A stretch of 64,000 bases of DNA, taken from Naegleria gruberi (taxonomy: Eukaryota). Below are positions 1 through 64,000 of the stretch, piece after piece. Every line of letters starts with the position of its first letter. The first letter of the stretch is position 1. The DNA lies in NCBI GenBank assembly GCA_000004985.1, contig GG738873.1; one strand, 5' to 3'. A program made the position numbers and the translations under genes. The notes beneath the pieces are model-generated. The model saw only the letters and a list, made by a program, of their open reading frames with translations, did not search any database and had not been told where the DNA came from.

Positions 1-1004
1 CCATGTGAAAATATATTACAAAACTTGGGAGCAATATAAATTTCAATATTTTTCAATTCTGCAGTTTTACAAAACTCTACAAATTCTTCCACATTTCCAA
101 TATTCTTTTCAGAGAGAAGTTCAAATCGACTCTCCTTGACAGATTTTTCCAATATTTGATTCCAATTTCCAGGATATAGAATCTCTACACACTCCTTTAA
201 ATATTTAAATCCCTGAATGCTTGTGACCTTGAAATTCATAACTATTTCAGAAACTTGTGGAGTGAGATCGTAGCCGTTCTGATCTTTGAAATTTAAAATA
301 TAATTCTTAATTGATTCCAATTTCTCTCTCTCATCAAATTGAAACAATAGCATTGGAAGAAGACTATCATTTAGAGTTGGCTTGAAATTATTCAACATTT
401 TACAAATATCGAACTGCTTTCTTTGAATGCAGAATTTTAAAAGAGAAGGAGAAAATCTATTCCAATACTCAGATTCTTCCTTTGTGCGTTCTTCTTTGTT
501 GACTTTCTTGTTGAGAATAAATTTTCTTGCTTGATCTAGGTAGAATTGACCAAACACATTCGAATGCTTAAATTCCAATACATTTTCCTCTAAATTTCTC
601 ATAATCATTTCCAATCCATTCACCATATTCACATAAAACACTGAATAAAACGCAGAATGGACTAATTTCTTATATCTTTCTCCATAAATTATTGATTGAT
701 CATCATTCGAATCTTTTCCCATAAATTTCACTTGTTTTTCATTCTCAATATTTTGTTTGTAAAGTTTCCGAAGGCAAGATAACGTCTTTTCACAATATTT
801 CTCATCACTCTTTCCAATCTTCTTCTTCAATATAGAATAGTCATTAATTTTAATTTTCAACCAATTCGAAAGTAGTGTTTTCCACACAATTTCATAACGA
901 TCTAATTCATGCCACGATCTTGAAACAGAGAGAATAGAAACACCATCACGAATATTAACAAATTCCAAGATGCAATACAAAGTGTCATGATACAGTTGAC
1001 TCAT
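1..1004 (-). CDS. hypothetical protein, partial (3' part lies beyond the window start); N-terminus resembles an F-box
   Basis: Minus-strand open frame from an ATG at 1002-1004 (A-rich context) running off coordinate 1. The N-terminus MSQLYHDTLYCILEFVNIRDGVSILSVSRSWHEL looks like an F-box. It is absent from the ORF track because no stop falls inside the window. Confidence 0.45.
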   Translation of the reverse strand, partial: MSQLYHDTLYCILEFVNIRDGVSILSVSRSWHELDRYEIVWKTLLSNWLKIKINDYSILKKKIGKSDEKYCEKTLSCLRKLYKQNIENEKQVKFMGKDSNDDQSIIYGERYKKLVHSAFYSVFYVNMVNGLEMIMRNLEENVLEFKHSNVFGQFYLDQARKFILNKKVNKEERTKEESEYWNRFSPSLLKFCIQRKQFDICKMLNNFKPTLNDSLLPMLLFQFDEREKLESIKNYILNFKDQNGYDLTPQVSEIVMNFKVTSIQGFKYLKECVEILYPGNWNQILEKSVKESRFELLSEKNIGNVEEFVEFCKTAELKNIEIYIAPKFCNIFSH

Positions 1005-1367
1005 TTTTTTAAAAGATCAATTTCACAATCAACTTTAATGATGGCATTGTACACTATTCCTTAAGGATATTTAGAGGGTCAAAGAATGTTATTAACTTAG
1101 TTAACATTTTGTAAAATAATTTGAATATTGTAATTTCAATTAATCGTCTCGTTCTTTCAGTAATTTTGTCCACGGACAATAAAACTGTATTGTAATATTG
1201 AAACACGTCATCTAGACGTCATTTTGATAAATATCTTCTCACATTCAACAAATATGTGCAAGGATTTTCTCCAATTTTCTTTCCACTTCTCACACCAATG
1301 AAACAATTCACAACACAAATAAGGAAACTTCCACCATGCATTCCAATCAATTAAAAACACAAAAAAA

Positions 1368-4046
1368 ATGAAAAAACAACACAACAGCAAGGTGAGAAAA
1401 TCCATGAATCCCTCCTTGTTATCTTCTCTCTTGCCAACACCAACAGCATCATCAACAACTGAAGATATTTCTGAGGAGCCAACAGATTCCTCTCCTATTA
1501 GAGAAACAACAACAACAAGAAGGAGAAATAATCATGCAACAGTAGTATTGGCAATTGATGAGGAGGAGAATGATAATGATGATGAGGAAGTAAATGATGA
1601 AATTGGATTATCCATTGCAAAGAGTGAGATTTCCCTCCGAACACTTCCAATGATTAATTCAATAGAAAAGGATTTTTCCGATGATGATGAAGATGATGCA
1701 GATGAAGCCTTTGATGATTTGAATGAAGAAGAAGAAACTCTATTATACTATCGGAGGGATGACACTGTGAGTGAGGATTCATCTACTGGAGCAGCTGCTT
1801 CCTCTGCTATCAATGGAGGATTTAATTCATCATCAAACAATGCTACTAGAGGAGTCTCTAATCCTCTTCTCGTAACATCAGAAGCAACAAATCCAATTCT
1901 TAATTATGGAACTGAAAAGAAGAAGAAAAAGAAGAAGAAGAAGAAGAAATCAGACAAGGCCAAATTGGATTTACAATTCATGATTCGGTTTTTCAAAATA
2001 ATTGGATATTGTCTGAGGGATATTGGATATAATAGTGATTATCATTGGACTGATGAGAATGGAAGAAGAGTTTCCAGATTGTTTTCAAGAAAACGAGTCG
2101 TGCATGAATTGAATCAATCAGAGAAGAAGGGATGTGGAGCATTTTGTTACAACTTTTCATTGTTTAACGTGTTTTTGGTGGTTCTCTTCTTGCTTATTTG
2201 CATTGGAGAGATTTTACTGGGAAATGAAGTTGGTAAATTACCTGGAGCTTTCTATACTGTAATTATTGATGCGAGTTCTAAGAATTTTGGAGATGCCAAA
2301 CCATTTATTCATGTCATGTTGACAAGTTTACTTTGGATTTGTGGAATAACAGCTCTGAAAACTTTTAGACAATTTATTTTGGATGTTATTCGAGTTTATT
2401 GGAGAAGAAATTTAACTTATCATACACAGAGGAGATATTTCGAGAATAGTAACTTTTACAAAATGTTGTTACTTGATAAGAGAATTGATAATCCAGATCA
2501 AAGAATTACCAAAGATGTAGAGAATTTTGTAGATATGACTTGTAAATTAATTGAGAGTGTTTTCACAGGACCAATCACTGTATTTTACTATACTGTCACT
2601 GTGTTTATGAATTTGGGTTGGCAAGGGCCTCTTTTCTGCTTTGTCTTTTTCATTATTGGTTCCATTTGTAACAAGTTGATTATTTCACCAATTGCTAATT
2701 TGTGGTTTATTCAAGAAAAGTTTGAAGGAAATTTCAGATATACTCATGCATTGTTAAGATCAAATGCAGAGTCTGTTGCCTTCTATGGAGGAGAATCAAA
2801 TGAAAAGATCAAGTGCAATCAAAAGTTGAAAGGAGTAATCAAGAATAGAAGAAAGATTGTTGTGTGGAATTTACTCTTGAATGGAAATATGAATTTATTT
2901 GGTTATGTTGGAAGTATTTTGGCATATGTGATTGTTGCCATTTCTGTATTCTTGATTGGTGGATTTATTGATGCCAATGCTACAGCAGGTGAAATTGCTG
3001 GCAAGATTTCTGTTGTAAGTATTCTTGATTGTGTAAATTAACATGTGCAGTCTTCATTCCAAGTAATGATGCTCATCTATGGTTTTACCACCTTCATTCA
3101 GACTGGTGCTAATATTTCAGAACTTGCTGGTTTTACTGGAAGACTCGGTGAAATGTACGAAGTGATGAATGAAATTGAGAAGGATACTGAATTGAATAAT
3201 ATTGGAAAGGTTACTGAGGAACACTCACTTTTGGAATCAACAACATCCAATAATAATTATCAACAAGAATCGGATAGATCTGGATCCACCGATACTAACG
3301 ACGTGAACTATATTGAATTTAAGAACGTCTCTGTATCTGTTCCAAAAGGTATCAGAGAAAAGTACAGAACCAATCACAACCTTGTTGAAAATCTTAGTTT
3401 CAAGATTTTACCAACTCAACACACTTTAATTGCAGGTCCTAGTGGTTGTGGTAAATCATCAGTTTTAAGAATTTTGGCAAATTTGTGGCCAAACAACTCT
3501 GGACAAATTATCAAACCGTCCACAACTCTTGGAAACAGTTCGAAACCAAATATTTTCTACGTTCCTCAAAACCCTTACATTTCCAGTGGTTCGCTAAGGG
3601 ATCAAATTACTTACCCACTCAAAACTCCAAAGAGAAATGTGGAAGATCATCCAGCTCTCTTAGAAGCCATTCAGCAGTCTCGACTCGAATATATTCTCGA
3701 ACGAGTTCATAAGAAGGATTGGGATGGTGAGTGTAATTGGAATGAATTGTTGAGTCCTGGAGAGAAGCAACGTTTAGCTCTTGCTAGAATCTTTTATCAC
3801 AAACCTAAATTTGTAATTCTCGATGAAGCAACCAGTGCTTGTGATGTAAATGTTGAAGAGATGATTTATCGTGACATTATCAAACAAGGATCTACAGTCG
3901 TTTCAGTTGGCCATCGTCCAACCATTGTGAAATTCCACACTCACATGCTTAGACTGAATGGATCAGCCTCAACTTTGGAAAATGCTAAAGGATGGGAATT
4001 TGGAGAAATTTCAGAATTCAGAACGAAAAAGAAGAAGAATTATTAA
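1368..4046 (+). CDS. abcD: peroxisomal-type ABC half-transporter (ABCD subfamily); exons 1368..3014 and 3051..4046 joined across a 36-nt GTAAGT..CAG intron
   Basis: Two ORFs (1368..3041, 3045..4046) join in frame once the intron 3015..3050 (gtaagtattcttgattgtgtaaattaacatgtgcag) is removed. The product has a TM domain with an EAA-like loop, a Walker A box (GPSGCGKSS), an ABC signature (LSPGEKQRLALAR) and a Walker B box (FVILDEATSA). It also has a long acidic/poly-Lys N-terminal extension. Confidence 0.85.
1918..1948 (+). repeat. (AAG/AAA)n coding microsatellite (poly-Lys K12) in the ABCD N-terminal extension
   Basis: The tract gaaaagaagaagaaaaagaagaagaagaagaagaaa encodes EKKKKKKKKKKKK. Confidence 0.6.
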
Positions 4047-4085
4047 ACAACAATTATTTCTACCAATATTATTTACAAATATTAT

Positions 4086-4745
4086 TTACATTGTATATTT
4101 TGTTTCAAATTCCTTCCTTTCCATTCGCCTTCTCAAATTCCTCTTCATTCTTTCCCTTAATTGTTTTTGTTTCCTTCTTATTCTCTCTGGAGTTATCAGT
4201 CGTTGAATTTTCACACCTTTCACATCGGATTTCTTACAAATTTTGACATTTCTCTTAATGACAAACTTTCTGACATCGTCCTCTTTTGAGAGATTGAATA
4301 ATTTCCGTATTTTTGAAGCTCGTTTAGGTCCAAGAGTTTTGTGTTTTGGATCATCAGTGAGGCCAACAATTACATGAGCTGGAGATTTGATTAATTTCAA
4401 AGAAACAGCAGAAACTGAACGATCCAGGAAACATCCCATTAAGGTTTTTCTTCTCCTTTCTCCATCTCTTTTTCTCCAACATTTCTGAAATCCAAATTCG
4501 CCTGCCCTTAACAACGGACTAATTTTTCCAATTTTCAATATTGTAGGATGACACTGTTTACCATTGTTATTGATAGCAGCTGTGATTTTAAATTTACAAT
4601 TTGCCAAATCAGGAATATTCAATATATCACCAGAAATGCATTCTCCAATTCTTTTTCCAAGAAATGGAAATGATTGATAGTACAAATCTGAAGTTTCGTA
4701 TACTTTTGTTTGACTAGTGAGTGGATTTGATACTTGAAGCTTCAC
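4086..4745 (-). CDS. rps6: 40S ribosomal protein S6 (eS6)
   Basis: The 219-aa ORF aligns along its whole length to eukaryotic S6 (KLQVS..., GKRIGECISGD, GFQKCWRKRDGERRRK, LGPKRASKIRKLFNLSKEDDVRKFV). Its first codon is GTG, not ATG; see findings. Confidence 0.85.
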   Translation of the reverse strand: MKLQVSNPLTSQTKVYETSDLYYQSFPFLGKRIGECISGDILNIPDLANCKFKITAAINNNGKQCHPTILKIGKISPLLRAGEFGFQKCWRKRDGERRRKTLMGCFLDRSVSAVSLKLIKSPAHVIVGLTDDPKHKTLGPKRASKIRKLFNLSKEDDVRKFVIKRNVKICKKSDVKGVKIQRLITPERIRRKQKQLRERMKRNLRRRMERKEFETKYTM

Positions 4746-4789
4746 AGAATTGCATTCTATTCATCTCGGAATCAATTTTGAAAACTTAC

Positions 4790-4969
4790 CTTTCTCAAAT
4801 AATAATACTTTGGTTGACCTGAATACGTAGCCCTGTCAGCCATCTGTTCTTGCATGTTGACATCCTGTGAAAAGTATTGTATTCCTCTCGAATATTGATC
4901 ATCAAGTCTATTTATTGGCTTTGATGATGCTGGTTTGCCAGGCATTGAAAGTTTGCTTCTTCTGTACAT
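4790..4969 (-). CDS. 60-codon ORF (MYRRSKLSMPGKP...YYYLRK) ending exactly at a GTAAGT donor; candidate 5' exon of rps6 or an independent small ORF
   Basis: An ATG at 4967-4969 follows an A9 run. The frame ends ...AGA AAG|GTAAGT at 4790. A 50-nt intron (4740..4789) with an AAG acceptor would splice it in frame to the S6 body at 4739. Confidence 0.3.
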
Positions 4970-5020
4970 TTTTTTTTCAAAGTTCCACCAATGTTCTGAA
5001 AATTACGGCACAGAGATGAA

Positions 5021-6244
5021 CTACCAGTAGATCAAATGAGTTATTTTCCTAATTTCTTCAAATTCTATTAGACATTCCTCAAAATTAGCAATAAATTCAT
5101 TAGATTCTGAATCGTCAATTCGATCCACGAGTCGATCGACCTTCTTTACAAGATTCTTGACCTTCACTTTATCTTCTTCTTGGAATAGTTTGCTTGATAT
5201 TCTATTGAGATGAACAATTTCCTCTTGTAAATTATAAATCAAGCCAATAATACCCAATTCTTCACTCCAAATTTTTCTAAATTCATTCAGAGAAATCATT
5301 TCATCCTCAATTGGATACAGAAGATAACTTCCAAGTCGATGGTTCTTAAAAAGCAATTTGAATAATCTTGATTGACCACTTGGAACCAAAACTCCCAATG
5401 TAATATTCGTTTCAATAGTTCTGTGTGCATATTCCAACCAATATTTCAAATTCACATTCAATTGAGAGATTTTTGAATCACTCAATAGAATATTTTCCAA
5501 AACCGATGGGTGTATTTGATCCCTAATTGAGATTTCAAGAATTTGCCTATCTTTTGAGTTATAGACATGTCCAAGTCTTAATTTGTAATATTCACAGTCG
5601 ATTTCTTCTAGATTAGGCAATAAACTGATGATTGGATTGAAAACCTCTTGGAAATCAAAGGAAGGAAATGAAATGAACATTTTGGTGATTGTTCTGAATT
5701 CACTAGGAATTGCTGGTTGTCTAAGTTTCAAGTCAAATGTCAATTTCATTGTTTCTATTAGAGGATTTAATTCTCTGTTTTCTTGAAGGCAATCCTTTAG
5801 GTATGAAATATCACAGGCAATGAGTTTCTGGATTATTTCTTTGTTTTTCTTTGACTGGAACAAATCTTTCACATTCAAAGTTATTGATCCAATGTGTTCT
5901 TTCAAACGATCATTCAAAGTTTTTTTGGAATCAGTTTCTTCTTGAATGACAGCAGTTTTCTCAACTTGAATTTCTGGTAATTTTTCTTCCACCTCCTTAT
6001 CAACTATTTGCTCAGCTTCATTCCCATGTCCAATCAATTCCAATTCCTCTTCATGTTGGGCAGTTATTGTCTGTTGTTTGGATTCGATAGCACAACCAGA
6101 TAAGCCATGATTGGAGAGATCAAGAGTTTGTGTCTCCTTTTGATTTGTGGCAGGAGAACAACGTGCGTGAAGATAAACTTTATAAATCCAGAGGAACAGT
6201 TGAGGATCTTGCGTAATTTGTGAAAAGAGTGTGTCTGTTGCCAT
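5021..6244 (-). CDS. hypothetical protein (407 aa)
   Basis: Long minus-strand ORF with an A-rich ATG context (caaaaaaaATGgc). I recognised no domain. Confidence 0.55.
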   Translation of the reverse strand: MATDTLFSQITQDPQLFLWIYKVYLHARCSPATNQKETQTLDLSNHGLSGCAIESKQQTITAQHEEELELIGHGNEAEQIVDKEVEEKLPEIQVEKTAVIQEETDSKKTLNDRLKEHIGSITLNVKDLFQSKKNKEIIQKLIACDISYLKDCLQENRELNPLIETMKLTFDLKLRQPAIPSEFRTITKMFISFPSFDFQEVFNPIISLLPNLEEIDCEYYKLRLGHVYNSKDRQILEISIRDQIHPSVLENILLSDSKISQLNVNLKYWLEYAHRTIETNITLGVLVPSGQSRLFKLLFKNHRLGSYLLYPIEDEMISLNEFRKIWSEELGIIGLIYNLQEEIVHLNRISSKLFQEEDKVKVKNLVKKVDRLVDRIDDSESNEFIANFEECLIEFEEIRKITHLIYW

Positions 6245-7526
6245 TTTTTTTGTTTTTTGAAAACGTGATGCATAAGAAATACTTCTAATAGCTTTCTAAT
6301 GAATTGTAAGCTCGCTAATTTGTGAATTGAATTCCAAAACAGTTTTGACATTGAGCAACTCAAAGAGCTGAAACAAAATAGCAGAGTTTGGAATATGAAA
6401 ATAAAGGTGAAGAAATTATTGAGGTTAGTGAAAGTGGAAATGAAGTTTAAGGGGTTGAAAGTGTAGTGAGATCATGGAGAAGATGATGAAGAGGAGATTG
6501 GAAGAAGAAATAAAGGGGAGTAACGTTGAATAATTTCTATGATTTCTTTTCAATTAAAATCACATGATAGTGAGAATGCTGTGTCATGCTTGTTGTGTAT
6601 TTTTTGTAGAAGTAAAATAGTAGCGCGATATTTTACCGTTAAATTTTTAAAACAAAAACAAGCACAACACCCAATTCGTGTTGATGAAGTAATTTTTAAA
6701 AACCAAGAAAGACATCATCTACAAAAGCAAAAAAACAATCGGAAAAAGAACATGAAGAATTAGTAACTCTTCTTCCAGAAGCAGTCTTGCTGTATTTTCA
6801 TTGATTTGATGAAATTGTTTTCCCTCTTCCTAACATATGTATCTTTTTGGTAACTGTCAATATAGTTCATTGTGAGTTGCATTCTTCAGCAGCATCCTAA
6901 AATGTCATCAAATTGTTTTATACAACAACAAGTCTCAATAATAATAACACAACCATCACTCTATTAATATTTTCAACAATCATCATCAACAAAAAACCTT
7001 AACTGTACCTGTTATATTTGCAATTCATTCCATTTGTATCAAGTGACACGAATTATCTTAAGCACACAACTGCTTATTGAATTCATCCACTTAATGCAAT
7101 AACAATAACAGAATTGCATTTCCATCTACCCTTCACATTGTGTTTCTAAAGAGGGCCTTCTAAAATAATAAGTATGCGACTCAATGTAAATAATTCTATC
7201 ACAACCCTTATGGACATGAGTATGTATTGTAAACAAACAATCGGAAATGTTATCCAAAACAAAGATATTTAAAAGCCCGATTTCTGAATTTTGTTTCCAC
7301 TGTCTAAGGATGGTATGAAAGGGGATGTTCATTTCTTGGAACATTTGGGTAACCTACTACTTATTCGAAAGTGACACCGATGGTTGTCGTGCCGCAAAGA
7401 GTTTGTTCGTTTGCAATAACTCTGATTTGTTTTGGCTCTTGATTCAGGTGGGCCGATTTCGAATAACTATGGGGACAAGGATGTTTGGGAAGAAACATCT
7501 TTCAAAAAAAACTCTGTACACTAAGA

Positions 7527-10500
7527 ATGCCTGAAATTCTTGGCAATACAACCCACGCTAAACATGCTGTGGGATTTAACGTATCCCTCTTGGTAAGTTT
7601 CGAATAGAGAACATCTTTACTAATATTTCAATAATTAACAGAAAGGTGGTACTATTACTCAAACGATTGTAAGTTGTTTCCAATAGAATCAATGTTTTCA
7701 AACCATTCAGATTGGTGCAATTATCACAGGTTTAGTTGTTGCATCAACTGTTGCTACTATTATTCTCGTTTCTGTTGGTGTTGGTTACTCTAGTCCAGGT
7801 AAGTATTTCAGTGTTGAATTAGGCTGGTTTATTCTTGCTATTTTATGTTTTCCTCACATGCCTTCCTCTGGTGCGCTGTTAAATCGTGTTATCTCTCCAA
7901 ACATTGTTGATGTTCTAAAACATTCGAATAGTTGCCAATCCTGACACTGCCACAACATTCAAGCGTGTTGCTGTTACTCTTGATGTTTTGGCCAATGACA
8001 AAGATCCACGTGGTGGTAATCTTACTTTAACCCAAATTGTTGTTTCTCCTGCACATGGTACCGCAAAGATTGTTTCCAACTCCAAGATTGTTTATCAATC
8101 AAATGGAGCATTCTCTGGTAATGACACTTTCAGTTATGAAGTTACAAATTCTTTCATGACTGCAAATGCAACTGTAACTGTACAAGTATTGAATAGAGCT
8201 CCAGAAGCTGTTCCAATTACTAAAACTGTCTCTAAGAATGTCAAGAATAGTTTGATTGACATTTTTAACTTTGTTGGTGATAATGATCAAAAGATTAGTG
8301 ATCCAGATTCTGATGTATTGTATGCTGTTTCTTATGATGGTAGAAAGATTTTGAGTGGAAACTCTGATTCTTTTGGTTCCATTACTGTTGATCCATATAA
8401 TGGTTATTACTATACTCCTGTAGATGGTTTTAATGGAGTTGAACAATTCAATTATACTATTAGTGATGGTAATGATACTTCCACTTCCACTATTACATTG
8501 ACTATTGCCAATGACGCTCCAGTTGCAGTTGACAATGTCTATAACGTTCCAAAGTATGGTAGCATGGTATTGGATGTCTTGTCCAATGACTATGATATCA
8601 ATGGTGATGATTTCAATATTTCAAGTGCTGCTGGTACTGGTTACGGAGCTATTGCTGTTGACAAGAAGTTTATTACCTATATTACCTCGAGTACTCGTAC
8701 TAAGAAGTATTCTGATTCTTTCGAATACACCATCTCTGATGGCAATTTGGAAGCATCCGCTATTGTAATTGTCAATGTTTACAATTCTGCCCCAACTGTT
8801 TACTCCAAGACTGTTATTGTTGCCAAGAGCTCTGTTAACAATCTCATTACTGTAGATTACAATGATCCAGATCGTAAGGATTTGGTTTCTTTGAGCCGTG
8901 TTACTCCTGCTTTGGCTTCATTGTCCCCTGCTGCTTCATTGTTGGTTACAACCACCTATGAAAATGTCTTTTTCGAATGTTGTGAATGGATCAAAGTTGA
9001 AACCAATAATTATACTATTAGTTTCACTCCAGTTGCCAATACTGTCTATACTCAAACTTTAACTGTTACCATGACTGATACCGAAGCTGAAGGTACTGGT
9101 ATTATTACTATTATTGTTCAAAATACTCCTCCAGTTGCTGTCTCTGATTCTGCTGAATGTAATAAGAATCAACAAGTCTTGATTAATGTTGTTGCCAATG
9201 ACTATGATCAAAATAGTGGAGACACTGCCTTAATTCAATTGTCAGCTGTTGGTTGGACTAGTGCCACAACAAAGGGTGGTTCTGTTCAACTTTACAATAC
9301 CACACATGTCTTGTATACTGCTCCAAGTAATTTCTTGGGTGATGATGTTGCTACCTATGTCATTACTGACCAAAGTAAGGATGCTCAAGGTAATCCAGAT
9401 TCTACCAGTTATTCTAAAGGTACTATTAACATTAAGGTCATTAATAATCCACCAACTCCTGCTGATGATACCATCACCATTTCAAAGGGTGTAACTTCTT
9501 CTTTGAATGTTTTGGACAATGATTCTGATCCAAATGATGGTGCTTCATCTGTTTATACTATTAATTCTGTTTCTGCTTCTTCAATTAAGAATATTTTGGC
9601 TACTATTCAAAAGACTAGTGGTGCAAAGGATACCTTGTCTTATACTGCTAACAATGAAGAATATACTGACAAGCTCACTTATGATGTCACTGATCAAGAC
9701 GGCATGACCTCCACCTATAAGGCTACTGTTACTTTGAATGTTATTAACAATGCTCCTGTTGCTAAAGATGATACCTATTCTACCAAGTGGAATAGATCTG
9801 TTGAATGTTCTGTTAAGGATAACGATGAAGATATTAACGGTGATTTGGCCAAGTCCACAATTTCCATCACTTCTAATCCATCTAATGGTGCTGCTTTGGT
9901 TGTTGGTGATAAGATTGTTTATACTCCATCTAATGGATTCGTTGGAACTGACTCATTCAAGTACAAGTTGAATGATGGTAGTTCTGCAAATGCTGATTCT
10001 AATAGTGCTACTGTTACTATTACTGTAACTAATACTGCTCCAGTTACTGTTGCTGATTCTGCCACTACTCACTGGAATAATCCAAATGGTATCTTGGTTA
10101 GTCCATTGACCAATGATAATGATCCAGATGGTGATGCTCTTGTTGTTGTTTCTGCTTCTTCTGATTCTTCAGCTGGTGTTGCTTCAGCTGTCGATTCTCA
10201 AACTGTTAAATTTGTTCCAAACACTGTCTCTGCCACCACTGGTACTAAACAAGTCACCTACTATGCTTCTGATTACAATATGCAAACTGCTGGAACTATC
10301 AATGTTCAAGTTACTAATACCAAACCAGTTGCCAATGCTGACTCTTATACTCTTCACTGGGCTGCTTCTACTACTCAATTGAGTGTCTTGTCAAATGATG
10401 CTGATGCTGATAATGATGATCTCTCAGTTGGAAGTGTTAGTGGTAGTTCTGCTGCTGTTAACAGTGGTTCATCAATCACTTATACTCCAAAGAAGGATGG

Positions 10501-13500
10501 TGTTACTGATATATTCCAATATACTGCTACTGATTCAGTTACTGCTTCTGATGCTGCCACTGTTACTGTCAAGTTCACTAACAATGCTCAACCATCTGTC
10601 AGTGATTCCTCAACCACCATTCACTGGAGAACTTTTGCTTCTCAAAACAATCAACAAGATTTCACCGTTCTCAACTCTAACACTGATGCTGATAGTGATT
10701 CTCTTTCATTGACTGTTGGCGCTTCTGCTACTGGTATTTCTGGAGCTTCTTGTATCAAGACTAGTGATTCTGTTCCTAAGGTTAGAGTTACTGCTCCAAC
10801 CAAGACTGTTGGTACTGCCTCTTGTACTTTCACTGTTTCTGATGGCTTAGCTTCAAGCAGTGCCAAGACCTCTGTTGTCATTACTAACAATGCTCCAACA
10901 TGTAGTGATATTACTGTTTCATTCAATCCAAGTTATATTTCATCTGGTCAATCTTTCTCAATTGCTTCATCTGTAACTGATGCTGATTCTAATGATATTC
11001 CATATTTGGTTCCAGGAAGTGCCATCATTGTTGGTTCTACTTACCCAAGTGATAGTTTCCAAGTTTCTGGAAGTAATTTGTTATTCAAACCAATGGCTAC
11101 TGTTGGTGATCGTAATTATGCTTACACTGTTACTGATGGCGTTTCTACCTCTGCTCAATGTGCCTTCAAGATTGTTGTTAGCTCAGTATCTTCCAGCGAT
11201 TATGCTCAAAGCTTTGATGTTCATTGGGCTGCCACCTCTGTCAAGCTCGATATTTTGGCCAAATTGACCACTTCAACAATTGTTCGTTTGGGTTCTACCG
11301 CTGCTTCTGGTACTGCAACCATCACTGGTGGGATTCTCTATTTCACACCATTGAGAAAGATCTACGTTGACACTTTCACTGTAATTGTTGCTGATTCAGG
11401 AAATGTTGAAAGCACTGTCACTGTCACAGTTTCAACATTCAACAATGTTCCAACCGCTAGTCTTGCCACTCAAACTATCAATTGGGGAACTTCCAAGACT
11501 ATTGACCTCTTGGTTAATTATGCTGATACTGACTATACTAATGGTCTCGAATCTAAGGGAACAGTTAGTAGTATTGATAAGACATCTCTCAGTACTAAGG
11601 GTACTGTTTCTGCTCTATCAGGTAGCTCTGTTACTTATTCTGCTCCAGCCAATTATGTTGGTACTGATAGCTTTAAGGTTACTGCTACTGATGGTTTGGC
11701 TACTGTCACATTCACTGTCACTTTTAACATGATCAATACTGCTCCAGTTACAAACACTAAATATTTCAGTATTCACTGGGCTACTCACAAGGCTGGTTAT
11801 TCAATGAATTTGGCAACTGATGTCACTGATGCTGAAGGAAATACCTTAACTTATTCTGTTACTCCATCAAGTATTTCACCATCCACTGCTGGTACCGTTG
11901 CTATGGGAACTTCACCAAATGCTGTTGCCACTGGTCCATCAAGTGCTTACTTGGGTAAATTCTCATTCACTTATTCTGCCTCTGATTCTATTGCTACAAC
12001 TCCTGGTACCGTTCAAGTTACTGTTTACAATAACATGTCCACTCCAGTTGCTGACTCTAAGGATGTTCACTGGAAGGCTACTGGTATTACTCTTAGTCCA
12101 TTTGCCAAGTTTGCTCCAACCTTTAAGGATGCTGATGGTGACAGCTTGTCATTTGTTAGTGCTTCAGCTCAAAAGGGTACTGTTAGTACTGGAACAACCA
12201 CTTTAACTTACAATGCTCCTGGAAATGCCATTGGTGCTGATGTTGTCTCTTACAAATTCACAGATGGTGCTGAATCTCTCCAAAATGCTGCCACAATCGT
12301 CAATATTAATCTCTTCAATACTGCTCCACGTGCCATTGATAAGACCGCTAGTGGCAAATGGAGTTCAACAATTACAGTTGATTTGAGCAGTTCTTGTGTT
12401 GATGATGATTCTTTGGATACTGCTACTTTCAATGGAGCTGTTTCAAGCATTGTTGGTGGTACAACTTCTGTTTCTGGAAAGAGTGTTTTATATACTCCAA
12501 CTAGCTCACTTACTTATACTGGTTCTAATGGTGTTTATACTGCTACTGGTTCATTCAAATTCCAATGTACTGATGGTTTGTCAACTGCCACTAATCCTGG
12601 AACTGCTACCATTACAGTTACTAATAATGCTCCAACTGGTACTGGAAAGAGTACAAGTATTAATAGAGATTACACAAAGACTACCTATGATTTCACTTGG
12701 GCTGATATTGCTACTGTTTCTGATGCTGATGGTGACTCTATTTCATACATTAACTTTGCCTCTTCTGATGCTGCAATCACCGTCTCTAATATTGGAACTG
12801 GTATCAGATTGACCACTTCAAACAAGTTTGTCAATGGTGCCAAGTCTATTACCTTCAAGCTTAATGATGGTCTTCATGACAGTGTTTCACAATTGACTTT
12901 CACTGTTACCTTTGTCAACTCTGCTCCAGTCTGTGCCTCTAACTCTATTACTTTGAATAAGAAGGATTCAATTGATCTCTCTACATTGTTCTCTGCAACT
13001 GATTCTAACAATGATCCATTTACTTATGCTTTGACTAGCTCAATTTCCACTGATTTTGGTACAACAGTTGGTACTGTCTTTACCGCTTCAGCAACCCGTA
13101 GTGGTGCCACTTCTGTTACTTACACTGCCACTGATACTCTTGCTACCAGCACTGCCTGTACTATTTCAGTAACTATTAACAATAGAGCTCCAGTTGCTGA
13201 TGACATTTCCTATCAAGTTGTTCCAGTTGCCAGTTCATATGTTCACTCTTACACCTATGTTGCTACTGATGCTGATTCTGATACTTTGACCTATACTGCC
13301 ACAAGTAATGATTGTGTTTCTCAAAATCTTGCCACTACTCTCACAATCTCAACTTCAGGTGCCATCACCTTCACCAGAAAGTCAACTGCAGTTTCTGGAA
13401 GTTGTAAACTCTACATTACTGTTACTGATAACAATCAATTGACCAATGCTCAAGATACTGCCACTATTACATTTGTTATCTCATCAACTTCACCAATTGC

Positions 13501-14662
13501 TAAGGACGACAGATTTGAAATTAACCAAGGTCAAACTATTAGAATTTTCGCAAGTCAAATCTTGGCCAACGATCTCGATGAATTCAATTCCACATCCACT
13601 CTTACTCTCACCAGTATTTCATGCCCAGACTCGACCTATTGTCACAAGACTCCAAGACAAGTTACTTACAATGGTTTACCAGCTGTTGAACTCGATTCTG
13701 ATTCTTCTACTTGTCAAGCTGATAAATTCAGATATGCCATGACAACTGGTATGGGTGCTGTCAGATATGCTGACGTCTATGTCGAATTTAAGAATTGTTA
13801 CTGTGCTGCCAAGATTGACTTTGTCTTTTTACTCGATTCCTCCAAGTCAATTGGTTCAACTAACTTTGATTTGATGAGAGATTTGTCCAAGAGAATTACT
13901 GGTAGAATGAAGATTGCTGACGATGCCATTAAGGTTTCCATTGTCAAATTCCACAACAATGGTACATTGGCTTTGAAACTCTCCTCTGATGGTACCTTAA
14001 TTAATAGCACACTCACAACTATGTCCTACGAGGCGGGAAGTACGGCTCAAGTGCCCGGACTCAGAGTTGCTGTTGATGCTTTGAGACCTGCCAATGGTGG
14101 TAGAGCTGATGCTGACAAGGTTATTTATATTTTAACTGATGGATTGGCAAACGTTCCATGTTCATGTACCTCTTGCAGAAATGAATGGCAAGCAAAGCCA
14201 TCAGTCTTTTACAATTCAATTCAAGTTAATATTTTAGGAAAGTACACTGGAAATACCTTGAATTCTCAATTGGACAATTTATGTGCTTACAAGTATACTG
14301 ATACTTCAGTTTTGAATGGACAAACTTGTTCATACTGTTCCTCAAGTAATTATGCCTATTGTTTACCATGTGCTGATGCTGTTCCAATTGCTTCAAAGAT
14401 TAATAGTTGGAAGCGTAATGCTAGTGGAGTTGTTCCAACTGATCTTGATAATCCTTACAATGGAAACAATGCTGTTCAATGGAAGATTGTTGCTATGGCT
14501 GTAGGTGATGCCATGTCAAATGTTTGGGGAGCCAGACAAATCCAAGGTATGAATTATGATTCCACAAGAGCTATGACTGTTTCTTGGACTGACTTGTCTT
14601 CAACTATGAGTGAAATTGTCGATCAATCTTGTAATCAAGTCACAACTACTGCTGCTGCTTAA
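7527..14662 (+). CDS. giant type II membrane protein: N-terminal signal-anchor, ~18 tandem cadherin-like/VCBS-like repeats, C-terminal vWA domain; exons 7527..7592, 7642..7668, 7711..7798, 7932..14662
   Basis: The 2224-aa ORF (7988..14662) starts at TTG and is open upstream to an acceptor at 7931. Three short upstream exons (66, 27 and 88 nt) with GTAAGT donors and CAG/TAG acceptors encode MPEILGNTTHAKHAVGFNVSLL/KGGTITQTI/IGAIITGLVVASTVATIILVSVGVGYSSP, which forms a TM helix. The body repeats ~100-aa units carrying the motifs (V)L(A/S)ND.D.(D/N)GD and Y(T/S)P..(F/Y).G.D.F.Y...DG. The C-terminus has DFVFLLDSSKSIG, a DxSxS MIDAS motif typical of vWA domains. Confidence 0.75.
8000..13500 (+). 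repeat. tandem ~300-nt coding repeats (cadherin-like/VCBS-like modules) inside the giant gene
   Basis: The motifs NDxDxDGD, APVAxDD and HW recur about every 100 residues through the ORF. Confidence 0.6.
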
Positions 14663-14859
14663 ATAAATAATATGCAATAGCTTTTGATAATATCAAGTGT
14701 GTGGGAACAAAATTGTTTGTGATAGAGCATTGAGTTAATGCCTATTTTCTTCACTCCAGGATTTTCCTTTTTAAGTTTGGCAAAAATTTTCAAACTCTTC
14801 CAAGCTGCAAGAAGAAAAGATTGAAAGATTGTGTTGGAATGAGACACTTTATTTAGCAA

Positions 14860-16987
14860 TTACCACCAATCAGCAGTGAAAGAACGAGATTCTGGATGAC
14901 CAAATGGACAACCTGTTCCATCTCCATTTCCATCACCTTCATCATCACATTCTCCAAAAACTCCCATATCATCATCGTCTTCACTCTTCAATCCACTGTA
15001 TTTTCTATTTTCCTCTGGTGTAATGGCATGATAATTGGCATTTTGAGGAGATTTGAATGAACGTAACCAAAATGCACGATCGAAACTCTTCAATAACATG
15101 TAATCCTCCTCGTACTTTTCTTGGAAATCTGGAATCTTTGAGAGAATTGTACAAACTAGAATATCCAATTGTTTGTGAGTGTAGAATGTAATCTTCTTTT
15201 CCTTAATTCCAACCAATTCTCTAATATCATCAGGAACTCTCCATCTAATATTACACAAACCCTTAGTTCTCAATTTTTCCACATAGTGTTGCATGGATCC
15301 TGAAAAGTTCATCTTGATACCAAGAGCTTTACAAATATCATCAACGAAATGTTGACAATTGGATGAGTGTTGAGAATAGGCACGATGCACATTCCATTCG
15401 GAAATGACCTGACTAACCTTTTCAATAGCAACATCCAAATTCTTTGTGGAAATTTCCTGTATATCAATGGCAAGTGTTGCTGCATTACTATAACAACGAC
15501 GAGGAATACACAATGAACTACTATTCCACTCAATCAACCATGGTCTAATATTAAATTATATTGGAAATTAAAAAATTATTGGAAATTACTATTAAATAAG
15601 AACATACCCTAAAATTACACCAGAGTGGAATAAACCAAATTGAGGAGACATGGAAACTGAACTCATAATTGGAGAGAGTAATCTTCTCATAGTTCTCTCC
15701 TTCTTATTTTTGGCAATTTCAGCAATTACCAACTTGACCTTGATGGTATCTCTGAAACGAGTGGCAAGTTTCTTACTCAATTCCTCAGCTTCTTCAATGT
15801 CGGAAGGAAGTTTATCAAGAGAGGCTGAATCAGTCATACCAATCAATGATTTGGATTCTGATTTGGAATTTAAAGAAAATCCCTTAGATCCATGTTGTGA
15901 AATATTTCTCATTGAACTAAATAATTTCTTGATAGCATTAAATTCCTTGTTGAGATAGGCCTTTTTAAGACCTTCAATAGTACACAAATTCTCTGCATAT
16001 TCCTTCAAGTCGTCATCGCTCATATTTTGAACCTTCTTTGATGATTGTCTGATTTTACCAATGATAACTCCCAATTGTTCTTGATGAGTTAGCAATGGAA
16101 AAGAACTATCGGATGATTGACCTGATTGTGAAATAATATCAGAAACAGTTGTTGAACTTCTATCAATTGGATCAACATATCTATATCCATTACCATAAAT
16201 ATCTTGTGAAATTTTTGTAAGAGTTTCAAAAAGCTCAGCACGTAAACCATCTGAATAAACAGGTCTCAATTTATCAAAAACATAATCTCCATAATCGGAT
16301 GGTTTTGTAATATTAATGAAAATTTGACCATCAATTTTGTGTGAAAGGAATGTTTCTTCATGTTCCTTTGACCAAGCTCCAATTCCCAAATTTTCATCTT
16401 TCAATTTTACAATACGAGAATCGTTTCTAATAAGTGAGACAACTTCGTGAGCTGTTAATGTTCTGACATCACGATTTCTAATCATACCAGAATCAATAAC
16501 AGTTGCTTTACTCACAAAACTACTTGATTTACCACTCAATTTATCATTTTTCTGTCTTTCACTTTCAAAATTAACACTTTCCATATTAAATACTAAACAG
16601 TAGTAGAATTAGAAAATAAATTATTAGAAAGTACAATTAAAACTCACCAAATGCGTTATCTTTTAAATGATTAATAGCAGAGTATAATTTTCTCAAGTGA
16701 CCAAAAGCAAATACAAAATTCGAAACCCAATTTTTCAAATCTTGTTCGGACGAAATTCCACCAATTTTATTCTTCAACAGAGATCCATCAGTTATTCCAC
16801 ATTCTACAAAATCAATATAGTATTCTGATAATCCGTTTAATGATAACCATGTTTGAATGTCCTTTTTGTTCCAATCTTGAACGCGATCTTTATATTTCGT
16901 TTAAAATATTCGAAATAATGTGATGATGTTGGTAAATATTTTGTTATTATTACTTGTTGAATACATACCAGATTTGAGTGGTTTCAT
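14860..16987 (-). CDS. SAM-domain protein; minus-strand exons 16987..16969, 16887..16648, 16592..15608, 15544..14860
   Basis: ORFs 15592..16584 and 14860..15537 join across a 63-nt GTATGT..TAG intron (15545..15607). Two upstream exons (19 nt MKPLKSG; 240 nt) read in frame through GTATGT/GTGAGT introns. The 240-nt exon encodes a SAM-like fold: DRVQDWNKKDIQTWLSLNGLSEYYIDFVECGITDGSLLKNKIGGISSEQDLKNW. Confidence 0.7.
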
Positions 16988-17317
16988 AGTGTTGATGTTT
17001 TGTTGTTTTTTTGTGTGATAAGTTGTCTACAAACAAATAAACAGATGTTTGACACATTCTGCTACATTTATACACTTTTAATGGAATCTGGGTGAAACTG
17101 CTGAAGAAACACTAACAAAGATCTAAGGTAAATAACACTTCATTGTTAAATGTGTTTTTACTTGTGAAAAGTAATTGCGCCTAGAGTGGGAGTATTCAAA
17201 TAAAATACTTTGTCATTTTTCAATATTGTACATATCTACAATTGTTTTGTGTTGATCTCATTATTCCATAACGAAATCAAACTGCTACTAGATAGTTAAA
17301 TCTGTTAGGAGTGGTTA

Positions 17318-19399
17318 TCAGTTATTATCTGAATCATAATCTTCACTATCATCCTCCGAGTACTCATATTCTTGATTTCTCTTATCTAACCTTGACTCAT
17401 TCAAGCTCATCTCGGCAAGTGACCTTTCAAGGTTATTAATTGTCTTTTTGAGCTTGTTAACTTCAACTTCTCTGTGTTCCAATTCTTCTTTGTGAGATCG
17501 TTCGCTCTTTCTCTTCTCCTTCAAGTATTGAATTTTAAATGATTCAAATCTTTCTTCAATCATCTTTTCCAATTCTCTTTGATGTTGTTTTACAATTTTG
17601 CTTAGCTCTAGATCGGATTGGTGTGAAGCTTCTTGTTCATCGTATGGAACTGTAAAACTAGATACTGGTGTTGGAGCCCTTGCTGATGAGGTATCCTTAA
17701 GTGTTGTAAATCCGGTTGAACTTGGTGGTCTGAAACTTGTGCCAGACTTTTGTGATTTACTTGTCTCGAATAGTTTCATTTGAAGTTGAACCAATTCGTT
17801 GAGATAGTTAGATCGTTGTTCATCTAAAAGCTTATCTCTTCTGGACACTTGCTCTTTAATAATGTCCATTTCTGCAGATCTTCTGGACATTTCAATTTTG
17901 AGCGTATCAATTTCCTCTTGTTGAATCAAATTCACACCTTCCAAGTGATTAATTTTTTCCAAAAGGAAGAGATTTTCAGACTTTAAATCATGAAGCATCA
18001 TTTCCAGATTCTTATTGGTCTGTTTCATTGTCTTGACTCCCTTAGCGATTCTGTCATTCGATGTTGACAAGCTTCCAATAAAGTCCTTCAAAATATTATC
18101 AATAGTTTTCTTTGCAATGTCTTCTATTTCCAAAGATATTTCCGAATCCAATTTAACTACTAAGGAATGTTGAGGGCTATTTGTTGAAGTTGCTCTCCTC
18201 AATTCCAATAAAGCCTTGTGTAGAACAACCATTGAAGGATTTCCTCCAAACTTGGGGACTGATCTCAAATAAACCTCAGGAATCTTCTCTTGAGCCAAAG
18301 TTTTAACTACAGAAATAAATCCTCTAATGAGAGATTCTCTACATTTGGCTTGTTCTGATTGAAGATTTTTATCGAAAAAGGTAATACCTAGAGTAAGGTC
18401 GTTAACTCTATCATCAAACTTTCCCTTAATTTCATCCAATTGCTTGATAATTTCACTAAAATGTTCAAATCTAACCTTTCCAGCATATAAATCCTCGTCT
18501 TGGAATTGGAAACTTCCCATATGTCTTACCATTGGAGTTGAGAGGTTTGGCAGAGAATCTCTTGTTCCGTTATTATCTCCACTGTAAGGTGTTTCAGCAC
18601 CCAATCTACTATCCTCAAAAGAATTTCCTACAGCTTTTGGCAATCCTTGAACATTTGGAGAAAGTAAATTAACTTGAGAATTCGTCTTGGACCTTACAGA
18701 GTTATTCACCGATACTTCAGAAGCAAATGAATCATTGGCAGTGCTAATCGAATTACCACTGTCATCCAGATTTTGTCTCGAATGAATACTATCTTCAAAT
18801 TCTACACTACCCTTTGATGGATTTCTTAATAATTTTGATGGAACAGTTAGAGATTGATTTACAATTGTAGATTCAGATCCACGATATGAATTTTGAATAT
18901 CAGAGTTATTATTATCATACTGATTACTTGTTGTTGGTGTTATGGAAATTTCGCTGTTATCAATTCCAGAATAAGATCTTCCAGAAGAATGTACAAGTCT
19001 AGCATCCGATTCAATAGTTAAGGATCCCTTAGAAGAACTATTCTGCGTTCTCCTCACGAGAGGTTGAGCTGTACTGGATCTTGATTGAGATGAAGATACA
19101 CTACTACCTGTACTTGCTGCTCGTTGTTGAAGCTGTTGTCGATAGGCCATTGAACGTGGCTTTATATTCTGATGACGTGCACTGTTTGAAACTGGTGTTA
19201 TTGTTCTACTCATTGATGAGCTATTACTTGGAGATAAGGCAACATGTTCATCATGATTATCAGCATCATTGCTATGATCTAAAATTTCCAATCCATTGTT
19301 AGAAAACCCTTCCGAACTCCAATTAGGCCTTCTGATTGGTGTTGAAGGGGATTTCATTGCTTGCATTTTTTTCTCTTCTTCCTTAGTTTTTAACGACAT
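17318..19399 (-). CDS. Ser-rich N-terminus / coiled-coil C-terminus protein (693 aa)
   Basis: Single long ORF starting at an ATG (19397-19399). It is low-complexity Ser/Asn-rich and then has heptad-like, charged segments. Confidence 0.65.
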   Translation of the reverse strand: MSLKTKEEEKKMQAMKSPSTPIRRPNWSSEGFSNNGLEILDHSNDADNHDEHVALSPSNSSSMSRTITPVSNSARHQNIKPRSMAYRQQLQQRAASTGSSVSSSQSRSSTAQPLVRRTQNSSSKGSLTIESDARLVHSSGRSYSGIDNSEISITPTTSNQYDNNNSDIQNSYRGSESTIVNQSLTVPSKLLRNPSKGSVEFEDSIHSRQNLDDSGNSISTANDSFASEVSVNNSVRSKTNSQVNLLSPNVQGLPKAVGNSFEDSRLGAETPYSGDNNGTRDSLPNLSTPMVRHMGSFQFQDEDLYAGKVRFEHFSEIIKQLDEIKGKFDDRVNDLTLGITFFDKNLQSEQAKCRESLIRGFISVVKTLAQEKIPEVYLRSVPKFGGNPSMVVLHKALLELRRATSTNSPQHSLVVKLDSEISLEIEDIAKKTIDNILKDFIGSLSTSNDRIAKGVKTMKQTNKNLEMMLHDLKSENLFLLEKINHLEGVNLIQQEEIDTLKIEMSRRSAEMDIIKEQVSRRDKLLDEQRSNYLNELVQLQMKLFETSKSQKSGTSFRPPSSTGFTTLKDTSSARAPTPVSSFTVPYDEQEASHQSDLELSKIVKQHQRELEKMIEERFESFKIQYLKEKRKSERSHKEELEHREVEVNKLKKTINNLERSLAEMSLNESRLDKRNQEYEYSEDDSEDYDSDNN

Positions 19400-19756
19400 C
19401 GTAGTTGATTTAATAACGGAAAGTTATTTGTTCAAAACTTGATGGCGGGCAATATAAAGTAAATCATGATATGAACCTCATATCATTTTCTATGTAGATG
19501 TATATTGATCAGCTAGTTTCTTTCTTGTTGCTAAATAAGCTGATGATACAATGTATTTGTTGTATGTATCAATTTACTTCATCATCATAAAAATTAATAT
19601 AAATTCCTGCCATTCATCCTTGTTAATAAAATCCTCTTCATCATAATTTGCTTTTTAATATATTTTGTTTTATTGATGTGTGTTCTTGCCGACCTCGTAA
19701 AGTCAATTCAAAATTCCATTGTACAAGTTTTTACTACTAGAGTGTTCCGCTTCTAT

Positions 19757-20064
19757 TTAATGATGGCTCGATTGTGTTGTTTCCTTTGGTTCGGTTGTTT
19801 TGAATCTGTTTGAATAAGTATCCTTTTGTTCGAGTAATTTCTTTTCAACCTTCTTGTGCCATTCAGACTATTTAAAAAAGACAATTAATAAATAGAAGAA
19901 AATCATCATCATACCTCTTTAAAATGGTGCAAACATTCCACATAATCTTCCAAATTAGCACTACAGGCCTTTGGTTGTTCATTGTGATACATGCAGCTTC
20001 TGTAATCCATCCAGAGACCGTAACATCTTCCGTTCTTGCTTCTAACACCGTAACCTGATGACAT
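19757..20064 (-). CDS. ndufs5: complex I NDUFS5-like twin Cx9C protein; minus-strand exons 20064..19915 and 19867..19757
   Basis: The exon 1 peptide MSSGYGVRSKNGRCYGLWMDYRSCMYHNEQPKACSANLEDYVECLHHFKE has two C-x9-C pairs and matches NDUFS5 (GRCHAFEKEWIEC...CKIEYDDFVEC). It ends at a GTATGA donor; a 47-nt intron leads to an exon ending in TAA. It is not in the ORF track because both exons are under 60 aa. Confidence 0.65.
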
Positions 20065-20326
20065 TTTTTATTTTAAAAAAATATTTTTTAAATAAAATTA
20101 AAGAGAACAATACTCCCAACAAGTGAACGATAAGATAAAAAGGAAGTTGAAATTTGAGTCAATTGACTCAGTGATATTAAGATATTCTCTCATCATGAAA
20201 TTTATTCTATTGTCAGTGAATGAGTAGAAAAAAAAAGCTCTTCTTTTCATTGAACCAATTTCAATTTGGTTCAATAAGCTATGAAATCAATATTCACAGA
20301 GTCACAACAAGTGACTGCATTTTGCA

Positions 20327-22007
20327 TTATTCTCGTGGTATTTTAATACGTTCTGTAACTCTTCCAAACAGATTTACAAATGAAAGTTCCATAATATTCG
20401 AAGATAATCTTATATAGATAAATCCAGATTCTTGTTGGAATTTCTTCAAGTATGGATGGTGGTTTGAAACATCAAAGCGAACAGCTGATCCAGCTCCAGA
20501 AATGAAATGGTTAAGAGTGTCGTATGGTTTCAAGTATTGAATACTGTGGTCATGTCCTGAAAAATAATATCTAATATCATTCTTCCTAAGGAATGGAAGT
20601 AAATGTTCAATGAGATTTTCATTGTCTCCGTGTGTGGATGCTGAATAGAATGGATGATGTCCAATTGCAATCTTCCACAATGGAATATCACTTTTCTTAT
20701 CATCGGTGGCAAATTCATTCACATTCTTTCTCAAAATATTTGTTCTCGATCTTTCAGAGTTGATGAAATATGAAATGGCATCCTCTTCTCCACTCTCAAT
20801 GTTCTCGTCTAATTGTTTCATAACAGTTTCCATGTACTTTTTTTGAGCTCGAATATCTCTGGTTTTGTGGAGGGCTTCCTTATTCATTTTAGGATGAGTA
20901 TAATACTTGTGAATGAATGGATTAGTATCGAAAAACAAAAATTGAACTCTAAAATCAAAATTTCCAACTAGATTTCCAATAGTGTCAGTTCCATCTTTGG
21001 AAAGAAGTTGAATTCTCTTCTCTGGGAAGTACATTGTCTCTGAAAAATACTCTGATGCAATATATAAACGTTTGGATGAAGAAGGGTGATTGGTATATTC
21101 GATTTGAGCTGCTGGATTGGATCTATAATCTAAATTATTTAATAATATTAATCCAATTATTATAAAAATTATTGAAATTCCACATACCATGATTTCCCAA
21201 AACAGATAAGAATGGAATTTTTTGCAAACTTTCATGTTTGTACACATTTTCAAAACTCTCCTTAAACAAAGGATCATCTACAGATTTTACACCCTCTATT
21301 ATTATTATTAATATTGAAATAATTAAATTTCCACTCCAAACAGTAAACTTACCTTGATAGAAATTATCTCCAGTTGAAATAGCAAAATCACATCCAAAAT
21401 TTTGACAATAATATCCCATCTGCTCTGCAACATGTGACTGATTGAATGCTCCCTTTCTTCCCCAATCCCCAAATACTATAAACTTTAAAAACTTTTCATC
21501 AGATTTTGAAGAATACTTCAAATGCCAATCATTCTTATCATTACTCGAAACAACAGAATAAATTCCAATCTTGAATTGATCCATCTCTTCATCAGTCAAT
21601 ACAAAAAACACAACACTCATCAAAATAATGGTCGACAATATTATCAACAAGGAACAAATCAAACACATGGAAAAATAGGGCGAATTTCTAATAATTCCAA
21701 ATTGTGAAAGTTTTTGATGTTTCTGTTGCCACATTGACAAGAATCCAGAATCTTTCTTACTATCCGAATATGAAGAATAGGATGATGGTAATGTTGATGA
21801 AAATTGGAAAGTAGATGTTACAGTACTCGGATCAGATGAATATTCCCCACCACCACTATTACCCTGTCCACTATTCGATGCTCGGAACATTCCACCACCA
21901 ACACTATCGACACCTACTCCTCCTCCAGCACCTCCAGCACCAGCACCTCGAAATGATAATAAATTATTGCTCGAGAAGGTTTTTCTATTGTTGAGGAGGT
22001 GAGCCAT
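20327..22007 (-). CDS. acp5: purple acid phosphatase (tartrate-resistant acid phosphatase type 5-like), membrane-anchored; minus-strand exons 22007..21188 and 21129..20327
   Basis: It has the metallophosphatase motifs GDWG, GDNFY, GNH|D (split by a 58-nt GTATGT..TTTAG intron at 21130..21187), GHHP and GHDH. There is an N-terminal Gly-rich region and a TM segment. Confidence 0.85.
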
Positions 22008-22328
22008 TTTTTTTGGTAATGAAATTGATTTAAAATTGGCAAGTCAGTGATAAATTATAAATTGGTGGAACACGTGTCATTGATGAAGATTGTGTGAAAT
22101 TGGGAAATGTTTTCAGAGGAAAATGAAAAGGATGGAAACAACACAGTTTATTATCACTTTGAGAGCTCAAAAAGATCACCACTCTTTCGAAATTGAGGAT
22201 GATGATAATATTATAGAAAATTTCTCTGTTGCACACAATACTTTCCAACTCCTTTAATATCTTAATATTTTTTTGTAATTTAGTATTAAACATTTTATTA
22301 AACATTTAATTTTCATTTACAAAAAAAA
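22008..22328. promoter_or_regulatory. bidirectional intergenic/promoter region between divergent acp5-like (-) and U-box (+) genes
   Basis: 321-nt AT-rich spacer flanked by divergent start codons. Confidence 0.3.
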
Positions 22329-24401
22329 ATGCCATTCTTTGAAGACTTTCTCACCACTCCAGCACGATCAAATAATACCAATCATCAACCAAAGAAAAAA
22401 CCCACATCCACTAATAACAAACAACAACAACAAAATACATCAACAACACAAATGGTCGATGATGTTGTAGAAGTAAATTCCGATGATTCCGATGCCATTG
22501 TTTCATCACCCTCCACTGCAACTCATAAACGAAGGATTCCCAAAGTATTAAATCATACCAAACCCATTGTTGTTATTGATGATAAAGATGAGAGGAGTAG
22601 CAGTGGTGCTGCTGCAATTGTTATTGAAATTGATGATATGACAAAGCCTAAGGTGAAGAGAGAACGTTCGGATGATGTGGTTTTTGTATCATCAAAGAAA
22701 GTGGTGGTGCAATCGACTTTATCGGAGCCTTCAATTGTTGCATCTTATAATAATAATGGAAGCAATAATAGTAATAATATGAATAATATGAATAATATGA
22801 ATAATAGTAGTAGTACTTTATCAAATTCGACAACTACAATGGGCAGTACTGTTGCAGCAATGACACAAGAAAAATCACAATCTAATAATTCATCGATTAA
22901 TAGTGGAGAAAAGAGCAATCATTCCTCTAATAATTTGGAAAGTAATAATTCGAGCCAGTTTTCACAAGTTTCAACGAGTGCTAATAGTGCTATTACTACT
23001 ACTGTCCAGACTACACCAATAGGAAACAATAATTCCAGTAATGGCGTGGCAGTTGTAGGTTCGCCCGATGTCATTGCCAAATTACCAAAACCTAAAATTG
23101 AGGAAAATTCAATAATACCATCATTACAGCAAGCTAATCCTATTGTGAATAATCAACAACAAATGGGAAATGTCAATGCAGATATGAGAAATAATTCGAA
23201 CCCCTCTATAACAAGTGGAAATAATCAAACATCACAACAGAAAGATAACCTCAATCAAGTGACTTTAAAAATTCCAAATAATTCCACACAATCTGTTAGA
23301 ACAGTGAGCCTAACTTCTTCAAACATTCCTCCTCAACAACAGCAAAATATTGCAAAACCAAAAGAAACTATCCCAACAGTACCAACTCCACCTTCTCCAA
23401 TTTTCCAACCCAACCAAAATCCTGTAAATACCAGAATACCAAGCCCTGCTAGCAATGTAACAAATCCTACCAATCAAATTAACAGACCTGTAAATAATAA
23501 TTTAACTATCGAACAACTCACGCAACAAACTCTAATCACAATTGAAAATTTGAAAAGGAGAGTTGAGTTTAGTACTGTGTCATGCCCTGTAACACGAAAA
23601 ATCGTTACTAATCCAGTTTTGGCTAGTGATGGAATTGTATATGATAGAACGTTCATTCTGTCCTACATTTCTGAGCATGGAAGTTATAGCCCTATAGTGA
23701 AAGGATGTAAAATAACTGAGTCTTCTCTCATTAATGTTGATAGCATATATGCAAAGGCTGTATTAATGATTGAGTGTAGAATTTCAAAAATAATTGAAAT
23801 ACTTCAAAGCCCTGATTTTTTAAAGCTAGCTCCCTTAATACCGGAAAATTATTTGGATTTGATTAAGTTTGCTTTGGATTTAATGGCAGAAGGGAAACTA
23901 AATACACCTTCCACACCAAAATTTATTGAATTTTTAAGAAAGAACAAAGCCAAGTTACTATCTCATTACAGTTCCAAGTTGAAACAACAAGGGAGAAACG
24001 ATCAATCGTTGTACATACTTATGGAAAGTTATGAAATGCACAAAATTGGATGCCACTGTGACGATATTGCTTCTGTCATAGTTTCACTTTTGACTGAAAC
24101 TAAGGAACAAAATGTTGTGAATGAGGAAAAGAAAGCAGAATTGATACGAGATCTTTTTACGATTTCAAATTTGTCTCTTCCTAAATTATTGACCTATTTT
24201 AATATTGAGAAAGATTTTGCCATAATATTGGACATACTTTCAGTAATGATCAAACGAAACATGTGTAGATATGAGGCAATTTCAACTTTTATAATTCAAA
24301 CAATAACTGAGATCAATAAGGGAGAAATAGACAATCCATTTTACAAACAAATTTTGTTTTTCAGGGATCAATTAGTGATTTGCAGAAAGGAAATGGAATA
24401 A
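22329..24401 (+). CDS. U-box domain protein (putative E3 ubiquitin ligase) with long Asn/Ser/Gln-rich N-terminal region
   Basis: The U-box consensus appears at VSCPVTRKIVTNPVLASDGIVYDRTFILSYISEHG. The start context is aaaaaaaaATG. Confidence 0.75.
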   Translation: MPFFEDFLTTPARSNNTNHQPKKKPTSTNNKQQQQNTSTTQMVDDVVEVNSDDSDAIVSSPSTATHKRRIPKVLNHTKPIVVIDDKDERSSSGAAAIVIEIDDMTKPKVKRERSDDVVFVSSKKVVVQSTLSEPSIVASYNNNGSNNSNNMNNMNNMNNSSSTLSNSTTTMGSTVAAMTQEKSQSNNSSINSGEKSNHSSNNLESNNSSQFSQVSTSANSAITTTVQTTPIGNNNSSNGVAVVGSPDVIAKLPKPKIEENSIIPSLQQANPIVNNQQQMGNVNADMRNNSNPSITSGNNQTSQQKDNLNQVTLKIPNNSTQSVRTVSLTSSNIPPQQQQNIAKPKETIPTVPTPPSPIFQPNQNPVNTRIPSPASNVTNPTNQINRPVNNNLTIEQLTQQTLITIENLKRRVEFSTVSCPVTRKIVTNPVLASDGIVYDRTFILSYISEHGSYSPIVKGCKITESSLINVDSIYAKAVLMIECRISKIIEILQSPDFLKLAPLIPENYLDLIKFALDLMAEGKLNTPSTPKFIEFLRKNKAKLLSHYSSKLKQQGRNDQSLYILMESYEMHKIGCHCDDIASVIVSLLTETKEQNVVNEEKKAELIRDLFTISNLSLPKLLTYFNIEKDFAIILDILSVMIKRNMCRYEAISTFIIQTITEINKGEIDNPFYKQILFFRDQLVICRKEME

Positions 24402-24419
24402 ATTTATTTAAATTGGCAG

Positions 24420-26750
24420 TTATCTATCTGAAGATGAACCAACATTTGATTTTTTCAAAGGTGGCTCAAGAGAAGAAGTAGGGAAAGATGGGAATGGTGA
24501 AGGAGTCCAAGGAGCAAATGGGTTTGATGGAAGAGGAGTCATACCAGGGAAAAGACCAGGGTTCAAAGGGGAAGGATGAGGCATTTGACCCATTTGACTC
24601 ATAGCGTTTGACATATCTGCAACAGGCATTGGTTGCATTCCATGATAGCCTAGAGGAGTCATAGGTTGATGATGGTGATGAACTGTATGAATTGATGGTT
24701 GTTGTTCATGTGCTTGAAGGCCAAACATTTCAATCTTATTTCTATTAAATCCACATTGGAAGAAGAAGTGATTGTCTTTTTCTAACCATTTCTTTTCTTC
24801 GATATCAAGTTGAATATCAGGATCCATGAATTTTGCTTGACACTTTCCCTTGATACTAACCAAAGGACCATAGTGCATATCTTCATGAGTAAGGAAGATT
24901 TCCTTTTCACATGGATAATCATGATGTTTTCTACATTTTGATTGGTTTGTTGCTTCTTCGATATTACATCCAAATCCTTGTAAATCACTCCATCTGTAGT
25001 ACCATTGCCCAACAAATCTCATTTCATCATTCTTTGTTTGAACAAAGTTTACAATTTTACAAACCCAATATTTTTCGATATCTTTTCTTTCATCAAGAGC
25101 CTCGTCCTTATCTTGTCTATCCTCTGAATCACAATCCTCAGGAGAGACAAAAACTATATCGTTAACTCGGTAAACAATTCCATCCTTCAATAAATGAGCA
25201 TAAAAATAGTCTCCATTATCATTTAATCCAACAGGTTCACCTAGCCAAGACATTCCTGAACTCATTGGATAAAGTTGTGCATTTGGATCGTGAGAAGAAT
25301 ACATTTGAGGCATATGATTTGGGAACATTGGAAGGAATGGATTATACATCATATTCATATCATTCATTGGCCATGGATTGGCATTAGGATCAATATATGG
25401 ATTTGGAGCATACTGGTTAATCATTTCTCCTTCCTCAGGTTGAGTTTCCTTTTTTCTCTTTTTTGTTGTTGATCCCTTTTTTGTTTTTTTACCTGTTTGT
25501 TGTTTTGGTGAAGTACAACCTGTAGTAAATTTTGAGTAATCAACTTTTGTTGTAGTGGTACAGGCCTTTGTTACAACCTTAACTGTTGGATTGAGAGGCA
25601 TTGGTTGATTCAAATATTTGGAAATGTTAGCATCCTTTTTCACAAAAGTTTTGAATTCAGCAGAGAAAATTGTAAAATGATAATCATCAGATGAGTCTGT
25701 TGGGGTGTACTTTACACAAAGTCTGAAAGGCATATATTGAAATCTCTTTGAACAATATAAACTATTGATACCAAAACGTATTACAATTTCTTCATCTGAT
25801 GATCTATGTAAACTAGAAATATTAATAGTAGATTTGTCTTCTGACTTTTTAGGTTGGGAAGATCCTTTCTTTTTTGATACAGTTGCCTTCTTTTTCTTTG
25901 AACTTGTTTTACCATCAGCAACTGGGGAAGTAGGATCTTCTGGGAAAACAGGGATACGATCATTATATCCCATTACAAGAAACATATCAATTCCTTCCAT
26001 AATTTTAACTTGATTCTTTCCAGCAAATATCTTTTCACTACAAACAATTCTAACATCATACTTATGTTTCCATGTAAGTGTATAAAGTACTTCTGGGAAT
26101 TCTTCTGTGAATGTGGTGTGCCTAGAACCCTTAACAAACAGTCTAACATTAAATGTTGGAGCATGTGGGTTATGTTGTTGTTGGTGAAAATGTTCGGAAA
26201 CTGTTGTTCCTGAATTAGGAAGATTAGGTTTTTCATCTTGATCACTTGGGATACAGTATTGACTCCAATCCAATCTTGTTCCGACACTGATGCAATCAGT
26301 TACATAATGTTCATATACTATTGGTAAGTGGTATTTCAAAGCATGGTTAATTCTTTCTTTGTCATGATTGTTAGAGTTAGGAGTTATAAGTATATTAACT
26401 TTTTCATTTGGAGCATCAAAGAATTGACCTCCATTAGAAATAATTTTAAACTTTAAATCTTCAAGATGTGGATCTAAAAGAGCCTGAGAAAAACAGACAA
26501 GAAACCCTTCGAATATCTTTTCTTGAAGCCCAAAATGGGAGTTATACATATCATTAGTTGTCTCTGCAGCTGCTTGAACAATTACATGTTGGTCAGTTGC
26601 TGTAGCAGAGTAATCATTATGTTGTTGTTGGTTTAATCCCTCCGAATTATCTAAAATAAAACCTTGGTTATATGATGATGATTGTTCTGATGACACTGAT
26701 TCATCATCGGTTCTTTCATCGTCTTCAGTCTTAAAATTTGTAATGTTCAT
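24420..26750 (-). CDS. BRCT + BAH domain chromatin-associated protein
   Basis: The N-terminus has a BRCT-like fold (FEGFLVCFSQALLDP...LPIVYEHYVTDCI). The C-terminus has a BAH-like segment (GDYFYAHLLKDGIVYRVNDIVFV...YWVCKIVNF...RFVGQWYYRW). Pro/Met-rich tracts are also present. Confidence 0.75.
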   Translation of the reverse strand: MNITNFKTEDDERTDDESVSSEQSSSYNQGFILDNSEGLNQQQHNDYSATATDQHVIVQAAAETTNDMYNSHFGLQEKIFEGFLVCFSQALLDPHLEDLKFKIISNGGQFFDAPNEKVNILITPNSNNHDKERINHALKYHLPIVYEHYVTDCISVGTRLDWSQYCIPSDQDEKPNLPNSGTTVSEHFHQQQHNPHAPTFNVRLFVKGSRHTTFTEEFPEVLYTLTWKHKYDVRIVCSEKIFAGKNQVKIMEGIDMFLVMGYNDRIPVFPEDPTSPVADGKTSSKKKKATVSKKKGSSQPKKSEDKSTINISSLHRSSDEEIVIRFGINSLYCSKRFQYMPFRLCVKYTPTDSSDDYHFTIFSAEFKTFVKKDANISKYLNQPMPLNPTVKVVTKACTTTTKVDYSKFTTGCTSPKQQTGKKTKKGSTTKKRKKETQPEEGEMINQYAPNPYIDPNANPWPMNDMNMMYNPFLPMFPNHMPQMYSSHDPNAQLYPMSSGMSWLGEPVGLNDNGDYFYAHLLKDGIVYRVNDIVFVSPEDCDSEDRQDKDEALDERKDIEKYWVCKIVNFVQTKNDEMRFVGQWYYRWSDLQGFGCNIEEATNQSKCRKHHDYPCEKEIFLTHEDMHYGPLVSIKGKCQAKFMDPDIQLDIEEKKWLEKDNHFFFQCGFNRNKIEMFGLQAHEQQPSIHTVHHHHQPMTPLGYHGMQPMPVADMSNAMSQMGQMPHPSPLNPGLFPGMTPLPSNPFAPWTPSPFPSFPTSSLEPPLKKSNVGSSSDR

Positions 26751-27021
26751 ATTATTATATACTATCTAGTCGTCCGATTATAATCAGCCAACTATTCCAA
26801 GAACCGATGATAGATGATGTTAGTCAAAAAATACTATTTATTATCCAGCCAGGAGAGAACACTTTTGTAGATGAGAAAGTGTTGGGTGTGATGATATTTT
26901 TTTATTTAATAAAATAAATATGTATTTTTATTTGCTGGCTAAAATACCGCCCAAATTATTTTCCACTGATTGCTTCTTCTTGTAATTGGGCCTCAAAATT
27001 TATTGCAATAAAACTAATTTA

Positions 27022-28128
27022 TTACCACTCTAGAGATTTATCTTGGGATGGCTTCTTATCTTGTGGTGTTGAGGCAGCATCTGTTTGAGATGAAGATGAT
27101 GATTGTTGTTCAATCTCTTTGGCCATTGCTTCTCTACCTGCTCTTGCTTGACCATGAGATGAGTATAAAGTAATTCTGGCAGTACCCTTGTTAAGACCTT
27201 CAAGGAAGACACATGCTCTACACAATTCTTGACTACTAATATAACCACACTTGACACAGTTCATCAAAGTTCTCTTTTTTACAGTGGAATCCTCTGAGAT
27301 TGTTTCATTGGTAAATTCAAATTGTTCAGCAGATTTAACAATATCAATAATTGTTTGAGGTCGTAATTGTTCCAAATCCTTGATAAGTTCTCTAGCATGT
27401 CCTCTGTAAGCATTTGGAGAATAAGAGCACTCAGTACTAAAGTAATCTAATTTCTTAAAATAGGCGTAGAGAACAATTTCCTTTTGATAAGTATACTTGA
27501 ATGGTTTGGCTCTTGGAATGCTAAAACCTCCTTCATCATGTGTAATAATATCAACACATCGTTCAAGTCTTCCAATATCTCCTCTAAGAATATTCATCAA
27601 AACAGTTTCAGCAATATCATCGGCATTGTGACCAGTTACCATCTTGTCAACCTTTAATTGTTCACATCCTCTATCAAGTGCTTGTCTTCTGAAAACTCCA
27701 CAGAATGTACAGTTATTCTTCAATCCGATTTGTTGAACAATTTCATCCATTGACCATCCATATAATTCTTTATAACTTAAAATTTTGAGAGGTACTTGAT
27801 ATTGCTCTCTATTTCTTTTAACTGTTTCTAAACTATCATCTCTATAACCTTTAATACCTTCATCAATACTCAACAAGTATAAATCCAATCCGTAATTATA
27901 TCTTTCATTCAAAACTTTCATAATATGTGCCAACGCTGTAGAATCCTTTCCACCACTAGCAGCAATAGCAACCTTATCTCCAGGTTTAAATAAATTATTA
28001 TTAATAATAGTTTCATGAATTTCCGTCTCGAACAAGTCAAAGAAACATTCCCTACAAATGAGGGCTCCGTTCTTTGGTCTTTTAAGTGCTGCGTTTCTAG
28101 AGTTGCAGTTTGCACAAGGCTTTGGCAT
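27022..28128 (-). CDS. ctu1: cytoplasmic tRNA 2-thiolation protein 1 (Ncs6/CTU1)
   Basis: It has a PP-loop SGGKDS and CxxC zinc-finger pairs (CANC...CREC; CVKCGY...CRAC), with full-length similarity to Ncs6/CTU1. Confidence 0.9.
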
Positions 28129-28342
28129 ATTTTTTTTGAATTTAAAATTTATTCTTTGTTGAGGCCAAATTTCAAAATTGCATATTCAATTATTAAAAAA
28201 TTGTTTATTAGGAAAGATGACCAGTAGCTTTATTGGAATTAATTTTTTATTGAAATAATCTTTAAAAAGATGCTTTACAAAAATATGAACCTTGATATAT
28301 TTCGACTAATTAGAAGAATAATCACCAAACAAGCCTAAAAAA
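28129..28342. promoter_or_regulatory. bidirectional intergenic/promoter region between divergent ctu1 (-) and F-box (+) genes
   Basis: 214-nt AT-rich spacer between two divergent ATGs, each in an A-rich context. Confidence 0.3.
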
Positions 28343-29422
28343 ATGCCACCAAGAAAGAAATCAGCCAAAAAGAAGGAAGAGGAAGAGAGTGACGAAGAAA
28401 TACTAGAAGAACCAACCGAATTTAATATTACAATAGATGATGATGTTAAACCTTTCACAAACGAATATGATGAATTAGTTAGATTTGATTCTCTCGAAAA
28501 GCTTCCTTCCGAAGTTGTATTTGAAATATTTAGCTTTTTACCTTCTATTCCATACTATTTTAAATTGCAATTGTTGAGTAAATTCTACAAGGAAAAGTTT
28601 CAAGAAATTATTACCCAAACAAAACATTTAGATCTTGCACCACTCAATCTTCAACATCATGCAATTTGGCCTAAAGTATGTCAAATGATCAAAGATTGTG
28701 GATCTTCATTAAAGAGTATTCAATTTGGAGAATTAAATTACAAATGGAATGAAATCAAGGAAGCAATTCTAAAGAAATGTTCCAAATTGGAAGAACTTGC
28801 ATTAGTAACTCCTACCATGTACTTTACTTCATTATTCAGAAAGGATGGCTCTTACTATGGATATTATGGTGGCCCTACTGTTGACTACTCTGAAGATAAA
28901 AAAAACAGAGATGTATGGTGTGATACTCTTACCACACTCAATGTGATTGGTTTAGAAAAGCCAAGAAAAGGCAGACGAAATCATAGTTACCTTCTCACAA
29001 GTGCCACTTTCAAATATATTCTTGAAAAATTCCCAAAGCTCAAAAATATTAATTTCATTCTTACTAATTATACAGAAATGCAAATTCAATCTCTTTATGA
29101 TGCAGTTGTAAGAAATAGAAAGAGATTACTTGAGTGGAGAGAAAAGGGTGGTAGTACTGATGGCCTTTATGAACGAACTGGAATTTGGTATGAAGAAGCT
29201 ATTGGAATTGTAGATTTTGATATTCCACACGATTTGAAAATCAATGTACAAGGAAGTATTGGAAAATTATCATCAATCGATGCTGCTAAAAATATTGTAG
29301 AAGTTTACAATATCAATCCAAATACCAAGTTTGAATTCTTATTCCAGAAGAATTCAAATGGTACATTACTAGATCAAATTATTGGTAGCCGTGCTGCTTA
29401 CAAACAAAAACATCAAGGTTAG
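28343..29422 (+). CDS. F-box / LRR-like protein; probably continues via a 38-nt intron into the ankyrin ORF
   Basis: An F-box is present at LEKLPSEVVFEIFSFLPSIP. The ORF ends ...CAAG|GTTAGT, a good donor at 29418. Confidence 0.7.
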   Translation: MPPRKKSAKKKEEEESDEEILEEPTEFNITIDDDVKPFTNEYDELVRFDSLEKLPSEVVFEIFSFLPSIPYYFKLQLLSKFYKEKFQEIITQTKHLDLAPLNLQHHAIWPKVCQMIKDCGSSLKSIQFGELNYKWNEIKEAILKKCSKLEELALVTPTMYFTSLFRKDGSYYGYYGGPTVDYSEDKKNRDVWCDTLTTLNVIGLEKPRKGRRNHSYLLTSATFKYILEKFPKLKNINFILTNYTEMQIQSLYDAVVRNRKRLLEWREKGGSTDGLYERTGIWYEEAIGIVDFDIPHDLKINVQGSIGKLSSIDAAKNIVEVYNINPNTKFEFLFQKNSNGTLLDQIIGSRAAYKQKHQG

Positions 29423-29455
29423 TTGACATTTTCCCATTTTTATAACATTCCAAAG

Positions 29456-30612
29456 TAATTAACTATTTATTGAACAATGGAAGTCTTATTTCCAACCTGT
29501 CTGCAAATTCATGGCTCAATATTTTAAAACAACCAAATGAAAAAATCAAAAATCTTTTAGAAGAAATTACAAAATGGGTGGCCACCAAAAATGAAGGAAA
29601 AATGCTTTCTTCTGGCATATTCGCCTTAATAGTTTCAGGATGTATTTTTAATAATGTTGGAAATTTTATCAAGAATCTACAAGTTATGTTAAATAATGGC
29701 TGGTCAGATGTCAAAGACCAAAATCAAGACTTTATAACACCATCAATCATTTCGAACGAGTTGTGCACTTTTATGATTGAAAAGGCAGGATGTAAACTTA
29801 ATCCAACGACCGCTGCTACATTACTATCATCAGCTCTTTACTCTCACTTTAACTCACTTCCAATAGTTTTAAAGCTAGTTCCAGAAAAATTAGCCGAAAC
29901 ACCAACTGGGCAAGTTAAACCAACTCTCTCCCATGCCATTTCCAATTCTGATATACCTGATAGTGTAATTAATTATATTTTTGATTTTATTGTAAAGCCA
30001 AGTTATGCATTGAATGTGTTCACAAATACAGCTACTGGTGAAACTATTATTCATCAGCTGATTGCTGCTGACAGACTTGAACCTCTGCGTCTATTGCTTG
30101 ACATGCTTAAGGAACAAGAAAGAATTTCAAAAATTATTAACATTCCAAATAATTCAGGAGATACAGCACTTCATATGGCCTGCAAAAATAACAAGATTCA
30201 ACTAGCAAAAGACTTGGTAAATCATTATAGTGCTAATAAGAATTTATATAACGCCGATAATCAATTCCCTTATGATTTATTGAAAGTTAGCTCCCTTTCA
30301 TTCCTTCCTGAAATTTTAAAGCCAGATGAGGAAAAAGTTGAAGAGCTTAAAGAGTCCATAAAACAGAAGGAAAAAGAAATGCTTAAAGCACAAAAGAAAA
30401 AATCTCCAAAAAAGTCAGCAACCAAACGTAAAAAGGAAGAAAAGGAATCTGAAGAGGAGGAAGAGGAGAAACCAAGAAGGTCAACCAGAAAGAAAACCAA
30501 AAAGGAAATCCCAGTTGATTTAACTGACGATGATGAACAGGAAGTAGTTGAGGTGGAATCTGAGGAGGAAGTAAAACCAAAAAGAAAGCCAAGAACCTCG
30601 AAAAAAAAGTAA
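29456..30612 (+). CDS. ankyrin-repeat region with K/E-rich C-terminal tail; no in-frame ATG, likely the 3' exon of the F-box gene
   Basis: The ORF starts at TTG and has no in-frame ATG before an upstream stop. The acceptor ...ccaaag| at 29455 is phase-compatible with the F-box donor. ANK motifs include GDTALHMACKNNKIQLAKDLV. Confidence 0.65.
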
Positions 30613-30708
30613 CAGTATTTCCAATGAGTATCAATAATATCACCTTAGAATTGTTTAATAAATTGACATTAATTAGAAACAAGTTTTACAAAAACCAACC
30701 TTTAAAAA

Positions 30709-33357
30709 ATGAGAGAACCAACAGTATCGTATCTCCTTCCCTATCCCAACAACAAGATCAAAGCACATCGATTCGGAATCAACAAATTAATTTATTGTGG
30801 AGAGAATCAAACAGATAATGATCATCATGAATATTTGCTGTCTGGAGGAAGAGATGGTACTATTAAATGTTGGTCTTTAAATAATGTAGGAAAACAAACA
30901 TCCATACAATCATCACCTTTATCATCATCGAGTCCATCATCATCTGATCATCATCATAAATATGTATTTAGTTTGGAAGAGCATGTAGATTGGGTAACCG
31001 ATATGATTTTACTTGCAGATAGACATCATTTAATTAGTTGCAGTCAGGATAATACTCTAATGTTGTGGGACGTTGATATAAATGATCCGAAGCATTGCTT
31101 AACATACAGGTTAGTATAATTTGGAGAGTGGATGAAAAATAATAATTATTTGATTAGAACACATACTGATTATGTTACTTGTTTGGCTGCTCCAACAAAT
31201 CATTCAGGACAAATGACCTGTTCAACATTTTGTTCAGGAGGTCTAGATTGCTCTGTATTTGTTTGGGATGCTGAAAGGTTATGCTCAATAAGATCATATT
31301 TTGAATCAATTAGTAATAATATAGTTAGTAATCAACAAGTCAATAATCAAGAATTTGGCCAAAAACCTTTCCAACAATATGATATTCAGAGCTTGCAAAA
31401 TTATTATCCTCCTCATCTTAACCCTCAACCAAAGCATAGCGTCTATGCCCTTGATATATCAACATGTGGAAATAATGGTACATTAATAGAACAGCACATG
31501 TTGGTAGCGGCTGGATCTACTGACCAACTTGTTAGATTGTACGATTTGAGAACTTCATCAAAGGTTGGTAAACTAAGAGGCCACAAGGATAATATTAGAT
31601 GCCTTAAATTAACAACAGATGGAAAAAATTGCATTACTGGATCAACAGATGGTACAGTTAAATATTGGGATTTAAGAAACCAGAGATGTTTACAAACATT
31701 CTCTTTCAATTCCTCAAAAACCTCTACTAACGCATCAATTTGGACCCTAGAGTTTGATCCATTCGACACAGATCAAGCCTCTTTTACAATTGGAACCAGA
31801 GATGGTTTTGTATATTATCTTGATGCAAAGAATAAGAAGATGTGTACTGTTGCAGATTTAAATTCAATGACATCTCAATCATTTAACAAGCATTCAGTTC
31901 TTTGCACTAGTATTGCTCCAAAAGGTGGAAAATTATCGAGCACAATTTGGGTTGGATCTACTGATTCAAATATTTATGAGTTCGAGTATGGTAAATTAGT
32001 GGATGGATTATCTGCATCTAAGGATCCTTACAGTGAAAACAATGCTGTACTGACTCCAAAATCTGCCTCCAACTCTTTTAATGCTATGGATATGTCGCCA
32101 GTATTTTCTAATCTTGTAGATTATTCTCCACTAACTCCAAAAACTCCAAGCAGAGCAAGAGCTAGCTCATTCCAAGTGCAGAGAAAGCCATCAGGAACAT
32201 TGCATTGTCATCCAAAGTCAAAAATTCTTGGATGTCCTGGTATTATTGCACACTTTATATTGAATTGTAGAAAGAGAGTGTTAGTGAAGGATAACTCTGG
32301 AAGAGTTACTCTTTGGGATATTACCACAGGTAACATGATCAAAGATTATACAGAACTCAATAATACAATGACAGATGACGGAGAGGATTTATTTGAAACC
32401 TTATGCAACGATTTTTCTAAAGAAATGATTTCTGTGAGGAATTGGTTCACTGTTGAGAAAAAGTTGGGATGTCTAGAAATTGTACTCAATCCAAATGAAT
32501 GCTTTAATGCAGAAAATTATGCCTTCGAGTCTGGTTTCAAAGATGCTATTGAGGAAGAAAAGGTCAACTATGGAGTAATGACCATTCAGGCTCTGTTTAG
32601 AAATTGGAAAGAATGTAGAAATGAAGTTTTATTGCAACAAATGTCAGAAGAGGAACGTAAAGAAAGAGAAGAAAGGCTCAGTACTGAGCAAAGAGAAGAC
32701 CTCCCTCAATTACTACCAGAGCGTACATTTAATTTACCTGAAAATACTTCTGTAATCGTTCACTTTGAAAAGAATGATAGTGAGAAGAGCCCTTTCAAAA
32801 AGCAACTAAGACACTTTGATGGCAATGAGACCGAAATTACTCACATTCCTCAGTGGGTTGTTGATATTTTAAGAGGTATTCCTCCTAATGTAAACCCTCA
32901 GTCACACAAACTTTCATTCTACTTGGAGCCGGCTCATGATGAAAAGTATCTTGGACCACTTCTTCAAAATCATGCCAAGTTGGTTGCTCATAGAATTTTG
33001 AGAATTTACAAAGTTGCCTCTCACATTGCAACAAAATTGAATCTTGAGCTACCTACTGTTAAAGAACTGGAGGAATCAAAGAAGTTATATTATGAACTGA
33101 AAGCAAAGGAGCACGAAGAAAATCCTCAAATTCCCCTTATAACTCAACAGGATGACGAGAACTTTGATGAGTCCCTCAAGTTGAGTGCAGAACGTGATCC
33201 AAATTCGCAATGTCGCCCAGAAGAATTTATTGAGATTATTTGTTATGGAAATAGAATGAAAAATACTTGGAATTTAGCTATTGCCAATGCGTTTTATCGT
33301 CCAAATAATGTATCTTGGATAACCCTCAACTATAGACAACGATACAGAACCAAGTAA
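30709..33357 (+). CDS. wdr48: WD40 repeat protein 48 (UAF1/Bun107-like); exons 30709..31109 and 31158..33357
   Basis: A 48-nt GTTAGT..TTGATTAG intron (31110..31157) joins the two ORFs. Segments EHVDWVTDMILL...LISCSQDNTLMLWDV, RTHTDYVTCLA, PQWVVDILRG and YLEPAHDEKYLG align to WDR48. Confidence 0.85.
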
Positions 33358-33577
33358 TCAAGTAGACTTGTTTTGATTTGTGTAAAATTGTAAATTCAAA
33401 AAAGAGGGGAAATTGAAAAGATGGGCCTATTTGGTATGCTTGAACTGCACCAAAATGAAAGCCATAGTGGTATTCTTTCTTTCTGTCTATTGAGTCCAAG
33501 AATATTAAACTATCACATCCAATTAATTATTTCATTTATCTTAGTTATCCAAGTTTAAACAATCAAATATCAAAAAA

Positions 33578-33742
33578 ATGAACTCTGTATCGGAAAAGAT
33601 CTCACAAACAGCAAAAGACATTAACGAATTTGTTCACAATCATCCAGCTTGGACAGCCATCGGAACATTGTGTGTCTTGTATATTGGAGGTAGTATTTAC
33701 TTTAGAAGAGATAAGCCACTCTTGAAGGATGAAAATGAGTAA
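33578..33742 (+). CDS. 54-aa single-pass membrane mini-protein (hypothetical)
   Basis: An ATG follows an A7 run. One hydrophobic segment (AWTAIGTLCVLYIGGSIYF) precedes a TAA stop. It is below the ORF-track size cut-off. Confidence 0.3.
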   Translation: MNSVSEKISQTAKDINEFVHNHPAWTAIGTLCVLYIGGSIYFRRDKPLLKDENE

Positions 33743-33949
33743 TTATTTATTTGGATCATCAATCACCAGCAGCCTTTATTTAATTAATAAAAATTATTTC
33801 ATCCTCCTTCCTCATCATCAAATAATTTAATTTAATAATAATAGAGTAATAATTTATTAATATAATCAATTAGCCAAATGGACTCCATTCAAGTCCACGC
33901 TCATCATCATGATATTAATAATAATATTCATCTAATTTAATTAAAAAAA

Positions 33950-34858
33950 ATGTCCAATTTATTCAATAAAGTAAAGAAGCTTGTCTCATCAGCAGCATCG
34001 ACAATATCGGGATCCTCAACAAGAACATTCGTTGGAAAAGATATCAAGGGAAATAGCTATTTTTTGGAGGTGGATACAGGAAAGGAGAAGAGAACTGTAG
34101 AGTATTCTAAAGGCTATGATACCTCTGCTTTGCATTTACCTCAAGATCTTCCATTGGAGTGGGTTTCGTGGTTAAAGTATTTACGTGAAAAACCACCAAC
34201 AGAAAAGGAATCCAAGATTTTGGCTGATTATAGAGAAAAATTAAAAGCAAATGGAGAAAAGTGGGATGAAGAACAAAGAAGACTCTTTTTACAAAATCAA
34301 GCAAATGAGGGAAATGCTAGAAATAATATTAGGAGTGAAAATGAAAATTATAGACCAAGTGATACACCACCATCTTTCCAATTTGTTGCAGATCGTCTCA
34401 AAGAAGAGGGAAAACTCTCTAATGAAGCTGCCACTTTGACAGAAGAATTTGAAGGTGGAGACAAGTCACAAAATGTAAGACTTTCAAAGATGTTATCTGC
34501 AAGTGGAGAATTGAAATCAACCTATTCAGCTAAGGAAATGGAACAATTGAGGAGAGGATCTAAAATTGCACAATACGAGGAAGAGCAAGCCAAATCAGAA
34601 AAAGATCCATTTGCTCATCTCATTCCAGATGCCAGATATAAGAGAAATCGTACTGATGAAGATGTTCAACAACTTCTTAACCAAGCTGCTGAAGAATTTG
34701 ATTTACCAAAGGATATGAGAAATCCATCCAATCTCACTCAGGAACAAATCAGAAATGTATCCAAACATTACTCAAAATCTAGAACTAGTCCTTTCCTTGG
34801 TAAGAAACCACAAGTAAGAGCCAATTCTGGATTTGTAAATAATGAAGAAGAAAAGTAA
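33950..34858 (+). CDS. ndufaf2: NDUFA12-family protein, NDUFAF2 (mimitin)-like complex I assembly factor with acidic C-terminal extension
   Basis: It shows VGKDIKGNSYFLE...PLEWVSWLKYLREKPPTEKE, matching the GxDxxGNKYYE...W..W...R..PPT.EE signature. Confidence 0.65.
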   Translation: MSNLFNKVKKLVSSAASTISGSSTRTFVGKDIKGNSYFLEVDTGKEKRTVEYSKGYDTSALHLPQDLPLEWVSWLKYLREKPPTEKESKILADYREKLKANGEKWDEEQRRLFLQNQANEGNARNNIRSENENYRPSDTPPSFQFVADRLKEEGKLSNEAATLTEEFEGGDKSQNVRLSKMLSASGELKSTYSAKEMEQLRRGSKIAQYEEEQAKSEKDPFAHLIPDARYKRNRTDEDVQQLLNQAAEEFDLPKDMRNPSNLTQEQIRNVSKHYSKSRTSPFLGKKPQVRANSGFVNNEEEK

Positions 34859-34976
34859 TGTGTTTTGTATCAATTTTATTATAAATTATCATTCGAAGTT
34901 TCAAGGATTAAGAAAAGAAGTTAACTTCAAGAAAATTCAGGCAGAAAGGTATCACAATATATGATAAACCTTGGTT

Positions 34977-37228
34977 TTATTTGCATGAAGAGTTCTTACA
35001 TTGTTGTTTGAAGAAAACAGTTCCCTTCTCAATCAATGAAGAAACATATTCATCACTGGTTGGATACATTTTTGGCTTAATGAGAGATGAGACTTTGACT
35101 TGATGTCGAGGTTTTCCATAGAGATCAGCCAATGCTTCACTCGGTAATAAATACCATCTCAAGTGGCCGTACTTGGATTTGAAGCCATAGGTTTCTTCAT
35201 CTCCAAATAGTTTTGTAATTTCTTCCTCAAAATCCAAAGTAAAGTTATTATTCTTGACTAGCTCAACTGACTGATCGAGTAATTGTTGAGCATTTTGTAA
35301 AATATCGGCATAATTGTGTAATTTCTTTGGTTCTGAGGTAAATAATTGATTGAACTTTTCAACAAATTCCAATTGACCATTTTGGAAAGTCACATCTGTC
35401 AACTTCTTTCTGTGTTGTGTTAAAAACTTGGTGAAATTGGCATGAATTGGTGCTGAATTGGAATCGAAATTTCTGTGCATCCATTCGTTTGTCTTTTCAT
35501 TGAAAATATAATAAGGCAAAAACTTCCAACCATGCGTGGCCACAAAATCCATCGCATTAAGTATAAAGTCCACCATCTTGTCATCGAAAAAGTAATTGAA
35601 ATTCAATCGTATCCATCCAGGTTTCAAATGAACTAGTGAAATAGGACTCTTATACGATTCCAATAAGGCTCCCTCCAATTCGTGAACTTCCTCTTGTGAA
35701 ATACCGAGAATTTCCTCTCCATACGGACCTGCACAAGCACAGCCACTTCTCGTCTGAATTCCAAACAAATCATTCATGAGTAAACTAATGAAAGAGTGGT
35801 GCAAATAATAATCACCATGTTTGACTAGAAAGGAAAAGAAGGCCAATCTATCAACTCCTCCCATTGATGCTTTCTTGACCTGGTCCTAGAATGTGTAAAT
35901 TTGGATTCCTACTCAAGAAATCAAAAGCCCTCTGTCTGTAATTCTCCTCAATTTTTGTAATCAATTCAGCTCCAACATCTTGTTTCAATTTGAATGCCAA
36001 GGCACATCGAATTGAGCCAATAATATCTGGAGTGCCTCCTTCCTCACGTTCCTCAATGATATTGGTATAACTATGATTGTTGGCATCAACAAAATAGACA
36101 GTTCCACCAGCTGGTCTATTTGGAGTCTCTGGAAATACAATTTCAGTCAACTACTAGAGGAAAATTTCAATACTACTTACTATTTTGGAATAGTTTCTTC
36201 TTGGCAACTAAAACACCAGGTGTTCCAGGGCCTCCAATAAACTTGTGTGGTGAAATAAAGATGGCATCTTTCTGATACATTGGATCATTTCTTGGATTCA
36301 TGTCAATTGGAACGTATGGAGCTGCTCCAGCATAATCAAAAAAGCACAATGCTCCAAATTCATGACTTAACTTTGAAATTCGATCACAATCTGTCAAAAC
36401 TCCGGTAACATTTGAACCAGCACTGAATGAACATATCAAAACTCGTTTTCCATTCTTGTACTTTTTCAAACATTCTTCCAAATATTCAAAATTCACATTT
36501 CCAAACTTGTCTTCAATAATTTGCACCACAATGGCTCCAACTTCTCTCCACGGCAAAATATTACTATGATGTTCATACGGTGATATAAACACAACAGGAA
36601 TCTCTTCATGACCACTAGCATTCTGAACTAGTTCTCTAATACCAATACAATGTACCAATGTTGAAATAGCCGAAGTACTTCCACTTCCTTGAAATAAGAC
36701 AACATCCGAATCTTCACCACCACTCAATCTTGCATTCACACATTCAGCAATAATTCTCCTAGCATCCTCTCTGAAATGAGTTGTCTGAAATCCACTAAAC
36801 GATGAAGTAGTATGTGTATTTGCATAGGTAGGTAAAACTTCCTCAAACAAATAATCTTCAATGAATTTGAGTGGTTTTCCAGAGGCAATATAATCACAAT
36901 AGGTTAGTGGAAGAAATCTATTTTCCTCAAATGGAGTTCTAAAGACTGCTTCACTTCCAATGATATTTTCATGAATATTCTTGATGAGGGAAACCTTGCT
37001 TTTCACAGTTTGCTTTCTGACACTTTCCTTTTCAAATTGTAAAGTTTCGTCTATTATCTTTTCTAATAACTTGTATTCGATAGAGTGTTCATCAAATGGT
37101 CGACTACTTCTTTGAGCCATCGTTCTCTTTGGACGAGTTAGTACAAGTGTCTTTTTGAACTTTTCAATTTCTTCGTCTGCATTCACCTTACGTGAGGATG
37201 ATGTAATTGTAATTTGTTTGTTTCCCAT
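34977..37228 (-). CDS. class V aminotransferase / cysteine desulfurase-like PLP enzyme; minus-strand exons 37228..36181, 36128..35880, 35854..34977 (last junction uncertain)
   Basis: A PLP-lysine context SPHKFIGGPGTPG is present. A 52-nt GTAAGT..TTTCCAG intron (36129..36180) restores ...LFQN|K|TPNRPAGG. RSGCACAGPY resembles the SufS R.GHHCA.P site. ORFs 35851..36150 and 34977..35864 are offset by one frame; see findings. Confidence 0.75.
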
Positions 37229-37977
37229 TTTTTTATGTGGTTGAAATTGTTGAATGTTGTGTGGTTCAATTTAAAGCAGTGAGCCGTTATGTGTTCCAAG
37301 TACTAATTTCTTGGTCGGTATGGATAAATTTGGACAGGTTACCTTAAAAAATAACAAGTGCTCTCTCATTGTAGTTCAAGTGGAACAACTGCCCAGTTCT
37401 ATCACTGTTGTAATCTAATGAAAATGTTCCTAGAGTGAAAATTCATTCTATGAAAGGTTGGGAGAACTCGAAAAATAGTTCGGTGCAGTGAATATGGGTA
37501 TTTCAATATGATCTCAATAGAAGATAGAGCCGGTTCAAGTTGAAAATGATTTTACGAAAGTGGTGGAATAACTTATTTTCTTTTTCTACCTCTTTCTACC
37601 TTGGTTTTCTATTAATCTCTTTCTCTTCTTTTTCATTTCTAGTTTGATTTTAGCATCATCATTCCCTAAATTGGCTTCATACCATGAAATGGCCATTTCT
37701 CTAACACTTTCTTCTTCACAAAGCATATCACCTAAGGCAATTTGAGCATCCTTATCATTGGCACTAGCTAATTTCTCCAGTAAGTTATAGGACTTCTCGT
37801 ATGATTGGTGAACTCCATTTCCTTCATAATGTAAATTTCAAACGATTGTTCGACACCATCGATCTCCTAGTTTTGTTTGAGCTTCATTGTCTCCGTCATT
37901 AGTTGGCTCCTTCAATCAGTTCAATAGTGATATCCACGAAAAAGAATACAGATCTGAAAAGATAATTTTTAATTAGA

Positions 37978-40900
37978 TCATCTTCTCCTTCTTCTTAATT
38001 GGTCAAAAACTGAATTATTCAAAATATCCTGTGCTTGAGGTCTGATGGCACTGTCCTTTTCCAACATTGATAAAGTCAAGTCAATGATATATTGAGAATA
38101 TTGACCAGGCTCTTCCATTTTCTTCTTTAATAATTGTGAAACTTCCTTTTGATCCTTAGTGACATAGAGTTGACTAATTGATGTAAAAGTGTCCTTAGTT
38201 ATTATTTGATAAATAGTTACACCTAAACTGTAAATATCAGTGTTATAGAAATACTTGCCACCATATCCCAATTCTTTAAAAAACAATTTAAAATTAATGT
38301 CAGTTATCTCTTAATTACTTACCAGGTGACATGAATAGAGGAGTGCCAGCATATGAATTATTGGTAGAACCTTGATTTGCTTTGGCCAATCCAAAATCTG
38401 CAATAACTATTTCAATATTATCCTTATCTAAACTCTTTACAAAAATATTGGATGGTTTGATATCTCTGTGGATGAGTTTCATTGAGCTGTGAATATAATC
38501 AAGAGCGCTACACATTTGGAAAATGATTTGCAATAATATCTGTTCTGAACATGTAGAATCATCTTTGGTCAATTGAACCAAATCTCCCAATTCATAAAAG
38601 TCCATATCAATACACAACAATTGATCCTTACTAATAAAAAAGTCATTAACCTTAAGAATATTTGAATGGTGAATATTCATCAATTGAGTTCCTTCCTTCA
38701 TAAAATTATTCAACTCCTCTGTTGATGTGTATTTGATTACTTTGATTGCCTTCATGGTGTTTGTTTTGGAATCAAAAGCTTTGAATACTGAACCAAAGGC
38801 ACCTTGACCAATTTTAACCAAGTCCATATATCTTGAGAGTGGATTGAAGGATTGACTGCTACCTCCAGTAGATGAGATACTAGTGAGAGGAGTCAAAAAC
38901 ATACTGGCATCTGATGGGAAATCACTTGATTGACCAAGCTCAATATTTTGAATAGTTTGAAGTTCGTACGCTTTTTGAGATTTTAATTTCCAAACACAAA
39001 CTGAAAATACCACTACAATAATAGCTATGATAATTATTGCAATCAACACAACTGGAATTGTAACACCAAGGATGATACCAAGAGTTTGATCATCAATGGA
39101 TCTGGGAATTGAGTTAGAAACATTAGGTGCATAATAATAAGCAAGTTCTTGAACTGTGAATAGAGATAAGTGATTAGTGACACATTCCAAATTGAAATAG
39201 AGTTTACCTTCCTCTCTTTTGACAATTGTCATTGATTGAGTCAAAATACCAGAATTAGACCAAGTTTGTTTCACTGAATCATAGTAACTGCATGAAATGT
39301 TAGTATCTGTCTTGTCATTTGTAAACAAATTATTGAACTTGATTGAAATTGGTTTTGTAAGGCCACTGACAGGTACTTGAGCTCCACTTTCTTGACTATA
39401 AATGGATAATTCAAAAATTGGTCTATTTTCAAGAATGTTATTTAGTGTGGTATCCTTCTTGATCAATGAAGAGCTGTAGAATAATTTGACATTGTTTGGA
39501 ATACTTAATTGAGAAGTAAAATCGGATGGGAAACTGGCCGAAACTTGAATAGTATCTTCAATCATTATAGAAATTTCCTTTCCATTCAATTGAGTTTCCA
39601 AATCCAGACTTTCAAGTGAATAAGTCCCCAATGTATTATTCGTAGTCAACCCACTCAACAATAAATATTTAACTTGATATCCTACAATGAGTGATTGTTT
39701 CTCTAATTTTGAGGAAAATCTCTTAATCAAAATAGATTGTAAATTTGATAGCTCAGTATAGTGAGTTTCGTCCAATAGAGTTAATCTTAATGCAGAAGTA
39801 TAGTACTGCTTGGATTTGTCCATTCCTGAATAAGTCCAATCAAGCCACTTTACAAGATTATCAGTCATGGAATTGATGGAATTTTCATCTTGTAAAGTGA
39901 GATCGAGAATTGAGAAAATATCACAAATTATTGGAAGGACCATTTGAATAAGTTTTTCATCGACTTTGGATGTCAAACTCTGTACATTATTTAGGAGTGA
40001 TAGCATTTCATTCAAATTGGAGTTTAGAGTTTGAATTTGAGAATTGGAAGTTTCGGTAAACAATCTTCCAGTGAAATTTTCAAAATTAGTTTCGTTTAAA
40101 AGGAGAATTGACATGAGGGAATTAATGGAATTGACAGTTTCAATCTTCAATGGTTCTACTCTTTTTAAAGTATAAAATTGATCATTTACATAATTCAGTT
40201 TAGACGAAATTGAGTTTGTAATCGAATTTGGAGCTTTCATTGTAATTGTTCTTGTAAGCGTTCCAATAGATCCATATCTATTGACAAGTTTTACAACGAG
40301 ATTTAAATCTGAACCATCTCTACTGAGTGGAAGTCTGGTTACAAGGTTTTTCTTTAGAGTGTTGGAAAGAATTGATATTCTTTCTCCTTGTTGAGAATGA
40401 ATTTCCATTACATAATTCGAAACTGGTTCTGAAGGTAAATTGAGACAAGAAATGGTCATGAAGCTTTCGAATGCATAATTAACAGCTTCGTTTCTTAAAT
40501 TGTAATAGGAACATGAAAATCTTGGAGTATTGTCAATTCTTGTGGAAAGTGAAATATTCGATTGACCAAACTCATTCCAAGTTGACAACTCAAATGAATA
40601 AAATTCACCATCAATCAAATATTCATTTCCAATATTCAACTCTGATGTAACAGAATTACCACCAACATTTCTAATGGTTTCTCTATTTCTCAAGAATTCG
40701 TCCACATTCTCACCCACTGCAACATTCAATCTTCCTTCCACCAATTTCCAACTTGTTGTAACACTAGAAGTAGAAGAAATAAGAGTCTTTAAAACCAATG
40801 GACGATGACTAGCATGAATAGGAGGTCTATAAGGGCTACTAAGTTTTGGAGCTTGAATGGATGAATCAGTCAACTTGATAAAACCAATGAAATTGTAAGG

Positions 40901-43900
40901 AATTGAAACGAACGAGTTGGTATAGTAAACTATTAAATTGATAGAGTACATTCCTTCAGATAAATTCAAAGATGCTGGATTAAAAGTCAACGATTGTTGA
41001 GTATTTTGACTTGTACATAAATTTGAAGAAATGGTCAACTTGGTCAAAGGATCAACTTGGAAACATGAATAAGAATAAGTGAAATAATCCTTAATAGTAA
41101 ATGTCGTAATGAATGGATCATCATTTTCAAATGTTATAGTAATGGCTCCATTTCTAATAGAATGTGTTCTATTGACTTGTGTCAAGACATGATCCAATCT
41201 GTCAAATGTTTTGTAATTGAAATAGTATGGAAGTGATAAACTTTCATATGTTTTCAAGTGTAATCCAACTACTTGTGCATTAGAATTGTATTCACTATCA
41301 ATTAGTTCATTATTATAAATGTTGACTAATCTAAACATTTGCTTTTGAAAAACTTCAGCATTTAAAAGACTGAAAAATCCAGAAAAAGTATACGAAATGG
41401 AACTATTCAATGAATTCAAGCTAGATTCTACAATACAATTATGTCCAACACATGAAAATGGAGCATCCTTAACATTATCTCCAAACCAAGTGAAAGAAGG
41501 TGGTAAACTCTTGAGATTTGGTTGAACTCTTGTAATATCTCTTGAACTAGTTGCATAATTTAACAAGTTGACTGAATCAAGTTTCAAAGTGAGTACTTTC
41601 AGATAAGAGGCATCCAATGGAATGGTATTTAACAAGGAAATTGGAATGTTGATAATTGACTTGTTGTTATATTGTAAAAGATGGGATGAAATAGTTTGAG
41701 GACAATTTTCACATGTCCACACACGTTGAACTCGTTTGAAGGAATGGTAATAGTCATCTGTGTTGGATCTAACAATCAAATCTTGACTTGGTGGGAGAGT
41801 GGTGAGTAAATCATTGATTGAGGAAACAAAACTTCTTCCTTTCATAATGTTTAAAGATTCAGTTGAGTTGACCATCAATGAAATGTTATATCTGCTATCA
41901 GAATCAAGTAAAATTATTGATCCATGTACAATTGAGTGATCATATCCGAGTAAAATCTTGAAATAAGAACTAGTCCACAAGCATTGAACAAAATCCTTCT
42001 CACCAAATCTTGACTGTTCGTCCAAATTCATAATTTGATCACATGAGAAAATACTACCTGCTTGTTTTGAAATATTGAGAATGTTACTGAATGGAGAATA
42101 GATTAAAGCATTAGGAACATCTAGAAGGACATGATGATGTTGACATTTGTTTCCAGCAAATCCTTCATTACATAAACAATTATCAATTCCAATACAGCTA
42201 CCTCTCGATGAGCAAACATTTGAATTATTGGAATAGAGACCAAAACAATTGCTGTGTTGACATTCCTCGCCTCCATATCCCGTGTTACAATTACATTGAT
42301 TTGGAGCTTGACATTTACCTCTTCCATAACATACAGAGCTAGAATTGGATAGAATTCCAAAACATGAAGTCAAGGAACAATCCTTCTCTTTCCAGCCCTG
42401 ATTACATGTGCAGTTATCATAGGAGCTACATTGACCATTACCTGAACAAATGTATGAAGTATTAGACGAAAGTACATTGTAACATTTTAAAAATTCACAT
42501 CTACTACCACCCCATTCTTTTGGACATTTACAATCACCAGGTCCATCACATGTTCCGTTGTTTTGACAAACACTAACTCCAACAGATTGACCAGCACAAG
42601 TAAAATCATCACAAAAAGCACCAAAATAACCTATTGAACATGTACAGTTATTGTAAAAGTTACAGACACCGTGTCCAGAACATACACCTGGAGATGTTTT
42701 CACAATTCCATTACAATTATATAATTCGCACTCATTGCCATAGTATCCAAATGGACAGGAACAATTATTGTAAGCTGTACATTGACCTCTTCCAGAACAA
42801 ACTGAAGAGTTGGAAACTGCCATACCAAAACATGTGAAATTCATGCATGCACTTCCAAAATATCCCTCCACACATGAACAATTGTTTGGTTTAATGCAAC
42901 TTCCATGAGAGGAACAAACAGATGGGTTGGTATTTCTAATTCCAAAACAATCAAACTGTTCACAATTAGTGCCATTGTAAAGAGCTGTGCAGTTACAATA
43001 GTTTGGAGATTGACATGTTCCTCCACCTGAGCAAACATTTGTGGCCTGGTAATTGACTCCATAACAATCAAATTCTTCACAATTAGCTCCATAATAATTT
43101 GTATTGTAACATGTACATTCCAAGCTTGTACTGTTAAAGTATTTCTGGCTACTTCCACAAGATTGGAAAGACATGAGTCGAATAACATTATTTCCAGTAT
43201 CTGCAATGTAGATTTCACCAGAATTTCCTAATGCTAATCCTTCAGGATCACTGAATTGAGTATTGAGAGCAGCCATGAAATCTGGAGAGCTTCCTTTAGA
43301 TCCTGTTCCTGCAAGAGTTGAAATCTTACCATTAGTAACCTTTCTAATTCTCTGATTTTCCTTATCAATGAAAATCAAGTCACCTGTCGAGGTCACTTCT
43401 ATGGCGCCAGGCTTGTTTAACGAAGCTGACAAGGCACTTCCTCCATCTCCTGAAAAACCAGCAATACCATTACCTGCCACTGTTGAAATAATTCCACTTT
43501 GTAAATCAATTTTACGAATTACATGATTGATATTCTCAGTAAAATACAGAGCTCCAGAATATAATGCTATTCCATCAGGACCATTTAATTTGGCATTGAC
43601 TGCCAAATTTCCATCTCCTGAATATCCTGCACTCCCTGTTCCAGCAATAATATAAACATCCAAACCATCAATTTTAAGAATCATATTGTGTAAATAATCT
43701 GTCAAGTAAATAATGACTTTGTTGGGGTCATTAATCATGACGAAATGATTACTAGTGAAACTAGCTAGGTTATAGGTTGTTGGTGATGAAATTGGACCTC
43801 CTGTACAAGAACCTGCAATAAGAGAAACTGTGTATCCAGAATCCACTCTCTTCACAGCACAATTATTCTCCAGAAAGAATATTTTAGAATCGACCTGTCG

Positions 43901-45298
43901 TTGTAAGCCATAGTTTGGAGTGGTAATAACAGGACCAGTGGTACTAGTTGCACTGGATGAAGTTGTTTGACCAATGATACCTGCAAGATTGGTAATTATT
44001 TTGGAGGAGAGATCAATACTTCTCACTGCATAACTATTGGAATCAGCAAGTGTCAACACTCCATTCAAATAATAAACACTTGTTGGTTTTGAAAGGAAGG
44101 CAGAAAGAGCAGGTATTCCACTACCAAATTGTTGACTACTTGTACCTGCTATAGTTGAAATGGTGGATGCTTGTCCATCAGACACTGTTGCCTTTCTTAT
44201 TCTATTATTTCCCAGGTCAGCAATGTAAATATTTCCATCGCCATACACAACATTTGATGGATTTGAAATGCAATTTGTGGCAGCCGACCCATCATTAAAA
44301 CCTGGTTGTAAATTAACACCCACAAACTCAGTAATGAGATAGGGACTTTGAATAATGTTTTTTCTCCTGATTGTGTGACCAAGTGAATTGCAAATATACA
44401 TGTATCCACTTGCAATAGTCAACCCTTGAGGTCTTATTAAATCGCTATTACCAACGACTTCAGATACAGTATTGGAAGACAGTTTACAAACTCGATCATT
44501 ATTAGTATCAGAAAAATAGAGATTGTAATCATCACTTGAGAAGAATACTCCATACGGTGAAGCCAATTTCAAATTTAATGGTGGTTGAGTCATGTCACTT
44601 GATCCACTCATACCAGCAATACCAACTACTCTAATCACCATTGGAGTGCTATCCAATTGAGTTATTTTACGAATTATATGATTACCAGTATCTGCAAAAT
44701 AAATCTCTGTATTTGCTGGATTAATTGTAATACCACTTGGACTACTCAACTTGGTTAGAAGAGCAATTCCATCCCCAGAAACATCTGCTACTCCAGTTCC
44801 AGCAATTGTTGTAATTGTACCATTCACATAAATTTTCCTAATACGGTGATTTCCAGTATCAGTAAATACAATGTCACCATTATTCATCAAAATTATGCCT
44901 CTAGGTTGATTAATTGCAGCATTGACAGCTGGACCACCATCTCCTGAGAAACTATTTGCCACGCCATTGCCAGCAATTGTTGTGATCTTTCCAGTTGAGT
45001 CAATCTTTCTAATTCTATTGTTTGATGTATCGCAAATGTACATTGGATAAATTGTGTTAGGTGTAATTGCAATACCAGATGGTCCTTTTAATGAAGAGGC
45101 AGTTGCTGGTAGATTATCTCCAACAACATTGCCGCCACCTGCCAAAGTTGTCATGTTAAAAATTGGCACCGAACAATGACTCTCAACACATGTCAAAACA
45201 AACACAACTGCTAGCAATAGAATGAAGGGAACTACAACCAGATTGTGTACGGACACATGCCTGTCCATGCGTGTGTGAGAGCGATGTGAAAGAGGCAT
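37978..45298 (-). CDS. receptor protein kinase: signal peptide, NHL-repeat beta-propeller region, ~10 EGF-like modules, large Cys/Asn-rich stalk, TM helix, Ser/Thr-type kinase; minus-strand exons 45298..38323 and 38273..37978
   Basis: It has a signal peptide, about 14 NHL-type repeats (G.G..G.SGDGG.A..A.LN.P.GI......Y..D..N..IRKI), Cx..C.C..G..G..C EGF-like repeats, a TM segment (ILGVTIPVVLIAIIIIAIIVVVF), and GxGxxG, VAIK-like, HRDIKPSN and DFGLAK kinase motifs. A 49-nt GTAAGT..TTTAAAG intron (38274..38322) rebuilds the APE motif as GTPLFMSP|E|LGYGG. Confidence 0.85.
42130..43200 (-). repeat. tandem EGF-like (C-x-C-x-x-G-x-x-G-x-x-C) coding repeats in the receptor kinase ectodomain
   Basis: Roughly 31-aa Cys-spaced units recur (CQSPNYCNCTALYNGTNCEQFDCFG ...). 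Confidence 0.6.
43200..45150 (-). repeat. NHL-type beta-propeller repeats (coding) in the receptor kinase
   Basis: GDGG.A..A.L..P.G.A and YIADT.NN.IRKI-like units repeat. Confidence 0.55.
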
Positions 45299-46417
45299 GT
45301 TTTTTATATGATGGAAATTTCTCTCTGTCTCAGTCCTGGGAGTCTGAAAAAGTAAAAGCTGATTCTTTCAACCGACAAACAAAATCACTAGGGTGACAGG
45401 TTGTTGGAGCCGCGGTTTTGAAAGTTGGAGAATTTCAACTGCATCATCTAGACATTATTTGAATAGTAGTGGTCATAGTAGGTTATGGAATTTGATGGAA
45501 TGTACATCATGATTTGGAAATTATTATTTTGAAAAATTCAAGATTTAGATCATTATCTGATCTTTCAATAACCATCACTATATTATTTATCATTATTCTA
45601 ATAGTATTAATATTTGTGAAAATTAATATTTTAGGGGAAGCGAACATTTTCACTAAAATCATCATCACTGCTTGATAATTTGGAAAACTTTTAATCTAGC
45701 ATTGTTCAGCATGGTCCATTTTGGATAAAATTGCTTCTGCTAATTTTCCTAATCGTTTTCAGTAATTATGTTATTTAGTAATATTTAATTATTATTTTCA
45801 ACATAAAATCACATCTCAACATGTACTTCATCATCTTCAAAACTTTCTTCGATTACTACTATTTAAATTGCTTATTAACAACATATTTATTGTCAGTGTT
45901 GCACCATTTGGTGAATTTCACAACTTGATATAATATTGATGACAACCTGATTCATTCCAAGACTACACAACTAATCATCTTCAATCATCTATTGAGTATT
46001 CATGTAGTGAGAGTTGTTGATGGTGATACAATTATTTGTAAGATGAATGATGGAGTGAATGAAAGGATTGGAGTGGACACACCCGAAACGGTTATTCAGT
46101 GATGGAATTATTAAAACATTGGTTTACAAAAGGAAAATGGAGGCAATGACTAAAAGGACAACAAAGAGACTAGAGAAAATTGGAGCAGAAAAACTCATTA
46201 CAGGAGTAGGAGAGAGGGAAGTATTATGTACATTATTAGGAATACTCATTACAGGATTAGGTGTAGGAGTACTCTTTTCAGGTGTAGGAGTGAGGGAAAT
46301 GAATTTGTTACCAAAATTGAGCTGCAGCAGACAAGTCAACAACCATTGGAGCATTCATAAATCCAGAGAATGTACTAGTAGCACAATCAATATCCAAATT
46401 GATCTTAATCTTCATGG

Positions 46418-47867
46418 TTAGACCTTTCCATTTTGACTAACTGGAACAACATCGAACGACAATTCATTTTCCAAGAGAATTCCCTTAATAACAGTTGATG
46501 GTCCAAGATTTTGGGTGGCATTAGAGAGGACAATAGTACCATTGGCAAACCATGATGACATATAACCAGTGTAAGAACCTTGAATTCTTTCCAAGAGAGC
46601 ACCAGGATAAGCTGGGGTAGCAACACTCTTACGGAGTTGTTCAATGATTGGAGTGAAAATAATTGGGGCATTCTTGAGAGCAATATTGTTAGCAACTGGA
46701 GAGTTCAATGAAGCCAAAGTGATCATTACAAAATCAAGTTCTGGAACAACCAATGGTTTGGCATTGTAGCCGTAAACAGAACCTCCCTTGGTCAAGTAGA
46801 ACAAGTTATTTTTGTCATCATACATGGTTTCAAAAGCACCCAAACCAATGGTGAATGTAGCATCGTTAGCCAAGAAGGTTGGCATGATGAATTGTCTCAT
46901 GGCATCCTTTGAAATTGGAACAGGGCACGCAGTGGCATTGTTAAGAGAGCTATAGGTGAAACAAGAGAAGAATTTTAACATATCATTAGCAGTACTGTAC
47001 ATGCCACTCTTGGGCCAACAACATGGTCAAATAATCTGGATCTCTACCAACAACCATCTTGGAAAGAATATCAGAAGAGTAATCAAATCCAGTGTTAGTC
47101 ATGCCCAACTTGTCGAAAATGTTAGTCTTACAGAATTCTCTGAATGATTTACCTGTAATCAATTCAAGAACTCCACCCAAAATGGTAAAGTCAACATTAC
47201 TGTAATAACGATCACTTATGGATGGAGCCATAAATTGCAACAAGTCAACTGTGGTCTTTCTGTATTCATCAAAAGTCATACTGCAATTATATGGATCACA
47301 AGGAGAAGTTCTAGACAAACCAGCACCGTGACTCATTAATTGTCTGAAAGTAATCTTGTTAGTTGCTGTCGTAAAGTACTTGTTAGTATATTGAAAGTCT
47401 TTAACATAGTTAGTGATTGGTTCATCAATACTCTTAATAAGACCCAATTCTTGAGCAATCAAAGCAGCCATACTGGTAAAAACTTTAGTGACAGAGGCAA
47501 CTCTAAAGATGGAATCGGCAGTTGGAGTTTCAGTTTCCTTACCCTTAGTACCAACTTGACCAACACCTTGGTTCATAACAACAGTATCTCTATATTTGGC
47601 AAGAATAATTCCGGATCCATTCTTTACACCATTGTCAACCAAAATAGATTTAACCATATTATTCTTGAGTTCTGTTAAAGCAGATTGAAGAGTTGAAACA
47701 TCAATTTCTGCAGATCTTGGAAGAATGTTACATTTAGGGTTTGCATCAGATGCCTTCAATACTCTGACTTGAGACTTGAGAGATCTAGCACTTGCCTTTG
47801 GATTGACATCAGAACTTATCTTAGTGTAAGCAACGAACCAATCAAGACCTGGCATCCAGAAGTACAA
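46418..47867 (-). CDS. beta-lactamase/transpeptidase-like serine hydrolase with C-terminal lipocalin-like domain; minus-strand exons 47867..47052 and 47008..46418 (43-nt intron proposed)
   Basis: It has SxxK (FRVASVTKVF), YSN, HGAG and GMYSTANDM motifs. Overlapping ORFs 46986..47867 and 46418..47002 differ by one frame. A GTTGGT..CCCAAG intron at 47009..47051 would give ...ILSKMV|SGMYSTANDMLKF. Confidence 0.7.
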
Positions 47868-49012
47868 GTTGCCACATTTGAGAATCTAAGAACTTCATTT
47901 CCGTAACCTCCCTTAAACAATGTCAAAGAATCGATATATGCAGCTTCTTGAATATCTCTAATAATGAAAGCATTATTTGGTTGGTAATCCAAATCAAAAT
48001 TAACATAATTTCCACCCAAATTAATGTTCATAATAGTTTGACCATCTTGATAATACAAAGTGGCATTGGTTCCATCAGCATTACACAAATAGGTACCTTG
48101 GTACTTGGCTTGATCTTGAGCTGGAGGTAAAACAAATGCTGGCATGACAGAAACATATTGACTCATAAGTGTTCCAACAGCCTTAGCATAAATTTGTTCA
48201 GCAATATATGTAGCAAAGACATCTCTATTGGAAGAAATTGAAATGATTGCAAACTTGTATTCTGGAACAAAGATCATGTGAGTAGAAAATCCGAGAACGC
48301 TTCCTCTCTTAGATCTCTTCCATACGTTATACTTGCTATCGTGACTCATTTCAAAGGCAAAACCAGTTGCATTTTGAGCGTCTGGAGAAATATATTGAGG
48401 AGTGAAAAATTCACGAACAGTTTGACGAGTAAGAATACTTTCATCATTCAAGATTGAGGAGGCATAATAGGTCAAATCTTGCAATGTAGAGTAAGCATCC
48501 ATGGAACCTTCACACCAACCAGACTTTAATTCAGAATCGAATGTGATAGTGGCATTGCCAGCATAGCTAGGAGCAACATGAGTGGAAACAGTGAGGAGAT
48601 CAGAGACGAGACCAGAGTTGGACATGGAGGCACTTTTCATTACATCCTTAAGATTAGAAGAGACGGATTGACCATTAATTTTAGCAAGAGCTTGACTCAA
48701 CCAACAATAACCAAAGTCAGAATAAACTGGTACAGAGTATGGTTCATGTACAACTGAAGAATGTCCAGGAAGACCAGAAGCAGCCATTGCCTTAACAACT
48801 TCATCATTAGAAAGATTACAATCAAATAGTTTGCAAGGAGCTTGTCTTCCGAGACCACTCATGTGTGTGGACAATTGTCTCAAAGTAACAGAGGAAATTG
48901 GAAACTTGGAGAATGTACTAGTGAGAGCATCATCGAGTTTCAACTTTCCAGCATCTCTCATTCTGAACATTTGAGTAGCAACCAACAATAACGAAAATTT
49001 CGTAAAAAGCAA
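47816..49012 (-). CDS. beta-lactamase-like paralogue lacking the N-terminal ~100 aa and the catalytic Ser (LFTK in place of SVTK); pseudogene or non-catalytic paralogue
   Basis: It aligns to the neighbouring gene from the helix after SxxK through the lipocalin-like C-terminus. The frame opens only at 49030 after a TAG. There is no room for an upstream exon before the next ORF at 49037. Confidence 0.5.
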   Translation of the reverse strand: MLFTKFSLLLVATQMFRMRDAGKLKLDDALTSTFSKFPISSVTLRQLSTHMSGLGRQAPCKLFDCNLSNDEVVKAMAASGLPGHSSVVHEPYSVPVYSDFGYCWLSQALAKINGQSVSSNLKDVMKSASMSNSGLVSDLLTVSTHVAPSYAGNATITFDSELKSGWCEGSMDAYSTLQDLTYYASSILNDESILTRQTVREFFTPQYISPDAQNATGFAFEMSHDSKYNVWKRSKRGSVLGFSTHMIFVPEYKFAIISISSNRDVFATYIAEQIYAKAVGTLMSQYVSVMPAFVLPPAQDQAKYQGTYLCNADGTNATLYYQDGQTIMNINLGGNYVNFDLDYQPNNAFIIRDIQEAAYIDSLTLFKGGYGNEVLRFSNVATCTSGCQVLIGSLLTLR

Positions 49013-49036
49013 CCATGGAATTAAAATGCGATTTTT

Positions 49037-51271
49037 CTATTTTTTTTTATTTGCCAAAATTTCTTTCAATTTTTTGAATACTGATTCTCTCTCCTTTCCT
49101 TCATCTGTAAACGAAAAACCATACAACAACACATTTGAAGGTGGAATACGTGTATTTCTATTTTGAACTCCAAAATCCTCAAATTCTTTTGACTCATCAT
49201 TCCATTGGAGCACAGAGAGATGAATTCTCTCATCATAATACAATAAATATTTTCCAACCTCATAATAATCTTGGCTCATTTGAGTTTTAAATGCAACCAG
49301 TGTTTCCAATTGTAAATGTTTTAGAAATTGTTTTTTCTTATCAGGAACAAAGTAATCATGAGATGAAATTTGAATTCTACTTCTTCTAGTGGTTTCTTCA
49401 TTAATGGTGACAGAGTTATTCGAAATTGAATTTTCTGTCAACCAAAAATCCAAATTGGTTTCATTGGAAAATAAAGACTTTGTTTTTTCTATAAAATAAT
49501 CTTCATACCATTTCCAAGTTGCATCTGCAAGCATTGATTTGATTTTGTTTAATCCTTTTAATAAATCTAATTCGAAAGCTGGTGGTGTGATAATGTCAGG
49601 AACATTGTTAGGTACAACATTATTTCTAAATATTTCAATAACTCCATCCTTTCCATTCAATCCTACCCATTTAGAATTATCATAATTAAATTCACGAACT
49701 TGCAAAACAGGTTTGTCATTTTCCATTTTAATTTTAAATCCATGAAAATCAGAAATTCCTTTAAATGTATTGACATTATCTTTAAATAAGGATTTAAAAT
49801 CAAACATTCTTTCTAAAAATGATATTTCAGGAACATTTTTAGAATAAATTTCTTTCTTTTTTTCAATAAATTCAAGAGGACTATGACATGAATTATTTTG
49901 AAAATAAATTGAATGAATTGAAAAAAATTGATCTATATCAGTATGAGTATGTCCAACAATCATGGTGCCAATAATTACTTTTTTTACCCACCCCAAACTA
50001 ACTAATAAACCTGCGAATGCTACAGCGTACTTGTTTTTGAGTTCTTTTGAGCAATTGTCTGCTTGTAAATACAGAATTGATGGTAAATTTCCTTTTTCTT
50101 TTTTTAAATTATATAAATATTCATACAGAACTGTTAGTGCCAAATTGGCTCCACCTTCACAATTAGGAAGTTTTAATTTAATCTGATATTTTCTTCCATG
50201 TGAAATTAGTCCATAATTTGATATGTTTAATTTTTTAACAGCATTACTATTTTTAGTAGCATTGGCAATTACTGGATATGGTGTTGCTTGTGCACCATCA
50301 ATTATTATAGATAAATACTTGTTTGGATTAGCTATTGCTTTTTCTATTTTTTTTTTAAAAACAAATCTTTCTCCACAACATTCATTAATATGTTTGGCTC
50401 TTGCTTTTTTTGCTTTTTCTTGCTCAACTTCATTTGTTGATCTCTTTAAATTATTTAATCTAGCACACTCATCACATTTTCCTAATCTAGTATTTTTTGG
50501 TAATTTAATATTGGGAAATAAGTTTTTTGCTTGTCTTTTAAAAGTATCCAACCTATAGTAAGCACCTTCTTGTGATGAGACATATATTTCATATATTGGT
50601 TTCCAAGTATTGAAACCAGTAATGTGCATTTCATTTGCATTAGGTAATGGTTCAGCAAAGTTTTCTGCGAATACTGAAAACCAAGATTTAAAATTTGTGA
50701 GCTTTTCACTATCTTCCTTAATTGGTGAATGTTGTTCGTCAATTTTAGATAAATCAGTCTTTTTGGATTTTTTCAATTTATATGAAGAAATACCATAAAT
50801 ATTTTTGAACATTATTTCACAAACAGGTTTTCCGTTAATTGTATAGTTGTTTGAGTGTTGTGTAATATTTCCAACAAATTTCAACTTGTCTTTTTCCTTC
50901 AATCCTGCATAGAATGTTCTTTTTTCAGTTATTTCCGAAATTGTAAAATTAGTATTGCAATGCTTAACGCAACAATTTTTCAAGATACATGAGGAAATCG
51001 CATTATCATTCAATAATTGTTTTGATTTTTTTCCTAATTTTTCCTCTGGTGATCTTAATCTTCGTTTTGTTGATTTGTATGTACGTTTTGGTTTTGTATT
51101 AATATTGGCAATCTCTGATGAATTAGTATTATTATTAATATTTTTATCACGATTTAATTTTAAATAAAGATTAATTGGTGATTCATCCTCTAATTCCGAG
51201 TTATTAAAATCTTGATAATTATTATCATCATTGTCCTGTTGAAAGTATGAAAGTAATTCACTTGCAGACAT
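49037..51271 (-). CDS. 744-aa ORF with DDE-transposase-like motifs and Cys-rich N-terminus; candidate transposase or domesticated derivative
   Basis: Motifs include SIIIDGAQATP (cf. the Harbinger/PIF first D), ~78 aa, YLQADNCSKE (cf. the DNA second-D motif), ~39 aa, then the acidic cluster GHTHTDIDQ. The N-terminus has CILKNCCVKHC...CDECARL. The ATG sits in an A-rich context and the ORF is intact. Confidence 0.45.
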   Translation of the reverse strand: MSASELLSYFQQDNDDNNYQDFNNSELEDESPINLYLKLNRDKNINNNTNSSEIANINTKPKRTYKSTKRRLRSPEEKLGKKSKQLLNDNAISSCILKNCCVKHCNTNFTISEITEKRTFYAGLKEKDKLKFVGNITQHSNNYTINGKPVCEIMFKNIYGISSYKLKKSKKTDLSKIDEQHSPIKEDSEKLTNFKSWFSVFAENFAEPLPNANEMHITGFNTWKPIYEIYVSSQEGAYYRLDTFKRQAKNLFPNIKLPKNTRLGKCDECARLNNLKRSTNEVEQEKAKKARAKHINECCGERFVFKKKIEKAIANPNKYLSIIIDGAQATPYPVIANATKNSNAVKKLNISNYGLISHGRKYQIKLKLPNCEGGANLALTVLYEYLYNLKKEKGNLPSILYLQADNCSKELKNKYAVAFAGLLVSLGWVKKVIIGTMIVGHTHTDIDQFFSIHSIYFQNNSCHSPLEFIEKKKEIYSKNVPEISFLERMFDFKSLFKDNVNTFKGISDFHGFKIKMENDKPVLQVREFNYDNSKWVGLNGKDGVIEIFRNNVVPNNVPDIITPPAFELDLLKGLNKIKSMLADATWKWYEDYFIEKTKSLFSNETNLDFWLTENSISNNSVTINEETTRRSRIQISSHDYFVPDKKKQFLKHLQLETLVAFKTQMSQDYYEVGKYLLYYDERIHLSVLQWNDESKEFEDFGVQNRNTRIPPSNVLLYGFSFTDEGKERESVFKKLKEILANKKK

Positions 51272-51510
51272 TTTTTTTGGAAATATTTTTGACTAATTAA
51301 GAAAATTAAAATACAAGAAAATCACAATAATTGATTTATTCTCTTAAAGTATATAATTTAAAACCAAAAACAATTGGACAATTATTTGGTAAATATTTTC
51401 AGCCGAAAAGCAATGCAATTTTTGTGAAAAATGATTCATCATTAAATTCCGAATACAATTTAATTTTCAAAGATGTTTATTTAATAAGGCATTAAAATTG
51501 ACTAAAAAAA

Positions 51511-53501
51511 ATGTCTTCAAGTGAATCATCACAATCAACAAGTAACGAAATACAAGAAAATGTTGTTGGTGATAATATTTCATCATCAAAATCCAACAAT
51601 AATTTACCATCGTCCACTAGTACTTCTGAATCAACAATTGATGTTCATGAATCGACACCCGATTCATCTAAAATTCCGGAGCAAACAACTAACAAGCAAA
51701 ATTCAGAAGATGAGAACTCCTTTGAAACCTATTACAAATTAGGGGACCCTGTAAATATTAAGGGAAAACCAACTGATCTCTTTAAAAGCATTACTATCAA
51801 GAATACTGGAAACCAACTAATCAGTGAATCTGTTGTACGATTTAAAAAATCCAACATTTCATCATTATTTTACATTTTAGGAATTAAAAAATTAAAAAAG
51901 TCATTTAAGGTGTGTGGAATTTTAGAAACGGATTTCAGTAAAACCACTGATCTTGATCACGAGTGGTTGGAATTGGTTGACGAGAATGATAAGAGTGTAA
52001 AAACATTTAAAACAAGAATTATTAAATTAAATGAACAACCAACCAAAAAAAATTCCAAAAGCAATTCTGTTGATACCTCCTCCAAGAATGAAGGTAGAAA
52101 ATATGAAACAAGATCATCTAAAAAGAAAAAAACAGAAGAAGAAGAACATGTACTTGAACAAGAACAACAATCTAATTCCGAATCTGAAGAAGAAGAACCA
52201 CCTCCAAGAGTAGCCAGAAAAAAATCAACTAGAAAATCAAGTAAAAAATCTGAATCAGAAGAAGAAGAAAAAGAGGTTTCTCCAAGAGTAGCCAAAAAAA
52301 AACAACAACAAGAAAATCAACAGGTAAAGTAGGAAGGCCAAAAAAGTCCGAGACTGTTTCAGTGGATGATGATGACATTTTATTTTCAGATATTTTGTCC
52401 AATAATTCTAAACCTAATTTAAATTCAAATACTATTAGTAACAGCTCAGTCAAATCAGTCACCAAACCAACCAAATTAAAAAATAATTCCAATAATTATG
52501 ATGATAATTCAAATAATAATTTAAATAATACTTTAATCAAATATGATGAAAATTTAAATACAAATCCAAATACTAATAATAGAAATATTTTCAGTAACAA
52601 CAAATTTAATAATAATAATAACAATAATTTAAATTATAATAATACTAATAATATCAAAAATTATGGTAATAATAATTATAATAATTATGATAATGTTATT
52701 GACTTAAATAACTCACATAATTCAAATAATTTTATTTTTAATTCAAATACTAATACGGAACAAAATTGTTACAACAGAAACAATTTCAATTCAATTAATA
52801 ATAATTTTAACAATAATTACAATCCCAATAATTATGAAAATGTATCAATTTACAATTCAAACAATAGAAATAATTTTTTGAATTATAATAATAATTTTGA
52901 CAATCATCATTTAAGCAATGATAATTCTAATAATTATTCAAATAATTTCAGTGCAAATAAATACAATAATATGAATAGTCATAATAATTATAATAATTGG
53001 AATACCAATGACAATATTTCAAATAATTATTTAAATAATAATAGAAATAATTTATGGAACAATTTCAATTCTAATAACAACTATCATCCAAATGCTAATA
53101 ACAATTTTACTAATTATCCAAATAATAATACTAACAATTTTAATAATTATCCAAATAATAACAATTTTAATAATTATGCAAATAATAATAATTTAAATAA
53201 TTATGCAAATAATAATTATAATAATTGTAACAACAATACAAACAATGGTCCTATTAACCTCCATAACAACACGATGATGAGTGTGTTGCATCATGTCAAT
53301 AATATGATCGACAATGAAATGGATTTCGAATTAAAAATGATGATTAACAAATTAATGGATAAATTAAACCAAACAGAGGAAAAAAACACTTTATTGAAAT
53401 TAATTGGTTCAACCAGGAATTTACATTATAGAACCCCAGGTAATTCCGAGAAAAACTCAAAATTGAAAGAATTACTATTCAAACTTCTTAATGATGAATA
53501 A
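51511..53501 (+). CDS. low-complexity nuclear-type protein: Ser/Lys/Glu-rich N-half plus Asn-rich (prion-like) C-half; two ORFs joined near 52294..52362
   Basis: ORF 52362.. starts at GTG and has no in-frame ATG, while its frame is open back to 52254. An internal repeat (PPRVARKKSTRKSSKKSE versus SPRVAKKK/TTTRKSTGKVGRPKKSE) indicates that the second frame is coding from the A9 run at 52294-52302. Confidence 0.7.
52440..53270 (+). repeat. Asn-codon (AAT/AAC) rich low-complexity coding tract (N/Y/F-rich prion-like domain)
   Basis: The tract runs from NNSNNYDDNSNNNLNN through to NYANNNYNNCNNNTNN. Confidence 0.7.
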
Positions 53502-53805
53502 TTAATTTTTTTAATAAAAAATTTCGTAAAAATGTGATTTTTTGCCTGACGATTTTTACCAAATTTTTGTTCAATTTGGTCAAATCACCAATACGAACCT
53601 TAGTGGTTGCATCACCATTTCCAGAGAACAAACTTGATATGTTTCCACCTGGAAACATAATACTACTAGCAGCAAAACCCGATGACACTGTAAAGGCAGC
53701 ATCTTGGATAGCTTGAGCATCGCTTGGAGAAAACTTTGCTTCTAAGAAGGTAGAGCAGAAAAGCAAGCAGCTTAGAAAAATTACTACAATTGTTTGTTTG
53801 AGCAT
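53488..53805 (-). CDS. small secreted protein (105 aa) with N-terminal signal peptide
   Basis: An ATG follows an A7 run. The N-terminus MLKQTIVVIFLSCLLFCSTFLEA looks like a signal peptide. The 3' end overlaps the neighbouring gene's last codons, so the true C-terminus may be spliced. Confidence 0.4.
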   Translation of the reverse strand: MLKQTIVVIFLSCLLFCSTFLEAKFSPSDAQAIQDAAFTVSSGFAASSIMFPGGNISSLFSGNGDATTKVRIGDLTKLNKNLVKIVRQKITFLRNFLLKKLIIHH

Positions 53806-54291
53806 TTTTTTGCTTTTTGTAATTCTATTGTGTCGCAGTTGTTTTTAACAGATTTCTACTGCAGTCGAAAAAGTTTTCAACAATCTAGATTGTGTTTTAT
53901 TATTGCTTAAGCATGAACACTTTTGGAAATTTCGAGAACAATACATGTCAAATGATTTTTTAGAAGGGCACCGTAATGGAAAAGGACAAGTGCTGTTTGA
54001 GAAATAAGCAAACATTCCATCATTGGAGGATAAATTGTTGAGGATTAAGCGGAAGGGAATTGAGAGAAGTAATGGGGATAAGATGCAACAATTCAATAGA
54101 ATTCAAGATCTTGGAAAGGAATTCATAAGTAGTCGATGTGTACATTTGGCCTAATGCACAAATTAACCTGTTGTTACTTTACGTCGAGGATTGTTGTTGT
54201 TTTTGACATTATCAAAGATCTTTTCACATGATGTTCAGATTATTTAGAAGAAGTATTTTAAGTTTTTATAAATATTGTGAGGAAGATGTAT

Positions 54292-55566
54292 TTACATATT
54301 AGGATTGAATGTTGTAACTTCATCAATCATTGAATGTAGGGTTGGATATTGGAATTGGAAATTTTCTTGTATCGACCTTGTTGGAAGGACGTATTGACCT
54401 TCACATAATAATTGAGATCTTTCATTGCCGAATAATTTAGATACTAGTGAGTAAGGGAATGGAATCATTGGGAAGGGTATTATATTTGTCTTGAGATTCA
54501 ATCTAGCTGAAAATTGTTGGAATGTGATCATGTCTGGCATGACAGTATTGTAAATGATTACTTTTTCACTCGATTTTTGTGAGTAATAATTATTAAAATT
54601 AGTATATAAAGCGTGAATGTACATGTTAGCAGCATCAACAAGATGTATACAACTGAATGGTTGTAAACCATTTCCAAAAACTATTGGAACAGCAATTCCA
54701 AGGTAAGGTATTGTCATTTCTTTGAGAACACCACCTCCTTTTCCTACTATGGCTCCTGGTCTCATTATTATTCTTTGTTTGATATTGTCTGCTTGTGTAT
54801 TGCAGATGGCATTTTCAACTGCACCTGTCACTTCACCAAGAGGGTTATTAGCTGGTGATGGGCAATTATATTCAGTATAAATTGGTGTTTCAGCATTTGG
54901 ATCTGAAGTGCAAGGATAGAATCCAACAGCTGATGTGCCAATAAATGTACTGGCACTATCTCCGAATGAATTCAAATAATTAATCAAATCAATTGTTGTG
55001 GCAGTTCTTGAATCTAAGATTTCCTGTTTGAATTTTGGAGTCCAACTTTGTTTTCCAATTGATACACCACTCAAATTAATTGCTGCAACCTTTTTATCAT
55101 TTCCAAATGTATCCTTTTCTTCACAAACTTGATGATTAAAGAGGAATGTACTCTCATTTTCCTTCCAATTTTTAACACTTATCTGAATGGAATTCTTTCT
55201 TTCCCATTTACTTTGTGGTAACTCCTTTTCAAGTAATTTCCTTGTTTCTTCTGGATTTCTCGAAATGACAGTCACTTGAGAAATGTTCATTAACTTTTCC
55301 GAGTAGGGCACCTTATCAGTTGGAGTAATCACTTGCTTTAACAATTGTTTGCCCAAAAACCCAGAGCCACCACCAACTACCAAGTGAGAAACAGTTTCTG
55401 CAATTGGAGCAGATGCTGCATTTTGCATACTTGCTTCAGTACCCTGATTGACCATATTAAAATATGAGTAATAGTGATGATAGGTTTGTTTTTGTTGCCC
55501 TTTGGTCAATATCATCCATTTGGCTCCAAGCTTACAACCATGTACTTTCTTATTGGCAATGAACAT
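54292..55566 (-). CDS. SDR39U1/YfcH-like NAD-dependent epimerase family protein (Rossmann N-terminus, DUF1731-like C-terminus)
   Basis: VVGGGSGFLGKQL and GNGLQPFSCIHLVDAANMYIHAL are present. The true start may be the internal Met (MVNQGTEAS...), which has an AT-rich context. Confidence 0.75.
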   Translation of the reverse strand: MFIANKKVHGCKLGAKWMILTKGQQKQTYHHYYSYFNMVNQGTEASMQNAASAPIAETVSHLVVGGGSGFLGKQLLKQVITPTDKVPYSEKLMNISQVTVISRNPEETRKLLEKELPQSKWERKNSIQISVKNWKENESTFLFNHQVCEEKDTFGNDKKVAAINLSGVSIGKQSWTPKFKQEILDSRTATTIDLINYLNSFGDSASTFIGTSAVGFYPCTSDPNAETPIYTEYNCPSPANNPLGEVTGAVENAICNTQADNIKQRIIMRPGAIVGKGGGVLKEMTIPYLGIAVPIVFGNGLQPFSCIHLVDAANMYIHALYTNFNNYYSQKSSEKVIIYNTVMPDMITFQQFSARLNLKTNIIPFPMIPFPYSLVSKLFGNERSQLLCEGQYVLPTRSIQENFQFQYPTLHSMIDEVTTFNPNM

Positions 55567-56499
55567 TTTCCGAAGCCTTCAATATATTATTTATCTTGTT
55601 GTACTATATGTAGAGAATCCTATTCCTTGTATCGAGTCGAGTATTAAAACTTGTGGTCGTCCTCACAATCTTTTAATCAATTTGAGAGATTGAAGCCTAC
55701 TGTAAAAAACGAAAGGCTTATGTGTTTGTTTTTTTTGAACCTAATTGGTTGTTTGACTAACTTGTTTCGGTTTCCTCTTCTGTTGTATCATGCTGCCTAT
55801 AGGGATACAAATTGATAGGGTTGTGGCGTTATTGTATCGGAAATATTCTCCTGCTTGAAGAGATGATGAATTTGACTTGAAGGGCCGCAGCAACTTGCTG
55901 GAATTTTATGTTGTTAATTATCACGAGATGAAAAGATAGGTTGAGCCTTACACACCTCTTCAAAGAAGTAAGGAAAACCACTTAAGATTTTTTTAAAAAA
56001 GAAAAATATGAACGAGTGTTTTAATCTCTTTTGGTTTCTTAAAACTCTCATATTCGGACGCCTCTTTGTAAGTGATTGAAATTTCGTTACCATTATCATC
56101 CAAATATTTAAATACCAAATTTTCTAATTGTTTGCCACTTATTGCTACATTTAACATTCCGTGAAAGGGTGTTGGCTTTAATGTTGGTCATTTTTTTGAT
56201 TAGAAAGACCCTTACTTTCTCCCCTAATGGAATCGTCCTGTGAAAAATGGAATTAAAGTCACATGGCAAATTAATAAACAAGATTGAAAACAATAAGTTA
56301 TTATTCCAATAGGTATTAAAGCTCAGTGACTGTTTCACCTTTAGGTGAGTCAACCTCGACATGCTTTTATTGATAAATCTGTATTGATTAGTTGAGTATT
56401 TTCCAAGTACTGCTCAAAGATCGACCATTTTCCACCAGGTCAACCAGTGCAAAACCCAGACCATAACAAGATGAACTTTGAAAGAAAATTACAAAAAAA

Positions 56500-57986
56500 A
56501 TGACTAAAGACATAATAATGGAATGGGAACTAGAACGTCTCTTTGAAAAAGCAGATTCTGGAATTTTTAATTTTATTGATGATCCCCACAAGGAAATGGA
56601 GCCTTTCGTTAATCAGACGAATAGAGATGGAGTAACATTATTGTACTTGGCATGTGCAAACGGAAGGGAAGATGTTGTAAAATACTTGTTGGATGTAAAG
56701 GGATTGGATGTCAATTTTAAAGTGAGTTTTGAAATTCGAATATAATTTAATTATAATCAAAAATAGGAAGTGAGTTTTTGATTCCGTGATGATAATTAAT
56801 TTGTGAATTTTAGGGAGTATGTTTTTTTATTCATAGGATGGGGAATTAATTATGGACTAGCTTGTATGTATTAATCACCATATTCAATTATTATTAATAA
56901 TTGAATAGGCAGCAGTATGTATTTTGTGGATTATATTTGGAATTTACTATTGAACTAGAAAAGGGTATGGTTGTTTTGAGAGTTTCATTTTAGTAACCAC
57001 AATAGACTTCTGAACGTAAGCTTTATACAGTAAGTTTGGACTTAATTCAATTTGCTGAATATTTGAAAGCTTGTATGTTATTTATGAAAAATTAATAGAT
57101 TTAACATGTTTAGGAGAGTGTAAGTTTAGGATAACTCATTATATTCAACAATATTTAAAGGCTGTAAGTTTTTGAATTGGTTGGGCATTAAACAGAGAAG
57201 ACACCTCTATACGTTTCATGTGAGATTGGGAGAATTGATATTGTGAATCTGCTTCTTAGTCACCCTGGTATAGATATTGATTATGGTTACAGATTCGATA
57301 GCAGATATACTCGTGGTCATGCAATTGACAGATCACCTCTTTTTATTTCTAGTGAAAAGGGACATGTGGAAATTGTAAAACAATTACTTTGCTCTAATGC
57401 AAATCCCTTCGAAGGTGAAACTCGAGACAACTACACCCTGTCATGTTTAGGTGTTTCCATAATTAATAATCAGTGGGAACTAGCTTCAATAATTTTAGAT
57501 CACATGAAGTTAATGGATTGTCATACCGACGGATGGAATAATCTCATTTCTGACATTCTATTGACATGTGGGAAAAGAAATTTATCATTTTTGAAACAGT
57601 TATTGGAATCTAACATTTTTTGCATTGATGATAGTGTAAGTGATTAAACAAATTAATGCTCATTATCTTAGCTTCCCTTACATTATAGCATTTTAAAGGA
57701 GGACAGTATTATGGCAAGCTTACTTGTAAAGTATGGAGCTAATAGAGAGTTGGATGCTCACTCTGAGTCTCTTAATGTTTATCTTGTTTGTGCCATGAGA
57801 AATTTTGATGGATTGGAAGAATTTCAAATCCTTGATTCGATTTATGAAACACCAACAGAACTTGCTGAAAGGTTAAATGTTGACCTATTTTTTTCGATTA
57901 AGGAAGAAAGTGCTATGAAGAGAAAACTACTGACCTCATTGCCTAATCTTAGCTATTGTGATGTTATTGTGAGATTAAGAGAATAA
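56500..57986 (+). CDS. ankyrin-repeat protein (possible SOCS-box-like C-terminus); exons 56500..56721, 57198..57635, 57672..57986
   Basis: Three ORFs carrying ANK motifs (GVTLLYLACANGREDVVKYLLDVKG; KTPLYVSCEIGRIDIVNLLLSHPG; SPLFISSEKGHVEIVKQLL; LPLHYSILKEDSIMASLLVKYGAN) join in phase via a GTGAGT donor at 56722, AG acceptors at 57195/57197, and a 36-nt GTAAGT..CTTAG intron at 57636..57671. Confidence 0.7.
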
Positions 57987-58087
57987 TCTACATTAAAAAT
58001 AGATATATTTAAGAATATTATCATAAACAAACAATAAAAAAATCAGCAAGAAACACAACACCATGTCTTTTACACACGCGTTTCCAA

Positions 58088-59236
58088 TCACATAAAGTCA
58101 TTGTTGGGAAGGAAATTGCTGCTATCTGACAACATTTTGGAATCCTCTTCTACTATTTGGTCCTGATGATATGTGGATTGTGTTGGAGAGGCAATTGTTT
58201 GGAAAAGAGGGCTCATCTTCTCAGGCAAAGCCTCCGTAAAGTTTCCTTTAATATCTAGTTGTTGTTGATGTGAAGGAAAAGTGGTACTAATTTCCAATAG
58301 CTTGGATGGATTGTCATGGAAAAGTACTGCAGCAACAAGACTATGCATTGTTCTAAAACTATTCTTCATCTAATTTAATAATTAATTAAATAATTATAAT
58401 ACAATTAATTTCCTACCTTGAATATTTCATTAGCAATTCTAGTAATAGTATAGTATTAATAAGTAATAACAATAATTATGATACCTACATGATTCCATTC
58501 ACATTAGGAAGTTGGCAGAGAAGAGAAACATCAGCTGGTGAATTAATATTACCATACGCTAGTAATGGCACTGTAAAGCCTTCTTCTTTGATCTTGAACA
58601 ATAACTCCTTTGGAACAAACTCTCTCCGAGCAAATTCATCCAATTGCTCATCATTAAGTTTCACAATATTCAGTGCACCCATAGTAATGTTCCTGAGTTG
58701 GTGAATGATTGAAGCCATCTCTCCAAAGTGAGTCCTAATAATTTTGGCTCCTTTAGCAATGTTTCTGAGTGCTTCTGGGAAGGTATTGGCTGGATTAATG
58801 AATGTAATATTGGAGAGTGATTCAGTGCTTTTTGAGAAGGAATGTTCATCAACAATTGATTGATCATGCTCATCAATAATAGTAACACCCAATTCATTAC
58901 ACAATTTAGCTTCCATTACATGCCCCTATAATTTGCATTATTTAAATAACATTGGACATAGTACCAACCTTCCTTATTCTTGCTATGAGTGGTAATTCAG
59001 AACAGACTTGATTAATTTCGTTCAATTTACAATAATCAATCAACTCATTCTAAATGAGTGTAGAAGCAACCAAACATCATCAACAATGCGTAATATTAAT
59101 ATTGCTATTAATTATTATAATAACTCACTTCTTGACCAACCATCAAGCAACATTTAACTTGGTTAAACTTTTGTGCCAATGCAACAGCTAGAGTTGCCTC
59201 TTCAACTGAAACCACCTCGAACACAACAAGTTTCAT
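58088..59236 (-). CDS. PdxS/SNZ (PDX1) family protein, probable non-catalytic pseudoenzyme; minus-strand exons 59236..59129, 59049..58969, 58925..58489, 58438..58417, 58369..58088
   Basis: Five exons (introns of 79, 43, 49, 47 nt with GTGAGT/GTTGGT/GTAGGT donors) give a 309-aa protein. It aligns to PdxS: LPLIARIRKGHVMEAKL to IPVMAKARIGHIVEA; FPEALRNIAKGAKIIRTHFGE to [46 protein letters not shown] to [38 protein letters not shown] to AKAIVEATTHFTD. The catalytic K81 is replaced by R and K149 by H. Confidence 0.8.
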
Positions 59237-60409
59237 TTCTTTCGATACTACCAAGATGGGTAAAGGATAATTTTGGAAGAATGGTTTGCTACGAATAGAA
59301 TGTTGTGATGAATTTGTTTTTATTTTTCTTTGAGATTATACAGTAGAATATTACAAGAATTAGAGAATCAATTCTATTTAGTAATATGATTTTTAGAAAA
59401 GTTACAACATTGTTCAACAAGAATCAATTTACTGGATTTTATTACCATGTCCAACACAAAATATGGGCTTCAGCTTATATCATTACATTTAGTGAAATAC
59501 CTCAAAATTTATTTCTTGACGTTTCATTTACCTTTCCATCACGATTAGGATTGAACGTAGATCCTAAAACATTACAACTTTATATTTCAAACTCAAAACA
59601 GGAAAGAATTTACAACTATCACTTGTAATCAAATAACACTGAACTGGACTTTAAATTCTTCAGACAATTTAAATTCCAATTCTTTCTCATTCACTCTCCA
59701 AGCAGATAAGGTAGATTTTATAATCAAACCTTCAGAAACCTTTAATTTCACATTCCCTGCTACATTAACAGTTCAAGAATCCGAAAGTTCAGCATTTTCT
59801 TCATTGAACGTTAAACCAACTCTTGGATGCAATGTACAACCTTTTGAAATTATCACGAAATCATTTCCAAGAGATTTATGATAGTAATCACATGTTCCTA
59901 AGTTGGTTGTCAGATCGAAAAGAAATGACAGGGAAAGAAGAGGACTTTTACAATAGTTTTCTTTCTTCAATACTTAACAAGTTTAATATTGGCAGCCAAA
60001 ACCCTTAAATGAATGTCTTGCAGAAATGGTATACAATCCAGAGAATAATACTCTATTTTTAATGAGGATTCAGAATGTTAAGTTTTAAGTAATACAGTTT
60101 TTGTCTTAGGAAGTATTGGATTAAAATTATTGTTAAAAAGTTTAAAATGTAGCCCTTCCTAATTTAATTTATTAATTATTTATGGTGGTACACCAAAGGA
60201 AGACCAAAAATCAATACAACATGATTACAACAACTGCACCAATCGTTGTGATGGTCAAGTGTCCAATCAAATGCTGTGCTATTACAAAATCAGAACAAGG
60301 CGTTTAACAAAAAATATTGACGCAAAAAAATTTTTTAGGAATTTTTGCCATCATATTTACCCGTCATCACGCATTAAAAAGAAATACAACAACAACACCA
60401 AGCAAGATC

Positions 60410-61495
60410 ATGGGCAAGAGAAAGCAAATAACCTCTAGCAAGAGCAGTAAAAAGGTTAAAAAGGAAGAAGAAGAGGTTGATCCGATCATCAAGGAAGAAG
60501 AGGTCCTCAAAGTAGAGGAGCCAGAGGACAACAAACCAGAGGCATCAACAGGACATGAAGCTTCTCCAAAGCAAAACAAACAAAAGAACAAGAAGAAGAT
60601 GTTTTGGCCAGTCTCGATGAAGTCTCTCCAATTTAACTCTGATCATTCCGAGACAGACATTAAAAAGTTGTTGGAGATGGTAGACAAGCATGGTGAAGAG
60701 TTCATTCAACATTGTTGTTTGGGCTTGTTTGTACAAGAGAAAGGAGGTAAACATTCTTTAATATTGAACAAAAGATATAAGAATGTAATTGCCACGTTTG
60801 GAGATGTGGAGAAGGTGTCATTATTGGAGATTATATTTCTCCCAAACCTTGCAAGCGTACAAGTTGAAACAATTGAATGCAAGCCCCACACAAAGAAAAC
60901 TTGCTTCTCCTCCATGAATGGCCTATCAAAAGTACATACTTATCCTTCAAAGCTAGCTTGGAAAATTAATTATGGAGATGGGAGCTTTGATCTTCACGTG
61001 ATGGTGGAAGCTGCCACTAAAACAATTCAAAACAATTCAAAGGGAGCCTACTTTGATTTTTCAGAGTATTTTAACACTTCTTTGACCTTCTTTGATGCAA
61101 GCGAGCTCGAGGACACTGGAAGACCAAGAAAAATTTCAGCTGGTTTGTTAGAAAGTCGCACCCCAACCACTCAATCAACAACACCACCATCCCCACAAAC
61201 AGAAAAAAACCCACCTACATATTCATTACTAGACACTTGTGGAATTATAGAAAAGTTGTGCTTTAAAGACCAACTTTTTGTGTTCACGTTTTTAGCACAT
61301 AGTTTACAAATTACACCTCACCCAACACAATGTCCAATACAATATCCAACACAACCAGAACCACATCCAACAGAACAACAGAGTGACATTGACAGTCTTT
61401 TTTGTGAAGAAGAACCCACTACCGCTTGTGAATCACACTTTATTGACCCAAGCCTTGTTGACTCTCTTTTAAAAAGTAACTACAATTTGAATTAG
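60410..61495 (+). CDS. hypothetical protein with K/E-rich N-terminus (361 aa from first ATG; ORF track starts at an upstream TTG)
   Basis: The first in-frame ATG is at 60410 (MGKRKQITSSKSSKKVKKEEEE, NLS-like). I recognised no domain. Confidence 0.55.
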   Translation: MGKRKQITSSKSSKKVKKEEEEVDPIIKEEEVLKVEEPEDNKPEASTGHEASPKQNKQKNKKKMFWPVSMKSLQFNSDHSETDIKKLLEMVDKHGEEFIQHCCLGLFVQEKGGKHSLILNKRYKNVIATFGDVEKVSLLEIIFLPNLASVQVETIECKPHTKKTCFSSMNGLSKVHTYPSKLAWKINYGDGSFDLHVMVEAATKTIQNNSKGAYFDFSEYFNTSLTFFDASELEDTGRPRKISAGLLESRTPTTQSTTPPSPQTEKNPPTYSLLDTCGIIEKLCFKDQLFVFTFLAHSLQITPHPTQCPIQYPTQPEPHPTEQQSDIDSLFCEEEPTTACESHFIDPSLVDSLLKSNYNLN

Positions 61496-61574
61496 TTAAT
61501 ACATGTTGTTCTATTGGCAAGTAAAATTTCAATAATGTTAAGATTAATTCACATTAATCTTGGAGAAATAAAAA

Positions 61575-62264
61575 TTACAATTCATACCTATCACTTCTTG
61601 CGTAACAATTAGAGCTGGTATGCGAAGATCTTCCACATCGAGAACAACCTCCATAACTATCATCGTCACTACTACTCTCATCATCTGAATAATAACTTGT
61701 TCTTGACCCAGAACCTACAACTGACCTTCCAAAAACATCTGAATTAGCAAAACATTGACTGGCATGATGAGAGGTCCTACCACATCTAAAACAAGCCGTT
61801 TTTTCACTCTTTGAGTTATGTAAATGTTGATGAATGGCCCCATCGAGCACTGCCAAATTTCCATATCGATTGTCTGTCTTGTTTTTATTGATGTGATGAA
61901 CGTATAATTTCACTTCCAATCTTCTTTTCGGCAACTCTTCTGTGGGTGAATTTCCACCCCAAACCATTATCAGAATTAAAAATTGCCTGTAGCCTGATGA
62001 ATTGTAACGAATGTTGAGATTGTTTGTTGGTGATGGTTGTACTTGTTGAGATGTTGATAAAGATCGAACACTAGTTGTAATAGTACTATTGGTGTTGTTG
62101 GAACTCTTGCTTCCTAATGAACGAATATTGTTCGAGTAGGGATTGTATCGATTTTGATTGTTGCTGCTTGATGAATTCGTGCTATTGGGAAAACGAGGCA
62201 TTTTTTTGTAAACTTTATGAATTCTTGCTTTTTTTGTAAGGTGCACAATGTTTGGATGAACCAT
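61575..62264 (-). CDS. CCHC zinc-knuckle protein (two C-x2-C-x4-H-x4-C knuckles), Asn/Ser-rich N-terminus
   Basis: Knuckles CFRCGRTSHHASQC and CSRCGRSSHTSSNC are present. An alternative Met at 62199-62201 has a stronger A-rich context. Confidence 0.6.
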   Translation of the reverse strand: MVHPNIVHLTKKARIHKVYKKMPRFPNSTNSSSSNNQNRYNPYSNNIRSLGSKSSNNTNSTITTSVRSLSTSQQVQPSPTNNLNIRYNSSGYRQFLILIMVWGGNSPTEELPKRRLEVKLYVHHINKNKTDNRYGNLAVLDGAIHQHLHNSKSEKTACFRCGRTSHHASQCFANSDVFGRSVVGSGSRTSYYSDDESSSDDDSYGGCSRCGRSSHTSSNCYARSDRYEL

Positions 62265-62505
62265 TTAAACTTTACATTGTTGTTTCAAAAAGTGTCAACA
62301 CAAATGCAATATAAACAGTTCAACCTACGCTATTACAGGAGTAGTATTAACAATTTAAAAATAAACCTTCTTATTGAATACGGAGAATGGTAACACTCTA
62401 AACAGGAGTTAATATTTTTGGCGGGACTTTTCTGTGCTTCCGCATTAGAAAAAAAGTGGTGCACTTGAAAGTGGTTGTTGGCTAACGTATCAGAGAATTT
62501 AGAAG
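62265..62505. promoter_or_regulatory. bidirectional intergenic/promoter region between CCHC gene (-) and PPPDE gene (+)
   Basis: 241-nt spacer between divergent ATGs. Confidence 0.25.
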
Positions 62506-64000
62506 ATGGGAAACTCTGTTTCGGAATCTATTGATGATTCTCCATACAAGGGAGAGGAAGATGATGATGCTCTTGCTACTCCTTTGTATGATTGGACGCC
62601 ACAAGATTTTTATAGCTTCTTGTTGGCAAACAAGATTGAAAAGAATATTGTAAAAAGTATGTAGATTTTGTTGTGTGATGATGATTATAATATTTTCTAT
62701 TGTTACTGTTTATTATTAAAAATTTATTATTAACAGAATTTAATAACAAGAAAAACCAGATTTCAACTTTTATTGGAAGATATAAATCCTTTGGAGAGGC
62801 TCTTTATCATTTATCGTCACCTAACCCAATCATGGCTATTTCTAAGGATGCCAAATCGTCAAAAAGAATTTTTGATTTAATTATGGATATTAAACGAAGA
62901 CAACTTAAGAAGGGAACAATTAATGTTGAGAAAAAGACGGAAATGGAACAAGAACATTTAAAACTCATGGATGAAATATTTGAAAAGAATGCTCCTGAAA
63001 ATTATCATATTTTTGATTTTAGTGATGATGAATGTCTTGTTAAGGATATTGTTGACGATCCAGAAAATCCAAGCACTTCTTTATCTGATCAAACAGTATC
63101 ACCAGCTACTTCATCATTCCTTTCAAGTAATTCTTCACTTGGATTTAATGAACTTAGTGTTGGATCTCTGGATAGTGAAAAAAGAGGAGGAATGTTCACA
63201 TCGCAACAACCAAGGATAGAGAGTAGATCCTCTGAATCACCAAAGATTGATATTTCACCAAAAGTTAAACTGAGTCATATCTATCATCCAGTTAAGCTTT
63301 TCCCTTATGAGGCACTAACAGAAGCAGAAAAGATGGCAGTCAAGAATTGTTGTAAAAAATTGGAAATTACTTTGAAAAAACAATCCAAAAATCAACTTTT
63401 AACAACAGCTCAAAACTTATGTCTACCTGACCGTTTCAAATATAGATTTTTCCATCCTAACTTTAAACAAGGCGAGTACCAGATACAAGGTAATTGTTCA
63501 AAAAAGAAAGTTACACTACCACTCAAACTTGTTATCACAACTCTCAGTGACACTCAAATGCATAGAGTTATTAGAAGAATTGGACATTTTGCTAACATTG
63601 CAAACAGCGATGAAAAGGGAGGATTTGGACTTTTCCACACTGCCCTGATTGTTGGAAACTGGTACGTCGAATTCAACGATAATTCCATAGCGTGTGTTAG
63701 ACCAATTTCTTCTAGTAAGGCTGTTTTTGTTTGTAATATAAAATATTACCCAGAATCTGATATTAATGAGGTAATTAACAAAGTGAGTAGAGTATGTTGC
63801 TTGTGGAATGCAACCCAGTACTATGATGTGAAAACAGTAAGTTTTTTTTATATACTTATTTTTCTAATTCCTTACTATTAGGCTAACTGTCAACATTTCA
63901 CACAAGCTGTTTTACAAGCCTTGAATATAGATATTAATACCTGTGAAGAAATTTCTCCCCTTGTAAAGGAATATTTTTTCAAACTTAAAAAGTATGGTCT
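62506..64000 (+). CDS. protein with N-terminal myristoylation-type motif (MGNSVSE) and C-terminal PPPDE/DeSI-type peptidase domain, partial (continues past window end); exons 62506..62656, 62737..63836, 63882..>64000
   Basis: Exon 1 (151 nt) ends AAAAA|GTATGT; an 80-nt intron reaches TTAACAG|. Exon 2 ends AAAACA|GTAAGT; a 45-nt intron has an acceptor TAG that the ORF track reads as the stop. GLFHTALIVGNWYVEF and ANCQHFTQAVLQAL match the PPPDE His/Cys motifs (GVFHSGIEV...NCNHF). Confidence 0.7.

Follow-up and report, generated by a model that had tools for sequence, protein, structure and literature searches.

The window analysed here, the whole 64,000-nucleotide stretch of Naegleria gruberi contig GG738873.1 (assembly GCA_000004985.1), encodes on its minus strand, between positions 58088 and 59236, a homologue of the PLP synthase PDX1/PdxS. 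The coding sequence comprises 930 nt (309 codons plus a stop) in five exons, separated by introns of 79, 43, 50 and 47 nt, all four bounded by GT..AG. An earlier note on this DNA, made from the sequence alone, had proposed a five-exon PDX1/PdxS homologue, and this gene model holds: positions 59236 and 58088 fall exactly on start and stop codons, the ATG at 59236 being the earliest in-frame ATG downstream of an upstream stop and the stop codon being a TGA (58090-58088). The splice junctions are predicted from homology and the GT..AG rule. Residues of the canonical enzyme are numbered as in Bacillus subtilis PdxS, through P0058, a canonical PdxS of bacterial origin that is numbered identically. 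The features of the locus, and of a second gene that is linked to it, are as follows.

58088..59236, minus strand: whole coding span of the PDX1/PdxS-like pseudoenzyme gene, from gene model and family match
59129..59236, minus strand: exon 1, aa 1-36, strand 1, helix 1 and strand 2, without the N-terminal Pdx2-docking helix
59218-59216, minus strand: codon GAG in exon 1, E7 in place of D24
59050..59128, minus strand: intron 1, 79 nt, GTGAGT..TTTAG, absent from N. lovaniensis and N. fowleri
58969..59049, minus strand: exon 2, aa 37-63, with the C-terminal end LPLIARIRK
58980-58978, minus strand: codon AGA in exon 2, R60 in place of the Schiff-base lysine K81
58926..58968, minus strand: intron 2, 43 nt, GT..AG, phase 0
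58489..58925, minus strand: exon 3, aa 64-209, barrel strands 3-8
58730-58728, minus strand: codon CAC in exon 3, H129 in place of K149
58439..58488, minus strand: intron 3, 50 nt, GTAGGT..CTAG, phase 2, position and phase common to three Naegleria species
58417..58438, minus strand: exon 4, a 22-nt mini-exon encoding (I)IANEIFK
58434-58426, minus strand: A-N-E in exon 4, remnant of the GSG phosphate-binding loop
58370..58416, minus strand: intron 4, 47 nt, GTAGGA..TTAG, phase 0, common to three Naegleria species
58088..58369, minus strand: exon 5, aa 217-309 and stop, last barrel helices followed by a low-complexity C-terminal extension of about 50 aa
58091..58105, minus strand: C-terminal NNDFM, the same pentapeptide in all three Naegleria species
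27022..28128, minus strand: CTU1-like gene NAEGRDRAFT_36958, whose linkage to the PDX1-like gene is common to three Naegleria species

Exon 3 carries most of the altered positions. It retains D81 (equivalent to D102), alters D84 (E105), H129 (K149) and Y187-G-N189 (A212-G-G214), and has the GTG phosphate loop deleted. The mini-exon is required to maintain the reading frame, and its product IANEIFK aligns without gaps to VGSGIFK of PdxS. The CTU1-like gene is a single-exon open reading frame with 100% identity to N. gruberi NAEGRDRAFT_36958. Scans of the 64-kb window for tRNAs and Rfam families gave no matches.

The encoded protein matches the Pfam family SOR_SNZ (PF01680) with 64.6 bits and an E-value of 1.4e-17, against a cutoff of 27 bits. 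Among sequences of known structure its best match is PdxS from Thermotoga maritima (2iss; E 5e-27, 98.4 bits), followed by Arabidopsis thaliana PDX1.2 (6hx3; E 7e-23, 84.8 bits), with PDX1.3, yeast Snz1, B. subtilis PdxS and others further down. The two NCBIfam equivalogs that describe functional PdxS (EC 4.3.3.6) score far below their cutoffs, NF003215 at 100.1 against 395 and TIGR00343 at 95.4 against 438. By these comparisons the protein belongs, though highly diverged, to the PdxS/SNZ/PDX1 family, with a homology far beyond chance.

Orthologues were found in two further species of the genus. An exhaustive HMMER search of exon 3 against 1.84 billion representatives returned four matches below 1e-10, the best two being the N. 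lovaniensis protein XP_044544696.1 (P0002, 364 aa) and P0001, a fragment encoded on contigs L004 and L005. Its neighbouring proteins there are exactly those of N. fowleri FDP41_001891, FDP41_001893 and FDP41_001894. The N. fowleri gene was spliced by hand, and the rebuilt N. lovaniensis coding sequence reproduces the NCBI protein exactly. Two introns occur at the same position and phase in the three species, one in phase 2 after ..NG(I/V) and one in phase 0 after the mini-exon. This exon also measures 22 nt at L003 10991-11012 of N. lovaniensis, where it is part of the NCBI model, and at L004 1345-1366 of N. fowleri. N. lovaniensis and N. fowleri share an intron in phase 1 that lies five codons downstream of the site of N. 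gruberi intron 2.

Long-range linkage also connects the three loci. CTU1 lies about 30 kb from the PDX1-like gene in the N. gruberi window; the corresponding pair in N. lovaniensis is C9374_009345 and C9374_009362, and in N. fowleri the PDX1-like gene sits between FDP41_001891 and FDP41_001893, with CTU1 as FDP41_001876. A comparison of the window with the loci of N. lovaniensis and N. fowleri showed no micro-synteny apart from the gene itself and this CTU1 linkage. The lack of conserved immediate neighbours fits the deep divergence within the genus, as the N. gruberi protein is only 36% identical to those of the other two species.

The fold was modelled with AF2 on the N. lovaniensis orthologue rather than on the N. 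gruberi protein, from an alignment of 61 family members. The model (mean pLDDT 79.8, pTM 0.77, with 205 residues at pLDDT of at least 90) has a confident barrel core, while confidence is low in lineage-specific inserts (approximately residues 40-60, 110-145 and 172-186) and in the C-terminal extension from residue 310 onwards. A Foldseek search of the PDB with this model retrieved Plasmodium Pdx1, Arabidopsis PDX1.3, Snz1, PdxS from B. subtilis and Geobacillus stearothermophilus, and PDX1.2, with target-normalised TM scores of 0.8-0.9, rmsd of 2.2-3 Å and identities of 27-29%; PDX1.2 was not preferred over the other PdxS-type structures. The Naegleria protein is thus predicted to retain the (beta/alpha)8 barrel of PdxS.

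The catalytic residues of this barrel have been replaced. Residue assignments were taken from HMMER and MAFFT alignments, which are independent of each other and agree. In N. gruberi the Schiff-base lysine K81 aligns with R60, PVMAKxRIGH (PVMAKARIGH) having become PLIARIRKGH, and D24 aligns with E7 (VIMDV to VVFEV), both as the earlier note had read them. The second catalytic lysine, K149, corresponds to H129 (MIRTKGEAGTGN to IIRTH----FGE). The note had given this replacement as His/Phe, of which the His stands in both alignments; the Phe of FGE belongs to the loop and not to the lysine position, as the loop that follows the K149 site is shortened by four to five residues. Further changes are E105 to D, H115 to I, R138 to N, A212 to Y and G214, in the G213-G214 loop, to N, and of the other phosphate loops G153-T-G155 is lost and G235-S-G237 has become A-N-E. 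Where the phosphate sites are not deleted, they have thereby become acidic or bulky. All 32 canonical representatives compared are invariant at these catalytic and phosphate positions.

Most of these replacements extend to the whole genus. E24, R81, D105, F/I115, Y212 and x-N-E (G/A-N-E) at positions 235-237 are common to the three Naegleria proteins, as are the loss of GTG by deletion or replacement, the ARIRKGH motif and the absence of the N-terminal helix. Position 149 is His in N. gruberi and Arg in N. lovaniensis and N. fowleri, so that the check suggested in the earlier note, an alignment of the K81 and K149 equivalents, finds lysine at neither position in any of the three. In the MAFFT alignment, the loop lengths of the P1 and P2 sites vary from one Naegleria species to another. 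Of 80 positions that are at least 90% conserved in the 32 canonical representatives, the Naegleria proteins retain 32-40, and the N. gruberi copy, with 32, is the most eroded. Those retained belong mostly to structural motifs (RxGH..EA, DE, EAL, PAD and IF), along with D102, R147 and E134, and a new conserved lysine (K63) has appeared three residues past position 81.

The ends of the protein have diverged further. The N. gruberi protein lacks the N-terminal helix of about 20 residues that forms the Pdx2/PdxT interface of PdxS, with only three residues preceding strand 1 (12 in N. lovaniensis and N. fowleri), and about 15 residues of PdxS are missing from the stretch that joins strand 2 to helix 2. 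The end-to-end alignment with PdxS claimed in the earlier note is therefore overstated. The canonical tail (..RGW, with R288) is replaced by an unrelated low-complexity extension (residues ~260-309); an extension had indeed been noticed, estimated at about 60 aa, but about 50 aa lie past the last aligned PdxS residue. In all three species the extension ends in an identical NNDFM directly before the stop codon.

Each of these losses affects an element with an assigned role. In PdxS, K81 bears the R5P adducts at the P1 site, K149 bears the PLP product, and E105 sits between both lysines, where its mutation impairs catalysis; the flexible C-terminal region with R288 is required for catalysis, and the N-terminal region forms the interface with Pdx2 (PMC3024981). 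As K81, K149, E105, the tail, the N-terminal interface and the phosphate loops are all changed, every catalytic element is either missing or altered. Judged by its residues, the N. gruberi protein cannot make PLP, its catalytic machinery having been lost.

Despite these losses, the gene bears the marks of a selected protein-coding gene. Between N. lovaniensis and N. fowleri, dN/dS is 0.185 at a dS of 0.83 over 356 codons (Nei-Gojobori), and three neighbouring genes give 0.17, 0.23 and 0.09 for the same species pair. The figure covers this pair, dS being saturated between N. gruberi and either of the other species. In N. gruberi itself the open reading frame is unbroken despite the 32% GC content of the DNA, with the mini-exon, the terminal motif and each of the eight splice sites preserved. 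A dN/dS of 0.19, similar to that of the neighbouring genes, argues for a constrained pseudoenzyme and against a decaying pseudogene, and the gene is accordingly regarded, on the evidence of codon substitutions, as protein-coding and under purifying selection. The earlier description of the protein as a pseudoenzyme candidate is therefore apt, since the gene is real and selected while its catalytic machinery is gone. By the same residue comparisons the three proteins constitute a genus-wide family of catalytically dead PDX1/PdxS homologues, of which the N. fowleri copy is also intact.

A non-catalytic relative is already known from plants. PDX1.2 (Arabidopsis At3g16050; PDB 6hx3, 7lb5) is a non-catalytic PDX1 paralogue found only in eudicots. 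In Arabidopsis its relay lysines are replaced (K98 to R100, K166 to Q168), and it forms mixed dodecamers with the catalytic PDX1.1 and PDX1.3; it is induced by heat through an upstream heat-shock element (HSE), and one preprint speculates that its Arg at position 81 might still contact R5P. The Naegleria proteins belong to the same family and fold, have both relay lysines replaced (R and H/R, compared with R100 and Q168), share the changes D24 to E, H115 to F/I and G237 to E, and are likewise retained as intact genes. Unlike PDX1.2, they lack the N-terminal helix, carry large loop indels and possess a C-terminal extension ending in NNDFM; moreover, the partners PDX1.1 and PDX1.3 belong to PDX1.2, and the Naegleria host is a heterolobosean rather than a eudicot.

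The resemblance to PDX1.2 that the earlier note had pointed out is thus genuine as regards the first lysine, which changes to Arg in both, but it does not appear to stem from descent. In phmmer comparisons the Naegleria proteins score about 75-87 bits per domain equally against PDX1.2, catalytic PDX1, bacterial PdxS and other lysine-less forms, whereas N. gruberi and N. lovaniensis score 137 bits against each other. Neither phmmer nor the comparison with PDB sequences revealed an affinity specific to the PDX1.2 clade. As there is no special affinity and PDX1.2 is restricted to eudicots, the Naegleria pseudoenzyme is concluded, from these scores, to have arisen independently of the plant protein, and the equal scores across PdxS forms mean that the replacements common to both are best read as convergence.

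Other members of the family have also lost one or both lysines. Relative to the catalytic PdxS/Pdx1/Snz1 enzymes (EC 4.3.3.6; 2iss, 2nv1, PDX1.3 5lnr), the Naegleria proteins share the (beta/alpha)8 barrel at 27-29% identity and keep the structural motifs, but lack K81, K149, D24, E105, H115, the phosphate loops, the Pdx2-docking N-terminus and the R288 tail. Lysine-less PdxS-like proteins, without K81 and/or K149, also occur as three divergent paralogues in Coemansia fungi, as genes that lie between lnt and gltX in bacteria, and as several metagenomic forms. The Coemansia and bacterial forms have different substitutions and no NNDFM, and are no closer to the Naegleria proteins than canonical PdxS is; no study of them was found in the literature searched. 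Their existence implies that catalytic loss in the PdxS fold is recurrent. Horizontal transfer from bacteria was also considered, as both the lysine-less bacterial PdxS and the Naegleria gene have a CN_hydrolase as neighbour, which in the bacteria is the CN_hydrolase domain of Lnt. It was rejected because the two CN_hydrolases show no relationship (best E 0.9) and the bacterial sequences resemble the Naegleria proteins no more than canonical PdxS does.

Taken as a whole, the best explanation is probably that Naegleria possesses a dead branch of the PDX1/PdxS family, kept by purifying selection, of an origin independent of PDX1.2, and serving as a non-catalytic scaffold that is likelier to be an orphan than a helper of an active enzyme. 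Its more specific form, that Naegleria lost de novo B6 synthesis and kept the dead PdxS barrel for a new, non-catalytic and partner-independent role, has close to an even chance of being correct. Several observations point in this direction. The N-terminus that would dock Pdx2 is absent. The passage of PMC8068756 that cites Nerad et al. (1983) gives pyridoxal as a component of the minimal medium of N. fowleri, which is not strict proof of auxotrophy, and the salvage enzyme pyridoxine 5'-phosphate oxidase (PNP oxidase) is expressed in this species. The variation in active-site loop length among species would also be unexpected for a helper, because such a subunit would need to match the active-site geometry of its partner. 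As Naegleria appears to live on salvaged B6, an orphan with a new role is likelier than a helper subunit of PDX1.

How such an orphan might work can be outlined. The barrel would act as a non-catalytic scaffold or binding protein, and NNDFM, carried on a disordered and variable linker (the extension is of low confidence in the model), may serve as a short docking motif. It might dock onto a partner protein, or onto the former active-site face of its own or a neighbouring subunit, and the latter arrangement would echo the flexible C-terminal tail of canonical PdxS.

A regulatory role beside an active PDX1, the function that the earlier note had offered should such an enzyme exist elsewhere in the genome, is the best of the alternatives, and the evidence leans against it for the N. 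gruberi protein. Here the dead paralogue would join catalytic PDX1 (together with PDX2) in mixed dodecamers and stabilise or tune PLP synthesis, as PDX1.2 does in plants. The pattern of replacements is that of PDX1.2 (E24, R81, F/I115, E237 and loss of the second lysine), and both the retained barrel and the purifying selection would suit such a subunit. However, this role requires a catalytic PDX1 in the genome; no second PdxS and no PdxT occurs within the 64-kb window, which represents only a minute part of the genome, and N. fowleri has the gene, yet, in the passage cited above, is supplied with pyridoxal in its minimal medium. Erosion is also much deeper than in PDX1.2, with 32-40 of the 80 conserved positions kept and large indels in the loops, and the special affinity to PDX1.2 is missing. 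Nor is there a conserved heat-shock element: no three-unit HSE upstream of the start is conserved in the three Naegleria species, a weak argument as Naegleria promoters may follow other rules, and the single one-mismatch match in N. gruberi, at -289, lies inside the neighbouring open reading frame. A helper function of this type is therefore considered unlikely.

Dead homologues retained under selection have precedents among protists. In trypanosomatids, passages of PMC5201418 and PMC3663545 describe the AdoMetDC prozyme and the paralogue of DHS, dead paralogues from another discoban lineage, each of which activates its live counterpart. They serve as conceptual precedents only, since unlike the Naegleria protein these cases, as those passages present them, have a demonstrated live partner, and their folds and pathways are unrelated.

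Much less probable is the view of the gene as a relic in decay, a PDX1 that became functionless after the loss of de novo B6 synthesis and has escaped disruption so far. The N. gruberi copy might give this impression, as it has eroded furthest (with 32 of the 80 conserved positions left), has a shortened N-terminus and does not appear in the protein set of N. gruberi. Against this, the dN/dS between N. lovaniensis and N. fowleri equals that of neighbouring genes, the open reading frame is intact in three species that at the extremes are only 36% identical, every splice site and the 22-nt exon are conserved, and NNDFM is identical with the stop codon immediately after it. It is still harder to credit that the protein remains an enzyme whose barrel runs another sugar-phosphate or imine chemistry, for example via the genus-specific K63 of ARIRKGH, or via D81 and R127, for although (beta/alpha)8 barrels often switch function and D102, R147, E134, RxGH and the new conserved Lys three residues past position 81 are present, each phosphate site is either destroyed or differs in length from species to species (GTG deleted or replaced, GSG changed to xNE, A212 to Y, H115 and R138 lost) and the NCBIfam equivalog scores reach one quarter of the cutoff.

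No N. gruberi protein corresponding to the gene is present in a collection of 15 billion proteins that includes N. gruberi proteins, and a word-indexed search, in which shared 5-mers are needed, returned nothing beyond the query for either the N. gruberi protein or its N. lovaniensis orthologue. The absence from protein collections suggests that the N. gruberi gene is unannotated, plausibly because one exon has just 22 nt. In NCBI the N. lovaniensis orthologue XP_044544696.1 is a 'hypothetical protein', and it bears the automatic UniRef name 'pyridoxal 5'-phosphate synthase (glutamine hydrolyzing)', EC 4.3.3.6, which the residue comparisons contradict. With one gene missing and another so labelled, metabolic reconstructions could mistakenly attribute de novo B6 synthesis to Naegleria species, N. 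fowleri among them.

PDX1.2 is the only non-catalytic homologue of PLP synthase that has been studied, and it is described as restricted to eudicots; no paper linking Naegleria with PDX1, and none on de novo B6 synthesis in the genus, was found in the literature search. The Naegleria proteins represent a second, independent case, a predicted non-catalytic PDX1 of separate origin and different architecture, possibly without a partner. That the same replacements (D24E, K81R, H115F/I and G237E) recur in a distant eukaryote suggests a preferred route of inactivation that keeps the barrel folded. If Naegleria is truly without a catalytic PDX1, the protein cannot act in the manner of PDX1.2 and would represent a new function for the fold. 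Should the orphan role prove true, it would be a second, non-catalytic function of the PLP synthase fold, one that N. fowleri, a human pathogen, has but its host lacks.

The N. gruberi protein set appears to lack the product of the PDX1-like gene at 58088-59236; neither word-indexed nor exhaustive protein searches returned a match to it in a collection that includes other N. gruberi proteins. In N. fowleri, the orthologue (positions 322-1771 of contig L004 and 3720-5169 of contig L005) lies between FDP41_001891 and FDP41_001893, at the expected place of tag FDP41_001892, a protein that was not found in protein searches. At this locus, those searches gave only exon-sized, prokaryote-style calls of 113, 178 and 90 aa (Logan/ENA). 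The N. lovaniensis orthologue carries an automatic UniRef name, that of the active EC 4.3.3.6 enzyme.

Replacement of the PdxS catalytic lysines (K81 and K149, B. subtilis numbering) is also found in fungi. Kickxellomycete fungi have up to three highly divergent PdxS-like proteins without K81 and/or K149. In Coemansia species, K81 is replaced by Met, His or Arg (P0007, P0008 and P0018; NCBI KAJ1816425, KAJ1847143 and KAJ1822082), and all of these lysine-less proteins are annotated as hypothetical.

Bacterial cases occur on three metagenome contigs (L006 5001-5864, L007 5001-5864 and L008 4214-5071), where K81 is replaced by Arg or Asn and, in two of the genes, K149 is missing too. Each gene is flanked by lnt and gltX, and since ZapD, CoaE and a prepilin peptidase are among the neighbours, the contigs look gammaproteobacterial. 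The genes between lnt and gltX possibly constitute a PdxS pseudoenzyme family.

An N. gruberi-like strain is represented in an environmental sample: window region 26951-28576, where a CTU1-like gene lies, shares 99.1-99.2% identity with contigs L001 and L002 of metagenome run ERR1078381 (PRJEB11402).

Several other ORFs accompany the PDX1-like gene in the window:

7988-14662, plus strand, adhesin-like, a single ORF of 2224 aa
34977-37228, minus strand, class-V aminotransferase-like (PLP-dependent) gene divided between two ORFs
38315-45298, minus strand, teneurin-type NHL/EGF and kinase ORF of 2327 aa
46418-49012, minus strand, three consecutive ORFs
49037-51271, minus strand, DUF7869 ORF of 744 aa (E 4e-43)

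In the first, domains of bacterial type occur within an amoeba genome: its giant, adhesin-like product carries 14 Big_9 repeats along with Cadherin_4/5 repeats of the bacterial type, and has a VWA domain at its C-terminus. In the teneurin-type ORF, NHL and EGF repeats are accompanied by a transmembrane segment and by a kinase domain of the protein kinase type; because this domain reaches the ORF end, the gene probably extends past an intron. The N. lovaniensis PDX1-like gene is also flanked by NHL/BTB genes. The three consecutive ORFs are probably one gene divided by introns or frameshifts; a scan of one of them (47816-49012) gave a match to the Beta-lactamase (serine hydrolase) family. The DUF7869 ORF, probably of mobile-element origin, is followed by a stretch of 25-28% GC (50-54 kb) containing an extremely Asn-rich ORF (52362-53501). 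Finally, the aminotransferase-like gene is a reminder of the organism's requirement for PLP, from whatever source.
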